A DNA stretch of 64,000 nt from an uncultured Acidobacteriota bacterium. GTDB taxonomy: Bacteria > Acidobacteriota > Blastocatellia > RBC074. The stretch spans positions 576,001-640,000 of the forward strand of contig CAWCKY010000001.1 in assembly GCA_963796275.1 (NCBI GenBank), read 5' to 3'. The position numbers were made by a program, and so were the translations under genes. Positions 1 through 64,000 of this stretch are shown in pieces (positions within the stretch are counted from its first letter, which is position 1; each line of letters starts with the position of its first letter). A model generated the notes under the pieces. It made no database searches and was not told the DNA's origin. It worked only from the letters and a program-made list of their open reading frames with translations.

Positions 1-861
1 CGGGAAGAGAAGAGTCGACAGCGCCCAGATGATGCGACCTGTGAGGTAGACGCGTTTGCGATTGAACAACCCCGGCTTACCCTCGATTTCATTTCGCAGA
101 GCATCCCGGACCGTACCCGCTCCGAGAGCCCTTGCCTGTTGGATCAGCGCGGTCCAGTCGCCGTTCACCCCGATAGCTTTAATCGCCTCATCAGTAAAGC
201 TGACTGACCCATGTGAGAGATTCATGGTGACGAAATCGTATTGGGCGGCCGGGGCATACCTTAAAAGTTCGTAGCCGCCTTTTGTGTTGCGGTCCCCCAC
301 CTCGATTAGCACCGAAGCGCTGCGGTTATCGATCTGCGTATTACCGACTCGTTCCCGCTTCGGGATGATTCCCACGATACTGAGTTGAGTCTCGGTCGCT
401 TGATCAAGAAAGACGACCGTCTTCTCCGTGCGTCTTTTTATGGCGCTCTCAAGTTGCTCCCGGAGTCTGGCATCCAATCCACTCCTGCCTATGATAAATA
501 CCTGCTCGGCCGGCACTCGATATTGTTGTTGTAATTGCGACTGAACTTTTGCGACAGTGGCGGCGGCGTTCTCAGCTACCCGCGCCGCATCTATCACACT
601 TCCGATGGGCTCCAGGGACAGCTCGATCATTTCAGAATTTATGAGCCTGATGCCGGATCCGTCTTCGCTATTCGAAATCCGGATTGTTATGGCTTTTATC
701 CCTTCGCCGCTGAGTTCGATGCCGGCGAAGAGTTCCTTGGTTGTGATCGAAGATTGTCCCCCCGCGAACGCCCCCAGGACAGGAAGTATCAAGCTCAGTA
801 TCAGGGCAGTCTCCAGGATTTTACGAACTTTGAAGGCGAAATCACCGATCCGTTGAGTCAT
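1..861 (-). CDS. Secreted Ppx/GppA-like ASKHA-fold protein, 3' end truncated by window edge
   Basis: Absent from the ORF track. Manual translation from ATG 861 stays open to base 1: MTQRIGDFAFKVRKILETALILSLILPVLGAFAG (signal-like) ... FAGIELSGEGIK ... VLIEVGDRNTKGG ... RVYLTGRIIWAL, resembling the three ASKHA phosphate/adenosine motifs. Confidence 0.65.
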   Translation of the reverse strand, partial: MTQRIGDFAFKVRKILETALILSLILPVLGAFAGGQSSITTKELFAGIELSGEGIKAITIRISNSEDGSGIRLINSEMIELSLEPIGSVIDAARVAENAAATVAKVQSQLQQQYRVPAEQVFIIGRSGLDARLREQLESAIKRRTEKTVVFLDQATETQLSIVGIIPKRERVGNTQIDNRSASVLIEVGDRNTKGGYELLRYAPAAQYDFVTMNLSHGSVSFTDEAIKAIGVNGDWTALIQQARALGAGTVRDALRNEIEGKPGLFNRKRVYLTGRIIWALSTLLFP

Positions 862-867
862 AGTCTG

Positions 868-1797
868 CTATTGATTGAATGGATCGAATATCAAGGTCAA
901 GCTGCTCTGAACTTTGACCCGTGCGCCATTGATTCTCGTAGGTTTGAATACCCATTTGCGGATCGCATCCAGTGCCGCGGTGTGCAGCATTGGATGCCCG
1001 CTCACTGCTACTGCTTCGATTACCCGGCCTTCCTCCGAAACGACGAAATGGACCTCGACCGGACCGGAGGCGTTAGCGTTTAGGGCGAAGCGCGGATAAA
1101 CGGGCCTGACCTTCTTTCTGGCGATCCCGCGAATTTCCCCTTCGGTAACCTTTCGTATCGATCTTAGCGGAATTACCAGACTCGGCCTCTCCTCTACCTC
1201 CGCCAAGATGTCCGGATCTAGGGTGATGCCGAAAGAGGCGGGAGTGAAGTAATCGAGATGAGCTGGAATGGCGAGCGAAGGTCGATTCCATGAGAGCTTG
1301 TTGATAGATTCCGAGGAGATTGTTGGAAAGGAATATTCGGGCGACATTTCCGGGGTGACGAAACGTAAATTCTGAGCCAGACGCACCATCTCCGGCAGGG
1401 AGCGCAAGCGGCGAACCTGGTAGAGTTGATTATCGTGTTCAATCACTGCGTGAAAGAATGACGGCGCCCCGGTCACTCCTTTTTTGAATGTTCCGACGGA
1501 GATTGCGACTACTACCTTGTTTCCGTTCGACAGAACAGCATTTGCTTCCGTACACGCAAGCAGGTCTCGATCTGAACCAGGCCGCTCGCCACATTCGGTA
1601 AGCTGCCATAGTATTCCGGCGTCCGGGCCTGTCAAATCCTTAAACCAGTCGGCGAAAGGGCGTTCCGGTAATCCTTGATCGAGCGTCGACGTCGGCATCC
1701 GTTGTACCAGCGAAATTGCTTGCTTCTCGAACGTTATGATCTGAGATGCTCCACTTAACCAGATGAATAAGCCTGTTAGAATAGCTGATATCTTCAT
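868..1797 (-). CDS. TonB C-terminal domain protein with N-terminal signal peptide
   Basis: C-terminal PVYPRFALNANASGPVEVHFVVSEEGRVIEAVAVSGHPMLHTAALDAIRKWVFKP is a TonB_C signature. Confidence 0.85.
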   Translation of the reverse strand: MKISAILTGLFIWLSGASQIITFEKQAISLVQRMPTSTLDQGLPERPFADWFKDLTGPDAGILWQLTECGERPGSDRDLLACTEANAVLSNGNKVVVAISVGTFKKGVTGAPSFFHAVIEHDNQLYQVRRLRSLPEMVRLAQNLRFVTPEMSPEYSFPTISSESINKLSWNRPSLAIPAHLDYFTPASFGITLDPDILAEVEERPSLVIPLRSIRKVTEGEIRGIARKKVRPVYPRFALNANASGPVEVHFVVSEEGRVIEAVAVSGHPMLHTAALDAIRKWVFKPTRINGARVKVQSSLTLIFDPFNQ

Positions 1798-1808
1798 ACC
1801 ACCTTCAT

Positions 1809-2271
1809 TAAAATCAACCTTAAAATCAACCTTAGTTGAATTATCCGCGGTTCAGCGGCATAGGAAATTTGATGCATCGCGGGGTAATCCATCATCTCCG
1901 GAAAAGTGGAACCACCTCGTTGGCTCCGGGAGAATTGATGCGAAAAGGCATCAGATAAGCTATACATTTTGTCGTGGGAAGTCAATGGGTTGCACGTCTC
2001 GCCCGTAAGAACAATTCATTTTCCATTTTCCATTTTTCCCTTTCGAATCAAGTACATTATCAATGGTCGAAGAAAGTGAAAATTGAGATTGGAAATGTTT
2101 TTATCGAAAGGTTATGAGTACAACTAGTATTGACTACCCCGTCATATTAATGATTTACTTGAACCGTAGTAAAATATAAATACTCTCTTGAGTATTTCTT
2201 CTTGAGTATTTCTTAGTGATACTTACCCTGTGCCCCCATCTTCAAAACGAAGTCGAATTTAGAAGTCGAAT
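1809..2271. repeat. Three different short direct duplications in an AT-rich divergent intergenic region
   Basis: TAAAATCAACCT x2 (1809-1832), CTTGAGTATTTCTT x2 (2187-2214), GAAGTCGAAT x2 (2249-2258, 2262-2271). Confidence 0.8.
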
Positions 2272-2419
2272 ATATTGAAATCAGAAGATAGCTTAAGTAT
2301 CGTTGCTATATATATCTCCTTGAATATGTCGACCTGTCCCAGGACGGCGATTCTTCCGTCAAGGTTTGGTAGATTCTTCGATTCCATGTTTCACCCATAA
2401 CTTCTAAGGAGCTGCACCG

Positions 2420-3949
2420 ATGCCCAGAGACAAAGCCAAAAAGATCGAGCCAGAACCCAACAATTTCTCTTCAATAATTCCTATCGAAGATGACAAGAAT
2501 GCGGGTAAGAGCAACAACAAGGTCCTCCCGCTAGGATCCTCCAGGTATGGCTTCAACGTGCTGGATCAGAATGCTAATCGGGAAGGGCGTGGGGAAACGG
2601 GGGAGGCTCCGCCCGAACAGGGTGTGGAAGCGATGTCAGAGATCAAATCACGTGTTGAGGCGGTGCTTTCGCGCATCAAAGCCGAGACTTCCGAGATGGG
2701 ACTCAACGAAGGGCCGGATTATAAGACGGCGGAATTAGTGAAGCCCGCGGAAGTCCGGGTAGAGGCCAGAGTGGATTATCCGCCAGAGCATCAAGGCTCG
2801 GTCACCGGCTCTTTAAGCAACACGGGTCCCCTGGGTACGGGATCCTTAGGCACAGGGCCGTTACTCAAAAGCCTTACGAATGAACTGGAGCGCCGGCGGT
2901 CAGAACTTTTCGCGCAGGTGCGCATCGCGGAAGCCCGAGCGCAGGAGATCGAGGAAAGGTATAGGGAAACGGAGCGCAGGCTCGAACAGGAACTTGCTAT
3001 GCGCCGTACGGCCGAGCAGCGACTCAGGGAATTGGAGGATGAATACCTCCATCGCTTGACGGCCGCGGAAGAAGAGGAATTGAAGCGGCTCGACGCCGAA
3101 TCGGCGCGTGAAAGGGCCGAAGCCCAACTGCGCGAATTTGAAAAACGCGTCAAAGATGCCGAAGACACGATGTTGGTGGAAACCGAAGCGCACGTGCAGA
3201 GCGAGAAGGCGATGAGGGAAGCAGAGGCGAGGGCTGAAGCCGCCTCGCTCGCAGTCGCCGATGCCGAGCGCCGTCGGTCCGAAGCGGAAGCCAGGGCACA
3301 ATCGGCGGAGGATAATGCGCGAGCAATTGAAGGCCTGATAGATGAAGCGGAATCGATCGCGAATGCTGCCAGGGATAGATACAAGAACGCCGAAACCAGG
3401 ATGCAGCAGGAAGTTCAGCTGAGGGGCGAGGCTGAGGAGAAGCTTAAGACGTTAGAAAATGAGCTGAGTTATTATCTGGAAGTTGACTGGAGCAAGGTCG
3501 AGCCCAGATCAGACGACGCAGTGAGCGATCAGGCTGCGACGCACCTCAAATCACAAGTTGAATCGGAGCAGAAGGTGCGTGCGGCCGCCGAGGAAGCTCG
3601 CACGGCTGCCGAAGTCAGGGTTCGCCAGCTGGAAGAAGAGCTCTTCAAGTATGAGGAGAAATACCGCCAGGTGGAGGAGAAGCATCGCCAGGCTGAAGCT
3701 GGTTTCAAGAAGATATTGCGAAAGCAGGAATCGGAATTACGCTCTATGTCGGAGCAGGTCACCCGCGCGAATTCCACAACCACCGATCTTACTCTGGTTA
3801 AATCGCCCGGGAAAAATGACACGCATATAACTATCGCGGCAATGACTCGGAATGCGAAGCTCAAGCTGGTGGGTTACGGCGTCGTAATCTCATTTCTAAT
3901 ATATGGATTAAGCTACCTCGCCTACCAGATAATCATGCAGTTGACATAG
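2420..3949 (+). CDS. Long coiled-coil protein with a single C-terminal transmembrane helix
   Basis: RBS AAGGAG; about 300 aa rich in E/A/R/Q with heptad character; TGSL/TGPL mini-repeats before the coil; C-terminal LVGYGVVISFLIYGLSYLAYQII. Confidence 0.85.
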   Translation: MPRDKAKKIEPEPNNFSSIIPIEDDKNAGKSNNKVLPLGSSRYGFNVLDQNANREGRGETGEAPPEQGVEAMSEIKSRVEAVLSRIKAETSEMGLNEGPDYKTAELVKPAEVRVEARVDYPPEHQGSVTGSLSNTGPLGTGSLGTGPLLKSLTNELERRRSELFAQVRIAEARAQEIEERYRETERRLEQELAMRRTAEQRLRELEDEYLHRLTAAEEEELKRLDAESARERAEAQLREFEKRVKDAEDTMLVETEAHVQSEKAMREAEARAEAASLAVADAERRRSEAEARAQSAEDNARAIEGLIDEAESIANAARDRYKNAETRMQQEVQLRGEAEEKLKTLENELSYYLEVDWSKVEPRSDDAVSDQAATHLKSQVESEQKVRAAAEEARTAAEVRVRQLEEELFKYEEKYRQVEEKHRQAEAGFKKILRKQESELRSMSEQVTRANSTTTDLTLVKSPGKNDTHITIAAMTRNAKLKLVGYGVVISFLIYGLSYLAYQIIMQLT

Positions 3950-4027
3950 GGAAATGTTGATTTAAGACAAATAGGCCCAAATTATCATCTATCGTATCGT
4001 ATATCATCGCCCCCTATCGATCTGAGT

Positions 4028-4606
4028 ATGAAAACACGAAGTACGATTCAGATCCTTTTTACAGCGATCTTGTTCACAGCGGGAGCTCTCTCCACCGCTT
4101 ACTCTCAGGAACCGCTCCCCCCTGATAAGAAGAGAGCATTGCATAGATTCGATCCGGCCGATATTTTTCCTGAAGAGCGAGAATCTACGCGGGGGGCGGG
4201 TAGACGGAGGCAAAGGAGGGAAGGGCCCGCTGCATCCGCGGCTCCCAAGAATCCAGCGCCGTCATCTAACAGGCTGAGGTCGCTAACTCCGGCTCCGACG
4301 CCGCGGGTTTCTGCCGCTAAAGCGAAACCATCTCCGGCTCCTACTTTGGCGCCGACGCCTCAGGTAGAAGCTACGGCGACGAGTACCCCTGAGCTTGCAG
4401 CTACTCCTCAAATCGAGGCTACTCCTCAATTTGATGCGGTGGCGGCTGTCCAATCGTCAGGTATCTCGCCTCAGGTTCCCGGCGGAGATCAAGTTGGCGA
4501 CGGCGATGGGTTTCCCTTGTACTTCCTTCTCCCTATGCTCGGGTTGATTGTATTCGTTTTGATCGCTCTGATAATCAGTCTAAAAAAGCAACTACGTACT
4601 CCCTGA
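4028..4606 (+). CDS. Pro/Ala/Thr-rich exported protein with C-terminal membrane anchor
   Basis: Signal peptide (ILFTAILFTAGALSTAYSQ), PAPT/ATPQ low complexity, C-terminal TM helix followed by basic KKQLR tail. Confidence 0.75.
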   Translation: MKTRSTIQILFTAILFTAGALSTAYSQEPLPPDKKRALHRFDPADIFPEERESTRGAGRRRQRREGPAASAAPKNPAPSSNRLRSLTPAPTPRVSAAKAKPSPAPTLAPTPQVEATATSTPELAATPQIEATPQFDAVAAVQSSGISPQVPGGDQVGDGDGFPLYFLLPMLGLIVFVLIALIISLKKQLRTP

Positions 4607-4988
4607 AGGTAGTTGTAAGATAGTTGTTAGTTAGTAAAGCGAAAAACGCCCTTTAGCAGAAAATAATGTATCCCCCCGATCGCAAGCGAAGAGCTTGCTT
4701 TTTATCACGTTTTTGGTCAAGATTTTGGCAGCGATCAGATCCATGATCATTGTAGTGACCGTAATCACAATTCAGGTCTTTAGGTTTAAGCCAGATACTG
4801 CCAGTCATGTAAACCCCGTGTCACAATCTGGCGTCATGAGGTATAAACCTACCAATCCTTCCAGCGCATAAAGTGATTTCAGTCGCGCGCTCCGTCCGCC
4901 TCACCACATGGACTGGGATTTGATTGAAGAGATGTTTGGTTAACCAATTGGTGCCCGGAACAAAGACATTGATGGGGGATAAAAACTA

Positions 4989-6104
4989 ATGAAGATCAAT
5001 TGTCCGAAATGCCAGTTCGAGAATCAGGCTGATTCGACACGAGTTGTTTGCGCGCGTTGCGCGACGATCATCGAAGTCAGATTAGATCAGGGTTCGAACG
5101 CAGATACCAATGGCAAGCGTCAGACTGCACGGCTGCCCTTTGGCATCAGCTCCGGCAACAATCAAGGGTCGAATAGCCAGCAATTGAATCAGCACCACGA
5201 CGTTTATGCGACACGTCTGGGCGAAGATTTCGATGATGTGCTCGATATCCCGCGCCCGGAACAGCCGAGCTATCAAACGGGTTATGAAACGCCATCTGTT
5301 TATGATGATGTCTTTGCCAGTCCGAGTTATGATTCATCGACGGCATATGATTATTCCTCAAACGATAGAAGGTCGAACCCGGTGGAGACTTTCCGGCCTG
5401 GCGCGTCACGGCAACGGGAGACGCAGGATTACATCAACGAGGCGGAGCCAGAGTTTATGGGTTGGCCTGTTCTGCCGGACGATTCGAAGGGTGCGGAAGG
5501 CGGCGAGCGAGTCTCTTCGAGCCGCGACGGCGTCTTAACCAGAATTGTGGCAACGGTCCTCATCTTCGGTGTGCTGGTCTCAGTCGCCTACTATTTCGTC
5601 AGCCTTCGAAAACCCGATGTCAAAGCTGCCAACAAAGCGCCTGCGACATCGACAGCGGCGGGCAGCGAAACGCAGAAGACCACCGATGTGGCATCAAATG
5701 CGGGAGCGGGAGAGGAAGCCAAGTCGGAACTCGCGACAGAAGCGCGATCCGAAGCTGAATCGCGCAATCCGGGCGAGGCTGTGTCTGTCCCCCCTGCTCC
5801 GGAGACTACTTCCAGCAATGTCACGCGGAGTCCGAGTCCTTCCATCCCCGTGATACCAAACAATGGCGAATTTACTATCCAGATCGCTTCCTTCAGCGAT
5901 CAGGTTCAAGCAAATGACCGCGCCGCGAGTCTACGACCTGCCGGCATCTCGGGTGGCAGCGTAGTCAGGGTTGATTTACCGAATATCGGCGTCCGTTATC
6001 GCGTCTATGTCGGCGGATTCGCGAGCAGGGAAGAGGCTGCGGGCGTTGCGCTGCAACTCAGGGCCAAAAACATAATTCAGGAATACCTAATAACAAGGAG
6101 ATAG
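4989..6104 (+). CDS. Zinc-ribbon / TM / SPOR domain protein
   Basis: N-terminal CPKC...CARC, one TM helix, C-terminal FTIQIASF...RYRVYVGGFASREEA SPOR motif. Confidence 0.9.
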   Translation: MKINCPKCQFENQADSTRVVCARCATIIEVRLDQGSNADTNGKRQTARLPFGISSGNNQGSNSQQLNQHHDVYATRLGEDFDDVLDIPRPEQPSYQTGYETPSVYDDVFASPSYDSSTAYDYSSNDRRSNPVETFRPGASRQRETQDYINEAEPEFMGWPVLPDDSKGAEGGERVSSSRDGVLTRIVATVLIFGVLVSVAYYFVSLRKPDVKAANKAPATSTAAGSETQKTTDVASNAGAGEEAKSELATEARSEAESRNPGEAVSVPPAPETTSSNVTRSPSPSIPVIPNNGEFTIQIASFSDQVQANDRAASLRPAGISGGSVVRVDLPNIGVRYRVYVGGFASREEAAGVALQLRAKNIIQEYLITRR

Positions 6105-6197
6105 ATTCAGGATCGAATCGTTTCCTATTGCCGCATAGGTATATTTAGGTTACAGTAACCGGAACTTACGATTTTTTACCTTGAGAAGAGTTGAATC

Positions 6198-7787
6198 TTG
6201 AAGACTGAGATTATCGGTTTACAAGGCCAGCGAATATCGAAAGAGCAGGCGACGGTGAGAAGGATCAGTCCTGACCGGGCTCAGGTCTACGTGAAGATCG
6301 TCGAGCGGTATGCGATGCTTTTCGATAGGCCGGAAGTGCGCCTTCGCTTTCTCAATAACATGATCGCCAAGCAGGTTGTCCGGCAGAAGAAGCTGCAGCA
6401 CGCTCTTCGCCACTTTCGGTTTGTCGAGCGGACGCGGCTGTATGATATCCTGCTGGATGTTCGGTTTTATCGGTCGATCATGGAGGAACTGAGCGCATCG
6501 GCCGGGGCTGTCCCCATTCACCGCAGCAAGTATTTCCGTAACATCAGAATCCCCCTGACCGCCCGCACTGGGTTCTTCTGCTATCAATTCAGACATGCAA
6601 TCTACGGTACAGGCCTTATGCTTGCACTTCTCATGGTGTTCGGCATGTACTCGCTCGTCGGCTGGTCGGTCGGTCGGGTAGATAAATTGCTGGCCAAATA
6701 CTATCGACCCGGCTCATCCGAGGTCTTAAGGCAGGGCGAGGCGGCAGCAATGGTACGGCCACCGCGCCCAAAGGAAGCGGAGAAGACACCGGCCAAGCTC
6801 GAAAAGGTCTGGTTTCTCGATAAGAAGGGTAATATCGAGAGATGGAGTAACCGAGCCAGGATTCGAACCGAATTCGAGACTGAAAACCGCCCGCGCAGAT
6901 TCTACGCGATACCACGGGGCTCAGATACTGCCCCCGATAGATTACGATCTGACATCGTAGGTATCGTATATCACACTTCAGAAAGCCATATAGTTCCTTA
7001 CGATCCTGGTTATAGCGAGGATATAGTGAGAAGCTCGCGGGGTGTGATCAATTACATTCGAAACAACAAGCTGTATAACTATCTTATCGACCGGAGCGGC
7101 GATATCTATCGCATAGTCCGGGATGAGCACGCAGCCAATCACTCTGGCCATTCCATCTGGGCGGACAGTAATTATGCGTACGTCGGGTTGAATGAGAGTT
7201 TCATAGGGATATGTTTTGAATCGACGGTTAACGCCGATTCCAAAGAGATATTGACTGAGCCGCAGATCTTAAGCGGGAAAGAATTGACCGACGTGCTGCG
7301 CAACAAATACAATATCGATGATGCGAATTGCACAACGCACGGTCTCGTCTCGATCAAACCGGAACGAATGCTCGTTGCTTTCCATCACGATTGGGTTCGC
7401 GACTTCCCATTTGAAGCTATGGGGTTATCCGACAAATACAAGGTTCCTCCGCCCAACATCAGCGATTATGGGTTCACCTATGACGATGAGATATTGGCGA
7501 AGCTAAATGGTAAGTTGTGGGAGGGTGCGATTATCGCTGAAGCTGAATTCAAAAAACGGGCAGAGCAAGCCATCATCGACCCTCAGATTCTGCGCGAAAA
7601 TTTGCGTGACCGCTATTTGACTCAGTATTATGCACAGTTCAACAAATCGCCGATAGATAAGATCAGTTTTACCAGCGAAGAACCTCAAGATAAAACCAGT
7701 GGCCCGTCTTTCATCACACGATCAGCTTCTAGCAAGATGATCGTGGGATCATCCCGGAAAACCAAACCCGGCCGACGCCGGCGTTAA
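6198..7787 (+). CDS. Membrane-anchored N-acetylmuramoyl-L-alanine amidase (Amidase_2/PGRP-like)
   Basis: GIVYHTSE, YNYLIDRSGDIYRIV, ANHSG, NESFIGICFE, TTHG motifs; TM helix near aa 135-155; start codon uncertain (TTG). Confidence 0.85.
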   Translation: MKTEIIGLQGQRISKEQATVRRISPDRAQVYVKIVERYAMLFDRPEVRLRFLNNMIAKQVVRQKKLQHALRHFRFVERTRLYDILLDVRFYRSIMEELSASAGAVPIHRSKYFRNIRIPLTARTGFFCYQFRHAIYGTGLMLALLMVFGMYSLVGWSVGRVDKLLAKYYRPGSSEVLRQGEAAAMVRPPRPKEAEKTPAKLEKVWFLDKKGNIERWSNRARIRTEFETENRPRRFYAIPRGSDTAPDRLRSDIVGIVYHTSESHIVPYDPGYSEDIVRSSRGVINYIRNNKLYNYLIDRSGDIYRIVRDEHAANHSGHSIWADSNYAYVGLNESFIGICFESTVNADSKEILTEPQILSGKELTDVLRNKYNIDDANCTTHGLVSIKPERMLVAFHHDWVRDFPFEAMGLSDKYKVPPPNISDYGFTYDDEILAKLNGKLWEGAIIAEAEFKKRAEQAIIDPQILRENLRDRYLTQYYAQFNKSPIDKISFTSEEPQDKTSGPSFITRSASSKMIVGSSRKTKPGRRRR

Positions 7788-7972
7788 TAACAGATTACAC
7801 AGCGTATCCGTAGAAAGCAGAAATGAAATTGCAGAAGAAATAGCCGTCACGCCAAATTCGAAGCTTTTTCACCTCGCAGTGCCCTCTTGCCGGCCATTCT
7901 GAATCTGTTTCCAGCATCTGCATTCTGAATAAACAATTCACAAATAAATAGATAGATCCGATATGGAGGAAT

Positions 7973-9010
7973 ATGGAAGAGAATAAGACAATGACGGTGA
8001 CGGTCGAAAAGGAGGTCGACGGTCCCGAGGTAGGGGCAGTGGGGCTAGATGTCGGCACCAGCCGCGTTGTCATGGCCGGTGGTCAGAGCGGACATAAGGC
8101 AGTAACTCAGCTCAATGCATTCGTCGGAGTCCCATACTCAAAGATGACTGAGGCCATCTTGCAGCAGAACAAGATGGTATACCATCGTAATGGGAAGGCG
8201 CTTTTCATCTTCGGTAACGACTCTGAGCGGTTTGCGAGCTTCTTCAATGCCGTCGCTCGCCGCCCTATGCAACATGGCGTACTCAATCCGCAGGAACCGA
8301 TGGGACAGCAGATCATTCAGGCGATCATCGAATCAATTGTCCCGCGCGGGCGTAAAAATCAGTTGCTTTGTTTTAGCACCCCAGGCAAAGGCGAGGGGGC
8401 GGACGCCAATCTCGTCTATCACGAAGCCGTCCTGAGAAATTTCCTGAACACCCTGGGATATGACTCGAAAGCAGTCAATGAAGGTCTGGCGGTTGTATTT
8501 GCCGAACTGCAGAACGAGAATTTCACGGGCATTGGAATAAGCTGCGGTGGCGGCATGTGTAACGTCTGCGTTGCTTTTCTTTCCGTCCCGATGTTAACTT
8601 TCAGCATCCCGATCGCCGGCGATTACATAGACTCGAGCGTTGCGGCGGTTGTTGACGAACCGGTCACGCGCGTCCGTTTGATCAAGGAAGAAGCGCTCGA
8701 TCTATCGCGCCAGCCCAGAGACAAAGTGACGAGCGCTCTGCAGATTTATTACGAGGAAGTGATCAATACTCTCGTCAGCAAACTGCGCGAGGAGTTCGAA
8801 AACTCCCGCCAATTGCCCAAGATCGACCGGGCGATGCCTGTCGTCCTTTCCGGAGGCACTGCCAAACCGCGCGGATTTCTGCAGAAATTCGAGACGGCGA
8901 TCAGAGCGGGCGGTTTCCCGGTACAGATCTCCGATGTTCGGATGGCCAGCGATCCGCTCACAGCAACGGCTCGCGGATGTTATATAGCCGCGATGTCGGA
9001 AGTCAGATGA
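7973..9010 (+). CDS. Actin-like ATPase, volactin/Mad28-like subfamily
   Basis: Actin-fold motifs VGLDVGTS, NEGLAV, GIGISCGGGMCNV, AGDYID, VLSGGTAKP, TARG; RBS GGAGG. Subfamily assignment from recalled similarity. Confidence 0.85.
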   Translation: MEENKTMTVTVEKEVDGPEVGAVGLDVGTSRVVMAGGQSGHKAVTQLNAFVGVPYSKMTEAILQQNKMVYHRNGKALFIFGNDSERFASFFNAVARRPMQHGVLNPQEPMGQQIIQAIIESIVPRGRKNQLLCFSTPGKGEGADANLVYHEAVLRNFLNTLGYDSKAVNEGLAVVFAELQNENFTGIGISCGGGMCNVCVAFLSVPMLTFSIPIAGDYIDSSVAAVVDEPVTRVRLIKEEALDLSRQPRDKVTSALQIYYEEVINTLVSKLREEFENSRQLPKIDRAMPVVLSGGTAKPRGFLQKFETAIRAGGFPVQISDVRMASDPLTATARGCYIAAMSEVR

Positions 9011-9015
9011 TCGAA

Positions 9016-9087
9016 TGCGGATTGCGGATATCAGCGTGAGCAATAAGTTGAGTCGTAAAGATCGATTCGACGAATCCGCAATCCGCA
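9016..9087. repeat. Inverted heptamer doublet forming an intergenic hairpin
   Basis: TGCGGAT x2 at 9016-9029 pairs with ATCCGCA x2 at 9074-9087. Confidence 0.75.
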
Positions 9088-9101
9088 GCTCATAATATAG
9101 A

Positions 9102-11183
9102 ATGGCCCCGTTCGATCCATTCGCCTTCTTATTTTTACCGCCAACCTCGGCGCCCGCATCTCTTTCTCCGTTCAATATCCTTGAGCTCGTAGGATTCGCA
9201 ACCGGCGCTTCTCTCTATCTATATCTTTGCTGGATGCTCTTTCAGCGATATGGCATTCGCCGCGTGGAGCGCTCCCTACTGGCTCTGGGTTTGAGCATCG
9301 GTTTGTGGCATCTGGGAAACTTTGCCGAATCGATTTACCTCCTGCTGATCGGCGCCAGAAGCGGGTTATGGTGGTTGAAATCGGCCAATGTCGTCTCCTA
9401 TGTCGCGCTCGCTTTTTTGCCTCCCACCCTCGCGCATGCTCATTTCAGGGTGTGGAAATGGTTCGACAAACGCGTTCCCACCCAGTTATTCAGGACACTG
9501 ATCATACTGGGATATTTGCCGCTCTTGATTCTCCCCTGGGTCGTGGCCAGGCTCTGGGATGATCCATATGAAGAGCCGATCCGAAAACTGTCTTTTCTTT
9601 TACTTCCATTTATCTTCTGGATCATCTTTATCTTCTTTGAATGCGCCGTGATCGATTGGCGGCTGGCTGCTAAATTGCAATCCGAGCGCGAGCGTAGATT
9701 TTTCGAAGTGTTCGGCGCTTCGCTCGTAATAATCGGCGGCCTGTTCCTGCTCACTTACGTCTTCGGTGCGAGGAACTGGGAGGTGCTCGGAAAATATCTC
9801 GATTTGATCGCGCGGCTCTCATCGATCGCGCCCGCGACAATAGTCGCTTATTACATCTATCGATATCGCTATCTGGAACTCGTTATCCGGCAGAGCTTCG
9901 TCTATGCGATTCTGGCGGCGATCATCATGATGGTCTACATCAACGGGATCCGCCGGTTGAGCATACTGCTCGAGGGGAATTACGGCGTACGCGCTGATGT
10001 CATCGAAGCTTTGCTGATCCTGGTCGTCATGTTTCTTGCGGGACCGCTGCGGCGCTTGACTGAGGGTTATCTGCAGCGGCTCTTCGCGCGCGAGGTGGGG
10101 CTGTATCGCGAACTTGTACCACAGGTCGGCCGTGCTGCTGCGAGCTATGGTGAGCTTGATCGTTTCGTCCAATTCGCCGAGAGAAGATTATCCGATGCAC
10201 TGGAACTGGTTGACGTGCGCATTATTCCCACCAATCTGGCAAGGAATGAGACCGCAGATGTGTGCCGCATAGCCGAGGAGCGGCAGCTAGCCGAGATCGA
10301 AGACAGATCGTTGCTCGGCCGTCTGGATGCGATTGCCGGATATTCGCTCTGGCGCGAAGGTCGCATAGTCGGTCTTATGATAGTAAAAGGCGAACCGCAA
10401 AGTTTGACTCCTGAAAAGCGGGAGGTGCTTGCGGTCCTGGCCGGACACATAGCCGTGGCCATAGAGAACTGTCAGCTTCTCGAAGAGAAAGTAAAACTGG
10501 AGCGCGAGCTGGCAGAGCGCGAACGTCTGGCATCGCTCGGCCAGATGGCGGCTACCGTCGCACACGAGATCAAAAACCCGCTCAGCGCGATCAAATCGAT
10601 CGCCCAGGTGATGCGCGAAGATGAAGGCGTGAGCCGCGAATATGGCCATGATCTGGACCTGATCACAGGTGAAGTTGACCGCCTCAATCGCACCGTATCG
10701 CAACTTCTCAGTTTTTCCCGTCCTGCCGCCGTTGCCTCTACCTCCGCTAGTCTCCGCGAAGTGGTTGAGAGCGTTCTCGCCATCACCCGCAACGAGGCCG
10801 AAGAGCGCAATATCAGAGTAACCATAAATCTTACGGCCGATCCGGACTTCGACGGCGAGACAGCCGCAGTGATCAAAGAGATCCTTCTCAATCTGGTCTT
10901 CAATGCTGCTCAGGCGATAAATCGCGAAGGCGAGGTAAACATTGAAAGCGAATTCAATGGCAGTAACCAATTGCATGTCTCCGTCACCGACGATGGAATC
11001 GGAATTCCGCTCTCTCTGCAAGAGAAAATATTTGAACCATTCTTTACGACCAAGCAGCGCGGTACAGGCCTGGGCCTGGCAATCGTCGCGAGGCGCACAA
11101 ACGAAATTAATGGGACAATCGATCTGAGCAGCCCGGTGCTTGAAGGACACGGCACGAGGTTTGATCTGAATTTCCCGGTATGA
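9102..11183 (+). CDS. Multi-TM sensor histidine kinase (PrsK-like architecture)
   Basis: About 8-9 TM helices, GAF-like segment, H-box AHEIKNPL, N-box LNLVFNA, DDGIGI, PFFTTK, GTGLGL. Confidence 0.93.
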   Translation: MAPFDPFAFLFLPPTSAPASLSPFNILELVGFATGASLYLYLCWMLFQRYGIRRVERSLLALGLSIGLWHLGNFAESIYLLLIGARSGLWWLKSANVVSYVALAFLPPTLAHAHFRVWKWFDKRVPTQLFRTLIILGYLPLLILPWVVARLWDDPYEEPIRKLSFLLLPFIFWIIFIFFECAVIDWRLAAKLQSERERRFFEVFGASLVIIGGLFLLTYVFGARNWEVLGKYLDLIARLSSIAPATIVAYYIYRYRYLELVIRQSFVYAILAAIIMMVYINGIRRLSILLEGNYGVRADVIEALLILVVMFLAGPLRRLTEGYLQRLFAREVGLYRELVPQVGRAAASYGELDRFVQFAERRLSDALELVDVRIIPTNLARNETADVCRIAEERQLAEIEDRSLLGRLDAIAGYSLWREGRIVGLMIVKGEPQSLTPEKREVLAVLAGHIAVAIENCQLLEEKVKLERELAERERLASLGQMAATVAHEIKNPLSAIKSIAQVMREDEGVSREYGHDLDLITGEVDRLNRTVSQLLSFSRPAAVASTSASLREVVESVLAITRNEAEERNIRVTINLTADPDFDGETAAVIKEILLNLVFNAAQAINREGEVNIESEFNGSNQLHVSVTDDGIGIPLSLQEKIFEPFFTTKQRGTGLGLAIVARRTNEINGTIDLSSPVLEGHGTRFDLNFPV

Positions 11184-11185
11184 AT

Positions 11186-11245
11186 AGTTTTCAGTTTTCA
11201 GTTGCTGAATTAGACCGTCCGACTGAAAACTGAAAACTGAAAACT
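11186..11245. repeat. Inverted heptamer arrays (CAGTTTT / ACTGAAA) forming an intergenic hairpin
   Basis: AGTTTTCAGTTTTCAGT (11186-11202) versus ACTGAAA x3 (11222-11245). Confidence 0.8.
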
Positions 11246-11270
11246 GTTGCGAAAGTGAGCTAGAGGAATT

Positions 11271-12731
11271 ATGGCGGATCTGAAAATCCTGATCGTTGAC
11301 GATGAAGAGGCAGCGCGATACGGAATGGTCCGCGCGCTCAAAAATTACGCGGTCCTTGAAGCGGCGAGCGTGGAAGAGGCGCGAAGAGAGGTCACCCGAG
11401 TTCGCCCGGCCTTGATCCTGCTGGACATCAATTTGCCCGGAGCGAGCGGGCTTGAATACCTGCGAGAGCTTGCGGCCACCATCGATGCGCCCCCCGTCGT
11501 AATGGTCACGGCGCACGGTTCAGAGCGCACAGCCGTCGAAGCTATCAAGGCGGGAGCTTACGATTACCTGGCAAAGCCATTTGAGGTCGATGAGTTGAGG
11601 CTCGTGGTAAAGAACGCGCTCGAAGCATCCAAACTCCGGCACGAAAACCAAAAGCTTCGAGCCGAACTCAAATCTGTGCGCGGGGCGGGCGAACTGCTGG
11701 GCGCCACCGAACGGATGCGGCGGATATACGATCTGATTGCCAAAGTCGCGATGACCGATGTGACGGTTTTGATTGCCGGAGAATCGGGCACCGGGAAAGA
11801 ACTCGTCGCGCGCGCCATCCACGACGAGAGCGCTCACCGACGCAACGGGGATTTCATCGCGATGAACTGTGCCGCATTACCCACGGAACTTATCGAGTCT
11901 GAGCTCTTCGGCCACGAAAAGGGCGCATTCACAGGGGCCGCGGGACAGCGGAAGGGGAAGTTTGAGCTGGCTCAAGGCGGCACGATCTTCCTCGATGAAA
12001 TCGGCGATATGAGCCTCAATACGCAAGCCAAGTTACTTCGGGTGTTGGAGGAGCGGAGAATCGAACGTCTCGGAGGTTCGCATTCGATCCCGGTCGACGT
12101 GCGCATCATCAGCGCCACCAACCGGGATTTGGCTTCGTCAGTGGCATCCGAAAAATTCCGCGCAGATCTTTTCTATCGCCTGCGCGTCGTAGAAATAAAT
12201 CTGCCACCCTTGCGCGAACGGAGTGAGGATATTCCGCTGCTCGCCGAAAATTTTCTCGCGATCTATGCCGGTAAGTACCGACTCAGTTGCGTAGAAGTCA
12301 GCGCGGAAGCGATGAAGATGCTCGTCCGGTACGAGTGGCCAGGCAATGTTCGCGAACTCCGCAATGTCATCGAACGAAGCGCGGTACTCTGCGACGGAAA
12401 GTCGCTGCGCGCGGATGACCTGCCGGAAGAGATAAGAGCAAACCGGCAAGCGGAAAGGTCTTCCGATAATTTCTGCCGCGCTTTCCCAACCGCCGCGAAT
12501 GAGGCGATAGAGTCCATGCAAATTCCATATCTCGCCGATTTTCGCGAGGCCCGGCGGGAATTTGAGCGCGCATATATCGAACGCGTATTGAAAGACACGG
12601 GGGGAAATGTGACGCGCGCTGCCGAAAGAGTCGGGATGCACCGCCAGAGCCTGCAGCAAAAACTGAAAGACCTTGGCCTCACGCGCCGCTACGTGGTGAA
12701 CGAAGAGGTGCAGGAATCGGATGACGAGTGA
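11271..12731 (+). CDS. Sigma54-dependent response regulator (NtrC/AtoC family)
   Basis: Receiver domain (LIVDDE, LLDINLP), [28 protein letters not shown], Fis-type HTH. Confidence 0.95.
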
Positions 12732-12979
12732 AAGATTTGGATGGCAGGCAAAGGTAAAGGGAGCTAATAGCTTTAGCGGTTTTTCATCTGCAATATAGGG
12801 ATGGCGTGGAGTTGGGAGTGCAGTAGCCCGGGAAGCCGCTGGGCAACTCATTTTGGACAGCGAATCAGCCCGCTGGCGGAAGCGTGCGTGGCTCTCGCAA
12901 AGGAGTTATTACGGGAGTAACGCTCGCTGCCGCTTACGGTTCTTCAGGTATAATTTCCTATCTACGATCGCAGTATTTA

Positions 12980-12996
12980 TTGGCACTCAGGTTGCA
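12980..12996 (+). promoter_or_regulatory. Sigma54 (-24/-12) promoter
   Basis: TTGGCAC-TCAGG-TTGCA is an exact match to TGGCAC-N5-TTGC, about 125 bp upstream of the CDS at 13120. Confidence 0.8.
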
Positions 12997-13119
12997 GCTG
13001 ATACGGCTGCAACCGTTGAGGACATTTGGATCTTGCGCCAAAACCGTCAGTGTTCAGTTAAGGTATGGTCTGCTGAATTGCCGGCGATTTTGGCGCAAGA
13101 ATTTTAAAGATAGATAACT

Positions 13120-14556
13120 ATGAAACTGAAAATATGGCGGCGTTCGATCCTGCCCATTTATCTCATTGTTTGCTTTACGATATTGCCGCTCAACGCGTGG
13201 CTCGAGACTCTATTTCATTCATCGATAACTCCAAACCATCTCATTCTAGTACTCGATGGGGTGCCTTACAAAACAATCGTCGAATTGCGCGCTGAAGGGC
13301 GTTTTTCGTACTTTCGCGATCCAGCACGGATGATCTCGACCTTTCCTTCATTGACTAATCCGGCGATGATCGAGATTTTGCAGACCGAGGATTCGCCGGG
13401 TTATGAGGATCATTACTACGACAAAACCCGCAATCGTCTGTTGGGTAATGTTCAAAATCGTCTGCAAGGCGAGAGATTCATTCAAGGTACATTTCGGGAA
13501 ACATTTGACTATCATGCCCCGGCTTTCAAGGGAGCATTGGCGTATGTCGCGGCTCCGATGGGCGCCATAGCAGTGGCTCAAATGGACCTGGCGGCTTTCC
13601 GCTCAGCCTTCCGGAGATCGAAGGCTCCCGTCTTCATTGGCTATATCGGTGAGACCGACACGCTGGCGCATTTGGGCGGAGAGCGTGCATTGAAACAGTT
13701 TTTGCGCACGCTCGACCGCGCGATCGAAGAATTCATCGCGGAATCGGAGGAGGATGGCGTGCGCCTGGAAGTGGAGATGTTCTCTGACCACGGCAACAAC
13801 TACGCGGAATACCGTCAGGTGAAATTGAACGACGCGATCAATCAGTCTGGGTTCGTGACTGAAAAAATGATAACGAGTGAACGAAGCGTTGTTTTGCCGA
13901 AATACGGTCTGGTCGGCTCATCGATGCTCTTTACCGCAAGTGAGAATCGGGCGCGTTTGGCCGATGTTTGCGCGGGAGTTGAGGGCGTCGATTTTGCCGT
14001 ATATCAATCGGGCGCCGATGTCATCGAACTATTGAGCAAGCGAGGGCGCGCGCGTGTGGTGCGCGACGGTGAAAATTACAAATACGAAGACCACGGCGGC
14101 GACCCGCTGGGACTCAACGACATTATGGGAGCGATGAAGGTTTGCGGTGTGATGGATAGTCAGGGGTTTGCGTCACGCGAAGATTGGTGGTGGGCGACGC
14201 GTCCACACCGTTATGCCGATCCGCTTCGACGCCTGTTCGATGGTTTCGAGAGGCATGTCAGAAATCGAGCCGATGTGATCGTCAGTTATAAAGACGGTTA
14301 TCAGCTGGGGAGCACTTTCCTGGGCTTCTTTGCGCGATTGCAGGCAACCCACGGCAATATGTTGCGGGGAGAGACCGAAGCCTTCGCTATGTCGACGCGC
14401 CAATCTCTCGGAGATTCGGTGAGAGGTTACGAATTGCGCCGCCTCTTTGGGATCGGCGATCAGCGGTCAAAGGTTGATAAATATTTCAGCGGCGGCGGGC
14501 ATTGCCGGATCGGGCCGGCGATCGCCAAGCGATTTGCGGAGATACCGGAACAGTAG
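13120..14556 (+). CDS. Alkaline phosphatase superfamily / type I phosphodiesterase-like protein
   Basis: LVLDGV, STFPSLTNP, ETDTLAHLGG, FSDHG and ATHG metal-binding motifs; N-terminal hydrophobic helix. Confidence 0.85.
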   Translation: MKLKIWRRSILPIYLIVCFTILPLNAWLETLFHSSITPNHLILVLDGVPYKTIVELRAEGRFSYFRDPARMISTFPSLTNPAMIEILQTEDSPGYEDHYYDKTRNRLLGNVQNRLQGERFIQGTFRETFDYHAPAFKGALAYVAAPMGAIAVAQMDLAAFRSAFRRSKAPVFIGYIGETDTLAHLGGERALKQFLRTLDRAIEEFIAESEEDGVRLEVEMFSDHGNNYAEYRQVKLNDAINQSGFVTEKMITSERSVVLPKYGLVGSSMLFTASENRARLADVCAGVEGVDFAVYQSGADVIELLSKRGRARVVRDGENYKYEDHGGDPLGLNDIMGAMKVCGVMDSQGFASREDWWWATRPHRYADPLRRLFDGFERHVRNRADVIVSYKDGYQLGSTFLGFFARLQATHGNMLRGETEAFAMSTRQSLGDSVRGYELRRLFGIGDQRSKVDKYFSGGGHCRIGPAIAKRFAEIPEQ

Positions 14557-14805
14557 CGTTCTCGATATTTGCCATCCTCAGCCAACTTCATACATAATCT
14601 TCAAAGTTTGGGCGGATCGCGCTATCATTTTAACGCGGATACGCGACTTTGGCATATCAGGATTGGCCACGGATATACAGGTAGGCAGCGGAAGCGTGGA
14701 TTCAATCTTTTGGTCCGTCGCAACGATGCGAATCCGCGGTTAATTTTATATGTGCCAGTCTTATTAGCTTTCGTCTATAAATCCAATAACACAAGGAGAG
14801 AGCGA

Positions 14806-15047
14806 ATGGCCGATAAGCGTAAATAAAAGCACAAGAAGACGCCCACAAGATCGCCGAGTGGCTCGTTCAAAACAGGACTGAGTTTGAGCACGAGGGTATA
14901 GGGGAAGCAAGAGTGACCTCGTCTGTCGGTATGCCGGAATCGGACGTGAGGTTAGCCCTGGATCATCTAGAGAATCGCGAGGAGATAGTGAGGGAAATAT
15001 GGATAACAGACTTATTATTGCAGGCCGCGAGTTTAACTCTCGTTTGA
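14806..15047 (+). pseudogene. Frameshifted remnant of a small hypothetical (HTH-like) protein
   Basis: RBS AAGGAGAG + ATG 14806 gives MADKRK*; the -1 frame from 14823 reads [57 protein letters not shown] and then runs into thiG. Confidence 0.4.
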
Positions 15048-15775
15048 TTGTCGGAACTGGAAAATACCGCTCCAACGAACAGATGGTTGAGGCATTCGAA
15101 CGAAGCGGCTCGGGAATGATCACTGTCGCGGTGAGGCGAGTCAATATAACGGATCGATCACAACCCTCATTGCTCGATTTTATCGACCTGAAGAGATACG
15201 CGATCCTGCCTAACACTGCCGGTTGTTATTCTGCGGAAGAGGCTATCAGGACAGCGTTCCTGGCGCGTGAAGTCGGTCTATCCGATTGGGTTAAAGTAGA
15301 AGTCATCGGAGATCAGAAGACTCTCTTCCCAGATAACGAGGCGACGCTGGAAGCGACGACAACCTTAGTCAAAGAAGGGTTTACCGTGCTGCCCTATTTC
15401 AACGACGATCTGATTATGGCGAAGAAACTGATCGACGCGGGAGCCGCGGCGGTGATGCCGCTGGCCGCCCCGATCGGGTCGGGGATGGGTATTCAGAATC
15501 CCAACAATCTGCGCATCATGCGCGAGCAGATCGCTGAAATCCCTATCATTGTGGACGCCGGGGTGGGTACAGCCTCAGATGCCTGTCTTGCCATGGAACT
15601 GGGCATGGACGGTTTATTGATGAACACGGCGATAGCTGAAGCGGAAAATCCTGGTGAAATGGCCGAAGCCATGAAACTCGCGGTAAACGCCGGACGATTG
15701 GCTTATCTTGCCGGAAGAATGCCCAGGCGTTTGTATGCGAGCGCGAGTAGCCCGGTCGCGGGCGTGATCCGGTAA
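14999..15775 (+). CDS. thiG: Thiazole synthase
   Basis: [47 protein letters not shown]. Confidence 0.97.
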
Positions 15776-15925
15776 ATAGAAAAGTGGCTGATCCGCCTAT
15801 TTGAATACTGACCGGGAAACCGTAAAATATTCATGCACCGGCGCCCGACTCAGATTGTTATTCTTCCATCGGTGTTTGGGAGGTTCGACGAACGCTCACT
15901 TGTCTTCGATTCTTGGTGAACAGCG

Positions 15926-16684
15926 ATGACCAGCCTCTATACCATACTCGGTGTTAACAGAACCGCCACTCAGACGGAGATCAAATCCGCCTATCGCCGG
16001 CTGGCGCGCAAGTATCATCCCGATGTAAACAATGACCCATCCGCCGCCTCGAGATTCGCGCAGATCAATGACGCTTATCATACGCTCATCGATCCCGAAC
16101 GGCGTAAGGATTACGACCGTACCGGCAGGACGGTGACCACAACCGGGGAGAACAATTCTCCGCAGGCGCGTGCTGCGAGGCGCGCATACTACCAGTCTCG
16201 CGCGGATCGAATCGTAAACGAATGGCTTGAACGTGAGCGGGAAGAGACGCGTGCAAGAGGCAAAGCGGTTTACACGACAGTTACGCTTTTCTTCTCGACC
16301 TTTATGGTCGCGGTGATGAGGCCTTCAGTCTTAGAGATCAACAGTTTATTCGCGCGTATCGCTCTCGTAATCTTGTTTGCATTCGGCATCCGGCACCTGT
16401 TTAAAAGCCTGAAGGAGCATCTTGATCATTACACTTACAGACCGGAGAGGATATCGATCACTCGGACGAACAAGGCCTCGAAGCCATATAAACGCAGCGT
16501 TGCGTGGGGATTCGTCTTATCGGGTTATCTCATTTCGCTCCTCACAGGGATCCTCGTCGGAGTGCTGGCATACGGGAAGGATACGCTCGGCGATGCGGTC
16601 TTCGCTGTTCTCTTCTACCCGCCAATTGCAGTACTGATTGTGGATCTGGTTTATCGGATCAATCTGCATTTTGAAAACCTTTAA
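15926..16684 (+). CDS. J-domain (DnaJ-like) membrane protein
   Basis: YTILGV...[13 protein letters not shown] domain followed by about 4 TM helices. Confidence 0.9.
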
Positions 16685-16690
16685 TTTCCC

Positions 16691-17485
16691 TTATCTCGCT
16701 TCTTCAATCTTTACTCCTGGCGCGTCTGAAGTTTTGTTGAACCTATCCTTCAAGTAAGCGGTAATAAGCCATCCAATACATATAACGACAATCAACATCG
16801 AGAACCACTGGCCATATTTACCGTCCGGAGACCATACTTCGGTCGCAGCATGCAGTGCCTCGCTGTTAGGCAAGATGCCGGCCTCGGAAAATTCGTGGAA
16901 CGTGTAGATGGCTACCTGTACAAGGAAGAGAATGAGGAAGATGCTCGTCACCTCGAAGAAACGCTTCATATTGATCAGATGGCCGTACCGCCCCCAGGCC
17001 AGCGCGAGCACGGTCGCCGCCGCAAGCCCGGTCAGTGCACCCATAAGTAGCATGCCCTGATCTTTTATCTGCAGGAGGAGCAGCGCCGTCTCCATTCCCT
17101 CGCGCGTAATCATAAGAACCGTGAATATGAATACGCCGAGAAAAGCCATCAGGCCCGACCGCCCCGTCGTAGCAACATCCAGCTTTTCATGCATCGTCTG
17201 TTTCATCCTCGGCGCAATGCGTCGCATGTGGACGATGAGTGACGCAACCAGGACTATGGCAACCAGTCCAAGTATCCCTTCCCATAGGGCCTGCTCGACA
17301 CCTTCCGTATCCTGATTGAGCCAATAACCGATCGAGGCGCTTGCCACCAGAGCAGTCGCAATCGCCGCATAGACCGCCGAAGCGAGCCATGTCTGCCCCG
17401 TTTTTCGAAGGTAGGAAAAAATGATCGCGACGATCAGGAACGCTTCAAATCCCTCGCGCAATACGATGATAAACGCATTCAACAT
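16691..17485 (-). CDS. FTR1/EfeU family iron permease
   Basis: Two REGxE motifs (LREGFEA, TREGMET) and multiple TM helices. Confidence 0.93.
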   Translation of the reverse strand: MLNAFIIVLREGFEAFLIVAIIFSYLRKTGQTWLASAVYAAIATALVASASIGYWLNQDTEGVEQALWEGILGLVAIVLVASLIVHMRRIAPRMKQTMHEKLDVATTGRSGLMAFLGVFIFTVLMITREGMETALLLLQIKDQGMLLMGALTGLAAATVLALAWGRYGHLINMKRFFEVTSIFLILFLVQVAIYTFHEFSEAGILPNSEALHAATEVWSPDGKYGQWFSMLIVVICIGWLITAYLKDRFNKTSDAPGVKIEEAR

Positions 17486-17545
17486 CGGTTAGCCTCTCTT
17501 AAAGTAATGTTAGTCCGGAGCTCATTGATAGAGATTTTAATGAAG

Positions 17546-17562
17546 TTGAAAATGATTTTCAA
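17546..17562. promoter_or_regulatory. Fur-type operator upstream of the FTR1 permease
   Basis: Perfect 8-1-8 palindrome TTGAAAAT-G-ATTTTCAA, 60 bp upstream of the start. Confidence 0.75.
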
Positions 17563-17621
17563 GAAATTTACAGCCGAATGAGCATAAGTAGACGTCATAT
17601 AGTGCGTCCGTCGGGTATTTT

Positions 17622-19193
17622 CTATTTAGTATTGATAGAGCTGGTCAGGATGAAGCGGAGTTCGCCGAATCGCGTGCGTGTAGCGATATATAGGGGGACT
17701 CTGGATGGGTCGTTTGACACCCAGGCTTGCGCGATGAGCGCCTGGCCGATAAGTAAATCTATTTGCCAGCTATCGCGCGGGCCGGTTGGTCCGTCGATGG
17801 TCTCCTGCTTGACCACTTTGGTGGTTATCACGCGCGGCCGATGATTGGCATCGAGGAAGGGAAAATTATAGCTGGCGCCGGTCTTGAGGTCGGACGCGCG
17901 AACCGTGTAGAAGAGCGAGACAAGGTCGAGCGTGCCCGGACTGATCGGTATCACCGTTCCGGTCGAAAGGGCAGCCGTATTATTGATCGAGTTATATGTT
18001 GCTGAGACCTGTTTGATGCGTTTTCCCTCGCGCAGTCGCAGATGGGTCAGCACGGGTGTGAGTTTATCGATGAGCGCGAAGCTGCTCAATTGATCATTAA
18101 CATTGATGAGCGTCTGTGCTGCGCCTCTGCTCGTGGCCTCGCCATAAAGTTCGAATACCCGGTTTCCTCCGAGCATCCCCTGTTGACGTACTTCAAAGCT
18201 AGCTTTACCGACGGAAGCGAAATTGCCCCAGGCTATCTCGTAGTTGAGCTTTTCGCCGATGACGAATGGCAAGTAAGCTTCGCGGCCGTGCTTTCCATTG
18301 GTGCCGTTTACCCCGGAGCTGCCTGATTCATCCGTCAGGAGTTTCAGGGTAGCGAGAGCCGGCGCTGGCCTGGTTGTGATCGTCGCGCTGGCAAGCTCCG
18401 CCCGCAAATCGCCCATTGGAAGCTTGGCTGCGAGCAGTACCGGTAGCTTCTTATTGTCGTCCGTTAGCCAGAGCGTGGTGCGGAACTTACTGAATCTCTT
18501 CTGCGGCGAAAGCTTGATGCAGATCGTATTGAAGGTCCCCGCCTGTGTGGTTATTCGCTCACGAGCTTTGACTTCGACATCGATTTCGACGATCTCTTTC
18601 CCGTAAATCGCGCTCAGCTTTATTCGCTCGCCCTGTGGAAGCGGTCGTAAACGCAAACCATAGAGAATTGAGGGGAGATCGTAAATTCCAGCCGGTACCG
18701 TGAGTTTTGTCCCGTCCGTATAGGTTGCCAGCTGCTCCGCTTGATCGAGAATGACGGTCTCATCGCTCTGCTTTTGCCCTTCTCGTGTCAGGTAGACTAA
18801 CCGGAACGGAATCGCGTTATTCGAATTGATATAGGTAGTATATTGATTATCGACCAGTGCAAATAGAGAACGGACGCGCCCCGTCGTTTCGACTTTGGTT
18901 TTAATTTGAAAACTCTCTTGTCCGAAAAACTGCCCCTGCTCGGCAACCTCCATCTCAAGGCGCGCCGCACTCGGGAAATTCAACCACGTCACATTAAATA
19001 AAAGACGCTCACCAACCCCGAAGGGAGCATTGTCTGCCGCCGTTGCAGCCGTTGCTGCCGGTGGCGTTGACGGTTTGGGTGGAGGAGTGAGACCGCCCGT
19101 TTGCTGAGCGTATAGCTTCAAGCCAAGGCTTATGGCGCCTATGGCAACCAATCCAATAACTAAAAATTGACGAACCGATCTCAGAGATAACAT
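17622..19193 (-). CDS. Exported protein with two tandem DUF3108-like domains
   Basis: Signal peptide; duplicated units PFGVGERLLFNVTW...LWLTDDNKKLPV and PFVIGEKLNYEIAW...AWVSNDPSRVPL. Confidence 0.8.
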   Translation of the reverse strand: MLSLRSVRQFLVIGLVAIGAISLGLKLYAQQTGGLTPPPKPSTPPAATAATAADNAPFGVGERLLFNVTWLNFPSAARLEMEVAEQGQFFGQESFQIKTKVETTGRVRSLFALVDNQYTTYINSNNAIPFRLVYLTREGQKQSDETVILDQAEQLATYTDGTKLTVPAGIYDLPSILYGLRLRPLPQGERIKLSAIYGKEIVEIDVEVKARERITTQAGTFNTICIKLSPQKRFSKFRTTLWLTDDNKKLPVLLAAKLPMGDLRAELASATITTRPAPALATLKLLTDESGSSGVNGTNGKHGREAYLPFVIGEKLNYEIAWGNFASVGKASFEVRQQGMLGGNRVFELYGEATSRGAAQTLINVNDQLSSFALIDKLTPVLTHLRLREGKRIKQVSATYNSINNTAALSTGTVIPISPGTLDLVSLFYTVRASDLKTGASYNFPFLDANHRPRVITTKVVKQETIDGPTGPRDSWQIDLLIGQALIAQAWVSNDPSRVPLYIATRTRFGELRFILTSSINTK

Positions 19194-19292
19194 GAAAAAT
19201 TTATTTTGCCTAACTGCGGAAAATAACGGCGATTAAGATAAGGACGCCGTGGGCGGACTTATCAATAACGTTCGTCGCGGCTTTCTGTTCAA

Positions 19293-20048
19293 TTACTTCT
19301 TGATTAAACTTTTTCTGAGGATTTCCGGCTCAATCTCCGCCAGAATGTTTTGGGCCGCCTTCAACGGATCATCGGCCGCCGTAACCGGCCGTCCTACAAC
19401 CAGATAATCCGCTCCCGCGCGTATAGCTTCAGCCGGTGTCATGACGCGGCTCTGATCATTTTGAGCCGCGCCTGCCGGTCGGACTCCCGGTGTGAGGATG
19501 ACAAACTCGGGACTTTTGGTTTTATTTCTTATAGGGATAATTTCCTGGGGCGAGGCGACTACGCCGTCGACCGCCGAAGCTTCGCATAACTGTGCCAGGC
19601 TCACGACTTCGTCTTCGAGCTTGCGCTCAATCCCCACTTCATTCAAAGAGGCTTGCGTGTGACTCGTCAGGACAGTCACCCCGAGTATCAAAGGACGATC
19701 GAGCTTTTCACGTGCTGCCGTTTCGTTGATGGCTTCGACGGCCGCCTTCATCATTTGTGATCCGCCGAGCGCGTGCAGGTTGAATATGCTTACTCCCAAT
19801 CGCATCGCTTCAACACCTGCCTGAGCTACAGTGGTGGGGATGTCGTGAAATTTCAGATCTAGAAATACACGTTCTCCCATCGCGATGATCTTCCGCACAA
19901 CGTCAGGTCCGGCCGCAGTGAAAAGCCGTTTGCCGACTTTGAACATTCCTGCCAAGCCATTCAGGCGTTCGACCAGGCTCAATGCCTGGCTGGCAGAATC
20001 GACATCGAGAGCGATTACAATCGGATTATGGATTCGCGAGTCACTCAT
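19293..20048 (-). CDS. pyrF: Orotidine 5'-phosphate decarboxylase
   Basis: IVIALD, FLDLKFHDIPTTV, VTVLTS, TPGVR, VVGRP. Confidence 0.97.
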   Translation of the reverse strand: MSDSRIHNPIVIALDVDSASQALSLVERLNGLAGMFKVGKRLFTAAGPDVVRKIIAMGERVFLDLKFHDIPTTVAQAGVEAMRLGVSIFNLHALGGSQMMKAAVEAINETAAREKLDRPLILGVTVLTSHTQASLNEVGIERKLEDEVVSLAQLCEASAVDGVVASPQEIIPIRNKTKSPEFVILTPGVRPAGAAQNDQSRVMTPAEAIRAGADYLVVGRPVTAADDPLKAAQNILAEIEPEILRKSLIKK

Positions 20049-20124
20049 ACAATTCTACGGACGGAATTCGAAGACCGAAGTCGCTTATAAACTGACCGCC
20101 CTCTCCCGTCTCCCGTATGTGTTC

Positions 20125-21021
20125 CTATTGCATATTGAGCTCCAGCAATGTTGCGGGATCAACATAAATCCCCTGCCATCTCACTCCGACGTGGAGATGC
20201 GGGCCAGTCACTCTTCCGGTGGCTCCGCTGTATCCCACGATTTGACTTCTTTTGACGCGATCGCCCTCTTTCACATTTATATCGGAGAGATGCATGTACA
20301 GAGTCGCGAGACCGCATCCGTGGTCGATTACGACAAATCCGCCTTCATAAAACAGGTCGCGGGCAATGATCACTCGCCCGCTATTCATGGCCTTGACGGG
20401 AGTCCCGATATCGGCGCGAAAATCGAGGCCTTGATGGACGCTCTGCCGGACTCCATTGAAGGTTCGCTCAGTGCCGAATCGCTCGGTTATCACATTATCG
20501 ACCGGATTAACGAAACGTCCGGACCACAAATATTTCGCCGAGGTATGATCAAATAGCTCGCTCTTTAATGCCCTCTCTTGAACGATACGATCCAGCATCT
20601 CATCGTCAGGTTCCGTGTACTTGCGGGGAACTCTGAGGTCGATCGTGCGGTAATCCGTATCGCCTACCGTGACGAAGTGGCTTGAGGATATTCGCTTGCC
20701 GCTCGCTAATTTTGATTCAAGTTTGAGTTTGTGCTTCCCGGAAACCGTATCAATGCCTATGCCGGCGAAACCGTACCACGTCCTGCTCTTGGCGTCAAAA
20801 TGGAAAAACACGCGGCGTCTTTGCCAGAGACCGGTGAGCGATCTCAAGTTTCTTGATGCCCTAACCCGAAAAAGGCAGGGCGAGCCATTGACCAAGGCTC
20901 TTGGTGTCCAATTCACCGATAACACGGACGATGATCGAGTTTGCCTCGCTTCAGCCATACCCGTATGCGTCGCGAGCAGCAGAATCGAGAGTAGAAGCAT
21001 TTTTTTAAAGGCGCTCTTCAT
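20125..21021 (-). CDS. M23 family metallopeptidase
   Basis: HQGLDF, YMHLS, GPHLH; signal peptide; 4-bp overlap with pyrD. Confidence 0.93.
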
Positions 21022-21962
21022 AGCTCAACAGTTCCGACCAATGCGCTGATATTCTCCAATCTGTTGCGCAAACAATAGTCAGCCAGTCCGTCGATGATCT
21101 TCATTGATACGGTCGGGTCGTAGAAATTGGCTGTGCCGACCTGTACCGCGACGGCTCCCGCAATTATAAATTCGAGCGCGTCTTCAGTCGTCGCAATTCC
21201 GCCAATCCCCATCAACGGTATCTTGACGGCGCGGAACGCCTGAAAGATGCACCGGACTGCTATCGGTTTGATGGCGGGCCCGGATAACCCCCCTGTGATA
21301 TTTGCCAGTCTGGGCCGCCGCGTGTTGATGTCAATCGACATGCCGACGGCCGTATTGATCAGCGACAATGCGTCGGCGCCGGCATCTTCGACTGCCCGCG
21401 CGATGGACGCAACATCCGTAACGTTAGGCGAAAGCTTAACGATGACTGGACGGCTCGATGCCCGTTTGACCGCTGCCGTCACCTCGGCCGCCTGCCGCGC
21501 ATCATTGGCGAAACTTTCACCCCCGGCTTTCACATTCGGGCACGAGATATTCAGCTCATAACCATCGATGCCCTCGCCGTCTTCGAGTATTTCGATGGCT
21601 TCAATGTACTCGTCGACCGTGTAACCGAAGACATTCGGAATGATGCGCAGGTCATACCTGCGCAATGCCGGAAGCTTCTCTTCAATGAACGCCCGCGCTC
21701 CGATATTTTGCAAACCGATCGCGTTGAGCATCCCACCGTGAGTCTCAACAATGCGCCAGGGCGCGTTGCCGCGCATCGGCTCCGCCGACAGCCCTTTCGT
21801 GCAGACTCCGCCAAGCCGGTTGAGATCGATCAAATCCGCCATATCCAGGCCGTATCCGCACGTCCCGCTGGCGGTCAGCACGGGGTTATTGAACCGTATG
21901 CCCGCTATTTCCATGGAAAGCAATTCCGGTTGCGGGTTGTTATCCATCTCGACGACTCCCAC
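21018..21962 (-). CDS. pyrD: Dihydroorotate dehydrogenase, family 1B catalytic subunit
   Basis: [42 protein letters not shown]; true start may be a few codons later. Confidence 0.96.
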
Positions 21963-22061
21963 TGGTCATTGGCTTTTGCATAATGATCATAGGCCTTGCC
22001 ATCTATGGAATGGGGATCGGAGAACAAAGGGCAAATCACGTTGGATGGTCGTCAATCTATA

Positions 22062-22472
22062 TCATTTCGAAATCTGATCGGCAAATTTTAGTAAAAAACG
22101 TTTGTCTTTGAGATATGTGAGGCGATCTACTGCCTCGCGGATTGTGAGCCATTCGCAACTTTCTATCTCATCTGTCGGCACAAAGTTCGATTCTCCCAGA
22201 GCCTCCATATGCCAGTAGAAGACAACTTTCGGTCTATCCCTGACGAGATATTTGGTGAACCCCGCGAAACCGATGATAAAGGTTTCGTATCCGGTCTCTT
22301 CCCACACTTCGCGCTGCGCCGCTACATCCCAACCCTCGCCATCGTCGATATGTCCCTTGGGAAATTTCCAGCCCCGATCGTTGCGGCTCCGGATCAGCAG
22401 GACTTCTCTGCCGTCCTGGGTATTTCTCCAAACGATCCCGCCTGCGCAGTAAATGATATCCTGACTCATCAT
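22062..22472 (-). CDS. NUDIX hydrolase
   Basis: [24 protein letters not shown] Nudix box. Confidence 0.92.
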
Positions 22473-22481
22473 AGTATCTAG

Positions 22482-23306
22482 TCACCAGTGAAGTTCATCG
22501 CTCCGGAACACAGGCCCGTCTGTACAGACCTTCTTGTAAACGAACCCTTCGGGGCAATCGGCCTTGACGGCGACTGCGCATCCTACACAGATGCCGAAAC
22601 CGCACGCCATTGGTGACTCGAGCGATAGTTCGGCGGGGATCGCGTGTTGATCGGCGATCTGGGAGACGCGATGCAACATCGCGTCGGGACCGCAGGCATA
22701 GATGATCATCGGATCGCCGCGATGCGACTCCAGATATTTTTCCAGCGGAATAGTGACAAAACCCATCTCACCATAGCTTCCATCTACGGTCGCCCCTACC
22801 ACTCGATCGATCGATAGCAGATCGATAAAATCATTGATCCCGCAAAGATCGCCACGATTTGCGCCGCCGATGAAAAGCCTGGTCCGTGTTGCGCGCGCAG
22901 CCAATTCTTCCGCCAGCATAAACAACGCGGCCGAGCCGACGCCGCCGGCCACCAGCAGAGCCTCGCGCCCGCGCGCGGCCTCGATGTCGTATGTGTTACC
23001 GAGGGACCCGAGAAAATCGACACCATCGCCAGGCTTCAGTGTACCCAGCATATGTGTGCCTCGCCCGAGAACCTGATAGATGAATTCGACGATTCGCGCG
23101 TCGTTCACCAGCTCGCTCCTGTAATAAGCCATCGCGCGGCGCAGCAGCGGTTCGTAATGCCCGTGAGGTTTGATCATCGCGAACTGCCCCGGTAATACGG
23201 GAATCGGCGGGTCGATCCGCAACCGCAGCTGTCTATAATTCCGCGAGGCAGACGCGATGGCAGCATTGCTTTCAACAGTGGCAATCGTATCGATCATTGG
23301 CGGCAT
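22482..23306 (-). CDS. pyrK: Dihydroorotate dehydrogenase electron transfer subunit
   Basis: [27 protein letters not shown]...VCTDGPVF 2Fe-2S motif; alternative start 23297. Confidence 0.93.
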
Positions 23307-23460
23307 TCTTTTTATATATTCATAAAGAGGTAAGCCAAAGTTTAGCAGGAAGTAGACCGGAATGTAACGGAGGTGTTATATTCCAGTCTCACTCAAGCAT
23401 CAATAAATATGATCTGGCAAATACATCCGGACAGAGTGCCGGCATCTCCGGGAGTGCGAA

Positions 23461-24006
23461 ATGGACTTCGTTGAAAAAGCCTGTGTCATGACAGACGCGG
23501 ATATGGCCCGTGTGCTGGCACGGATGGCGACACAAATAGTGGAAAACAATCCTGATCTGTCAAACGTGATGTTGGTGGGTATCCGGCGCCGCGGAGTGCC
23601 GCTGGCTTCACGCCTCGCCCATAAGATCAGGGAGATGGACGGTGTGCAGGTGGTCACCGGCGCTCTCGATATAACGCTTTATCGCGATGACCTGAGCACC
23701 GTCGGTGATCGACCGGTCGTCAACAGGACAGACCTGCCGGCGAATATTACGGGAAAAACTATTATCCTGGTGGACGATGTGCTTTATACCGGCCGGACGG
23801 TGCGCGCCGCGCTTGACGAGTTAATCGACTTCGGTCGCCCACGCCGTGTCCAGCTGTGCGCCCTGATCGATCGCGGCTGGCGCGAATTGCCCATTCAGGC
23901 CGATTATGTCGGGAAATTTGTCACCACGACTGAAAATGAGATCATAAAAGTTATGTTGCCGGAGTTCGATGAGAAGGAACAGGTGTTGTTAGTCGAACCC
24001 AATTAA
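23461..24006 (+). CDS. pyrR: PyrR family regulator / uracil phosphoribosyltransferase
   Basis: [36 protein letters not shown]. Confidence 0.95.
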
Positions 24007-24152
24007 TTGCGTATTGCCATGCATACATCAGAAAAACGTAAAAAAGACCGCACAAAACACAAAATATGCCATTTGTGCTTCGCGGTACCTTGCACGATTT
24101 TTGTGGTGAATCGCTCGGCGATCCGCAATCTGTAATCCGCAATTTCTTAAGA

Positions 24153-25091
24153 ATGCCGCTTCATCGCAAAGACCTGCTTGGAATTTCCGACCTCAAAGTT
24201 GAGGAGATCAATCTCATCCTCGATACTGCTGAAACATTCCGCGACGTCAATCGGCGACAGATAAAGAAAGTCCCGACGCTGCGCGGCAAAACGATCATCA
24301 ATCTCTTCTTTGAAGCATCGACGCGTACTCGCACGAGCTTTGAAATTGCGGCGAAACGTCTGTCAGCCGATGCCATCAACATCTCGGCGTCGTCCTCGAG
24401 CGTAGTCAAAGGCGAGACATTGATCGACACGGCTATGAACCTGCAGGCGATGGCTCCGGATGCCATCGTCATTCGCCATTCATCATCCGGTGCGCCTCAT
24501 CAGATAGCACAGATCGTCAGCGCGGCAGTGATCAATGCCGGAGACGGGGCGCACGAGCATCCGACGCAGGCATTGCTCGACGCCATGACTATCCGGCAGA
24601 ACAAAGGCCGGATCGCAGGATTGAAGGTCGCAATCATCGGAGATGTGTTGCACAGCCGGGTGGCCCGCTCCAACGCGCATCTTCTCTCAAAACTCGATGC
24701 GCACGTCGTCCTGGCGGGTCCGCGAACCTTGTTGCCGCTGGGTTTTGAAAAACTGATAGAGCCATCCGAAGGCTCAGTCACCTTCGCCGCAAGCATCGAG
24801 GAGGCGATCAGGGATGCGGATGTCATCATGATGCTGCGCATCCAGCTCGAACGACAAGCCGGCGGATTCTTCCCCAGTCTGCGCGAATACTCGATCCACT
24901 TTGGTTTAAACCGCAGGCGCTTGCAGATGGCGAAGCCAGATGCGATCGTCCTGCATCCGGGCCCGATCAATCGCGGAGTCGAGATCGATTCGGATGTCGC
25001 AGATGGACCCTTCTCGCTCATTCTGGATCAGGTGAGCAATGGAGTTGCGGTGAGGATGGCAACCCTTTACTTGTTGGCAGGAGGAGACTAA
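24153..25091 (+). CDS. pyrB: Aspartate carbamoyltransferase catalytic subunit
   Basis: [25 protein letters not shown]; start re-assigned to ATG 24153 (MPLHRKDLL). Confidence 0.96.
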
Positions 25092-25191
25092 AGGGAGAGA
25101 AAGACAAAGGCAAGAGGCGAAAACTGGATTTATGTCCTTTTTTCTATTGCAGCAATTGCCGCTTTTTCTATCTCCATTCACTATTCTATTT

Positions 25192-26469
25192 ATGTCATCA
25201 ATCTTGATAAGAAACGGTACGATCATCGACCCCTCACAATCCCTCGAAGCTCGCCGCGATCTGCTCATCAAAGATGGTCGAATCGCAGCAATTGAAGACA
25301 ATATCAAGGTGGAGGACATCGAGATATTTGAGGCCGATGGGTTTATCATCGCGCCCGGATTTATCGATCTTCACACCCATCTGCGCGAACCGGGGTTTGA
25401 ATATAAAGAGACGATTGAAACAGGGGCAAGGGCTGCCCTGGCCGGCGGGTTCACCGCGGTCTGCTGCATGCCGAATACGAAGCCCGTGAATGACAACTCA
25501 TCGGTCACCAGCTTCATTATCGAGCAGAGCAAAGCGGCCGGACTCGCTAACGTATTTCCCATCGGCGCTATCACGCAGGGATCGAAAGGCGAACAGCTGG
25601 CTGAAATCGGCGAAATGAAAAAGGCCGGAATCGTTGCGATCAGCGATGACGGAAAACCTGTGTGCGATGCGGGTCTGATGCGTAGGGCAATGGAATATTC
25701 GCGCGATTTCGACCTGCCGGTCGTCGATCATTGCGAAGATTGTTCGATAGCCCCGGGCTGGTCTATGCACGAAGGCAAATACTCGGCTCTGCTCGGTCTG
25801 AAAGGTTTGAGCGGAGCCGCCGAAGACTTGCACGTTGCGCGCGATAGCAGGTTGGCGGAAATGACGGGCGCGCGTGTCCATATAGCTCACATCTCGACCG
25901 CGAGGTCGGTTGATATAATGCGAGATGCGAAACGGCGCGGCCTGAATGTTACCTGTGAGGTCGCCCCTCATCATTTCACCATGACTGATGCCGATGTTTA
26001 CACGCGGAATTTCGATACGAACACCAAAATGGCCCCTCCCTTGCGAACACAAGAAGACCTCGAGGCGATCATCGAGGGTCTGCGCGATGGGACAATAGAT
26101 GCCATCGCTACAGACCACGCGCCTCACCACGCCAACGAAAAGATGCTCGAATACGATCACGCCCCCAATGGCATCCTCGGCCTGGAAACAGCAGTCAGTC
26201 TGACACTCGATCGCCTGGTTAATCGCGGAGTCATCACCCTGACCCGTATGGTCGAATTGCTCTCTTGTAATCCCGCGCGGATATTCAATCTCGATCGCGG
26301 AACCTTGAAGGTGGGCCGCGTCGCTGATGTATCTATATTCGATCCTCAACTTCAGATCCAAGTCGATTCTTCCAAATTCCTTTCGAAAAGCCGTAACACA
26401 CCATTCGATGGCTGGCTATTGAAAGGTGCTCCTGTCGCAGCTATTGTCGCCGGCCGAACCTCTAGATAG
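25192..26469 (+). CDS. pyrC: Dihydroorotase
   Basis: [21 protein letters not shown]; start re-assigned to ATG 25192 (MSSILIRNG). Confidence 0.96.
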
Positions 26470-26793
26470 GCTCTTTACCCGATGCCGGCGCTAATATCTA
26501 ATTCAACCAGATTTATTTATTCAAATTCTCACTTCTTCCTCTTTCAAATTTTCTCTTCCTTTATAATTATTTAGATTAGAATTCCTGTATCTTCACCTCC
26601 GGGCATCTTTCCGATCGACTAAATTCTCTTTTGACAAGAACTAAAAGATTAGCTTAGATATGCCTAGTTTTCTGAAACGCCCCTTTTGCCAAACTCCCCT
26701 GATGTGCCCCGTTTAATTTGCCCCGCGAGAAATCGCGCAGAGTCGGTTTCCCCCTCACTTAATCTTTAACAATTAATTAAGGAGTTTTTAGAT

Positions 26794-28383
26794 ATGCAGC
26801 AATTGGCACGTATTGGTGCATACCTGTGTTTGTGTCTCTTTTTATCAGTTAATTTAAATATCGATCGAGTATTTGGGCAATCAGCTGTTGATGGCAAGTA
26901 CGACATCGGTAATCCGACCGTAGTTGAGATATATCTCGATCCGGTCAACGGCAATGACACGAATGACGGGAAATCCAGGACGAACGCCTATAAAACGTTG
27001 AAGGCGGCTTGGGGAGTGATACCTGGCAACACGCAACTCACCAGTGGATACCGCATCAACATACTTCCAGGGGTTTTGAGTTGCCCAAGTAATTGCAATA
27101 ACTATCTGGCGCAAAAATATGGGACGAAACAATTTCCCATCATCTTGCGCGCGGCGGACGGAAGAGGCACGGTGACGATTCAGGGGGGATTGAACGTTTA
27201 TAAGGTGAATTTCCTATATCTGATCGATCTCAACATCGTAGCGGGCAACGGGGTTGGGGCATTTTCGAACAATGTGCTCCACTTCGAGAGGGTTTATCAC
27301 CTTCTTATGCGGGGCCTCACGGTGACGGGACTCAATCCCCAGGAATTTCAGGAAGTGATCAAGGCAAATCAATGTCAGGTAATCTATCTTGAAAATAGCG
27401 ACATCAGCGGATCGCGCAGCACGGCTGTCGATTTCTTCGCTGTTCAGTGGGGACACATCATCAACAATCGCATCCACAATGCTGGAACCTGGGGGATGTA
27501 TCTCAAGGGCGGGTCTGGATATTTTCGTATTGAGGGGAACGAAATCTACGACTCGATGTTCGGTTTTGGAGCTGGAGAAGGCAGCAACCTGTCGTATTTG
27601 GAACCCCCGTATCTGCACTATGAGGTGTACGACATAAAGTTCATCAACAATGTATTGCACGATATTCCAGGCACCGGGATAGCAGTTATGGGCGGATATA
27701 ACGTCCTGCTGGCGTATAACACGCTATACAAGATTGCCTATAACCAGGGACCGACTTATGGAATATTGACTCTCGGTTATGGGATCCGCATCTGCAATGA
27801 TGCGAACGGGTCGTGTAAAAAGATGACCGATATGGGCGCCTGGGGGGCGAGCGTTCCGCAGGATGCGTCCATATCGTATGTAATTCCGAACCGGAACGTT
27901 TATATTTACAATAACGTCCTCTATAACCCGACGCCTCAACAGACCACATATGGACACTTTGTGATCTATGGGCCTAAGGCGAAGCCCCCCACATTTCTGA
28001 ATATGCCGGAGACTCTGTCGACAGATCAGAACCTGCAAATCCGGGGGAATCTCATATGGAATGGGCCAACGAACCAGCAGCTTGGGATCGAATTGCCCGA
28101 TCGAGGCTGCCAATCTTCTAACTCTACCTGTAATTCCACGCAATTGCAGGTTGACAACACAATCAACGTGGTCGAGCCGAAACTGTTGAATCCAGCCCTT
28201 GGAGATTTCCATTTCGCGCCGGACTGCAATCTGGATAGAGCGAAGTCATATGCGATCCCTGATTTTAGCTGGGGCGATGCGCCAGCCGTAGATGTGGGGA
28301 ATTTGAGTAATGCCATCGCCAATGACCGTGACAGCCGATCTCGGGCGCGGACCAATGCGCCGGGGGCCTATATAAAACCCTAG
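26794..28383 (+). CDS. Secreted right-handed parallel beta-helix protein
   Basis: Signal peptide, YLDPVNGNDTNDG..AYKTL motif, repeated xxNNxIh beta-helix rungs, C-terminal PGAY. Confidence 0.8.
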   Translation: MQQLARIGAYLCLCLFLSVNLNIDRVFGQSAVDGKYDIGNPTVVEIYLDPVNGNDTNDGKSRTNAYKTLKAAWGVIPGNTQLTSGYRINILPGVLSCPSNCNNYLAQKYGTKQFPIILRAADGRGTVTIQGGLNVYKVNFLYLIDLNIVAGNGVGAFSNNVLHFERVYHLLMRGLTVTGLNPQEFQEVIKANQCQVIYLENSDISGSRSTAVDFFAVQWGHIINNRIHNAGTWGMYLKGGSGYFRIEGNEIYDSMFGFGAGEGSNLSYLEPPYLHYEVYDIKFINNVLHDIPGTGIAVMGGYNVLLAYNTLYKIAYNQGPTYGILTLGYGIRICNDANGSCKKMTDMGAWGASVPQDASISYVIPNRNVYIYNNVLYNPTPQQTTYGHFVIYGPKAKPPTFLNMPETLSTDQNLQIRGNLIWNGPTNQQLGIELPDRGCQSSNSTCNSTQLQVDNTINVVEPKLLNPALGDFHFAPDCNLDRAKSYAIPDFSWGDAPAVDVGNLSNAIANDRDSRSRARTNAPGAYIKP

Positions 28384-28430
28384 GGCAAAGTGGGGTTAGC
28401 TTTATCCAGGGCCAGGCGTTAAGGACGGAA

Positions 28431-28468
28431 GAAAGAGGCAAAGAAAAAAGAGATTCTTTGCCTCTTTC
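28431..28468. terminator. Hairpin, probable intrinsic terminator
   Basis: GAAAGAGGCAAAGAA / TTCTTTGCCTCTTTC perfect 15-bp stem downstream of the CDS ending at 28383. Confidence 0.65.
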
Positions 28469-28614
28469 CTATTCTTACGAGTCTTAGCGGCATTGCGTGA
28501 TATCCGTATCTACGAGTGGATGGGGATATGAAGCTCCAGTATTGACAGTTGATGGTCATCCGGCCAAGACTATGCAGACCAATTTTCACTGTACTCATAT
28601 TGGGAGCTATTCAT

Positions 28615-29484
28615 ATGATCTGCACCCGGCGCAGCTTTATTAGACTAGGAGCGGCATCAGCGGTTTCGACCGTTTTAGCGGGCCGACATCTCATTGCTTA
28701 TGTGCAAGAGAAAGGTGTGAAATTCAAAGTCGGTGTAACCGATTGGAATCTCAGGCAGACGGCAAAGATTGAATCGGTTGCATTGGCTAGGAAGATCGGA
28801 TTCGATGGAGTGCAGATCAGTATAGGCAGGCAGATGCAATTGAAGGATGCGGCATTGCAACGGGCTTTTCTCGATGAAGCGAAGCGCGCGCAGTTTCCCA
28901 TCGCTTCCGTGTGCCTCGACATATTGCACGTCAATGGTTTGAAATCCGATCCGCTCGGTCAGCGCTGGGTTGCCGAGTCGATACCGATTGCGAAGGCGAT
29001 GGGAGTGCAAGTTATCCTGCTTCCTTTTTTCGGCAAGTGGGCGCTGCAGACGACAGATGAGATGGATTACGTCGGCGCTGCTCTGCGTGAGATTGCGCCC
29101 GAGGCAGAAAGAGCCGGGATAATTCTCGGGCTAGAAGATACGATATCTGCTAAAGACAACGTACGGATTATGGAGCGCACGAAATCACCCGCGGTGTTGA
29201 CGTACTACGATGTGGGCAACTCAACTCAGCAGGGCTTTAATATACTGGAAGAGATTCGCTGGCTGGGCCGTGAGAGGATCTGCGAGGTGCATTTGAAGGA
29301 TAACCCGAACTTCCTCGGTAAGGGCAAGATAGATTTTCCAGCCGTAGTCGATGCGCTGGCGGACATAGGCTTCGATAAATGGGCTCAGCTCGAGACCGAT
29401 AGTCCGACTCGTTCGATTGAAGATGATATGAATGTGAATCTCAAATATATTCGCGGCGTGATTGCAGACAGGGATAAGAGGTGA
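28615..29484 (+). CDS. Tat-exported sugar phosphate isomerase/epimerase (xylose isomerase-like TIM barrel)
   Basis: TRRSFI Tat motif after ATG 28615; GFDGVQ, LGLED, YDVGN, EVHLKD. Confidence 0.88.
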   Translation: MICTRRSFIRLGAASAVSTVLAGRHLIAYVQEKGVKFKVGVTDWNLRQTAKIESVALARKIGFDGVQISIGRQMQLKDAALQRAFLDEAKRAQFPIASVCLDILHVNGLKSDPLGQRWVAESIPIAKAMGVQVILLPFFGKWALQTTDEMDYVGAALREIAPEAERAGIILGLEDTISAKDNVRIMERTKSPAVLTYYDVGNSTQQGFNILEEIRWLGRERICEVHLKDNPNFLGKGKIDFPAVVDALADIGFDKWAQLETDSPTRSIEDDMNVNLKYIRGVIADRDKR

Positions 29485-30203
29485 CAGAAAACGGAATGCA
29501 GACCCCACCCTTGCTATCAATTCTGATGCCCGTATACAACGAGGTCAGGACGATCAAAGAGATAATCACGCGAGTTGGGGATGTCGAGCTCGGCGCAATT
29601 CGCAGAGAGTTAATAATTGTCGATGACTGTTCGACCGATGGCACTCGCGAAATATTGAAGGAGCTCAGTCAAAATCCGGCGCGCAAAATCTACTTTCACG
29701 GACAGAATATGGGCAAGGGGGCGGCGCTGCGCACGGCCCTGACCTATGCGACGGGTGATCTCATCATAATTCAGGATGCTGATCTCGAGTATGATCCCAA
29801 GGAATATGCTGAGTTGATCAAGCCGATCCTGGAGGGGCGCGCAGATGTCGTTTACGGGTCGCGACTCTCCGGCGCCAAGGTAAAGCGCGCATTTAATTAC
29901 TGGCATTATGTGGGCAATAAATTTCTGACCTTGATTACCAATCTGCTCTACAATTCTATCCTCTCGGATATGGAGACCTGTTACAAGGTATTTCGCGCGG
30001 ATGTGATCAAAAATATTCAGATAAAATCGAACCGATTCGACTTCGAGCCGGAGATCACTGCGAAAGTGCTCAAGCGCAAATATAAGCTTTATGAGATGCC
30101 GATTTCCTATTATGGACGCGATTTTTCCGAAGGTAAGAAGATCACCTGGCGCGATGGATTCGCGGCGGCCTGGGCCTTGATTAAGTACCGTTTTATAGAT
30201 TGA
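29481..30203 (+). CDS. GT2 glycosyltransferase (DPM1-like)
   Basis: MPVYNE, VDDCSTDGT, NMGKGAA, QDADLEYDP. Confidence 0.93.
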   Translation: MTENGMQTPPLLSILMPVYNEVRTIKEIITRVGDVELGAIRRELIIVDDCSTDGTREILKELSQNPARKIYFHGQNMGKGAALRTALTYATGDLIIIQDADLEYDPKEYAELIKPILEGRADVVYGSRLSGAKVKRAFNYWHYVGNKFLTLITNLLYNSILSDMETCYKVFRADVIKNIQIKSNRFDFEPEITAKVLKRKYKLYEMPISYYGRDFSEGKKITWRDGFAAAWALIKYRFID

Positions 30204-30232
30204 TTTTGCCGTGGTAAAATTCGCGCCTAACT

Positions 30233-31216
30233 ATGACGCCAACCATATCAGTAATCCTCCCCGTCTATAATGAGCGAGAGACGCTCGAATTGCTCGCCTC
30301 GAGGCTCGTCCCGGTCCTCCAGGAGAACGCTAAAGGATCATTCGAGATAGTCTTCGTGGACGATGGCAGCCGCGATGGATCCGATCGGATCGTCGATTCG
30401 TTTCATGAAACGGATCCGAGAATCAAAGCGATCCATTTTTCACGGAACTTCGGGCATCAGGCCGCCCTGCAAGCAGGACTCGACGCAGCAACAGGCGATG
30501 CGGTGGTCTTAATGGATGCTGACCTCCAAGACCCGCCTGAGGTGCTCAATAAGTTTATCGAGCTTTGGAGAGAAGGCTACGATGTCGTCTATGCAGTGCG
30601 GAAAAAACGCAAAGAACGGATATTCAAGCGTGCTGCTTATGCCATGTTTTATCGCACTATGAAATTGATCGCCGAGATCGACGTGCCGCTGGATGCCGGT
30701 GATTTCTGCTTGATGGATCGACGGGTGGTCAACATTTTGACCTCTCTGCGGGAACGTAACCGGTTTTTGCGCGGATTGCGCAGCTGGATAGGCTTCAAGC
30801 AGATCGGCGTGGAATATGAACGTGATGCGCGCCATGCGGGCGACCCGAAGTATACTTTGCGGAAATTAATCGGCCTGGCGTTTTCCGGTTACATAGGGTT
30901 TTCGGCGATGCCGTTGCGGATGGCAGTCTGGTTTGGTCTGCTCGCCGCTGGTATGGGGTTTCTCGTGGCTGTCTGGGCGGTCTTCACCAAACTTGCCGGT
31001 ATCTACAGCCCGACAGGATGGGCATCGACGATTGCAGTGATCATGTTTATCGGCGGTGTGCAGCTATTGATGCTGGGTGTGATCGGTGAATATTTGAGTC
31101 GTGTTTACGATGAAGTCCGGCAGAGACCGCATTACATCGTCAGATCACAGGTGGGATTTAAACGGTCTGAAATCGAAGCTGACGAGAAGAGCGAATCGGC
31201 AGCTATAGCAACCTAA
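30233..31216 (+). CDS. GT2 polyprenyl-phosphate glycosyltransferase (GtrB-like)
   Basis: SRNFGHQAA, DADLQDPP, GDFCLMDR, two C-terminal TM helices, RPHY. Confidence 0.93.
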   Translation: MTPTISVILPVYNERETLELLASRLVPVLQENAKGSFEIVFVDDGSRDGSDRIVDSFHETDPRIKAIHFSRNFGHQAALQAGLDAATGDAVVLMDADLQDPPEVLNKFIELWREGYDVVYAVRKKRKERIFKRAAYAMFYRTMKLIAEIDVPLDAGDFCLMDRRVVNILTSLRERNRFLRGLRSWIGFKQIGVEYERDARHAGDPKYTLRKLIGLAFSGYIGFSAMPLRMAVWFGLLAAGMGFLVAVWAVFTKLAGIYSPTGWASTIAVIMFIGGVQLLMLGVIGEYLSRVYDEVRQRPHYIVRSQVGFKRSEIEADEKSESAAIAT

Positions 31217-31248
31217 ATAAATATCAGCTTGAACGGTGAGTTTATCAG

Positions 31249-32001
31249 ATGAAGCGTCAGTTTGCGGAACAGTATGCAAATTTGGAGTCTTGGCATTGGT
31301 GGTTTCGTGGTCGCCAGCTCATTCTTGAAAGCGTATTGCGCTCACAATTGAATGGGAAAAAATCTTTTGCGATTGCTTCACTCGGTTGCGGACCCGCTGA
31401 AGGTTTGCTCTGGCTTAGACCATTCGCCGGGCCTGCCGGGCGCGTCGTCGGCATCGACGCCGAGCCCCTTCACGCACGCCAGAAGCCGCCAAACATAGAG
31501 TACGTCATAGGAAATATCGAGACTATTCCGATGGCTGACAGATCTTTCGATGCGGTCCTCGCCCTCGATGTGCTGGAGCATCTGGATGATGATGTTGCGG
31601 GGTTGCGTGAAGCCGCGAGATTGGTAAAGCCGGGAGGACTGCTGCTGATCACGGTTCCCGCTTTGCCGAGTCTATGGGGCGGGCAAGATGTAGTCAGCAA
31701 TCATCGTCGCCGTTACGTCAAGAAAACTCTGCGCGAAGTATTCAATCGCGCCGCACTCCCGCTCCCGCGAGTCACTTATTTCAATAGCTTGCTCTTCGCG
31801 CCGGTTGCCGGAGTACGATGGACTCGCCGATTATTGGGGCGGGAGGAGCGTGCGCGTAGTGATTTCGATGATTCTCGCCCTGGTCAGGTGAACAATATTC
31901 TAACCGGTATCTTTGCCGCCGAGCAGCATCTGGTAAATCGAATCTCGCTCCCCATCGGAGTCAGTCTGCTTGCGACCTTACGTATAGATGCAGCCAGATA
32001 G
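31249..32001 (+). CDS. Class I SAM-dependent methyltransferase
   Basis: HWWFRGR, LGCGPAE, LDVLEHL, VKPGG, HRRRY. Confidence 0.9.
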   Translation: MKRQFAEQYANLESWHWWFRGRQLILESVLRSQLNGKKSFAIASLGCGPAEGLLWLRPFAGPAGRVVGIDAEPLHARQKPPNIEYVIGNIETIPMADRSFDAVLALDVLEHLDDDVAGLREAARLVKPGGLLLITVPALPSLWGGQDVVSNHRRRYVKKTLREVFNRAALPLPRVTYFNSLLFAPVAGVRWTRRLLGREERARSDFDDSRPGQVNNILTGIFAAEQHLVNRISLPIGVSLLATLRIDAAR

Positions 32002-32017
32002 GTTTACTACCGACTGC

Positions 32018-34222
32018 TCAACCGGATTTCACCTTAAAGTTTATCACTCTGAATACCAGGGTTCTGTGATCATTGGGCGGGTAGATTTTCTGCGCATCGC
32101 TGACGAATTTGAGCTTATATTTTCCCGGCGGGACATTGAATGACTTGGAGAATGGTGTTGGATCCGGAGAAGTCTTCAATTGCTCGGTAAAGAGCGGACT
32201 CTCAATGCGCATAGTGCTTTCTTGGTGAGTTAACAGAGACATCTCGACCGTTATATGGCGCGCATAGGGGGCGGTGTTATGCAAAATGAGTTCACCAGAC
32301 GGCCCACACCACCGCCATTCGTCTCCTGGGTTTCCCTCCAGAGCTGAAAACCCGTCGGCCCAGTTGGTAAGCAGGGGATAGATCGCCTTTTCGCGTTTTT
32401 GACTGATCTCCTTTTCCGAGTACGTCTCTCGCAATTTCTGCTTATACGACGATAAGGTGAAGAATGATAGCCGGCCATTATTGCTGATCAGCGGTTTTAC
32501 GTTCAACAGATTCGCTAAATCATTTTCCAACTCGGCGCCATCATCCCGATAACCGAAACGGTCAATATATATCCCTTCGAAATCGGTGAGCGCGACGGCT
32601 TCTACCATTTCGGGAATCGGGTTCGCCGCTACTGAGGCTTGCCAGAGATCGCTCGGGCGCCCCCGCATCGCTCCGTAAGTCCAACGAAGCGATTTCGAAT
32701 GTAAATACCCCTTCAGCAAGTCATAATCCGTTACGCGCTCGATCGCGGCTGTCTCCGGAAAACGTTTGACCGGGAGTTGGAAAATCATGCTGCCGGCAGG
32801 TACGGAAGCCTCGATCTTTCTGATGAAATCGGCATCGTTTTGATATTCGACAATCGCATTGTCATAAACCGGAACAAATCTTTTGGCGCTTTGATCGATC
32901 AATCCCAAGACAGTCAACAAAAGTATCAGCACGCCGAAGAGGACGTGCAGGCCGCGCGATGGGAAAAATCTCTGACGGGCTTTCTCAAGTAGCAGAACGA
33001 TGGTAAAGAGGGCGAAGAAGGAGACGTAAACGCTGATGCGGTTATAACACCTAATCTGTGGCGAGACCAGTAAGTTAAATATAGCGCTGATACCACCAAT
33101 CGTCCCGAGCAACACCGCGGAGATATTGAGCAAACTCAGATGACTCAGCGAGTCCTGGGTAGCTCCCTCTGCGCGAGCGATATTAAATCCCCGGCAAAGC
33201 AGGAAGCCAAGTAACGTAATAAAGCCTATTGCCCCGACAAATCCCAGCGTCGAGTCGTCATTCTCTGTCACCAGGGGATAGCGATTGTAATCATCTTTCA
33301 TTCTCCTCAATGGCCCATACCTGTGCCCTGTGAGAGGTAACACCAATTGTGCGATCTTAAGTCCATAAACTTCCGATTCCGCCGGGATGCGCTGCGCCGT
33401 ATCTGTCTTCCCGTTCTTGTACTGATAGATGATGCTCGGGGCAAGATTGGCGATCATTGTGGCAAAGATGACTGCAGTCAGGAAACCGGGCATCAAGAAA
33501 TAGCGAAGACTCTTAAAAGCAATGGTTTTAATGAGGCCGATAACCAAGAATAAATAGCAGGCGAAAAATGAGAAATAAACACCTCCCGTCGATGCAATGA
33601 GAAGGCAGAATACGATGCTGATGACAAACTTCGGGTTCCTCAGGTTGAAACTTATATCCTGCCGGTCTTCCTGATTGTTATTACTGTTCAGCCGGCAAAC
33701 CCATAGCATCACAAGCACAATCAGTGGAACTGCATAGTAAGCTGAGTACATCAGATGGTGCTCGCTGCGGCTGAGATGATATGGGGTGAATGTATAGAGC
33801 AAACTTCCGAGAATCGCGGGAAAGAGAGAGATATTGAATTGCCGAAAGACGTAGAACGAGGCAATCGTGACGAGTGGGAAGGTCAGTATGAAAAAAATGT
33901 TGAGAATTAAGGCATGATCGTCAGTAAAGAATGTCGCAAACTTTATCAATGATAAATGAAAGGTATCAGGTATTGGGAAATCATGTAACTCTGAGCCATA
34001 TGGCATCCCGATCTTCGGATTATTCAAGTACCATCCATGTTCCCCGATGCCTTTTATTAACATGCCATAAAACATCGTATCGCCAAAATAGATGAACGGT
34101 ACGCGCAAGTCGGCTCGATATAGTTTCAAGTAAAGATAGGTGTATAGGAACGACAGAGATGAGACAAGAAAATAAGGGCTTATGTGCTTCAGTATCGACT
34201 TAATCGGCGCGTTTTCTTTCAT
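32018..34222 (-). CDS. Polytopic membrane protein, probable GT-C (YfhO-like) glycosyltransferase
   Basis: More than 10 TM helices, GDT loop, C-terminal WRW carbohydrate-binding-like domain; lies among GT2 genes. Confidence 0.65.
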   Translation of the reverse strand: MKENAPIKSILKHISPYFLVSSLSFLYTYLYLKLYRADLRVPFIYFGDTMFYGMLIKGIGEHGWYLNNPKIGMPYGSELHDFPIPDTFHLSLIKFATFFTDDHALILNIFFILTFPLVTIASFYVFRQFNISLFPAILGSLLYTFTPYHLSRSEHHLMYSAYYAVPLIVLVMLWVCRLNSNNNQEDRQDISFNLRNPKFVISIVFCLLIASTGGVYFSFFACYLFLVIGLIKTIAFKSLRYFLMPGFLTAVIFATMIANLAPSIIYQYKNGKTDTAQRIPAESEVYGLKIAQLVLPLTGHRYGPLRRMKDDYNRYPLVTENDDSTLGFVGAIGFITLLGFLLCRGFNIARAEGATQDSLSHLSLLNISAVLLGTIGGISAIFNLLVSPQIRCYNRISVYVSFFALFTIVLLLEKARQRFFPSRGLHVLFGVLILLLTVLGLIDQSAKRFVPVYDNAIVEYQNDADFIRKIEASVPAGSMIFQLPVKRFPETAAIERVTDYDLLKGYLHSKSLRWTYGAMRGRPSDLWQASVAANPIPEMVEAVALTDFEGIYIDRFGYRDDGAELENDLANLLNVKPLISNNGRLSFFTLSSYKQKLRETYSEKEISQKREKAIYPLLTNWADGFSALEGNPGDEWRWCGPSGELILHNTAPYARHITVEMSLLTHQESTMRIESPLFTEQLKTSPDPTPFSKSFNVPPGKYKLKFVSDAQKIYPPNDHRTLVFRVINFKVKSG

Positions 34223-34409
34223 ACAGCTTCTGCTTTTAAATTATGTTTTTGACTAATGATCACTCGGTAAATATGCATCAAATCGAGGGGAGTAAGATTG
34301 ATTCGGGAGCGAGCGAGAGATGAGTTTGACTTTGTTCTGCGTGTATATGGGTGGATTGGGCAGGTGAACTCTATTGCCGTCTTCAATCGAATTATACCTT
34401 CCCCATAAT

Positions 34410-35990
34410 TCACATCTGGACATTTTCAAAATCGCTCTTCCTAACATGGAGGGCTTCGGATGCCGATACCCCTTCCGTCCTCGGCTGAGGGAATGTTTGC
34501 CTCATCAAATCCGCCGGCGAGTCTGTACGTGTACAGACAATCAGAATTTGAAAGGCGAACAGCCCGGGCCACCGCCGCGCAAGCATTGTCAGCGCGCGAT
34601 CAACCAGCCTTATCAAACGCGATCGTTCACCCGCCAGATCGGCAAGGGGAGGGCCGAAACCAATCTCACTGTCGATCCGGAAACCTGCATTCTTAAGCAA
34701 TCTCCGAAAAGAATTGACCGTGAACAGCCGCCGGTGGGCTATGTCGAGAATCCCACGCCCGTAATTAAACCATCCCAGCAGTAGCACAAGGCGGAGAGGG
34801 AAGAAGGCCACGTTGCCCGTGCTCGCATAAAGCTTCCCTCCGCTTTTCAAGTGCTTGAAGATTTCCTCCGCGCATTTCTCCGGCGATCTCAAGTGTTCGA
34901 GTACGTCGAGAGCGATCGCCGTGTCATATTGTCCGGCTTCGAATTGTCGCACCCAGGGGCGATCGAGATCGACGGCGAACTGCCTCATTTCGGGTTCATC
35001 CTGATCAAGCCATTGGTCTATGTGAGTTACTTCGACGCCGCGTTCGGCCATGCCACGGCTGACAGCATCACCGTTCGCGCTGCCCAGATCGATCAGGCTC
35101 GAGCCGGGTACAAGAGGCAGGTTTTTTATAAAATATCTGAGTGTAGTCGGAGCATGGGTGCTCCTGGTTCGAGCGATTGACTCGCTTTCGATATCGAATT
35201 TTGGGTCGTAGAATATATCGAATTGCATGAGCCGGTATTTGGATACCGTTTTGACGCATTGCCAGGCATACCGCAACCCGTTCACGTGGCAGATCTCATC
35301 GCCGTAGTAGGTCGGGATCGGTACTTCGGTAATGCGAAAACCGGCGGCGTGTAGCTGTACGATTATATCGGCATCGAAATCAAACCCCAGGCTATTGCTG
35401 GTGAAAGGAACCTGCCTGAGAACCGAGGTGCGATATGAGCGATAGCCGCTGTGCATTTCGGTCATCCGGGCGCCCAAAATCAAATTTTGTGTCCTCGTTA
35501 AAATGCGGTTGCCGATCCATTTGTAAAGCGGCATTCCGCCTTTGATTGCATCTTTGGGGTTGATGAAGCGGCTGCCAAAAACCGCATCCGCCCCTTCGGC
35601 ATAGGGCGCCAGGATGTGGGGTAGAGCTTCGGGCGCATACTGGCCATCGCCGTGCAGGAGTACGACGATATCGATCCCCTGTTCGATGGCATAGAGGTAG
35701 CCCAATCGTTGATTACCGCCGTAACCTTGATTATAGGGAGTGCGAAAGATATTCAGGGGAGCGTATCGACTCGGCCAGTCGACTTGGCCGGCGACTGCGA
35801 CGGTATTATCGCTCGAATGGTCATCGATGATGAATATCTCGGCGAGTCGCTCGGCAATCCAATCGGGGATCCGTTTCAGCACCTTCTCGATATGCCGCTC
35901 AGCATTATAGGCCACGATTAAGATGGCGACCCGATTCTCCTCCAGGGTGCGCCGCGCGAGCTCTTCGATATGATTCGAGTGGCTATTCAA
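34410..35990 (-). CDS. Bifunctional GT2 glycosyltransferase / class I methyltransferase
   Basis: VAYNAE, NQGYGGNQ, HGDGQY in the N-half; DLGSANG, LDVLEHL in the C-half; start uncertain. Confidence 0.88.
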   Translation of the reverse strand: MNSHSNHIEELARRTLEENRVAILIVAYNAERHIEKVLKRIPDWIAERLAEIFIIDDHSSDNTVAVAGQVDWPSRYAPLNIFRTPYNQGYGGNQRLGYLYAIEQGIDIVVLLHGDGQYAPEALPHILAPYAEGADAVFGSRFINPKDAIKGGMPLYKWIGNRILTRTQNLILGARMTEMHSGYRSYRTSVLRQVPFTSNSLGFDFDADIIVQLHAAGFRITEVPIPTYYGDEICHVNGLRYAWQCVKTVSKYRLMQFDIFYDPKFDIESESIARTRSTHAPTTLRYFIKNLPLVPGSSLIDLGSANGDAVSRGMAERGVEVTHIDQWLDQDEPEMRQFAVDLDRPWVRQFEAGQYDTAIALDVLEHLRSPEKCAEEIFKHLKSGGKLYASTGNVAFFPLRLVLLLGWFNYGRGILDIAHRRLFTVNSFRRLLKNAGFRIDSEIGFGPPLADLAGERSRLIRLVDRALTMLARRWPGLFAFQILIVCTRTDSPADLMRQTFPQPRTEGVSASEALHVRKSDFENVQM

Positions 35991-36113
35991 GGTTGTTTGG
36001 TTCGGTTTATGTCTCTGATTTCGGGGTCGAGGGCTTTATTCACTTGAGAAACTCAGATTTTACCCTGCGAACAATCGTTTTGCATAGACTTTAATGGGTA
36101 TTGGAAAAACTGC

Positions 36114-38420
36114 TCAGTTTTTCTCGGATGGTTGCCATCCCAGGAAAAAGATTTGTATTGCGTCAGATTTCGCATCATCGTTGGGTAAAGAGAGCTTCAT
36201 ATCTATTTGCGCGTTGCGGTGCAAGGATTGTGGGACCTCGATCGTTTTTATGAAACTTCTATTCGACGGGTGAAATTGTTCAATGACCGTTCCGGCAACC
36301 TCGATTTTTATATCCCGTTTGGATTCGTCAGGCTGCTCAGGAACATACATCTTGATAAATATCCGCCCATCGCCCGCGATCGCCGGCAGATGGGTGATCG
36401 ATGATCCGCTTGTCCATCGCCAGTATTTGGCTCCGTCATTATCCAATTTGTGCCAGCCTGAGCCGAGGTATTGATCGGGTGACGTATCGATAATCCGGGC
36501 CCCAGGCGCCGGCGTCCATTCGATCCCGAAACATTTAAGACCGTATTCATGCCTACTTTTCGTATTGACTCGCTGATCGATTTCGAGGGAGAGAATAGAC
36601 CAGGTGAGCGACGGATCGGGCTTTATCGTAATTTGGTGGTCCATCTCGGACCCGGTGAAGTTGAAGCGGTCGATCTCGGCGCCATTCAGTTTAAATACGA
36701 GGGTAGGTCTACGACCAGGATCTGGCATATCTACGATGGATCCTCGTACACGCAATGTCATGGAATCTGCCAGGCTGTATAACGCGACTTTGCTCTGGAG
36801 CCGCATCCAACGCCGTATCCCCTCTCGATCGATCTCGATCGGGTACCAGCCCGAGAGAAACGCGATCCCCTGCGGTTTAGATCTGTCGGTTATATGCACG
36901 CCGGAGAAGCGCTCCAGGCTCGGTTTGGACAAACGTTTTGCCCCGACTTCGCTGGACGTCCAAATGAAATGCTCACCCTCCATACCCAGGAGCGGATCGC
37001 CCGTCAGCGTGAGGACGTGCGGTAGATCCGCCGTCGACCAGATCATATTGCTCCAGGGATCCAGAATCTCATCGAGCAAGGCCGTTCTGTGGTCCGGTAG
37101 ATATAAGGAGACAAACGGCGAATAGATATTCCCGTATAAGAGCAGATCGTTTTTCGGATCCAGAGTTTTTTTCAAATGATTGAATGCGCGCACCGGCGGG
37201 CTCACTTCTCGGTGCAACAGGCCGATTATCGGATAGGTCCAGGCGGCGATTACTACTGTCAAGCATACCGCGAGAAATAGCCCCGAATTCCTTAGCGCCG
37301 CATGGCGCCCTGAGCGGAAAAGCCAGCGAGGCGCCCAGATCAGACCACATGCTGCCAGGCCGGTGAAGAAGGGGACATACGGCAGGGAGTAGAGCGGACC
37401 GCCGAGCCGCGTGTTCAACATAAAGGTGAAGATCAAATAGGGCAGGAAGATGATCACCATGAGGCCGATATTCTTCCATTTCCGATTGAGGGCGAGTGCG
37501 ATAAATCCGGTGACGGCGAACACGTATACAGAATACATAATCCACCTCGCTCCCCATATATGCTCGAAAAAACGCCGGAAGCGGTAAAAGAAGGTCTTGA
37601 GAGTCGGAGCCTCGATAAATATTGTGTCCGTCTCGAGGATGTATCGAGATTGGTGATCCACGGCGCGGCGAAATACCGGCAAGGTGAAGTGGTAAACCAG
37701 CGGCACATACCAGACGAGTACGCAAAAGGTTCCAACCGCGAGCGCTGCCATGACGCTGCCCCACTGGCGCCGCCATAACCGGATGAGAAAGACCAGGGCG
37801 ATGGCCGGCACCATAACCGGAAGCACCGACGTTCTAACTCCCAGGGCCAGGCCGAAGACCGCGCACCCGGCAATCAGCAAACGCGGAGATTGAATACCGC
37901 GAAGGACGAGCGCCAACCCGATAATTCCGAGTGAAAAGGCGACGCCGTCGCTGCGCCCCGCGCCGCTGTGCACCCATACATTCGGCGCGAAACTTCCCAG
38001 TAATGCCCCGGCGAGAGCTATTCTCCGATCTTCCAGAACTACGCGATAAAGGTAGTAGAGCGCGGGGGCGACGAGAGAGGCGAAGATAAAGGCAACAGTC
38101 GTCAGCGCGCGATGTTCATCCCCTACCAGCCAGAAAACTACGCGCGTCATCATCACGAGGATAGGAAACCCCGGGGGGTGGGGGCTATGAATAGTGATGT
38201 CGAATTTATGTAAGGCGCGCGCAAACAGAATATCGTCGTATTCCCAAAGTGAGGCGGGAATTGCTATGAATCGCGTGGCAAAGCAGAGGAGGAACAATCC
38301 AAACGCGACCAATTTGTCATTTTTTAAGTCCAGCGTAGATAATCGCGAAAGGAGAGCTGAAACCGAACTCTTCTTAGATATGTTGGTGGGCGCGACAGGC
38401 GAGCCATCACTGAACTTCAA
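36114..38420 (-). CDS. GT-C (GT39/ArnT-like) membrane glycosyltransferase with two C-terminal WRW domains
   Basis: WEYDD loop, PHPPGFP, many TM helices, GWYPIE...RRW and GWHKLD...WRW repeats. Confidence 0.75.
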   Translation of the reverse strand: MKFSDGSPVAPTNISKKSSVSALLSRLSTLDLKNDKLVAFGLFLLCFATRFIAIPASLWEYDDILFARALHKFDITIHSPHPPGFPILVMMTRVVFWLVGDEHRALTTVAFIFASLVAPALYYLYRVVLEDRRIALAGALLGSFAPNVWVHSGAGRSDGVAFSLGIIGLALVLRGIQSPRLLIAGCAVFGLALGVRTSVLPVMVPAIALVFLIRLWRRQWGSVMAALAVGTFCVLVWYVPLVYHFTLPVFRRAVDHQSRYILETDTIFIEAPTLKTFFYRFRRFFEHIWGARWIMYSVYVFAVTGFIALALNRKWKNIGLMVIIFLPYLIFTFMLNTRLGGPLYSLPYVPFFTGLAACGLIWAPRWLFRSGRHAALRNSGLFLAVCLTVVIAAWTYPIIGLLHREVSPPVRAFNHLKKTLDPKNDLLLYGNIYSPFVSLYLPDHRTALLDEILDPWSNMIWSTADLPHVLTLTGDPLLGMEGEHFIWTSSEVGAKRLSKPSLERFSGVHITDRSKPQGIAFLSGWYPIEIDREGIRRWMRLQSKVALYSLADSMTLRVRGSIVDMPDPGRRPTLVFKLNGAEIDRFNFTGSEMDHQITIKPDPSLTWSILSLEIDQRVNTKSRHEYGLKCFGIEWTPAPGARIIDTSPDQYLGSGWHKLDNDGAKYWRWTSGSSITHLPAIAGDGRIFIKMYVPEQPDESKRDIKIEVAGTVIEQFHPSNRSFIKTIEVPQSLHRNAQIDMKLSLPNDDAKSDAIQIFFLGWQPSEKN

Positions 38421-38545
38421 TCGACGTCTTCCTCCCAGATTCCTCGTGAATTAGCATAACAGCCAGGAGAAATTCTACGCCGTTCACCTATCTCAGGCAA
38501 AATTTCCCCGATTAGTGTAGGGTAATTTTAGAGTTGTTCAGCTGC

Positions 38546-39595
38546 TCAGCTTCGCACGCGCCGCTGCGATTCCTCCGGAATGATATCCAGCAACAATCTC
38601 TCATTTCTCCTGATAATAGTAAGTTGCGATTTCACACCGACTTTCTGATCGGTCAGCAGGCGATGCAGATCGTCTATCCCCGCGATCGGCTGATCGTCAT
38701 AACCAATGATCAGATCGCCTTCCTGCAAACCGGATTTCAATGCGGGGCTCTCCTCTTCCAGCGAGACGACCAGTACAGCCGTTTGGAATTGCAAGTTGAA
38801 ATAACGTACCAGGCGCCGATGTAGCGGAACGACCTGACCCGCGACGCCGATATAACTGCGGCGAACTCGTCCTTCTTTGATCAGCTGCCCGGCGACAAAT
38901 TTCGCAGTATTGATCGCGATGGCAAAGCAGATGCCTTGAGCTGGCAGAATGACGGCCGTGTTGACGCCTATCACCTCACCGCGCGAATTGACCAGCGGCC
39001 CGCCCGAGTTCCCCGGGTTCAACGCAGCATCGGTCTGAATAATGTTATCGATCAACCGGCCGGAGGGCGTGCGCAGGCTGCGACTCAACGCGCTGACCAC
39101 ACCGGCAGTCACCGAGTACTGAAATCCATAAGGGTTGCCGATGGCGATAGCCAGCTGGCCGACCCGGATCTTCTGCGAATCACCGAGCGCGACCGGCATC
39201 AAATTGCCCAGATTGATGCGCACCACAGAAAGATCGGTATCCGGATCGTCGCCGATTAATTGCGCGTCGCTACGGCGCCCATCGGCCAGCGTCACACTGA
39301 TTTTCGATGCTCCGTGCGCGACATGGCTATTGGTCAGAATGAAGCCATCGGGAGTGAAAATGAATCCAGAACCACTGCCACCCGCATTGCCGCGCGGGCT
39401 GCTCGGATTGCGCCCCTGACCCTCGTGATTGACTTCGATGTTGACGACCGATGGATTGGCTCTTTCCGCAGCTCCGATTACGGCTTGCGAATATGCGTCG
39501 AGTATCTCGTCATCCGTCTGGGTGACGGATTCCGATATGCGATTCGGATGGATGTTTATGCCGTCGTCTGAAACAAAATGTGAATGATCATTCAT
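38546..39595 (-). CDS. HtrA/DegS-like serine protease with PDZ domain
   Basis: GSGF, TNSHV, QTDAALNPGNSGGPL, one PDZ domain; no signal peptide. Confidence 0.95.
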   Translation of the reverse strand: MNDHSHFVSDDGINIHPNRISESVTQTDDEILDAYSQAVIGAAERANPSVVNIEVNHEGQGRNPSSPRGNAGGSGSGFIFTPDGFILTNSHVAHGASKISVTLADGRRSDAQLIGDDPDTDLSVVRINLGNLMPVALGDSQKIRVGQLAIAIGNPYGFQYSVTAGVVSALSRSLRTPSGRLIDNIIQTDAALNPGNSGGPLVNSRGEVIGVNTAVILPAQGICFAIAINTAKFVAGQLIKEGRVRRSYIGVAGQVVPLHRRLVRYFNLQFQTAVLVVSLEEESPALKSGLQEGDLIIGYDDQPIAGIDDLHRLLTDQKVGVKSQLTIIRRNERLLLDIIPEESQRRVRS

Positions 39596-39683
39596 ATTTT
39601 TGATATAGCACCTGGAGGCGCTAATGTGAAGTAGGTACCGCGCAGTGTTATACTCACCACGCGGTAACTGGTGGAGGTTTGAT

Positions 39684-40064
39684 GTGAATGTCGCTGTGAA
39701 TAAAGACAGTAAAACTCCGGCGGAGATTACCCTTATCGTGATCGGGGGCCGGTGGAAAATCCCAATCCTCTATCACTTATTCCAGGGCGTGAAGCGCTTC
39801 TCCGAGTTGCAACATTCATTGGATGGGATCTCGCAAAAAGTCCTGACGCAGCAATTGCGCGAGATGGAGCGTCACGGTGTCGTCCATCGTAAGGTCTATC
39901 CTGAGGTGCCGCCCAAGGTCGAGTACTCACTGACCCCGCTCGGCGAGACGTTGAAGCCCGTTATCGAAGAGTTATGCAAATGGGGGACAAAGTTCGAAAT
40001 CGGCGAATTCGAAGCCGAAAAGATTGAATCGTACACAATGAACGTATCTCCGAAAGAAGATTAG
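39684..40064 (+). CDS. HxlR family transcriptional regulator
   Basis: IGGRWK, RFSEL, LTQQLREME, PPKVEYSLT; GTG start after GGAGG. Confidence 0.93.
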   Translation: MNVAVNKDSKTPAEITLIVIGGRWKIPILYHLFQGVKRFSELQHSLDGISQKVLTQQLREMERHGVVHRKVYPEVPPKVEYSLTPLGETLKPVIEELCKWGTKFEIGEFEAEKIESYTMNVSPKED

Positions 40065-40130
40065 CGCTGACACTTTGACTGCGATCGTTTAACTATGGGG
40101 GATTGCAGATCGGTCCCAATCCGCGATCAC

Positions 40131-41210
40131 TTACCATCGCTTGAAATTAAATCTGTCGAGTGTGATGCCGAGCCCGGTGGTAATCAGCAGGTCGTTATTC
40201 CTCGAGCCGAAGACCTGATTGCTGATGTAGCGATCGCTGACGATGATATCCCAGGTAAGCCACTTCGACATCTTTGTGATAACTGCCGAATCGAATGTGA
40301 TCCGATATTCTCCCGTATTACTCATATTCGGAAAGAGTTGAAAGCGCTGCTGTATTGAAACGCGATCTGAGAGTTTGAAAGTAAGCTCCTCTCCAACCAG
40401 CAACTCGCCGGAATTGCGAGTCACCCCGGTCGAGTATTTCTCCCGGTCGTACGCGCCGCCGCCGAAGACCTGAAATTGTGTCCGATCATTCTTGATGAAG
40501 TAATATCCGATGCCTCCGCCCGGTACGGCTCGTAAGTCCAGAAGCTGAATCTCATTGTAGTCGAAATCGGCGAAGCCGAAGGCCACCCATCTATCGGTGA
40601 GATTGTGTTCGTAGCGGCCACCCCCGTGGATTGTGTTGGCTGTCGTCTCGGTCACGCCGCCGCTGTTGTTCTTCGATTTGACGTAAGCCGCATAGAGGGT
40701 TGTCTTGTCCCGGTTCGTCTGGCGGCTCATAATTGTGTCAAATGATAATGTGGTGTCTCGGATAGTCCCCGTTGTCAGGCTGTAGCCAAGATTCATATCG
40801 GTATCCCATAAATCCAACCAGCTCGGGTGGAGATGCCGTTCGTATTCCTCCTGCTCGGGTTTTGATCGGATCGCCTGGACTTTGCCGGGCTCGAGCGAAA
40901 CCAATGCGGCGTCCCTGGTTTCAACCTCGTAGTTACCTCCTCTGGTCGCGACCCTTCCAGCTACCGTCTTTCCATCATCGAGCGCAAACCAGAGCGTTTG
41001 TTCAGATGTGATCTGCGTTACTACATCGGCCGATATATTGATCTCGCCGGCATAATCGGTCTTGATTGTCAGCGTTTTTCCATCTGATTTGACGATCATG
41101 CCCGAGATTCGATCGCCATTTTTCAACGTTACCTCGTCGGCTAGAATTCGCGCCCCCAATCCCGGCCAGAGCATACATATCGCCGCTAAAATTACTATTT
41201 TACAAGGCAT
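40131..41210 (-). CDS. DUF481 (YdiY-like) outer-membrane beta-barrel protein
   Basis: Signal peptide, DEVTLKNGDRISG N-domain, amphipathic beta-strands, GGGIGY. Confidence 0.8.
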   Translation of the reverse strand: MPCKIVILAAICMLWPGLGARILADEVTLKNGDRISGMIVKSDGKTLTIKTDYAGEINISADVVTQITSEQTLWFALDDGKTVAGRVATRGGNYEVETRDAALVSLEPGKVQAIRSKPEQEEYERHLHPSWLDLWDTDMNLGYSLTTGTIRDTTLSFDTIMSRQTNRDKTTLYAAYVKSKNNSGGVTETTANTIHGGGRYEHNLTDRWVAFGFADFDYNEIQLLDLRAVPGGGIGYYFIKNDRTQFQVFGGGAYDREKYSTGVTRNSGELLVGEELTFKLSDRVSIQQRFQLFPNMSNTGEYRITFDSAVITKMSKWLTWDIIVSDRYISNQVFGSRNNDLLITTGLGITLDRFNFKRW

Positions 41211-41372
41211 TGCCCCTCCCTTCATTAACAGAAAAACCGAGAATTATGGAAGGAAATTTTCAGTTCGGCCGGAGGATAGTGCGAGATATAGATATTAACC
41301 GTCAGATTCATATCTGTCTATCGGTCGGCATAAGCAGATTTTTCGGATTGCAAGCCCACTTTATCTAAAAAG

Positions 41373-41412
41373 ACAAAAATGTTATCTTTCACGCTCCTGG
41401 AGACATTTTTGT
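41373..41412. promoter_or_regulatory. Paired ACA-W4-TGT palindromes (putative activator sites)
   Basis: ACAAAAATGT (41373) and ACATTTTTGT (41403), 30 bp apart, between the DUF481 gene and the NifA-like gene. Confidence 0.55.
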
Positions 41413-41574
41413 CCAAGACGTTAAGCGGCGAAAGATATCGATAGCAGTGATGTTCGGGTGCCAGTATTGGCAGACATAACCGATGCTGAATAAAAGCACG
41501 AGGAGACAAAGCGGGCGAACAATATTGTTCTTTACTTTCTCTTCTTCTTTTTCCTGGTTCTAGCGGCAGAGGAG

Positions 41575-43107
41575 ATGATGATGGATGAATCGGCACAGAT
41601 AAGGAAGTTGACGGCGCTGCTCGACGTGAGCCAGGCGCTCGGTTCCACCTTAAATTTAAGCGAGGCTCTTGAAAACATTCTGGAAATTCTCGACCGAGAA
41701 CTCGGGATGAAGCGCGGCGCTATCGTAATGCTGGAAGCGAAAGGGGAGCTGAAGATCCAGTATGCTCATGGGATGAGCGAGGGTGAACGGCAACGCGGTC
41801 GCTATCGTCTCGACGAAGGCATAACGGGCAAGGTCGTATCATCAGGCAAACCTGTGGTTGTTCCACAGGTGAGCAGGGAGCCGCTGTTCCTCAACCGGAC
41901 GCGCAAACGCGATCCCAAACAGGAAGAATCCTTCATCTGTGTTCCGATCAAAAACCACCGCAAGACGATCGGCGCGCTTTCGATCATTTATCCGTTCAAA
42001 CAAAACAGGAGCTTCGATGATGCGGTTAAACTCCTCACGATCATAGCTTCGATGATTTCGCAGAGCCTCCGAATGGCGCAGATGGTTGAGCAGGAGAAAG
42101 CACAGCTGGTTGATGAGAATGCGCTGCTTAAGCGCGAACTGCAACAGAAATATGATTTCCGCAACATCATCGGTACGAGCAAAGAGATGCGCGAGATCTA
42201 TGATCAGATCGCGCAGGTCGCGCATACCAATACTACCGTGTTGATTCGGGGAGAGTCGGGCACGGGCAAAGAGCTGGTCGCGCACGCGATCCACTACAAC
42301 AGCCCGCGTTCAGCCAAACCTTTCGTTAAGGTTAATTGCGCGGCGCTCCCCGAATCATTGATAGAGTCGGAGCTCTTCGGTCACGAGAAAGGAGCTTTCA
42401 CCGGCGCCGTTGCGCGCAAAAGAGGGCGTTTCGAGCTGGCTGAAAGCGGAACGATGTTTCTGGACGAAATCGGTGATCTTTCGCCGGCATTACAAGTCAA
42501 ATTGCTGCGCGTTCTGCAGGAGCGCGAATTCGAGCGGGTCGGAGGTACCGAGACGATCCGCGTCAATGTCAGGATGATAACGGCGACGAATGTAGACCTG
42601 GAACAGGGGGTGCAGGATGGGCGTTTCCGCTCCGACCTGTATTACCGACTGAATGTCTTTTCGATATATTTACCGACATTGCGCGAGAGAAAGACCGACA
42701 TCTTATTGCTCGCCGATCATTTCCTCGAAAAATACGCTCGTCAAAACGGTAAACGTATCAAGCGTATTTCGACGCCCGCCATCGATATGCTGATGAGCTA
42801 TCACTGGCCAGGCAATGTGCGTGAACTCGAGAATGTCATAGAACGGGCGGCGCTCGTCTGCGAAGGAAACGTCATTCACGGGTATCATCTGCCCCCCACC
42901 CTCCAGACCGCTGAAGGCTCTGGAACAGTTACAAAGATGAGCCTGGATCAGGCGGTCAGCGCATTTGAAAAGGACCTGATTCAGGATGCTTTGAAAACAG
43001 CGCGCGGCAACCGTGCGCGCGCTGCCAGAATGCTCGATACGACCGAACGCATTCTCGGTTATAAGGTCAAGAAATACGAGATTGATTCCAGACGCTTCAA
43101 AGGATGA
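41575..43107 (+). CDS. GAF-AAA+-HTH sigma54 activator (NifA-like)
   Basis: GAF domain ([22 protein letters not shown]), [25 protein letters not shown]. Confidence 0.93.
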
Positions 43108-43224
43108 AGTCAGCTCATTCTGCGTACCAACTCTGAACATTCACTATGAGCTCGCATAAATGCTGAAGTATTAATCGGGACCGCCTTTGTTTCATAAATA
43201 AATTCCCGGCACTGATGAAAAGCG

Positions 43225-43264
43225 ACAATAATGTTGGGAAAATCGAGCGAGGCTACATTTTTGA
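43225..43264. promoter_or_regulatory. Paired ACA-W4-TGT/A sites (putative upstream activator sequence)
   Basis: ACAATAATGT (43225) and ACATTTTTGA (43255), again 30 bp apart, about 100-130 bp upstream of a sigma54 promoter. Confidence 0.55.
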
Positions 43265-43356
43265 TGTGGGCTAAAAAATCGTTATCGCGCCTGGGCTTGT
43301 CTATTTTCCGCTGTTTTTGCTGACATTTAATGGACCAAACCGGGGAAACGCTCGGA

Positions 43357-43373
43357 CTGGCAAGCCAGTTGCT
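43357..43373 (+). promoter_or_regulatory. Sigma54 promoter for the small ORF-glnA unit
   Basis: CTGGCAA-GCCAG-TTGCT, correct GG-N10-GC spacing. Confidence 0.75.
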
Positions 43374-43444
43374 ATAAAACATGTTTACGTATCGTTCAGG
43401 AAGAAGATTTTAGAGGGAGGGGGCACTACTATAAGTGTGAATAC

Positions 43445-43669
43445 ATGAGTGGAAATTACAGACAAAAAAACAACAGTTATGGACAGCTCATGGAATTTTT
43501 GTTGAGCGAACGCCATCGTTATGAATCCGAAGAGGAATTCAGAGCATACGCTCTTGGGGAGGTTCGACGTTTCATCAGCGAGTTGCGACGGCTTGATATA
43601 GAGCTGACGATGCGGCCGAATTTTCTTGAGAAATCACCATTGGATTTCAACGCACCTGATAAGCCATAA
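43445..43669 (+). CDS. Small hypothetical protein (74 aa), paralog of 50676-50933
   Basis: 30/46 identical core with the second copy, many synonymous differences; downstream of a sigma54 promoter, upstream of glnA. Confidence 0.8.
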   Translation: MSGNYRQKNNSYGQLMEFLLSERHRYESEEEFRAYALGEVRRFISELRRLDIELTMRPNFLEKSPLDFNAPDKP

Positions 43670-43788
43670 AAGCTTACGGTGACGAAGAAGCCCTGCTGGA
43701 TTTCTTCAGGCTTTTCCGAAGAGTTTCTTTCCAATCCCAATAATTTAATTTTGGCCTGGGAGAGTCCCAGCGCCCAAGGAGGCAATGA

Positions 43789-45213
43789 ATGACCCCAAAA
43801 GATGTAATAAAGCTAGCCAAAGAGAAGGGCATACAAATTGTAGACCTACGATTTATTGATATGCCCGGGACATGGCAGCACTTCTCGATTTCGGTTGGAG
43901 AATTGTCTGAAAACCTCTTCTCGGAGGGGATTGGTTTTGACGGTTCATCAATTCGAGGATTCCAGGCGATCAATGAATCGGATATGCTGCTCTTTCCGGA
44001 TCCGACAACCGCCACCATCGATCCCTTCACCGAGCATCCGACGTTGGTACTGATCTGCGATGTGAAAGACCCGATTACCGGCGCGAATTACACGCGCGAT
44101 CCGCGATTTGTAGCCAAGAAAGCCGAGGAGTATGTCAAGAAGACAGGTCTGGCCGATACGGTATACATTGGGCCAGAGCTGGAATTCTTCATCCTCGATA
44201 ATGTCCGCTTCGACCAGAGTTACAACTACGGTTTTTATTATCTCGACTCAGAAGCAGCGGCCTGGAATTCGGGAAGAGAAGGAACGCCCGAGAGGCCGAA
44301 CCTGGGCAATCGTCCGCGCTATAAGCAGGGTTATTTCCCCGTGCCGCCCGATGACCATATGCAGGACATACGCTCTGCGATGCTGCTGGCGCTCGAAAGC
44401 GTCGGCGTGAGAATCGAAGTACACCACCACGAGGTGGCGACCGGCGGTCAGACCGAAATCGACATGCGGTTCGACACATTAACCCGGATGGCTGACAAGG
44501 TGCTCTGGTACAAGTACTGCACCAAGAACGTTGCGAAGAGATACGGTAAGACGGTGACATTCATGCCCAAACCGCTCTTCCAGGATAACGGTTCCGGCAT
44601 GCATACGCACCAGTCGCTGTGGAAGGGTGAGAAGAATATCTTTTACGAGAAGGGGGGGTATGCCGATCTCTCGCAAACCTGTCTTTACTACATCGGCGGC
44701 ATTCTCAAGCACGCGCCGGCTCTGTGCGCATTGATCGCGCCGACCACCAACTCCTATCGCCGTCTGGTGCCCGGCTACGAAGCACCGATCAACCTGGCCT
44801 ACAGCCAACGAAACCGATCGGCGGCTGTGCGCATTCCGACCTACTCGAAAGCCGAGAGAGCCAAACGCATCGAGTTTCGTACTCCGGACCCGACCTGCAA
44901 TCCGTATCTCTCCTTCGCCGCTTGCGTAATGGCGGGGCTGGATGGGATTGCCAACAAAATCGATCCGGGCGATCCGATGGACAAGGACCTCTATGAATTG
45001 CCGCCGGAAGAGGCCGCGGAGATCAAGCAGCTTCCGGGATCGCTCGATGAGGTGCTCAATGCATTGGAGACTGATCATGCCTTCCTGCTGAAGGGCGATG
45101 TCTTCACTAAAGATTTGATCGAGACCTGGATCGAGTACAAACGGAAGAACGAAGTGGATCCGATCCGTCTGCGTCCACATCCCTGGGAATTCGCGCTCTA
45201 TTTCAACGTCTGA
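43789..45213 (+). CDS. glnA: Glutamine synthetase type I
   Basis: FDGSSI, HHHEVA, FMPKP, NGSGMH, NRSA, RIEFR; adenylylation-site Tyr in DKDLY; RBS AGGAGG. Confidence 0.98.
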
Positions 45214-45217
45214 AGCT

Positions 45218-45294
45218 GCACAAACTGGAAGCAAGAACGGCAAAATGAAGTAGAAAAGTTTGCTTCCTTTTGCCCTTTTGCTTCCAGTTTTTGC
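45218..45294. terminator. Long imperfect hairpin between convergent genes
   Basis: AAACTGGAAGCAA...GGCAAAA pairs with TTTTGCC...TTGCTTCCAGTTT. Confidence 0.65.
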
Positions 45295-45296
45295 GC

Positions 45297-46895
45297 TTAT
45301 TTCGTCTCTTTCGTTTCCTCCTCGCTTCTCCTCTTCAGGCGCGAAGATTCTGGCGCCCCGATGATAATTTCGAATATTCCATTCACATGGTTGGTATGAA
45401 GTTGATAGTCGCGTAGGAATTGCTCGCTTGCGCTCAATTGATCGTCATCGCAATAACCGAGCATACGGGAGAGAGCATTCAAGGGGCCCGCTTTTACCGG
45501 TATCGAATGCGTCTGCGCATCATCGACCATCTGCAGCTTATTCTCCACATCCCGCAGGAAAATGTAGGCCGCAGTCAGCCTGATCATCTCGTCAGCCGAG
45601 ATCAGCGCTTGAGCGCAGAGCGCATCGAGGGCTTTCAGCGTGCTGCGTCCGCAAATCTCCTGGTAGCTGCTCCCGAATGTTAGTTGAAGCGCCTGTACGA
45701 TGAGTTCGATCTCGCGGATTCCCCCGAATCCCAATTTGACGTTTCGGTCCCGCTCGCGGCTGGCAGTCATCTTTCTGTCGATCTTTTTCTTCATAGCGCG
45801 GACCTCGTTGAGGGGTTCGAGGCCGAAAGGGCGTTCATAAACAAAAGGAGCGACCATGGCCAGAAATTGCCGGCCGAGCCGGGCGTCGCCAGCCACCGGA
45901 TATGCCTTGAGCAAAGCTAATCTCTCCCACGTCTCACCCCGCGCATAATAATATCGCCGGAATCCATCGAGCGAATATGCGATGTTTCCCATTCGGCCAT
46001 CGGGCCGTAACCTCAAATCGACGCGATACAAATAGCCTTCGTTTGTGATGTCGCTTAAAGCCAGGGTGACTCTTTGCGAGAGCTGGCGATAGTACTCGGT
46101 GCTCGAGATGGGTGCGGTCTGATTCGAGTCATCATCGTCAGCTGCGTGTAGATAGATCAGGTCGACATCGGAGCTGAAGTTGAGCTCACCTCCGCCGAGT
46201 TTCCCCATTCCCAGGATGGTGAACCCCCCCAAACTTCTTCTGGAGATTCCGGATTCTCGAAACAGCGCGCCTTCACAAATCCGCAGGGCGGCCGAGATCA
46301 GCGCTTCAGCGAGTAGCGAGAGAGCAGACAGCGTTTCTTCAACCGGGCAAAGACGCATGAGATCGCGCACTCCGATGTGCAGCATTTCCCTACGTTTGAA
46401 AGCGCGCAGGAAATCCAATTGCTTCTTTTCTGACGCGATACTCTGCAGTCCGCGCAAGACATCGCGGGCGATCTCCCGCTTTTTACGTTTCTGGTAGAGC
46501 GTCTGAGGATCAGTCAGCCAGTAGAGATAGACCGGATCCCTGATGAGAATTTCGGCCATATGCTGGCTGCCTCCGAAAGTCTTGGCGAGAATTTCCAGGC
46601 TGCGCGGGGATTCATTAAGGTAGGAAAACAAGCGCGTTTTGTTGACGGCGGAGCGCGCGAATCTTTCGAAATGATTGAGCGCCTGGTCCGGGTCGGCCGA
46701 TTGCGACGCGCACAGGAGCAAATCTTCCAGGATATTGGCCAGTAGCTGGCGCGCCGTGGGATCATCCGCCATCGCCTGCAGATTGGCGTCAGCTTTAGTT
46801 GGCTCTTTAAATCCGTAAGGACCCAGCAAAGCTTCCGCCTGCTGCGGATCGAGGCGTGGCGCCAGCAGTAGATCCTTTAAGTTCTTGGGCGACAT
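45297..46895 (-). CDS. glnE: Single-domain GlnE (adenylyl-removase-like half)
   Basis: GMGKLGGGELNFSSDVDL, YRVDLRLRPDG, WERLALLKA, NVKLGFGGIREIE; only one nucleotidyltransferase module; likely start MSPKNL. Confidence 0.85.
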   Translation of the reverse strand: MSPKNLKDLLLAPRLDPQQAEALLGPYGFKEPTKADANLQAMADDPTARQLLANILEDLLLCASQSADPDQALNHFERFARSAVNKTRLFSYLNESPRSLEILAKTFGGSQHMAEILIRDPVYLYWLTDPQTLYQKRKKREIARDVLRGLQSIASEKKQLDFLRAFKRREMLHIGVRDLMRLCPVEETLSALSLLAEALISAALRICEGALFRESGISRRSLGGFTILGMGKLGGGELNFSSDVDLIYLHAADDDDSNQTAPISSTEYYRQLSQRVTLALSDITNEGYLYRVDLRLRPDGRMGNIAYSLDGFRRYYYARGETWERLALLKAYPVAGDARLGRQFLAMVAPFVYERPFGLEPLNEVRAMKKKIDRKMTASRERDRNVKLGFGGIREIELIVQALQLTFGSSYQEICGRSTLKALDALCAQALISADEMIRLTAAYIFLRDVENKLQMVDDAQTHSIPVKAGPLNALSRMLGYCDDDQLSASEQFLRDYQLHTNHVNGIFEIIIGAPESSRLKRRSEEETKETK

Positions 46896-47062
46896 ACTGT
46901 CTGATAAGATAATGAAGTTTGGAAGACGAAACAAATAATAATTATATGGAGGAATGAATCACGACAAAAATCACAAATGTTGCCTGTAACCGCAAATATT
47001 ATCTTTGGCATCGGTTTTTTGTCCTGTTGTGAGACTTCTTCCTCGAATACTATAGAACACGA

Positions 47063-49312
47063 ATGGTGAACGCTGAAATCAAGAGAGTGATCGAAACATT
47101 CTGTCCGGAAATCGACAAAGATTTTGTCGGGGAATTCTTTGCTCGCATGGATGAAGATTATTTTGCCACTTTCTCTCCGGAAGAGATCGCCACCCATATA
47201 CGTATGTCGCGCGGGCTCGATCCGGAGCATCCGGTGCGATGCCTGATTACGCCGCGCGGTGACGGCGAATTCGATATCATCATCGTCGGTTTCGACTACC
47301 TTTCCGAGTTTTCCATCTTCTGCGGCTTAATGTCGGCGTTCGGTCTCGCGATTCAATCCGGCAATAGCTATTCGTTTGCCAGGAATACGTCCGATGCCAC
47401 AAGCGCGCGAACGGCCCACCGATCTCCTAGAAGGAAGCGGCCATCGTCGAGCCGGATCGTAGATGTCTTCACCGTCAGCCTGGACCAGGATGAGGTATTC
47501 GATGAATCCACACAATCCCGCTTCGCGGAGCAACTGCAAGCGCTCGTCCGGCAGCTCGCTACAGGATCGTCCGACCAGGTTAGGGATCGTCTCAATCGCC
47601 TTCTGACCGATCGTCTTGAGAAGATGGATGGGCAATTGAGCGGTCTGCTCTCTCCCATCGATGTCCAATTCGATAACCTGGCTTCGCCGGACTGGACCCT
47701 GATGAACGTGCGCTCCGAGGATGCCTACGCCTTCCTCTATGCTTTCTCGAATGCGCTCGCGATGCGCGGAATTTACATACACAAAGTCAGGATCGAAAGC
47801 GTCCGGAACGAAGTGAGAGATCAGTTTTTCATCGCCGACAGATGGGGACGCAAAATCGAAAGTGAACGAGAGCAGGAGCAACTGCGCACGGCGGTAGTGC
47901 TGATCGAGCAATTCACACGGTTCTTGCCGTCAGCGCCGGACCCGGCTCGGGCGATGCGCCACTTCGATCAGTTTCTGGATAAGATCGCGGAGGAGCAGAT
48001 TTCCGACGAGTCCGTAGCCTTTTTCACCGGCGATGAGGGAATGAACCTGCTGGCGCATCTGCTGGGCAGCAGCGATTTCCTCTGGGACGAGTTCCTGCGC
48101 TTCAAAGAAATACAACCGATCCTGCCGATTCTGAGAGACTTCTCTCGCATTGAACTGGATCCCGGTAAACAATCGCTGTTCTATCACCTCGACGCACAGC
48201 TTGCCCGTGCCGCCACTTTTGAGGAGAAGAAGAAGGGCGTCAACCAATTCAAGGACCGCCAGGTCTTCCTGATCGATATAAAGCACCTACTGGATCCGCA
48301 GACAACCCTGGTGGATTTCTCTCAAGCGCTGACCCACCTGGCCGAGGTGATTCTGCATAAAGCTGCTGAACTTTGCCTCTCGCAACTGGTCGAAGAGTAC
48401 GGAGAGCCCGTGTTGATAAACGGAACCAAGTGCAGGTTTACGATCTGCGGGCTGGGCAAGTTCGGCGGGTGCGAAATGGGATATGCATCCGATCTTGAGA
48501 CGTTGTTTGTTTACGAAGGACCGGGGCAGACGCGCGGAGATAAGGCGATAGATAATGGGATTTTCTTTGAGCTATTGGTGCAAAAGATCGCAGAGTTCAT
48601 CGAAGCCCGTGAGAAAGGGGTCTTTCACATCGATCTCAGGCTCAGACCGCACGGAAAAGCCGGCGCGCTGGCGAGCCCGTACGAACAGTTGGCGGCTTAT
48701 TACAGTTCAACAGGCGAAGCTGCCCCTTTTGAGAGGCAGTCGCTCATCAAGCTGCGGTGGGTCGCCGGAGATGAAGCTCTCGGACGTAGAGTGGAAGCCC
48801 ATCGGGACAGTTACAGCTATAGTGGGGAGACATGGGATTGGGAGTACGCCCTCCATCTGCGCGGCAGGCAAGAGCGTGAACTGGTCAGGGCCGGTGAGGT
48901 GAATGTGAAATATAGTCCCGGTGGAATCATCGATATAGAGTACACCGCTCAGTATCTGCAAATCATCTTTGGGAAAGATCAGGGCCTCAGGACGGCCAAC
49001 ACGATGGAGGCGTTGGACGAGCTCAACCGTTTGCAAATCATCGCTCGAAGCGATCACGGTGAATTACAGACCGCCTATATTTTCTTGCGCCGGCTAATCG
49101 ATGCGCTCAGGCTGGTGCGCGGCGATGCCAGCGACCTCGTGCTGCCGCACGAGTCTTCAGAGGAATATAAATCGCTCGCTCGAAGAATGGGCTACCAGGA
49201 GCGAGACCGAAGAAAGAGCGCCGAGCGATTGGCCGCGGATATCAGACAGTTAATGAAAAAAGTCCGGTCACATTATCTGAAATGCATACAAATTAAGGCG
49301 CAGCCGGGTTAG
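47063..49312 (+). CDS. glnE: GlnD-like tandem ACT domains fused to a GlnE adenylyltransferase-like half
   Basis: N-terminal MDEDYFATFSPEEIATH linker plus two ACT-like units (FDNLASPDWTLMNVRSED...IHKVRIE...RDQFFI); C-terminal GLGKFGGCEMGYASDLE, IDLRLRPHG, VKYSPGGIIDIEY. Confidence 0.85.
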   Translation: MVNAEIKRVIETFCPEIDKDFVGEFFARMDEDYFATFSPEEIATHIRMSRGLDPEHPVRCLITPRGDGEFDIIIVGFDYLSEFSIFCGLMSAFGLAIQSGNSYSFARNTSDATSARTAHRSPRRKRPSSSRIVDVFTVSLDQDEVFDESTQSRFAEQLQALVRQLATGSSDQVRDRLNRLLTDRLEKMDGQLSGLLSPIDVQFDNLASPDWTLMNVRSEDAYAFLYAFSNALAMRGIYIHKVRIESVRNEVRDQFFIADRWGRKIESEREQEQLRTAVVLIEQFTRFLPSAPDPARAMRHFDQFLDKIAEEQISDESVAFFTGDEGMNLLAHLLGSSDFLWDEFLRFKEIQPILPILRDFSRIELDPGKQSLFYHLDAQLARAATFEEKKKGVNQFKDRQVFLIDIKHLLDPQTTLVDFSQALTHLAEVILHKAAELCLSQLVEEYGEPVLINGTKCRFTICGLGKFGGCEMGYASDLETLFVYEGPGQTRGDKAIDNGIFFELLVQKIAEFIEAREKGVFHIDLRLRPHGKAGALASPYEQLAAYYSSTGEAAPFERQSLIKLRWVAGDEALGRRVEAHRDSYSYSGETWDWEYALHLRGRQERELVRAGEVNVKYSPGGIIDIEYTAQYLQIIFGKDQGLRTANTMEALDELNRLQIIARSDHGELQTAYIFLRRLIDALRLVRGDASDLVLPHESSEEYKSLARRMGYQERDRRKSAERLAADIRQLMKKVRSHYLKCIQIKAQPG

Positions 49313-49359
49313 ATGTTCGGTCGCCGGAAATCAATCGAGAACAAATTTTTGTGCCCTTC

Positions 49360-50397
49360 CTACCATTCGCCAGCATCGACCACATCGACCTCCACGGCGT
49401 TCGAACTGTGACCCTCGCAATAGACCTGCACTGTGTTGGAGCCGATATCGAGCCCGGGTGGGACAGCGATATTGATCTGTGCCGAGCCGGCCTGATCGAT
49501 CTCACTGACAAAACAGGGGCGCACACCATAACCTCCGATCACAACCTTCACGTTTGTGCGAGTCGCCGTTTCTGGCATTCTCTTCGCCCAGATCGCGAAA
49601 ATCGCATTTCTGCCGCGGCGCGGGAAGTAATGCTTGAAAGTACATGCATTATTCACATCATCGATAAAGATCGAGGGCGCGGGTTGAGCCGGTAGGTCGG
49701 TGAATTGGCGGTGAGCCTTTAAGGTCGATCGCGTCTTTTCGCGGTGTATCACATCTATCTGCGCGAACCCGGCGGTATCGGCCATATTTACGAGGCACTG
49801 CGTATTTGGCCCCCACCAATTATCGTATTGCCCGCCCAATTCATCGAACGGATAGAACTCCATGACCGGCGACGTTGCATCGAGCATACCATCGATAACG
49901 TATGATTGAATTATCGCTACATCGCGCGTAACTTCACAGACGCGCTGCAGACCCAGCAATGGATGTTGCAGATGGTAGAGCACGCCCAGGAAAATGACGA
50001 TATCGAAAACGCCGAGATTCTCGCGGCTGACTTCATAGACGCTCAGCTCGCGAAATTCAACGCGCGATTTGAGCTCGCTATGCGCCTCGAAGAATTTGGC
50101 GGGGCGGACGCAGTCGACTGCCACCACCTCGGCACCGTGCCGTTCAGCCGTGAACGAATAAAAACCATCCCAACAGCCAATGTCGAGCACACGCTTCCCG
50201 GTAAGGTCATCCGGTAATTTGAAATTGTCATAATGAGATTGAAGTTCATCGAGTTTGCGCGCGCCCGGAGTGATTCGGCCGCCTCCGAGATCGATGCTGT
50301 GCCACCAACCGGTTTTCGCCAGTTCTTCGGTATTTTCTCCCGCTACTTTTTCATGTGCTTCCCGCATCGCGAGATCGTCTTTTAATTGTGTCGCCAT
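49360..50397 (-). CDS. SAM-dependent methyltransferase (CmoB/DUF1698-like) with Ig-like C-terminal domain
   Basis: WWHSIDLG, VLDIGCWDG, FLGVLYHL, NWWGPN; C-terminal QINIAVPPGL. Confidence 0.85.
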   Translation of the reverse strand: MATQLKDDLAMREAHEKVAGENTEELAKTGWWHSIDLGGGRITPGARKLDELQSHYDNFKLPDDLTGKRVLDIGCWDGFYSFTAERHGAEVVAVDCVRPAKFFEAHSELKSRVEFRELSVYEVSRENLGVFDIVIFLGVLYHLQHPLLGLQRVCEVTRDVAIIQSYVIDGMLDATSPVMEFYPFDELGGQYDNWWGPNTQCLVNMADTAGFAQIDVIHREKTRSTLKAHRQFTDLPAQPAPSIFIDDVNNACTFKHYFPRRGRNAIFAIWAKRMPETATRTNVKVVIGGYGVRPCFVSEIDQAGSAQINIAVPPGLDIGSNTVQVYCEGHSSNAVEVDVVDAGEW

Positions 50398-50593
50398 AAT
50401 GTTTCTCGTGTGGATGATGTCTGATAAAGAAAGCTAATTTACCTCAACGGTTAAGTCGAATCAATTCCGCAGCGGTGCCGAGTTATTGTAAAAGGCTGGC
50501 GTTTAGATGGCAGATACATTATTGTTGCCGGAGAGAACGGAGTACATAAAAAACTGAAAAGAAGTGATATCAAGACTAGACCGTGCAGGGCAA

Positions 50594-50609
50594 GGGCACT
50601 AACGTCGCG
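50594..50609 (+). promoter_or_regulatory. Degenerate sigma54-like promoter before the second small ORF
   Basis: GGGCAC-TAACG-TCGC keeps GG-N10-GC with two mismatches; an ACATTATTGT site lies upstream at 50516-50525. Confidence 0.35.
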
Positions 50610-50675
50610 GAGAGTGATGTCTGCAACTCATTCGACGCTCTCTTAAACCCATGAACATTATTTTAGGAGGACTTG

Positions 50676-50933
50676 ATGCACGACTACGAAAATGAAAAGA
50701 GTGAAACTACTGAACCTAAGGACCAAAGCGAGTTGATGAGCTTATTGCTGAAAGAGCGTTCGAAATTTTCGTCTGAGGAGGAATTTAAGGCGTACGCGGT
50801 AGATGAAGTGCGGCGCTTCATCAATGATCTGCGTTCGATCAATATCGAGCTTACGATGCGGCCAACCTTCAATAAGATTCCGCTCTCGCGGCATAGCGTC
50901 ACCGAAAAATTGAGCTCACATCGAGAAAACTGA
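50676..50933 (+). CDS. Small hypothetical protein (85 aa), paralog of 43445-43669
   Basis: Perfect RBS AGGAGG 5 nt before ATG; shared core SEEEFxAYAxxEVRRFIxxLRxxxIELTMRP; stop 9 nt before ilvD. Confidence 0.85.
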   Translation: MHDYENEKSETTEPKDQSELMSLLLKERSKFSSEEEFKAYAVDEVRRFINDLRSINIELTMRPTFNKIPLSRHSVTEKLSSHREN

Positions 50934-50942
50934 CTTAAAAAT

Positions 50943-52715
50943 ATGGCTTTTGATCCAGAAGATAATAATAACAACATCACTAACGGATCGGAGCGGGCGC
51001 CGGCGCGTTCTTATATAAAAGAAAAAAGTGATTTAAACATGTCATTCGATCCCAAACATCGCAGTCACATAATCACGAATGGCCGTGATCGGGCGCCGGC
51101 GCGCTCGATGTTCAAGGCCATAGGGTTTACCGATGAAGACCTGGCCAAACCGATTATCGGTGTCGCCCATATGTGGATTGAGACGATGCCCTGCAACTTC
51201 AATCACCGCGATCTGGCAGTAAAGGTCAAGGAGGGCATCCGCGCAGCCGGCGCCACGCCGATGGAGTTCAACACGATTTCGATCAGTGACGCGGTGACGA
51301 TGGGCACTGAAGGTATGAAGGCTTCGCTGGTCAGTCGTGACCTGATAGCCGATTCGATCGAACTTGTCGGGCGCGGTTATATGTTCGATGCCGTGATAGC
51401 GATTGTCGGCTGCGACAAGACGATTCCGGGCGCGGCGATGGGGCTGATCCGTTTGAACGTGCCGGGGCTGATCTTATATTGCGGTTCGATAGCTCCGGGA
51501 AATTTTCGCGGTCGCGACATAACAATTCAGGATGTCTTCGAGGCAGTCGGCGCTAATGCGGCGGGCAAGATCACAGACGCGGATCTTTTTGAGATCGAGA
51601 ACGTCGCTTGTCCCGGAACGGGCGCCTGCGGCGGTCAGTATACTGCCAACACAATGGCGATGGTGATGGAGTTCATCGGCTTGTCTGTCATGGGAACGGG
51701 CAGCGTTTCGGCGACCGACCCGCTCAAAGAGAAGACCGCGATTGAGTCGGGCAAGTTCATTGTCGACCTTCTGCGTCGAGGCGTCAGGCCTAGCGATATA
51801 CTGACTCGCATATCATTCGAGAACGCGATAGCCGGAGTCGCAGCCACCGGCGGTTCGACAAATGCTGTGTTGCATCTGCTCGCTATGGCGCGCGAAGCGG
51901 GGATCGATCTGACGATCGACGATTTCGACGCGATCAGCAAGCGTACGCCGCTCATAGCCGACCTGAAGCCGGGCGGAAAGTACACGGCGATCGATCTGGG
52001 GAAAGCGGGCGGCATCGGGCTCGTAGCGCGGCGCCTGGTCGAAGCCGGTTGTATCGATGGGAATCAGGTCACCGTGAGCGGGCTGACCATCGCACAGGAG
52101 ACCGAACTGGCAGACGAAACGCCCGGCCAGACCGTCGTTTTCTCTGTCGATAAACCTCTCAAACCCAACGGCGGGCTGGTAATCTTGAAAGGCAATCTCG
52201 CGCCGGAAGGCGCCGTCGTCAAAGTTGCCGGCCACGAACGCCCGTATCATCGCGGTCCTGCGCGCATCTTCGAGCGCGAAGAGGATGCGATGGAGGCGGT
52301 GACGGGCAAGCAGATCAAATCCGGAGATGTCGTCGTCATAAGATACGAAGGTCCGAGAGGCGGCCCGGGTATGCGTGAGATGCTCGGTGTAACGGCGGCG
52401 ATAGTGGGCGAGGGGCTGGGCGAAGAAGTAGCTTTGATGACCGACGGGCGTTTCAGCGGCGCCACCCGCGGGTTGATGGTCGGCCACGTAGCCCCTGAAG
52501 CGGCAACCGGCGGGCCAATCGCCGCGCTACGCGAGGGCGATATGATCGTATTCGATATCGAAGCCCGCAAGCTCGAAGTCGAACTCTCTGATGAGGAGAT
52601 CAAGCGAAGGTTGTTAGAATGGAAACCGCCCGCGCCGCGTTATAGGTCAGGAGTTTTTCAAAAGTACGCCGCGCTTGTTTCATCGGCCTCGGAAGGGGCG
52701 ATCACGAGAGGATGA
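50943..52715 (+). CDS. ilvD: Dihydroxy-acid dehydratase
   Basis: PCNFN, CDKT, GACGGQYTANTM, GGSTNAVLHL, GGPGMREM, TDGRFSG; second in-frame start at 51039. Confidence 0.97.
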   Translation: MAFDPEDNNNNITNGSERAPARSYIKEKSDLNMSFDPKHRSHIITNGRDRAPARSMFKAIGFTDEDLAKPIIGVAHMWIETMPCNFNHRDLAVKVKEGIRAAGATPMEFNTISISDAVTMGTEGMKASLVSRDLIADSIELVGRGYMFDAVIAIVGCDKTIPGAAMGLIRLNVPGLILYCGSIAPGNFRGRDITIQDVFEAVGANAAGKITDADLFEIENVACPGTGACGGQYTANTMAMVMEFIGLSVMGTGSVSATDPLKEKTAIESGKFIVDLLRRGVRPSDILTRISFENAIAGVAATGGSTNAVLHLLAMAREAGIDLTIDDFDAISKRTPLIADLKPGGKYTAIDLGKAGGIGLVARRLVEAGCIDGNQVTVSGLTIAQETELADETPGQTVVFSVDKPLKPNGGLVILKGNLAPEGAVVKVAGHERPYHRGPARIFEREEDAMEAVTGKQIKSGDVVVIRYEGPRGGPGMREMLGVTAAIVGEGLGEEVALMTDGRFSGATRGLMVGHVAPEAATGGPIAALREGDMIVFDIEARKLEVELSDEEIKRRLLEWKPPAPRYRSGVFQKYAALVSSASEGAITRG

Positions 52716-52838
52716 GGGAGTGCGGGTGCGCGCTCTCTCCCACTTATCAAACTCGGCTTCCATCGGTTCAGCGAGCCTGTCAGGGTCAATCCGGATAACG
52801 GGAGGACGCGCGCTATATTTATGGGCGCGTTCGGTGAT

Positions 52839-53945
52839 TTACTCCTGGTTTAATGCATCGACCGGATCCTGGCTGGCCGCCCGCAATGCGGGATAGATCG
52901 CTCCAACCAACCCGCTCATCAACCCGCCCGCTATCGCAAAAAAAATATAACCGGCTTCGAGCACAATTTGTGTTCCGATTGTTTTGAGAAGGATGGTCCG
53001 GGCGATCAGGGAGACCGTTAATCCACTGGCTACGCCGATCGTGCTTATCATCAGGGATTCTTTGATGAAGACTCCGGCGATGAATTTTTTAGATGCGCCC
53101 AGCGATTTGAGTATTCCGATTTGCCGTGTTCGTTCCATAACCGAGGAGTACATCGTCAGCGAGATGACGAGTAGACTGATGATAATGGCGAGTCCCGCCA
53201 CGACGTCGAGAAATATATTGAAGCTCTGATAACCGTTGGCGAAGAGCTTCGGCAGATCGCGGGTAAAGATTATGCGGAGATCCGGAAAACGCTCGATGAT
53301 CCGGCGTGCAACCGCTTCCTGCTCATTTTCGTTCCTGCATTTCACCATGAACATAGAGCATTTACCTTCGGCGCCCAGTTCCTCCTGCATCGTCGACAAG
53401 GGTATCATCGTTCGCGCTCCGGTCTCCGGTTCGTAGATACCCGCGACCTTGAACTGCCGGTTGAATATGCTGATGCAGTCTCCCGGGGTCGTATGGTGGA
53501 GGGCAGCGTACTTTATATCGACGATCACGGCATCTCCAGACTCAGGTAGAGCGCGGCCTTCCACGACGCGGATCTTCGTCGCATTGGTATAATCCGCAAA
53601 ATTCACACCGTCGATTTGACGTAAACCGAGTCCGTTATCGCCTTTCATCTCGAGATGTTGCCCGACGGGCGTGATCGCCGCGATGCCGGGCACTTCTCCT
53701 ATCCGGTCCATCAATTCGATCGGCAGCGATAACGGCAGCGAAGCCGCCGAAATGCCGAACTGCTGATGATGATAGACGAGTAATTCGACTCCGGTATTGG
53801 TATCCCGCTCTCCTCTGTTACGCAGCATACCGCGCACCAGCCCGACAGTGAGGATGACGAGGATGATTCCGACTGCGACACCGATAATGCTTGCTGCCGT
53901 TCGTCCCGGGTGATGCGTGAGATTGGCAGTAATCAAGGATTTCAT
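52839..53945 (-). CDS. ABC transporter permease (MacB/FtsX/LolE family)
   Basis: One TM + periplasmic domain + ERTRQIGILKSLGA + three TM + YPALRAASQDPVDAL. Confidence 0.92.
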   Translation of the reverse strand: MKSLITANLTHHPGRTAASIIGVAVGIILVILTVGLVRGMLRNRGERDTNTGVELLVYHHQQFGISAASLPLSLPIELMDRIGEVPGIAAITPVGQHLEMKGDNGLGLRQIDGVNFADYTNATKIRVVEGRALPESGDAVIVDIKYAALHHTTPGDCISIFNRQFKVAGIYEPETGARTMIPLSTMQEELGAEGKCSMFMVKCRNENEQEAVARRIIERFPDLRIIFTRDLPKLFANGYQSFNIFLDVVAGLAIIISLLVISLTMYSSVMERTRQIGILKSLGASKKFIAGVFIKESLMISTIGVASGLTVSLIARTILLKTIGTQIVLEAGYIFFAIAGGLMSGLVGAIYPALRAASQDPVDALNQE

Positions 53946-55235
53946 AATTTTTCGTGTGCCATCTTTTTCGAAGACTTGTTCGATTGGTGAAGGTTGATCT
54001 TGCGCGCAATACGCGTCGCGGGAAATTCTGCGTGAAGTTCGTCGTAGAGATCAAAGAATTGTGCGGTTACCGCCTCCCAAGTATATCGCCGTGAAGTCCA
54101 GAACGCACGAGCCAACCTGTCTTTGCGGACGGCGGGATCAGCGAAGACTGAATGCACGGCGGCGACATAGGCCTCTCCGTTGGCTTCTGCCAACCAGCTA
54201 TTATTTTCGTCAGCGTAAGAGAGCACGCCGCCCGATCTGGGCGCGACGAGCGGCAATCCGGCGGCCATCGCTTCGAGAGGTGCGATCCCGAATGGCTCGC
54301 GCGGATTGGGATGAACGAAAGCATCGCAGTTAGCATATAGATCTACCAATGCGGCGCGATTACGTATATGGCCGAGAGAATAGACGCGTCCCGGCGCGCG
54401 GAGCCGCGCCTCATCGGCGAACCAATCGGCGAGCGGGCCGTCGCCCGCAATAATCAGCCGGTAATCACCCGTGCGTTCACGCGCGAGCTTCTCCATCATT
54501 TCAAGAAGGAGAGCGATATTTTTCTCTTGCGATAAACGACCGGCATAGAGCAGAAGCTTGGTTCGCCGGTCGCCCTGAAACAACGAAATGAGCTTTTGTC
54601 TGCTCGTTTCGGACCTGCGGCCTGAGACGTAGTCGGCCACATCTGCGCCCATCGGACGAACATGGACGTCCCTTTTCATGGCGGGCGACCATCGCTTCGC
54701 GCAATTCATCCGCGGTGTATTGTGAGTTGGCTATGTGATAATCGAAGAGCGGAATGTATAAATTGCCGAGATATAGCCTGGAAAGGCGTTTGCCCAATCT
54801 GTTGTCTGTGAGAAATGCGCTGACATTATCGTCCATCCGTTCGCAGCTCATCCCGACGAGCACCGGTCGGCGCAAGCCGGAGATCCAACGCTCGCGCAGA
54901 AACCCGGCGAGCCAGCACAGAGCATACTTATCGCAAACTTCAACCAGATCAGGTGTTTCATCGCGCAGGATACTGTTAAGTTCTCCGTTAAAGGCATAAG
55001 TATGAGGCAACAGAAGACGGTACCGACGGTCGAAGATGGGTGCCCGCGGCGCTTTGATATGATAGATAGCTCCGTGCTCGCCGATTTTTTCCATCCTTGT
55101 CCGATCGCCCGGCACGACCAGCCGCATCGAGCGACCATGACGATTGGCCGCATTGAGCAACGCACGATAGAACGTGCTGATGCCACCCGAGGTGGTGTGG
55201 TAGGCGTTGGTAATGTGAAGCGTTTTTATGGACAT
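53942..55235 (-). pseudogene. GT4 glycosyltransferase interrupted by a 1-nt frameshift
   Basis: N-half (HITNAY..SGGI) in ORF 54501-55235 and C-half (YAGRLSQEKN, EPFGIAPLEAMAAG) in ORF 53942-54709; removing one base from the A4 run at 54673-54676 restores HERDVHVRPMGAD. Confidence 0.8.
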
Positions 55236-55240
55236 CGGAA

Positions 55241-55357
55241 GATAATTGATAATTGATAGTTGATAGTTGATAGTTGATAGTTGATAGTTGATAGTTAGTA
55301 ATTTGTAGCTGATAATCAGTAGTTGATAGTTAGCTATTGATAGTTAATTGATAGTTA
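55241..55357 (+). repeat. Tandem heptamer array (TTGATAG)n
   Basis: About six perfect consecutive copies plus degenerate flanking copies. Confidence 0.95.
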
Positions 55358-55414
55358 TATGAAGAGTGTTGCATGTAAATAAAAGATTCCTTGAAATCAA
55401 CGTTATCGATTCTG

Positions 55415-55563
55415 AGCGCCAGAGGCGCGGGGATGTTTATAGAACTCGTTCAATCACATTTGCAAGCTCCGGAGGAGCGACATATAGGCATTCATTTGTC
55501 GCTCCTCCGGAGCTTGTGAGACTTGGGTAATCGAATGCTATATACATCGGGCTCCTCCGGATC
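55415..55563. mobile_element. REP/REPIN-like palindromic element
   Basis: Perfect 20-bp inverted repeat CAAGCTCCGGAGGAGCGACA (55463-55482 / 55497-55516) nested in an outer degenerate pair GCGCCAGAGGCGCG..ATGTTTATAG / CTATATACAT..GCTCCTCCGG. Confidence 0.65.
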
Positions 55564-55641
55564 CAATCAGAAACTGTTGATAATGACCGGCTTTAAGTTA
55601 CACCGCCCTTAGTTTAATAACCGAGATAACAAATTATACGT

Positions 55642-55679
55642 ACTATCAACTATCAATTATCAACTATCAACTATCAACT
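55642..55679 (-). repeat. Inverted heptamer array (CTATCAA)n
   Basis: About five copies, reverse complement of the 55241-55357 array. Confidence 0.9.
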
Positions 55680-55684
55680 GCTTT

Positions 55685-56221
55685 TTACCTTCGTCGCCAA
55701 ATTGCCCGTGGTATAGCTGTGATAAATTCACGAATGATTAAAGGCATTTGGTGTAAATCATCGATTAACGATTTACGTTCCTCCCCTACGATCAAAGCTC
55801 CTCGCCGCATAGCGAATAGATTGAAAATAGCCGATAACAATGAAAAACAGATTGATGCCGTTATACTCCTCGCAAGTTTCTCTGTACCGCCTATCCAGTG
55901 GAGAGAGAGTTCGAGTGAGTGGTTAGTGATTGGCAGCAGGACCATCACGGCCAGTGTCGCAGCCCAGGGTGGTTGTGCCTGTCGAAAGGCTTGTGTCATC
56001 GCGCCATAAAATCCGGCCGTGGAGATATAGAAGACCGATTCGAGGCTCATCGCGCTCAGCGCCGCAGTCATCCCTGCGCTGATGTTAGTTATGAAAAAGA
56101 GTGTACCTCTAAAACAACCGCTCATCATAGCTGACTTCCAATTCCAGCGGCGAATTAGGTGATCAACCGGATGACGAACAAGTCCAGTAAGCACAACTCC
56201 GACTGTTAGTTTGTTATCCAT
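55685..56221 (-). CDS. Hypothetical membrane protein
   Basis: RWNWKSA motif and about 4 hydrophobic helices; lies between two GT4 genes. Confidence 0.75.
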   Translation of the reverse strand: MDNKLTVGVVLTGLVRHPVDHLIRRWNWKSAMMSGCFRGTLFFITNISAGMTAALSAMSLESVFYISTAGFYGAMTQAFRQAQPPWAATLAVMVLLPITNHSLELSLHWIGGTEKLARSITASICFSLLSAIFNLFAMRRGALIVGEERKSLIDDLHQMPLIIREFITAIPRAIWRRR

Positions 56222-56349
56222 CCTGTTAAATAGTTGAAAGCTGCGTAGGAAGCAAAAAGGGCAATAATGGACAGAAGAAATAGTGTAATGATTCTTTTTG
56301 TCATTTACTTTTGCCTCTCTCTGTAATTAGCAGGTTCGAAAACTTTCGT

Positions 56350-57573
56350 CTAGATCTCTTCCGGGCTCGCTATGGAAACCCTGGCGGCCAACTGTTGTTT
56401 ATCCGTAACGTGCTGCAGGCTGAAAGCATATGCCCGGAGCACCTGCTCGAAGATTTTATCCCAAGACTCTGCCAGGGCCAGGTCGCGCGCCTCTTCGCCC
56501 ATCTTCACCAGCTTTTCCGATTGCGACATGAGAGCGAGCGTCGCGGCGAAAAAGTCCCGTCTATCATTGGCGATGTAACCGGTGACGCCGTCGCGGATGA
56601 TGAACTTCGGTCCGCCATCTGCGCTGACGATCGCCGGGATGCCCGAGGCCTGCGCTTCCAGCACGACGTTGCCGAAGGTGTCGGTTTGCGAAGGGAAGAT
56701 GAAGAGGTCCATATTGGCGTATGCTCTCGCCAATGGTTCGTTTTTCAGTACTCCGGTGAATTCGGCCCGGCGCATATTTTGTTTCAACCAGCCCAGTTCA
56801 CTGCCCGTGCCCACAATCAGGAAACGAAATTCGTCTCTCCCGGAGGCCAATAGCTGCTTCTCCAATTCGGCAAGGAATCGCACGTTCTTCTCCGGCGTCA
56901 GTCGGCCGACATAGCCGAGCGTGAAGTCGCCGTTGCGCCGGTCGCGTTTAGCCGGAGAAAAAATACTCGTGTCTACTCCGCGTCGCATCAGAAAAACCGT
57001 TTTGCCGCAGCCTCGCTTGAGGAGTTCGCCCAGCTCCTCATTGGGAGCCAGTACCACGCGCCCGATCTTGTAGAATTTCATCAGGGCGCGGAGACTTTGG
57101 CTTTCGGCGAATTTGACGAGCGCCGTACGCGCAAAACTGGGCAGGAAGGGAATGATGTTGTTCAACCGTCTGCCGGCATATTCGTGCAGATTCGTATGCC
57201 ACGAAATGACTACCGGCAGACGCAGCTTGCTCGCGACATAGGCTCCGAGCTGTCCGATGTCGCTCGGCCCCGTGATGTGGATGAGATCGGGGTTGAACTC
57301 CCGCAGCTTTTCGAGTACGAGCTTCGTGTGGCGCCACGCGAGCATGTCGTATCGTTGATCGGACTCGATTCTGAAGCCCACCGATGTGCGCTTGAGCGAG
57401 AGCCGCGTGACGCTTCCATCGTCGGTCATTTCAGTTTTCGGTCCGGCGTGAACGCAGAACATCGGCAGGCAGCGCCGTTTTGCGAATGCCGCAAATTGGC
57501 GGCTCGTCTGAGCAACCCCATTTACTTCCAGGTAAGAGTCGGTGAAGAACGCGACACGCGGCTCAGCTCTCAT
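56350..57573 (-). CDS. GT4 glycosyltransferase (monoglycosyldiacylglycerol synthase-like)
   Basis: FFTDSYLEVNGV, HTNL, RGVD, YVGRL..EKN, TDTFGNVVLEAQASG. Confidence 0.92.
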   Translation of the reverse strand: MRAEPRVAFFTDSYLEVNGVAQTSRQFAAFAKRRCLPMFCVHAGPKTEMTDDGSVTRLSLKRTSVGFRIESDQRYDMLAWRHTKLVLEKLREFNPDLIHITGPSDIGQLGAYVASKLRLPVVISWHTNLHEYAGRRLNNIIPFLPSFARTALVKFAESQSLRALMKFYKIGRVVLAPNEELGELLKRGCGKTVFLMRRGVDTSIFSPAKRDRRNGDFTLGYVGRLTPEKNVRFLAELEKQLLASGRDEFRFLIVGTGSELGWLKQNMRRAEFTGVLKNEPLARAYANMDLFIFPSQTDTFGNVVLEAQASGIPAIVSADGGPKFIIRDGVTGYIANDRRDFFAATLALMSQSEKLVKMGEEARDLALAESWDKIFEQVLRAYAFSLQHVTDKQQLAARVSIASPEEI

Positions 57574-58729
57574 AACCCATCCTTTCGGTTACTACTTTTT
57601 CATTGGCCAGCGCCAATCGCAGCGCGGCCTGCATTCTGCTATTGCCCAGCAACCGCATGCACCATAAGGTTGCGCGCAACCAGGCCGGACCGCCGTTTTG
57701 CCAAAACCTTGAGATGGGTAAGACCCCTTGCCCATCGCTTATGTCGGCGAAGACGCGATCGACCCACCTGGTTTGACCGAGCGAATGGTTGGGATAGGAA
57801 CGCAGGACATCGGCAATCGCTTCAAACGTCCGGGCGAGCATGGGTGCGCGATATTCCGGCATGAGCAGAATTTCGCTATGCGCATCTTCGCGTATCTCGG
57901 CAACCAGATCGTTAAACGAACAGGACCTGGTCAAATTCAACACACTGTTGGGCTGGCATCCGTGACGATCGCCGCCGGCTACCGCGGGCAAACCACATTC
58001 TTCCGCTAGCAGCATGACTGAATTGTTTTCGCGCCAGGAGCGGAACCCGTTTACTTCGAGAGCATGGATCCACTGGCTGTGCTCTGAGAGGAAAGCATAG
58101 AGATTTTCCGTATGATCCTGTTCCCCGATGCATTCTATGTCCCACAGCGGATGGTTAACGACGGTCAAAGTCTCAGAGTCTTCGTCGATCAAGGACAGCA
58201 GCTCGGTGAGACTCATCGCGTCAGGGTCTCGATTTGTGTGTTTCATCAACTCACGAACAACTTCTGTGGCCGTTTCGTGCGGCAGGTTGTGAACGCCGAG
58301 ATGAAATAGCCCTCTGCCATAAGGCACGGTCCATTCCAGTGAAATCGGGATGCGATGAACGCCGTTAAGAAGCTGAAGTTGCTTACCGGCTTCAATATCA
58401 TCATGGTCGGTAATCGAGACGAGAGCGGGCAGACCTAGCTCTTTCTCAATTTGCAAAGTTTCTATCTCGATCACCTGACGGGGCGAAACGGGTGGCGTCC
58501 AGTAGGTTTTCGAGAAGTCTAACGTTCGGCCGTAGATCGAGAGATGATGCTCCATCCCCTTTCTAAACCGGCCGGAAATGTAAGGAATCATCTCCGCATA
58601 GCGCGGGATGAAGGTTAATAATTCTTTCGAGTGATAGGTGTGGCAATGTAAGGATGCTGCTGCACGAAATCCGCGTGGGAAGACGTCTTTACGATCGTAG
58701 ACGTGCATCTGCGTAAATGCTGAGCCCAT
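57563..58729 (-). CDS. PHP-domain metallophosphoesterase-like protein
   Basis: LHCHTYHS, ITDHD, SLEW, NHP, LEVNG, GGDRH; overlaps the GT4 start. Confidence 0.82.
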   Translation of the reverse strand: MGSAFTQMHVYDRKDVFPRGFRAAASLHCHTYHSKELLTFIPRYAEMIPYISGRFRKGMEHHLSIYGRTLDFSKTYWTPPVSPRQVIEIETLQIEKELGLPALVSITDHDDIEAGKQLQLLNGVHRIPISLEWTVPYGRGLFHLGVHNLPHETATEVVRELMKHTNRDPDAMSLTELLSLIDEDSETLTVVNHPLWDIECIGEQDHTENLYAFLSEHSQWIHALEVNGFRSWRENNSVMLLAEECGLPAVAGGDRHGCQPNSVLNLTRSCSFNDLVAEIREDAHSEILLMPEYRAPMLARTFEAIADVLRSYPNHSLGQTRWVDRVFADISDGQGVLPISRFWQNGGPAWLRATLWCMRLLGNSRMQAALRLALANEKVVTERMGYES

Positions 58730-58936
58730 TTTTCGCCTCCTGATAAGCGCCTGGCGCAGTCTTACCGCGCAAACGCGTTTGACGTGACCCGTGAACCGTA
58801 AGGAATTCGACGGCTCAGAATGATGGTGTGAAGAGGAGCTTAACCAAGTTATGTAACGGCAGCATAAATGGAGGAATAAATCATCATTAGCTAATTACTA
58901 AATCTTTATTAGCTGTACGCTACTCCAATCTCAGAT

Positions 58937-58953
58937 TTAACAGAGCTTTTACA
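58937..58953 (+). promoter_or_regulatory. Pho-box-like direct repeat
   Basis: TTAACA-GAGCT-TTTACA, 11-bp period, upstream of phoX. Confidence 0.45.
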
Positions 58954-59168
58954 CTGTGCTGAGCTTTATTTAAGGCAGAACCTCTATTCTTTATAGTCAT
59001 TCTTTTAGCGGATAACTTTTAGCGGATAAACTGATAGAACGCCGTCCGAAGATCGATAGCGGTCATGTGGCCGGAGGTCTACTCGGTTATCTTCGCCGAT
59101 AATATTTCCCTGAAATGTCGACAACTGTAGTAAGCGCAGGCGCACCCTGCAGTTGCAGAGGAGAGAAA

Positions 59169-61166
59169 ATGGATCTGAACCAAGGAGTTTGCTCTGATCA
59201 AGAAATACTCGACCAAGGGGTGAGTAACAATAGCAATAATGAAAGTTTTGAGCAAGTACTCGCACGGCGCACCTTCATGAAAGGAGCCGCTGTAGCGGCC
59301 GGGATGCTTGTGATCAATCCATCATCGCTGGCTGGGAGCTCGCACGAGAACTTTCCACCGCCAATGACCTTCGTGCCGATCCAGGGTCCCAATGCTGATA
59401 CAGTGACTGTTCCATCCGGTTATGACTCGCAGGTGGTCATTCGCTGGGGCGACCCTCTCTTCCGCGGCGTCCCGGATTTAGACATTGATAATCAAACTCC
59501 GCAATCGCAAGCGCGCCAGTTCGGATATAACTGTGATTTCGTCGGCTTCTTTCCATTCCCGGAGTCATCCAAGAGAGATCATAATCACGATCGTAATGAT
59601 CGCCATGATGATGATGATAGAAAGGGGCGGCGCGATAAGCGCTTGTCGAAAGGTTTGCTGGTGGTTAATCACGAGTATACCGATCCGAGGATGATGTTCC
59701 GTAATTATATAAGCGGCCAGCCGACGCGAGAGCAGGTCGACATCGAGCTTGCGGCGCATGGCGTTACGGTGGTCGAGATCAAATACGGCAAGATCTCGCA
59801 CGTTCCCCGGGTTTATGGGTGGTCATATGAATTCTCTCGCTATAACCGGCGTGTCACTGCTGAAACCGCGATTCTCCTAACCGGTCCGGCCGCCGGGCAC
59901 GACATGCTAAAGACATCCAGCGATCCGACAGGTAGACGCGTTCGCGGCACTCTCAACAATTGCGCCGCCGGGAAGACGCCTTGGGGAACGGTTCTGACGT
60001 GCGAGGAGAACTTCAATCAATATTTCGCCAACAACGCTAATCTTCCGGATGATGATCCGCGCAAGACGATTCACGCGCGCTATGGTTTGACGAGTGGTGC
60101 CAGCGAGCGAGCATGGGAGCAACACCACGATCGCTTCGATATCTCGAAGGAGCCGAACGAGCCTTTCCGCTTCGGTTGGGTCGTAGAGATCGATCCCTTC
60201 GATCCATATTCGATTCCCAAGAAACGGACGGCGTTGGGGCGCACCAAGCACGAAGCGGCGACTGTGGTGATCTCGAAACGCGGCCATGCCGTCGTTTATT
60301 CCGGCGATGACGAACGATTCGACTATATGTACAAATTCATTAGTGAGGAGAAGTACAACGACAGGAATTGCAAAGCGAATTTCGACTTGCTCGATAGGGG
60401 CACGCTCTATGTCGCGAAATTCAATGACGACGGCACAGGCCGGTGGATTCCGCTCGTCGCGGGCCAGGGCGCGCTGGCGGAGTGGTCGCGGGCTGAAATC
60501 TGCATAAATACGCGCGGCGCGGCTGATCTGGTGGGAGCGACCAAGATGGATCGGCCCGAGGACATAGAAACGAATCCGGTCAATGGCAAACTATATTGCG
60601 CGATGACCAACAATACGCAGAGGGGGACTGCCGGCAGGCCGGGCACCGACAATGCCAACCCGCGAGCGAACAACCGTCACGGCCATATAATCGAACTGTC
60701 TGAAAGCGATGACGATTCGGCGGCGGCGACGTTTAACTGGGATATTTTCTGCCTTTGCGGCGATCCGAACAATCCGGCGGATGGAACATTCTTTGCGGGA
60801 TGGCAGGGATTCGTCAGCCCGATCTCTTCACCCGACAATATAACGTTCGATGGCGAAGGCAATTTGTGGATTGCGACCGATGGGCAGCCGGGAACGCTTC
60901 AGAAGGCCGATGGGATTTATGCCGTTCCGGTCGAGGGCCCGCAGCGCGGGTTCCTGCGCCAGTTTCTGAGCTCGCCGAACGCCTCCGAGGTCTGCGGCCC
61001 TGAGTTCACGCCGGACAACCGGACGTTATTCTGCGCGATTCAACATCCGGGTGAAGGAGGCACGATCAACACTCCCGTGAGCATCTGGCCGGACGGCGTT
61101 TCACCCGCGAGGCCGAGCGTAGTTGCGATTCAAAATGACGGCGGCAATCGCGTGATCGGGCGTTAA
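59169..61166 (+). CDS. phoX: PhoX family alkaline phosphatase, Tat-exported
   Basis: RRTFMKG Tat motif, VNHEY, NNCAAGKTPWGT, CEEN, GRTKHEA, MDRPED, PDN, QHPGE; start ATG 59169 or 59115. Confidence 0.95.
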   Translation: MDLNQGVCSDQEILDQGVSNNSNNESFEQVLARRTFMKGAAVAAGMLVINPSSLAGSSHENFPPPMTFVPIQGPNADTVTVPSGYDSQVVIRWGDPLFRGVPDLDIDNQTPQSQARQFGYNCDFVGFFPFPESSKRDHNHDRNDRHDDDDRKGRRDKRLSKGLLVVNHEYTDPRMMFRNYISGQPTREQVDIELAAHGVTVVEIKYGKISHVPRVYGWSYEFSRYNRRVTAETAILLTGPAAGHDMLKTSSDPTGRRVRGTLNNCAAGKTPWGTVLTCEENFNQYFANNANLPDDDPRKTIHARYGLTSGASERAWEQHHDRFDISKEPNEPFRFGWVVEIDPFDPYSIPKKRTALGRTKHEAATVVISKRGHAVVYSGDDERFDYMYKFISEEKYNDRNCKANFDLLDRGTLYVAKFNDDGTGRWIPLVAGQGALAEWSRAEICINTRGAADLVGATKMDRPEDIETNPVNGKLYCAMTNNTQRGTAGRPGTDNANPRANNRHGHIIELSESDDDSAAATFNWDIFCLCGDPNNPADGTFFAGWQGFVSPISSPDNITFDGEGNLWIATDGQPGTLQKADGIYAVPVEGPQRGFLRQFLSSPNASEVCGPEFTPDNRTLFCAIQHPGEGGTINTPVSIWPDGVSPARPSVVAIQNDGGNRVIGR

Positions 61167-61179
61167 AGGAGCCGTGAAT

Positions 61180-61282
61180 GATATAGACGGGATTTACGGG
61201 ATTTTTTCAAGATTCTCAGGATTTAAACCGTTTATCGAAGCTATCCACAAAATCCTAAAAATCCTGACAATCCGTCTATATC
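61180..61282. terminator. Long imperfect hairpin after phoX
   Basis: GATATAGACGG..AGGATTT pairs with AAATCCT..CCGTCTATATC. Confidence 0.6.
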
Positions 61283-61662
61283 TTCATCTTCTGATACAAT
61301 AACTCTCGCGCTTTCAACAACTTCTTATACCATTTGCTCATTCACCGATTATTACCCCTATATTCAGAATTGTTCTGCATATCGATCCGGCCACAAAGGA
61401 TAAACAGCATTAAAGAAAAATCGGCTAGTCGCGAGAGTCATTTATTGATCGAGTGGAAAATGATATTAAAATCTTATCGGAATAAATCTTTGACCTCCCG
61501 ATCGGTTGGAATATAATTCGCCCTGGTCACCCCTAAACTGATCAGTCGATCCTCACACTCACTAAGCTAAACCTTGCCGTGGGGAAATAGCGCGGATCAG
61601 CAATTATTGTCATTCCTGCGACCAGAAATAGGGGTTCGCATATCCAGTCTCAAGGAGAATCC

Positions 61663-63543
61663 ATGCGCAAGCTTATTTTTCGTCTATTTTTCGTCTCGGC
61701 GGCGCTGAGCGTGATCGCTCTGGTGGTCAGTCATTCCCGGGTCGGGTCCGAATGGGGAATCAAGACAGTCTCAGCGCAGGCGAACACTCGGCTCATACCA
61801 ATAGCCAATGGGCTAACATCACCGCTCTACCTGACCAACGCGCGTGACGGCAGCGGCCGGCTCTTCATCCTCGAGCGACCGGGCAGGATAAGAGTGATAC
61901 GACGCGGGGAGACTGCGCCCATCACGAGTCCGTTTCTCGATATCAGCGCGAAAGTCATCCTGGGCGGGGAACGCGGCCTGCTCGGTCTGGCTTTCCATCC
62001 GCAATACAAGTCCAATCGGCGTTTCTTCGTCAACTACACCCGGATGCCTGACGGCGCAACGGTGATCTCAGAGTTCAAGGTGTCGGCAGCGAATCCATAT
62101 GTCGCCGAGACCGATGAAAAGGTCCTCCTTACGATGCCCCAGCCGTTCGATAACCATAATGGGGGGATGATCGAATTCGGCCCTGACGGTTATCTCTATA
62201 TCGGAATGGGCGACGGCGGCTCGGCCTTCGATCCCGGCAATCGCGCTCAGAACATAGAAGAGCTGCTCGGAAAGATGCTGCGCATCGATGTTGATAACGC
62301 GGACGGTACCGCGCCTTATTCATCGCCCTCGGACAACCCGTTCTTCGGTTCGACTCCCGGTCGCGATGAGATATATGCCGTCGGATTGCGCAATCCGTTT
62401 CGCTGGTCGTTCGATCGATCGACAGGAGAGCTCTATCTCGGTGATGTCGGTCAGAATGTTATCGAAGAGATCGACATCATCGCGCGCGGCGGAAATTACG
62501 GATGGAGGGTGTTCGAGGGGACGCAATGTACCGCGCTCGATCCCTGCGATGCTGGCTCGTTCACTCCGCCGATATATGAATACAATCACACTGGTGGCCG
62601 CTGTTCGGTGACTGGGGGCTACGTCTACCGCGGTTCGCGCGGAACATTTCCTGACGGCAGCTACCTCTTCGGCGATTTCTGCACCGGCGAGATATTCATC
62701 CGCCACAACAATTCGGTGAGCATGCTGCTCGATACCGATATGCTCATTGCGTCATTCGGCGAAGACGAATATGGGGAGATTTATGTGGCCGATTTGCGTG
62801 GAAGCGTATTTCGTCTAGCTACTCCCGGTATGGCGTCAACCGTATCGGCAGCCAGCTTTGCCGGCGGCCAACTCGCGCTCTCGTCCCTGGCCGTCGGGCT
62901 GGGAAGCGGGTTTTCGAACACGACGGAGATAGGATCTAAATCCGAGGGATCGATAATCATGGCAGGGGCGACTGTGACGATCATAGATTGGTTTGGCATA
63001 TCCACGCCGGCCAGGATCTTTAGCGTATCGCCGACTCAGATTGCCCACGAAATCCCACCGAATGCAGGGATGGGTCCTGCGACAGTCCTTTATACCAATA
63101 TGATAACCGGTGAGGTCTCCACCAGCCATATCGATATATCCAACGTCTCACCCGGGATAATGAGCGCAGATGGGAGTGGGACTTGGATCGCAAATGCTTC
63201 AGTGGATCGTCTGAGTTTTGACCGCCCATCGACTATCGAGCCGGTTTTCGGAATCATTAAAGGCCAGATCGTGCCCATCCCGATCGATGTTTCATCTGAT
63301 AGAGAGCTTGTTTTTCTCAATATCGCCTGCACCGGGATTCGCTTCGGACCATTTACCAGCGTTTCAGTGACGATCGGAGGAACTCCGGTTTCGGTCTTCT
63401 CCGCTGGCCCTATGGGCACTAGTATAGGCCTCGATCGATTGTTTGTTCTTTTGCCGCAAAGTCTGGAAGGGCTCGGTCTGGCTGATGTCGTTCTCACTGT
63501 GGGCGGACGAACGTCGAACACGGTGCAACTCAGTATTAAATGA
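61663..63543 (+). CDS. PQQ-dependent sugar dehydrogenase (GSDH/Asd family) with TIGR03437-like C-terminal domain
   Basis: ERGLLGLAFHP, NHNGG, GDGG, GLRNP, GGNYGW; tail VSAASF...SPGIMSADGSG...TSNTVQL. Confidence 0.9.
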   Translation: MRKLIFRLFFVSAALSVIALVVSHSRVGSEWGIKTVSAQANTRLIPIANGLTSPLYLTNARDGSGRLFILERPGRIRVIRRGETAPITSPFLDISAKVILGGERGLLGLAFHPQYKSNRRFFVNYTRMPDGATVISEFKVSAANPYVAETDEKVLLTMPQPFDNHNGGMIEFGPDGYLYIGMGDGGSAFDPGNRAQNIEELLGKMLRIDVDNADGTAPYSSPSDNPFFGSTPGRDEIYAVGLRNPFRWSFDRSTGELYLGDVGQNVIEEIDIIARGGNYGWRVFEGTQCTALDPCDAGSFTPPIYEYNHTGGRCSVTGGYVYRGSRGTFPDGSYLFGDFCTGEIFIRHNNSVSMLLDTDMLIASFGEDEYGEIYVADLRGSVFRLATPGMASTVSAASFAGGQLALSSLAVGLGSGFSNTTEIGSKSEGSIIMAGATVTIIDWFGISTPARIFSVSPTQIAHEIPPNAGMGPATVLYTNMITGEVSTSHIDISNVSPGIMSADGSGTWIANASVDRLSFDRPSTIEPVFGIIKGQIVPIPIDVSSDRELVFLNIACTGIRFGPFTSVSVTIGGTPVSVFSAGPMGTSIGLDRLFVLLPQSLEGLGLADVVLTVGGRTSNTVQLSIK

Positions 63544-63649
63544 ATGTGCAGCGATCCCATGCTATAATTTTTAGTTTGAATCGTTAGATCACTTGAATTC
63601 ATGAGATGCTTCATAGAATGCATAGAAGTGCATAGAAGCGATGAAAATA

Positions 63650-63686
63650 CAGGCGGGATTTACAGTATCTAGGTAAATCCCGTCTG
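63650..63686 (+). terminator. Hairpin upstream of gatB
   Basis: CAGGCGGGATTTAC / GTAAATCCCGTCTG stem followed by AGTTTCTT. Confidence 0.55.
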
Positions 63687-63706
63687 AGTTTCTTGGGAGA
63701 GGAATT

Positions 63707-64000
63707 GTGAAGGAAGGTTGGGAGGCCGTCATCGGCCTGGAAGTTCACGCGCAACTCAAGACTGATTCAAAGATCTTCTGCGGTTGTTCGACTTCGTTCG
63801 GAGACGAGCCCAATAAAAACACGTGTCCGGTTTGCCTCGGCTTGCCTGGCGCACTGCCGGTGCTCAATCGACAGGCAGTCAATTACGCCGGTAAAGCTGC
63901 GCTCGCGCTCAATCTGGCGATCAATACCGATTCAATCTTCGCGCGCAAAAATTATTTTTATCCCGATCTGCCGAAGGGCTATCAGATATCTCAGTTTAAC
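63707..64000 (+). CDS. gatB: Asp-tRNA(Asn)/Glu-tRNA(Gln) amidotransferase subunit B, partial
   Basis: Manual translation from GTG 63707: [25 protein letters not shown]...[15 protein letters not shown]...[19 protein letters not shown]. Confidence 0.96.

Follow-up and report, generated by a model that had tools for sequence, protein, structure and literature searches.

A two-gene cassette of a Volactin-family actin and a membrane-anchored Amidase_2 protein conserved in Acidobacteriota

In a soil acidobacterium, a gene for a bitopic Amidase_2 protein directly precedes a gene for an actin of the Volactin family, and this two-gene cassette is conserved in Acidobacteriota. It lies in a stretch of 64,000 nt that was analysed as a whole (the window), within five co-oriented ORFs across positions 2420–9010. 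The initial annotation had treated all five as one module; the conserved core is smaller. Among bacterial actins, MreB guides wall synthesis and FtsA organises division. We know of no earlier description in which an actin and a wall hydrolase are directly linked in a genetically hard-wired manner and, to our knowledge, the Volactin family has been studied in one archaeon only, which has no peptidoglycan. The literature searched yielded no description of the cassette, with the provision that Supplementary Note 5/Fig. 8 of the volactin paper may mention bacterial homologs. The cassette suggests that cell-wall remodelling may be steered in a manner not yet described, and it provides the Volactin family with a first concrete candidate partner, including a predicted interface at the residue level. 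It also offers a candidate function to study in the Acidobacteriota, which are abundant in soil but have hardly been explored in their cell biology.

Gene arrangement and conservation of the locus

All features described here are on the + strand. The ORF list gives a tail-anchored coiled-coil gene (P0001, 2420–3949) and a gene for a Pro-rich membrane protein (P0002, 4028–4606). These are followed by a gene whose product combines Zn ribbon, TM segment, Pro-rich linker and SPOR domain (P0003, 4989–6104; PF05036 and alignment), the amidase gene with a TTG start (P0004, 6198–7787; PF01510, AF2, Foldseek and synteny) and the actin gene (P0005, 7973–9010; PF25216, AF2 and tree). The intergenic gaps of 382 bp (4607–4988) and 185 bp (7788–7972) are as originally reported. 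A scan of positions 1–14556 showed a TonB_C protein, a histidine kinase, a sigma-54 (NtrC-type) response regulator and a Phosphodiest-family protein as neighbours; mreC/mreD, ftsZ and magnetosome genes, which had been stated to be missing, are indeed not among them. Comparison with 90–95% identical relatives in two DNA runs shows that the P0003/P0004 region is real coding sequence: within the genes, indel lengths are divisible by three (-6 at 5644, +3 at 7652), those in the spacers are 1–2 nt long (6140/6141, 7820, 7927, 7972), and 30 of the 37 best-supported substitutions listed for the amidase gene fall on third codon positions.

The amidase gene is located directly upstream of the actin gene in all 20 Blastocatellia loci, three of which come from a second family, and in 77 out of 80 loci of the Bryobacterales (class Terriglobia). 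Hence the co-occurrence proposed initially for the actin and the amidase holds across two classes. Five further acidobacterial loci from an even sample of the phylum have the amidase as a neighbour in four cases (three directly upstream and co-oriented, one close by but divergent) and lack it in one. Two of the three Bryobacterales loci without the amidase are second copies in assemblies which also hold a paired copy. Since the flanking genes vary in the Bryobacterales (sulfatase, sigma factor, SDR, YdjC), only the actin-amidase pair is kept there. The longest actin ORF starts between -8 and +12 nt from the amidase stop in 32 of 74 Bryobacterales pairs (12 at -4, eight at -1); in 41 of the 74 it begins further upstream and so yields no gap length. 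In a sister subclade of the Volactin family an amidase is found within only four of 79 metagenome loci, many with short flanks, and the actin neighbours there include ParA-like ATPases and coiled coils. Therefore, the pairing is a feature of the clade and not of the family.

The SPOR gene joins the pair in the Blastocatellia only. There it lies upstream of the amidase gene throughout: Pfam recognises it in 19 of the 20 loci, an alignment in the remaining one. The inclusion of the two genes further upstream did not stand: by tblastn the coiled-coil gene was found in none of the loci of 20 relatives and the Pro-rich gene in one, and in the one locus of the same genus four other ORFs separate the Pro-rich homolog from the SPOR gene. 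P0001 (509 aa), for which no Pfam family matched, has a long charged helical region and a C-terminal hydrophobic segment (483–506), and P0002 (192 aa) a hydrophobic N-terminus (7–26), a Pro/Ala-rich middle and a hydrophobic segment at its C-terminus (164–185). Both genes adjoin the conserved module but fall outside it. Its upstream boundary is probably a hairpin followed by a T-run behind the Pro-rich gene (4682–4698), which was found by consensus scan only, terminator-like sites being no more frequent in the region than in shuffles. A histidine kinase gene downstream of the actin is conserved too (14 of 20 Blastocatellia loci) and probably serves another gene.

The actin and its predicted contact with the amidase

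P0005 (345 aa) matches the Pfam family Volactin (PF25216) over profile positions 3–321 of 321 with 262.4 bits (E 9.3e-78; curated cut-off 35 bits), and a six-frame search of the genome with this model gave the same result. The Pfam scores for MreB_Mbl (25.3 bits, cut-off 27) and FtsA (18.6 bits, cut-off 31.8) stay below threshold. We also rejected an assignment to MreB (TIGR00904, 23.4 versus 365.75 bits), to FtsA (TIGR01174, 15.9 versus 175.85 bits), to MamK (NCBIfam NF040964, 31.2 versus 400 bits) and to PilM, as PilM_2 matches the FtsA gene alone in the genome. A quick maximum-likelihood tree of 91 rows splits 84 Volactin-family rows from the MreB, MreB-like and FtsA proteins of the same genome by a branch of 3.14, with an SH-aLRT support of 84, which falls below the 95 mark. 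Taken together, profile scores, tree and PilM_2 search support the family to which the actin had been ascribed. P0005 belongs to a 41-row clade. Of the five representatives in the tree that are strongly acidic, four are in a separate 15-row clade; the fifth, P0138, is inside a 38-row clade together with P0005. Judged by composition, these acidic representatives are presumably haloarchaeal.

The motifs quoted for this actin in the initial annotation are located at residues 96–104 (RRPMQHGVL), 149–151 (YHE) and 185–199 (TGIGISCGGGMCNVC) and agree with the Volactin-family consensus. Phosphate-1 (GLDVGTS) corresponds to positions 8042–8062, phosphate-2, within TGIGISCGGGMCNVC, to 8525–8569 and the adenosine motif (LSGGTA) to 8846–8863. 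In the phosphate-2 motif, Mad28 is reported to carry a Ser at the position of the Asp of MamK (PMC10653835); P0005 (GISCGGG) shares this Ser, a comparison made with Mad28 by its published description only, and unlike Mad28 and MamK lies outside any magnetosome gene cluster among the neighbours scanned. The AF2 model (pLDDT 89.6, pTM 0.87) shows a complete actin fold. The closest solved folds are MamK (TM 0.70/0.73), BeeR (0.71/0.70) and MreB (0.67), at no more than 19% identity, and by profile the nearest solved relative is again MamK (52 bits, E 5e-13). The N-terminus is acidic and disordered, and the protein is without a membrane-binding helix of its own.

With 1182 representative clusters at E≤1e-3, the Volactin family is a large one; it includes fusions to ParB-HTH, HU or ParA-like domains. 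Among 14 control genomes searched with PF25216 at E≤1e-20, only Haloferax volcanii gave a match. The actin is 80–90% identical across genera and 54–55% identical in the three loci of the second family. A canonical MreB (507.5 bits, TIGR00904), a canonical FtsA (419.6 bits, TIGR01174) and three MreB-like paralogs are also present in the genome. Thus, the Volactin-family actin is an addition, and the term "alternative" had to be given up insofar as it implies that MreB or FtsA is replaced.

A complex prediction with the cytoplasmic N-terminus of the amidase, proposed beforehand, supports a direct link between the two proteins. With both partners entered as alignments, actin residues 18–345 and amidase residues 1–132 scored 0.84, versus 0.00 for the best of three controls, the score being the predictor's own confidence. 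In the benchmark for this score mark, which is only roughly applicable here because our own alignments were the input, 58 of 80 solved complexes and two of 110 mismatched pairs reach it. The runs share at least 76% of the contacts, with a partner pLDDT of at least 64. Since a partner helix occupies a cleft in solved structures of actin-fold proteins (ParM-ParR, PilM-PilN, actin-WH2), part of this pass may come from likeness. On the amidase side the predicted interface comprises residues 29, 32, 35–36, 39–40, 45–50, 52–53 and 56–57, all inside a putative actin-binding motif (residues 29–57, positions 6282–6368), and these are the residues conserved in both classes: L49 does not vary among 58 sequences, and conservation reaches at least 90% at A39, P45, R48 and L52. 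On the actin side it comprises the connecting helix (176–184), the first IIA hairpin (203–205) and the C-terminal helix (338–344), a location in the cleft that was read off the secondary structure and not off coordinates.

The amidase and the SPOR protein

P0004 (529 aa) has a hydrophobic segment at residues 135–159 (positions 6600–6674; hydropathy peak and AF2 model) and matches Amidase_2 (PF01510) with 47.2 bits (cut-off 26). The AF2 model (pLDDT 82.6) has a long helix at 120–168. We infer a cytoplasmic helical N-domain of about 130 residues, one TM helix and a periplasmic Amidase_2 domain, hence an N-in/C-out topology; a conserved extension of roughly 90 residues forms the C-terminus. Foldseek returned 51 chains at E≤1e-3; among the matches listed all are Amidase_2 or PGRP, the best being AmpD, LysC, AmpDh2, AmiD and endolysin amidases.

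The catalytic core reaches from GIVYHTSES (H259, E262) to HHDW (H396, D398), positions 6960–7394. Residues H259, E262, Y293, D298, H315, H381, H396 and D398 are invariant in the 58 sequences, with conservation of at least 90% at E341; H381 aligns with the zinc His of AmiD in "vaHaDI". With the roles taken, by our assumption, to be those in AmpD and T7 lysozyme, the putative zinc ligands H259, H381 and D398 and the catalytic Y293/E262 are kept, where D398 as third ligand was read off alignment and secondary structure and not off coordinates. The periplasmic part is therefore a likely zinc N-acetylmuramoyl-L-alanine amidase. AmiD, AmpDh2 and AmpD are lipoproteins or soluble; P0004 shares their fold and catalytic positions but differs by its 130-residue cytoplasmic domain, the TM helix, the C-terminal extension of about 90 residues and an insertion that separates the second His from the Asp.

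P0003 (371 aa) carries a CxxC...CxxC Zn ribbon at residues 5–24 (positions 5001–5060), whose C5, C8, C21 and C24 do not vary among 21 sequences, an acidic motif (5199–5255), a motif preceding the TM segment (5445–5480), the TM segment itself (residues 183–206, positions 5535–5606) and a SPOR domain (PF05036, 52.2 bits, cut-off 21; residues 292–368, about 5862–6092). Two RNA-library contigs are identical to positions 5308–5458 and 5860–6061; RNA matches are confined to this gene. As in FtsN, a short cytoplasmic part is followed by the TM segment, and a Pro-rich linker leads to a C-terminal SPOR domain; the likeness is one of layout alone and an assignment to FtsN was rejected (TIGR02223, 20.6 bits versus a cut-off of 107.65).

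Proposed mechanism, known systems and alternative readings

On balance we favour, with some reservation, a reading in which the actin binds a periplasmic peptidoglycan amidase and positions it or gates it, where enzymatic activity, polymerisation and role are all putative. The cytoplasmic actin would bind a short helix-turn-helix motif at the N-terminus of the amidase and, being without a membrane-binding helix of its own, would reach the membrane through this partner. Position, clustering or activity of the amidase would then follow the actin, and the removal of stem peptides from peptidoglycan would be confined to sites set by the actin. In the Blastocatellia the FtsN-like SPOR protein with its Zn ribbon and acidic motifs would have joined as third gene. 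Since SPOR domains should bind the denuded glycan made by amidases, it may mark or reinforce the site. The cellular role would most likely be the separation of daughter cells or local remodelling of the wall.

Parts of this scheme are known from other systems. In the E. coli divisome, FtsA, of actin fold, binds the cytoplasmic N-terminus of the bitopic FtsN, and the SPOR domain reads glycan denuded by AmiA/B/C. Here the actin is not FtsA, for which a real gene exists elsewhere in the genome, and the enzyme differs from AmiA/B/C in being Amidase_2 instead of Amidase_3, membrane-anchored and predicted to touch the actin directly. The MreB-RodZ elongasome couples a bacterial actin through the membrane to wall enzymes, and in Bacillus subtilis the actin paralog MreBH governs where the secreted hydrolase LytE acts. 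P0005 belongs to another actin family and coexists with MreB and the three MreB-like paralogs, and its presumed hydrolase is bitopic and, unlike LytE, predicted to bind the actin directly. In ParM-ParR and PilM-PilN the actin-fold protein accommodates the partner's short terminal peptide or helix in a cleft near the IA/IIA junction; ParR is a DNA-binding adaptor and PilN a pilus alignment protein. The interface predicted here is similar, but the partner is a putative wall hydrolase. Volactin (VolA, HVO_2015) of H. volcanii has the same Pfam family and signature motifs as P0005. It is reported to form dynamic filaments whose tips touch the membrane and to have a role in cell shape (PMC10869688). 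A partner docking in a cleft exposed at the filament end would suit such tips, and since the archaeal host is without peptidoglycan, there is no amidase or SPOR partner there.

An actin that does not form filaments but toggles the amidase from the cytoplasm as a nucleotide-switched adaptor, with no positioning, seems unlikely to us. In its favour, a bitopic partner is predicted to touch a single actin monomer with a terminal motif, as in PilM-PilN and FtsA-FtsN. Furthermore, filament contacts of actins also use the region of connecting helix, IIA and C-terminal helix, so that binding and polymerisation could exclude each other. However, the nearest solved folds, MamK, BeeR and MreB, are filament formers, the identity of 80–90% across genera would be typical of polymer-forming proteins, and the founding member volactin is reported to form dynamic filaments in vivo (PMC10869688). 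We regard it as still less probable that the amidase-like domain is a wall anchor or muropeptide sensor and that the actin has its task elsewhere, for instance in positioning DNA or cargo. Many Amidase_2/PGRP proteins bind only, with PGRP-SA, -SD and -LE among the fold matches, and in other clades the ParB-HTH, HU and ParA-like fusions or ParA-like neighbours hint at DNA roles. Against this, the zinc-ligand and catalytic positions, which non-catalytic PGRPs typically lose, are invariant in the 58 sequences from two classes, and a SPOR partner suits an enzyme making denuded glycan.

That the two genes are neighbours through inherited order alone, with no functional link, we consider very improbable. 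Kin do share gene order, most loci come from two clades only, and the downstream histidine kinase, conserved as well, is an example of a neighbour with probably another task. But the pair persists between Blastocatellia and Bryobacterales although the flanks differ completely, amidase stops and actin starts overlap or abut in many loci, and the complex prediction passes where its controls do not. Hardly credible, finally, is a phage or mobile module for lysis or defence, built from an endolysin-type amidase and a phage actin. It could draw on P0004, which has weak matches to endolysin and amidase families of PHROGs (26 and 21 bits), but neither the actin nor the SPOR protein has a PHROG family, none of the five proteins has a PADLOC family, no phage genes were seen adjacent, the GC content of the region (0.46–0.58) is ordinary, and the chromosomal context is stable across genera, with an actin tree that follows taxonomic groups.

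The reading of an actin that positions or gates the amidase can be extended, in a form we offer tentatively and with considerable doubt: besides the elongasome with MreB and the divisome with FtsA, bacteria would have a third wall machine based on an actin. Filaments of the Volactin type would hold the cytoplasmic tail of the amidase at their tips and thereby set the sites of peptidoglycan stripping, denuded glycan would feed back on the actin through the SPOR/Zn-ribbon protein, and in the family to which the window belongs the system would have taken over septum splitting. At E≤1e-10 the genome has nine SPOR proteins, three Amidase_2 proteins and no Amidase_3. The cassette may thus explain where denuded glycan for many SPOR proteins comes from in genomes in which no Amidase_3 was found. 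An AmiC-type Amidase_3 was found in five of 24 relatives from the window's own family. The pattern is not cleanly complementary, as f7 (0/3) and most of f3 (1/4) have neither and the family f6 has both.

Conserved gene order around the actin gene

The locus comprises five ORFs on the forward strand of the window. The first (2420–3949) encodes a coiled-coil protein ending in a hydrophobic tail at its C-terminus (P0001), the second (4028–4606) a Pro-rich protein in which two segments are hydrophobic (P0002). The product of the third (4989–6104) combines a CxxC...CxxC ribbon and a single hydrophobic segment with a SPOR domain at its C-terminus (P0003, 52.2 bits). That of the fourth (6198–7787) likewise has a single hydrophobic segment, together with an Amidase_2 domain (P0004, 47.2 bits), and the fifth (7973–9010) encodes an actin-fold protein of 345 residues (P0005). 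Translations and Pfam searches agree with the description of these five genes in the initial annotation. Two DNA runs provided close relatives, 90–95% identical, with contigs bridging the amidase and actin genes. Compared to these relatives, indels within genes are multiples of three and those in spacers are 1–2 nt long, and third codon positions account for 30 of the 37 substitutions listed for the amidase gene as best supported. The gene starts are bounded by insertions, located right behind 7972 for the actin and at 6140/6141 for the amidase gene. These are genuine coding sequences, kept under selection. From a single RNA library, available as contigs, two contigs were obtained, both within the SPOR gene; the amidase and actin genes are not covered there, which is uninformative in either direction.

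We compared approximately 12 kb around the actin gene in 20 relatives within Blastocatellia. According to tblastn, an amidase homolog is located directly upstream of the actin gene in all 20 loci, the SPOR protein is present in 17 and the downstream histidine kinase in 14, the Pro-rich gene occurs once and the coiled-coil gene not at all. Pfam identified a SPOR domain in the ORF 5' of the amidase gene in 19 of the 20 loci, and Amidase_2 in all 18 amidase ORFs submitted; the twentieth SPOR protein, passed over by the ORF filter, can be aligned with the others. In L040, a locus from the same genus, four ORFs (399, 182, 315 and 247 aa) separate the Pro-rich homolog from the SPOR gene. In the window, a terminator-like hairpin is found 3' of the Pro-rich gene, at 4682–4698; single sites from the sigma-70 and terminator scans are hints only, as both scans gave fewer sites than shuffled sequence. 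The gene tallies over the 20 loci, together with the intervening ORFs and the hairpin, let us conclude that the conserved unit in Blastocatellia consists of the SPOR, amidase and actin genes. The five-gene cluster originally proposed is thus retained for the amidase and the SPOR protein (20 of 20 loci each), and its coiled-coil and Pro-rich genes are excluded from the module. The window has none of the intervening ORFs of L040 (about 660–4560 in oriented coordinates) at the corresponding position.

In the second Blastocatellia family, whose actin is 54–55% identical to P0005, a PilZ-domain gene (57–64 bits) is located directly upstream of the SPOR gene (L036, 7497–7856, reverse strand; L037, 4661–5074, and L038, 4756–5154, both forward strand). 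This hints at a c-di-GMP input to the module in that family. Three other loci have a small membrane protein there instead.

To look beyond the class, a family alignment was run against one genome per species. This yielded 573 confirmed stretches, the best 80 of which come nearly all from Bryobacterales (class Terriglobia). Immediately upstream of the actin gene, 77 of these best 80 hold a P0004 homolog (27–41% identical). Of the three loci without it, two are second copies, their assemblies also possessing a paired one. The longest actin ORF starts –8 to +12 nt from the amidase stop in 32 of 74 pairs (12 at –4, 8 at –1); in 41 of the 74 it starts farther upstream, so that the gap is not readable there. 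No SPOR domain was found among 30 neighbouring proteins scanned from 15 Bryobacterales loci. In five further loci of the phylum sample the amidase gene is directly upstream in three, divergent at a distance of about 1.5 kb in one and lacking in one. The pairing with the amidase is thus kept in two classes of Acidobacteriota. Since the pair persists beyond the class without the SPOR gene, the ancient unit is the amidase-actin pair, to which the SPOR gene was added in Blastocatellia.

A sister subclade of the family shows a P0004 homolog inside the locus in 4 of 79 metagenome loci, many of them with short flanks. Its neighbours include ParA/MinD-like ATPases together with a 142-residue ORF, coiled coils, AAA_22 ATPases, a class A PBP and tandem Volactin paralogs. 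The partners of the Volactin family evidently change from clade to clade. The ParA/MinD-like ATPase and the conserved 142-residue ORF, which has no Pfam family, flank the Volactin-type gene in L167, L171, L180 and L195; tandem paralogs were seen in L144 and L152, and the class A PBP gene lies upstream in L171.

Affiliation and distribution of the actin

P0005 matches the Pfam Volactin model (PF25216, founded on the archaeal VolA) over its whole length with 262.4 bits (E 9e-78). It remains under the Pfam cut-offs for MreB_Mbl (25.3 bits) and FtsA (18.6 bits) and far under the NCBIfam cut-offs for the MamK, MreB, salactin and FtsA models. The three motifs from which a Volactin/Mad28-like actin had been suggested are found in P0005 and agree with the Volactin family consensus. 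In the databases, the labels of its nearest homologs go no further than 'FtsA domain-containing', 'actin-like ATPase' or hypothetical; by the source names of these homologs, the organism belongs to class Blastocatellia of the Acidobacteriota. The nearest solved chains by profile are MamK (52 bits), MreB (37) and BeeR (34), and MamK, BeeR and MreB are also the solved folds nearest to the model, at an identity of 19% or less. A quick maximum likelihood tree of 91 rows splits the 84 family rows from MreB, the MreB-like proteins and FtsA of the same genome (branch 3.14, SH-aLRT 84), so that the actin is placed outside the genome's own copies, in line with the initial annotation. P0005 belongs to a clade of 38 rows with 100% support, which also holds the second Blastocatellia family, Bryobacterales and Zn-ribbon-fused forms. 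In a passage on Mad28 (PMC10653835), a Ser is given for the phosphate-2 motif where MamK has Asp; P0005 likewise has Ser at this position. The passages from two Mad28 papers make no mention of volactin or Acidobacteria.

All 47 long family representatives scanned (within P0128–P0275) are members of PF25216. Among them are fusions to Zn_ribbon_4 (three, at the N-terminus), ParB-HTH (four), HU, a receiver domain, a Wzz/GNVR/ParA-like kinase and a PRC barrel (one each). Four of the scanned long representatives have inteins within the actin domain. P0252 (494 aa) carries Amidase_2 (35–124) plus the first half of a Volactin domain (291–474). On its short contig, a frameshift has probably joined two abutting genes; this is a further instance of adjacency. 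When the profile of the SPOR-protein family was set against that of one ribbon-bearing representative, only 32 ribbon columns matched (probability 8%, E 0.004), which is too weak for use as a Rosetta-stone link between the ribbon-SPOR protein and the actin.

Searches of 40 relatives with the Volactin model detected the gene in 23 of the 24 genomes that belong to the window's family, the single miss being a 78% complete genome, in 3 of 3 genomes of the second family and in 0 of 13 from five other families of the class. The Volactin, MreB and Amidase_3 tallies include the unpublished genome G004; excluding it, Volactin is found in 22 of 23 genomes of the window's family. Of 301 genomes sampled evenly across the phylum, 10 gave a match at E<=1e-20, thus the gene is patchy in the phylum. 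In a library of 1.84 billion representatives, 1182 matched at E<=1e-3 and 343 also at the stricter limit of E<=1e-30.

The window's genome (G000) encodes a canonical MreB (507.5 bits) and a canonical FtsA (419.6 bits). There are, furthermore, three MreB-like paralogs, each under the TIGR00904 cut-off: 308 bits (C6:2864317–2865279), 286 bits (C3:1430950–1431909) and 239 bits (C4:457672–458619). Similar paralogs recur among relatives. No separate PilM was found in the window's genome. MreB is present in 41 out of 41 related genomes, with or without a Volactin-type gene. A replacement of MreB or FtsA is thereby ruled out, and the 'alternative' module of the initial annotation does not hold in the sense of a substitute: the Volactin-type actin is an addition. 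The same genome has two further Amidase_2 proteins and nine SPOR proteins, and no Amidase_3 (AmiA/B/C type) at E<=1e-10. Amidase_3 matches occur in 5 of 24 relatives of the window's family, all weaker or shorter than those of other families. A clean complementarity with Amidase_3 was not found: one family of the class (f6) has both, and both are lacking from f7 and most of f3.

The amidase and its predicted contact with the actin

The AF2 model of P0004 (pLDDT 82.6) consists of a cytoplasmic helical domain (27–114), a long helix holding the hydrophobic segment (120–168), a disordered linker and a well-folded periplasmic domain (200–488), and its best matching solved folds are AmpD, AmpDh2, AmiD and endolysin amidases. 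Invariant in 58 homologs from both classes are W205, H259, E262, Y293, D298, H315, H381, H396 and D398, and a profile search aligned H381 with the His of 'vaHaDI' in AmiD. By analogy with AmpD and T7 lysozyme we take H259, H381 and D398 to be the zinc ligands and Y293 and E341 to be catalytic. The cytoplasmic N-terminus carries a motif shared by both classes, in which L49 never varies and conservation reaches at least 90% at A39, P45, R48 and L52; residues 1–170 had no usable match in the ESM Atlas.

A contact of the actin with this cytoplasmic N-terminus is supported by complex prediction, a check proposed in the initial annotation: actin residues 18–345 and amidase residues 1–132 scored 0.84, the best of three controls 0.00. 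Of 80 solved complexes 58 attain the score mark, as do 2 of 110 mismatched pairs; for P0005 and P0004 this mark is only rough because our own alignments were used, and likeness to solved actin-peptide complexes may add to the pass. The runs share at least 76% of contacts with a partner pLDDT of at least 64. On the amidase side, the predicted interface covers residues 29–57, which is the conserved motif. On the actin side it comprises 176, 180, 183–184, 203–205, 285 and 338–344, that is, in the model (pLDDT 89.6), the IA-IIA connecting helix, the first IIA hairpin and the C-terminal helix. A comparison of 95 actin sequences from amidase-linked clades with 81 from unlinked ones showed systematic differences at positions 176, 180, 183 and 339, a contrast that is not independent evidence because the groups are also clades.

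Possible function, rival explanations and downstream genes

The reading with the best support is that the actin, by binding a membrane-anchored peptidoglycan amidase, places or gates this enzyme, whose product would in Blastocatellia be read by an FtsN-like SPOR protein. The complex model supports such binding and does not show it. The actin's own N-terminus is acidic and disordered and, judged from sequence and model, it has no C-terminal amphipathic tail; therefore a membrane adaptor for the actin is plausible. Among rival explanations, the actin-fold protein could itself be an adaptor working without filaments. The amidase-like domain might serve as a wall anchor or sensor; judged by its residues, the amidase looks intact.

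Inherited gene order might account for the two genes being neighbours; the genes flanking them in Bryobacterales vary between loci. They might also form a mobile lysis module. A defence or phage origin was rejected, with none of the PADLOC defence families matching and endolysin matches that are weak and generic. In the paper library searched, neither bacterial Volactin-family proteins nor an actin-amidase cassette are described; none of the volactin papers listed deals with bacteria, judged by title or the opening of the abstract.

Sigma-54 control of the three-gene module by the NtrC-type regulator encoded downstream was rejected, since no site with up to two mismatches lies on the forward strand upstream of the SPOR, amidase or actin genes; the 56 matches in the whole window are the number expected by chance. 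A perfect –24/–12 consensus (TGGCAC-N5-TTGC) is located at 12981–12995 on the forward strand, between 11271–12731 and 13120–14556, just downstream of the NtrC-type regulator gene and upstream of a Phosphodiest-family ORF at 13120. The two-component system next to the actin gene, histidine kinase and NtrC-type regulator, probably controls this Phosphodiest-family ORF.

What the first reader, a model, noticed from the sequence alone, without database searches (positions are those of the whole stretch)
43445..50933. Unannotated small-protein family: paralogous ORFs head the glnA and ilvD transcription units
Seen: ORFs 43445-43669 and 50676-50933 share a 46-aa core with 30 identities (LMxxLLxERxxxxSEEEFxAYAxxEVRRFIxxLRxxxIELTMRPxF). 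The DNA differs largely at synonymous sites (GAA GAG GAA TTC vs GAG GAG GAA TTT; GCA TAC GCT vs GCG TAC GCG), which points to selection on the protein. Each copy sits directly upstream of an amino-acid biosynthetic enzyme gene and downstream of a sigma54-type promoter (clear for glnA, degenerate for ilvD). I do not recognise the family. Established: small proteins modulate glutamine synthetase elsewhere (cyanobacterial IF7/IF17, Methanosarcina sP26). Inference: a new nitrogen-regulatory small protein acting on GS, on the NifA-like activator or on the split GlnE.
Basis: partly seen in the sequence, partly recalled or inferred. Interest (0 to 1): 0.85.

Follow-up and report, generated by a model that had tools for sequence, protein, structure and literature searches.

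The report
New small protein beside glutamine synthetase genes
Two small genes in this soil-bacterium genome encode an unrecognised protein family that always lies beside the genes making and controlling glutamine synthetase, so it is probably an unknown part of nitrogen control, though its action is untested.

Summary
ORF A (43445-43669, 74 aa) and ORF B (50676-50933, 85 aa) are paralogs (33/54 identical, E 8e-22). Both are under strong purifying selection (pS 0.94 vs pN 0.38; pS>pN in 36 of 36 pairs with seven orthologs). They match no Pfam, NCBIfam, PHROGs, PADLOC, PDB sequence or PDB fold. The family has about 180 clusters at 90% identity; every named record but one ('bacterium HR08') is Acidobacteria or Blastocatellia. 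AlphaFold2 gives a confident two-helix hairpin followed by an extended segment. The proteins are mostly acidic.

The context was only partly read correctly. All 9 copies seen in 8 genomes lie beside glutamine synthetase (GS) control genes. Six are in the GS unit driven by a conserved sigma54 promoter, with two upstream sites and a NifA-like GAF activator: before glnA (GSI) here, after glnN (GSIII) in five relatives. Three follow the ACT-domain adenylyltransferase half of a split GlnE. The ilvD link is local, since B abuts a duplicated ilvD 5' end, and no sigma54 promoter precedes B. In relatives the gene ends a transcription unit rather than heading one.

Best reading: a lineage-specific, protein-binding modulator of GS control, target unknown. 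One complex prediction with GS gave no answer.

The parts
40131..41225 (-). DUF481 outer-membrane-type protein, transcribed divergently from the activator. It is the conserved left border of the module.
   Evidence: Pfam PF04338, E 3e-31. The L002 counterpart is confirmed as DUF481 (E 3e-36). ORFs of 355-380 aa with similar N-termini occupy the same position in L004, L006 and L007, but these were not scanned.
41575..43107 (+). NifA-like sigma54 activator with GAF, AAA+ and Fis-type HTH domains
   Evidence: Pfam GAF, Sigma54_activat, AAA_lid_14 and HTH_8. NCBIfam nifA equivalog 562.7 bits against a cut-off of 528.85. Orthologs sit at the same position in L002, L003, L004, L006 and L007.
43224..43235 (+). 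Upstream site 1, GACAATAATGTT (family consensus GACAATTTTGTC), about 154 nt before the inferred transcription start
   Evidence: Conserved block in the alignment of 6 promoter regions. That the activator binds here is inference.
43253..43264 (+). Upstream site 2, CTACATTTTTGA (consensus CGACAATTTTGT)
   Evidence: Second conserved block in the same alignment. Binding is inferred.
43358..43373 (+). Sigma54 (-24/-12) promoter, TGGCAAGCCAGTTGCT
   Evidence: One mismatch to TGGCACN5TTGCW. The motif sits at the same place in 6 of 6 loci that hold the activator; 13 of its 16 bases are invariant and one more is shared by 5 of 6.
43445..43669 (+). Small protein A (74 aa), first cistron of the sigma54 unit. 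There is no Shine-Dalgarno sequence at normal spacing.
   Evidence: AF2 mean pLDDT 76.4, about 90 or more for residues 11-50. No terminator-like fold before glnA (z -0.16).
43789..45213 (+). glnA, type I glutamine synthetase
   Evidence: Pfam Gln-synt_N and Gln-synt_C. NCBIfam GlnA equivalog 674 bits against a cut-off of 429.
45297..46934 (-). N-terminal half of a split GlnE (GlnE and GlnD_UR_UTase domains)
   Evidence: Matches positions 78-452 of the 946-position bifunctional GlnE model.
47063..49312 (+). C-terminal (adenylyltransferase-type) half of the split GlnE, carrying an N-terminal GlnD-like ACT region
   Evidence: Matches GlnE model positions 551-808. Residues 17-277 match GlnD model positions 615-844, E 1.2e-19.
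49360..50397 (-). Class I methyltransferase on the opposite strand. It lies between the GlnE C-half and B and is absent at this position in L001 and L005.
50676..50933 (+). Small protein B (85 aa), with AGGAGG 5 nt upstream and its own conserved upstream blocks
   Evidence: AF2 mean pLDDT 73.9, 93-95 for residues 21-60.
50943..51038 (+). Degenerate tandem duplicate of the ilvD 5' end, directly after B. It marks a rearrangement junction.
   Evidence: Alignment with 51039-51134 and with the L001 ilvD start.
51039..52715 (+). ilvD (dihydroxy-acid dehydratase). The start at 51039 is set by homology; the open frame begins at 50943.

Best explanation
A and B are real genes of a previously undescribed small-protein family of about 60-85 aa. 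The conserved core is roughly 50 residues: a short helix, a long helix and an extended segment. The proteins are mostly acidic. Every named record but one ('bacterium HR08') is Acidobacteria or class Blastocatellia.

The family is a component of the GS control island. One copy rides on the sigma54 promoter that a NifA-like GAF activator drives for GS. It lies before glnA (GSI) in this genome and after glnN (GSIII) in relatives. Another copy sits behind the ACT-domain adenylyltransferase half of a split GlnE.

Most likely mechanism: the protein is made together with GS when the activator fires, presumably under nitrogen limitation. It is probably made in smaller amounts than GS. It acts by protein-protein binding to tune post-translational control of GS, binding either GS itself or its adenylyltransferase.

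Shown: the genes are real, they are under purifying selection, their linkage to GS and GlnE genes is conserved and has been rearranged, the sigma54 promoter and its upstream sites are conserved, and the family has no known relatives.

Inferred: induction by nitrogen limitation, sub-stoichiometric dosage, action by protein binding, and the target.
For: Gene reality and selection
- pS 0.60-0.94 against pN 0.18-0.45, with pS>pN in all 36 pairs among 9 sequences. dN/dS is 0.09-0.38 in the 15 pairs where dS is computable.
- 31 clusters with E<=0.01 among 34 candidates.
- 47 representatives at 50% clustering with E<=0.001, one of them a TPR false positive.
- 148 further clusters for the distant clade.

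Linkage
- All 9 copies in 8 genomes are adjacent to GS-system genes, in three different arrangements: before GSI (window A); after GSIII (L002, L003, L004, L006, L007); after the GlnE C-half (window B, L001, L005).
- GSIII-linked and GlnE-linked copies are interspersed in the tree, so the position changed while the association was kept.

Regulation
- The sigma54 promoter and two GACAATTTTGTC-like sites are conserved in 6 of 6 loci that hold the activator.
- No terminator lies between A and glnA.

Dosage hint
- Strong hairpins (z -3.4 to -5.1) lie between glnN and the small gene in 5 of 5 GSIII loci.
- A lacks a Shine-Dalgarno sequence at normal spacing.

Protein character
- A confident small helical core with an exposed extended segment.
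- 54 of 64 members have pI below 7, which argues against nucleic-acid binding.

Precedent
- Small proteins reported to act on GS exist in cyanobacteria (IF7, IF17) and in Methanosarcina (sP26). I read passages of PMC6316151 and PMC11957540.
Against: - No direct evidence of binding, of expression, or of nitrogen dependence.
- All 8 genomes belong to one lineage, so part of the synteny could be inherited rather than selected.
- Copies linked to GSI, to GSIII and to GlnE are very similar to one another. That is awkward for a direct GS binder, because GSI and GSIII differ greatly. It fits a partner conserved in all these genomes, such as the activator, GlnE or PII.
- Being co-transcribed with GS is the opposite of the IF7/IF17 logic, so the protein is unlikely to be a simple inactivating factor.
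- The context of the large distant clade (27 of 64 tree rows, including the ...GCE-ending group) is unknown.
- No fused forms were found that would name a partner (weak evidence).
Confidence: 0.5

Rival explanations
1. Feedback modulator of the NifA-like activator. The small protein is encoded in the operon that the activator switches on. It binds the activator's GAF or AAA+ domain to damp or sharpen its output. From memory, PspA does this to PspF and HrpV to HrpS.
For: - In the six sigma54-unit contexts the constant elements are the activator, its upstream sites, the sigma54 promoter and the small gene. The GS type (I or III) and the gene order change.
- The activator is highly conserved across these genomes, which fits the high similarity of small proteins from different contexts.
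- The hints of low dosage suit a low-abundance target.
Against: - Three of 9 copies lie behind the GlnE C-half, not in the sigma54 unit, and have no sigma54 promoter.
- Closeness to the activator is explained simply by the small gene being part of the activator's target operon.
- No similarity to any known anti-activator family. No binding test was run.
Confidence: 0.2
2. A conserved small protein of unrelated function, for example a structural, chaperone or stress protein. Its position beside GS genes would reflect inherited gene order within one bacterial class, not function.
For: - All contexts come from a single lineage.
- Only 8 genomes were seen.
- Downstream neighbours vary: short-chain dehydrogenase, MFS transporter, permeases, ilvD.
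- The distant clade's context is unknown.
Against: The association survived at least three rearrangements: before GSI, after GSIII and after the GlnE C-half. The copies are interspersed in the tree, and synonymous sites are saturated between most loci. That is more than passive synteny usually preserves.
Confidence: 0.15
3. Precursor or carrier protein whose C-terminal tail is the business end. It could be a ribosomally made peptide precursor with a conserved leader. It could also be a carrier whose C-terminal residue is modified, since one distant group ends in ...DWNxLKIGCE.
For: - A conserved N-terminal core of about 55 aa, with tails that differ between subclades but are conserved within them.
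- 12 of the 46 representatives fetched end in GCE.
- At least one genome (the window) holds more than one copy.
Against: - No modifying enzyme such as a radical SAM enzyme, cyclodehydratase, lanthipeptide synthetase or ATP-grasp ligase lies in any of the 8 neighbourhoods.
- No Nif11 or NHLP leader model matches at E<=10.
- In the A-type group the tail is not conserved, but the core is.
- Foldseek matches to a RiPP precursor are insignificant (E 6.7, prob 0.01).
Confidence: 0.05
4. Not a protein: the similarity would reflect a shared cis-regulatory RNA or DNA element, or a leader peptide whose sequence does not matter.
For: Both copies lie in 5' regions of enzyme genes in this window.
Against: - pS far exceeds pN in all 36 pairs.
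- DNA similarity is confined to the reading frame.
- Start positions are conserved, and three of the seven locus orthologs (L001, L005, L006) show a clear Shine-Dalgarno sequence.
- No Rfam match in 38000-56000 at E<=1 other than chance microRNA-type hits.
- In relatives the gene is followed by a terminator rather than by an enzyme gene.
Confidence: 0.02

Closest known systems
Cyanobacterial GS inactivating factors IF7 and IF17 (gifA, gifB)
   Same: Small, lineage-restricted proteins tied to control of GS.
   Different: - No sequence relation. IF17's N-terminal part is DUF4278 according to passages of PMC6316151, and no Pfam model matches any of the 64 family members.
- The gif genes are regulated oppositely to glnA (same passages). 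Copy A is in the same sigma54 unit as glnA.
- IF7 action depends on arginines binding GS (same passages). This family is mostly acidic.
- This family is linked to both GSI and GSIII.
Methanosarcina mazei sP26
   Same: A small protein reported to interact with GS in nitrogen regulation.
   Different: sP26 has 23 amino acids and is archaeal, and its stable binding to GlnA1 could not be reproduced structurally (passages of PMC11957540). This family has 60-85 aa with a folded core. I could not compare the sequences because no sP26 sequence was held.
GlnR/TnrA of Bacillota (glnRA operon)
   Same: A small regulator gene immediately preceding glnA and co-transcribed with it. From memory and from the abstract listing of PMC9249791, GlnR uses GS itself as its nitrogen sensor.
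   Different: GlnR and TnrA are MerR-type DNA-binding proteins. No MerR or other HTH model matches here, the family is mostly acidic, and in most relatives the gene follows the GS gene.
PII and PII-partner small proteins (GlnB/GlnK; cyanobacterial PipX)
   Same: Small signal-transfer proteins that connect nitrogen status to GS, GlnE and transcription activators. The set of neighbours seen here (GS, GlnE, a NifA-like activator) is, from memory, the classic set of PII targets.
   Different: No P-II or PipX model matches. The predicted fold is a helical hairpin, not a ferredoxin-like or Tudor-like fold. No PII gene lies in the window.
Anti-activators of sigma54 enhancer-binding proteins (PspA, HrpV, NifL)
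   Same: Encoded next to or inside the regulon of the activator they control (recalled). Here the gene lies in the activator's target unit in 6 of 9 cases.
   Different: No homology. Three copies lie outside the sigma54 unit. No binding has been shown.

Membership tests
IF7/IF17 GS inactivating factors | Sequence homology to GifA/GifB (the IF17 N-terminal moiety is DUF4278) | tested here: not met
   Pfam scans of A and B at E<=10 and of 64 family members at E<=0.01 give no DUF4278 hit or any other consistent hit. IF7 itself could not be compared because no sequence was held.
IF7/IF17 GS inactivating factors | Expression opposite to glnA (made when nitrogen is plentiful) | tested here: not met
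   By gene organisation only. A shares the sigma54 promoter with glnA, with no terminator between them. Expression was not measured.
IF7/IF17 GS inactivating factors | Direct binding to and inactivation of GSI | not testable with these tools
   It needs biochemistry.
PII (GlnB/GlnK) | P-II domain (about 112 aa, trimeric ferredoxin-like fold) | tested here: not met
   No Pfam or NCBIfam hit. AF2 gives a two-helix hairpin plus an extended segment.
GlnR/TnrA (MerR family) | N-terminal MerR-type winged HTH | tested here: not met
   No MerR model matches. 54 of 64 members have pI below 7.
Nif11/NHLP-type RiPP precursor | Match to the Nif11 or NHLP leader models, plus an adjacent maturation enzyme or transporter | tested here: not met
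   No NCBIfam match at E<=10 apart from two chance hits. No maturation enzyme lies in any of the 8 neighbourhoods.
Any family with a solved structure | Sequence or fold similarity to a PDB chain | tested here: not met
   The best profile match against PDB sequences has E 0.16. Foldseek gives 0 matches with E<=0.001 for either model; the best are E 5.4 and 6.2.
Sigma54-dependent, enhancer-activated transcription unit (for copy A) | A -24 GG and -12 GC element with N10 spacing, upstream activator sites, and an adjacent enhancer-binding protein | tested here: met
   TGGCAAGCCAGTTGCT at 43358-43373 is conserved in 6 of 6 loci, with two conserved upstream sites. The GAF-AAA+-HTH activator lies directly upstream. 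Promoter activity was not measured.
Sigma54-dependent transcription unit (for copy B and ilvD) | A -24/-12 element upstream of B | tested here: not met
   No GG-N10-GC site with 2 or fewer mismatches lies upstream of B, or of the L001 or L005 counterparts. The conserved upstream blocks do not fit the motif.

The most novel reading that the evidence does not exclude
The family is a Blastocatellia-specific nitrogen signal-transfer protein. It would physically couple the state of GS or of the glutamine-sensing ACT-adenylyltransferase to the NifA-like sigma54 activator. That role is played elsewhere by PII with PipX, or by GS with GlnR. It would be a third, unrelated solution to linking GS status to transcription.
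Probability: 0.15. Interest if true: 0.8.

Novelty: new variant of a known kind. Interest (0 to 1): 0.6.

Why it matters
Acidobacteriota are among the most abundant soil bacteria, yet I found nothing in print about how they control nitrogen assimilation (five literature searches).

This locus shows an unusual control island. It holds a NifA-like GAF activator driving GS from a conserved sigma54 promoter. It also holds a GlnE split into two genes, whose adenylyltransferase half carries GlnD-like ACT domains. Embedded in the island is a small-protein family with no known relatives.

If the small protein modulates GS, GlnE or the activator, it adds a new, independently evolved member to the short list of small-protein regulators of GS. 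It would also give an entry point for dissecting nitrogen control in an ecologically dominant but poorly studied phylum.

The family is small, well conserved and has a confident predicted core, so it is easy to test.

Tried and rejected
- Complex prediction. The job held two copies of GlnA plus residues 13-64 of A, each given as an alignment. Verdict: 'no answer' (score 0.00 in both runs, mark 0.32, controls not run). This counts neither for nor against binding. Only one job was allowed, so GlnE, the activator and self-association were not tried.
- ESM Atlas. No usable hit for B. For family member P0056 only generic small helical look-alikes appeared, with TM 0.56 or less. Neither gave a lead.
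- Fused or longer forms. None among 8000 candidates of 171-2000 aa (which the tool itself calls weak evidence).
- P0071 (598 aa, 6 matched stretches) is a TPR-repeat protein. I dropped it as a false positive.
- Third copy. The tblastn hit at 29257-29343 (E 0.010) lies inside a 311-aa ORF, and the family HMM does not find it. I rejected it.
- RNA element. Rfam over 38000-56000 gave only chance microRNA-type hits below gathering scores.
- PHROGs and PADLOC. Nothing significant; the best PHROGs hit has E 0.012 and unknown function.
- Sigma54 promoter upstream of B. Rejected.
Taxonomy of that clade rests on the 6 named rows among the 120 listed. Three are Blastocatellia, two are Acidobacteria and one is 'bacterium HR08'.
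The gene neighbourhoods of most family members, including the whole distant clade, therefore stayed unchecked. So did the question of whether the seven other genomes hold second copies.
- Supplementary files of papers were not consulted. None of the papers seen concerns this family.


Full report
**1. The observation**

- ORF A (43445-43669, ATG, 74 aa) and ORF B (50676-50933, ATG, 85 aa) exist as described. The tool's listing extends B by one codon to a TTG at 50673.
- B has AGGAGG 5 nt before its ATG. A has only a G-rich run about 20 nt upstream.
- BLASTP of A against B gives 33/54 identities, E 8e-22.
- DNA similarity is limited to 92 nt of the coding core at 71%. The flanks do not align, so this is not a repeated DNA element.
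- tblastn with both proteins finds no further copy. The best other hit, E 0.010 at 29257-29343, lies inside a 311-aa ORF.
- A family HMM run over every stop-to-stop frame of at least 50 aa in the window and seven related loci finds only the nine true copies, at E 2e-24 or better. The next hit has E 0.16.

**2. It is a protein under selection**

I took the coding sequences of A, B and seven orthologs and compared them by the Nei-Gojobori method.

- The proportion of synonymous differences is 0.60-0.94, and of non-synonymous differences 0.18-0.45.
- pS exceeds pN in all 36 pairs.
- dS is saturated in 21 pairs. In the other 15, dN/dS is 0.09-0.38.
- For A against B, pS is 0.94 and pN 0.38.
- Start positions are conserved, and three of the seven locus orthologs (L001, L005, L006) have a clear Shine-Dalgarno sequence.

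The antisense ORFs over both genes (43519-43785 and 50684-50980) are therefore shadows.

**3. The family**

- A word-indexed search with B found 31 clusters at 90% identity with E<=0.01, among 34 candidates. All are 76-100 aa. The three that carry organism names are Blastocatellia or Acidobacteria.
- A profile search of 1.84 billion representatives found 47 with E<=0.001, of which 21 have E<=1e-10. One of the 47 is a TPR-repeat false positive.
- A profile of the distant members found 148 more clusters. Of the 120 listed, 6 carry organism names: three Blastocatellia, two Acidobacteria and one 'bacterium HR08'.
- A tree of 64 members splits into two clades with 98/90 support. One clade, of 37 rows, holds all nine copies whose context is known. 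The other, of 27 rows, includes a well-supported group whose members end in ...DWNxLKIGCE. Twelve of the 46 representatives fetched end in GCE.
- Nothing is known about the second clade's genomic context.
- No fused or longer forms appeared (weak evidence).

**4. No known relatives**

| Library or search | Result |
|---|---|
| Pfam, A | nothing at E<=10 |
| Pfam, B | two chance hits, far below cut-off |
| Pfam, all 64 members | no family matched by more than one member |
| NCBIfam | two chance hits below cut-off for B, none for A |
| PHROGs | best E 0.012, unknown function |
| PADLOC | nothing |
| PDB sequences, profile search | best E 0.16 |
| Foldseek against PDB, both models | 0 hits with E<=0.001 |
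| ESM Atlas | no lead |
| Five full-text literature searches | nothing on such a protein |

**5. Predicted structure**

- AlphaFold2 with 58 aligned sequences gives B a mean pLDDT of 73.9. Residues 21-60 average 93-95.
- The elements are a short helix (19-26), a long helix (34-55), and an extended, confidently placed segment that covers the invariant I-E-L-T-M-R-P stretch. The N-terminus and tail have low confidence.
- A folds the same way (helices 14-21 and 29-49, mean pLDDT 76.4).
- Invariant or nearly invariant positions across the whole family are M21, L24, F37 and D51-L52-R53, in B numbering.
- 54 of 64 members have pI below 7, with a median of 6.1.
- A small acidic helical hairpin with an unpaired strand looks like a protein-binding or self-pairing module, not a nucleic-acid binder. 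This is inference.

**6. Context, which changes the reading**

The window holds these genes in order:

| Coordinates | Strand | Gene |
|---|---|---|
| 40131-41225 | - | DUF481 |
| 41575-43107 | + | GAF-AAA+-HTH sigma54 activator; scores above the NifA equivalog cut-off |
| 43445-43669 | + | A |
| 43789-45213 | + | glnA (GSI) |
| 45297-46934 | - | N-half of GlnE |
| 47063-49312 | + | C-half of GlnE; its first ~280 aa match the ACT region of GlnD |
| 49360-50397 | - | methyltransferase |
| 50676-50933 | + | B |
| 50943-52715 | + | ilvD |

- In five of them (L002, L003, L004, L006, L007) the activator is followed by glnN (GSIII, 730-793 aa as called) and then the small gene. L002 also has DUF481 confirmed upstream of the activator. 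L004, L006 and L007 have an ORF of similar size and N-terminus in that position, but these were not scanned.
- In two (L001, L005) the small gene follows the GlnE C-half by 264 and 415 nt. L005 also shows GSI and the GlnE N-half upstream, exactly as in the window but without the methyltransferase.
- So all 9 copies lie beside GS-system genes, in three arrangements.
- In the tree, the GSIII-linked and GlnE-linked copies are interspersed.

**7. The promoter**

- TGGCAAGCCAGTTGCT at 43358-43373 has one mismatch to the sigma54 consensus.
- The same motif, TGGCAAGCnAnTTGCT, sits between the activator and the next gene in 6 of 6 loci that hold the activator.
- Two conserved GACAATTTTGTC-like sites lie about 125 and 155 nt upstream of the inferred transcription start. 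In the window they are at 43224-43235 and 43253-43264.
- This is the classic layout of an enhancer-dependent promoter. That the adjacent activator binds these sites is inference.
- The same promoter thus drives A followed by glnA here, and glnN followed by the small gene elsewhere.
- Between A and glnA there is no terminator-like structure (z -0.16).
- Between glnN and the small gene there is a strong hairpin in 5 of 5 loci (z -3.4 to -5.1), several with a U-run.
- Together with A's poor ribosome-binding site, this suggests the small protein is made in smaller amounts than GS. This is inference.

**8. The ilvD link is local**

- B's stop is 9 nt from an ATG at 50943.
- However, 50943-51038 is a degenerate tandem copy of the true ilvD 5' end at 51039-51134. 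The NCBIfam ilvD models begin to align at residues 37-52 of the long frame.
- B therefore sits at a rearrangement junction.
- In L001 the ortholog is followed by a very long perfect hairpin, then two MacB-type permease genes, and only then ilvD.
- A GC-rich hairpin with a U-run follows the small gene in L001, L002, L003, L005 and L007.
- No sigma54 site lies upstream of B or of its positional counterparts in L001 and L005. Their upstream regions share other conserved blocks.
- So 'heading a biosynthetic transcription unit' is a peculiarity of this genome, not a property of the family.

**9. Mechanism**

What is shown: a real, selected, lineage-restricted small protein, persistently linked to GS, GlnE and a NifA-like sigma54 activator. 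One copy is under that activator's promoter.

The best-supported reading is a protein-binding modulator of GS control that is made together with GS. Co-transcription with GS argues against the logic of the cyanobacterial inactivating factors, whose genes are regulated oppositely to glnA (passages of PMC6316151).

I cannot decide the target. My estimates are:

| Target or reading | Estimate |
|---|---|
| GS or its adenylyltransferase | about 0.5 together |
| The activator, as feedback | about 0.2 |
| Function unrelated to nitrogen | about 0.15 |
| Tail-modified precursor or carrier | about 0.05 |

An argument against a direct GS binder is that copies beside GSI, GSIII and GlnE are very alike. 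This fits a partner that is conserved in all these genomes.

The single complex prediction allowed (two GlnA chains plus the core of A) returned 'no answer'. I count it neither way.

**10. Comparison and novelty**

- The nearest known systems are functional analogies only: IF7/IF17, sP26 (23 aa, with binding not reproduced structurally; passages of PMC11957540), GlnR/TnrA, PII with PipX, and anti-activators of sigma54 activators.
- Every membership feature I could test failed (see Membership tests).
- I therefore rate the finding as a new variant of a known kind: a lineage-specific small protein in nitrogen control. Its sequence and predicted fold have no known relative.
- It would matter because nitrogen control in Acidobacteriota is essentially undescribed, and this locus points to an unusual design.

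**11. Limits**

- Only eight genomes, all from one lineage, give context.
- The distant half of the family is unplaced.
- No expression or binding data exist.

Noticed in passing
window 50943-51134: The first ~96 nt of ilvD are tandemly duplicated. 50943-51038 is a degenerate in-frame copy of 51039-51134, giving the long ORF a repeated N-terminal motif (…FDP…ITNG…RAPARS…, twice). By homology the true start is probably the ATG at 51039.
   Followed up: yes
window 45297-46934 (-) and 47063-49312 (+): GlnE is split into two divergently transcribed genes. The C-terminal (adenylyltransferase-type) half carries an N-terminal region of about 280 aa matching the ACT region of the PII uridylyltransferase GlnD (E 1.2e-19). 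That suggests direct glutamine sensing. L005 shows the same split, and L001 shows the C-half.
   Followed up: partly
window 41575-43107: The activator beside GS scores above NCBIfam's NifA equivalog cut-off (562.7 against 528.85), yet there are no nif genes in the window and its conserved target is a GS gene. An automatic annotation as 'nif-specific NifA' would be misleading.
   Followed up: partly
L002 5808-5950, L003 5947-6009, L004 5865-5976, L006 5877-5982, L007 5838-5958: Strong hairpins (z -3.4 to -5.1), some with U-runs, lie between the glnN stop and the small gene in all five GSIII loci. They may be partial terminators or processing and stability elements that set the ratio of GS to small protein.
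   Followed up: partly
L004 (contig CAYYDG010000017.1): The record is labelled 'uncultured Heliomicrobium sp.' (Bacillota). However, the locus matches the Acidobacteriota loci in gene order, promoter motif and small protein. The contig is probably mis-binned.
   Followed up: no
window 9102-14556: A second sigma54 system. A histidine kinase (9102-11183) and an NtrC-type response regulator (11271-12731) are followed by a perfect sigma54 promoter, TGGCACTCAGGTTGCA, at 12981-12996. The promoter lies ahead of a phosphodiesterase-family gene (13120-14556).
   Followed up: no
distant family members P0054, P0057, P0062, P0063, P0066, P0068, P0069, P0072, P0073, P0074, P0076, P0078: A well-supported subclade ends in a conserved C-terminal motif, ...(R)DWNxLK(I/V)GCE. 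A tail this conserved suggests a docking or modification site. Its genomic context could not be examined.
   Followed up: no
window 40131-41225 and L002 407-1483: A DUF481 outer-membrane-type gene is transcribed divergently from the activator in the window and in L002 (Pfam-confirmed). ORFs of similar size and N-terminus sit in the same position in L004, L006 and L007 but were not scanned. The gene may belong to the same nitrogen-controlled module.
   Followed up: no
window 45217-45296: A long hairpin lies between the convergent glnA and GlnE N-half genes. Rfam picked it up only as chance microRNA-like hits. It is probably a bidirectional terminator.
   Followed up: no
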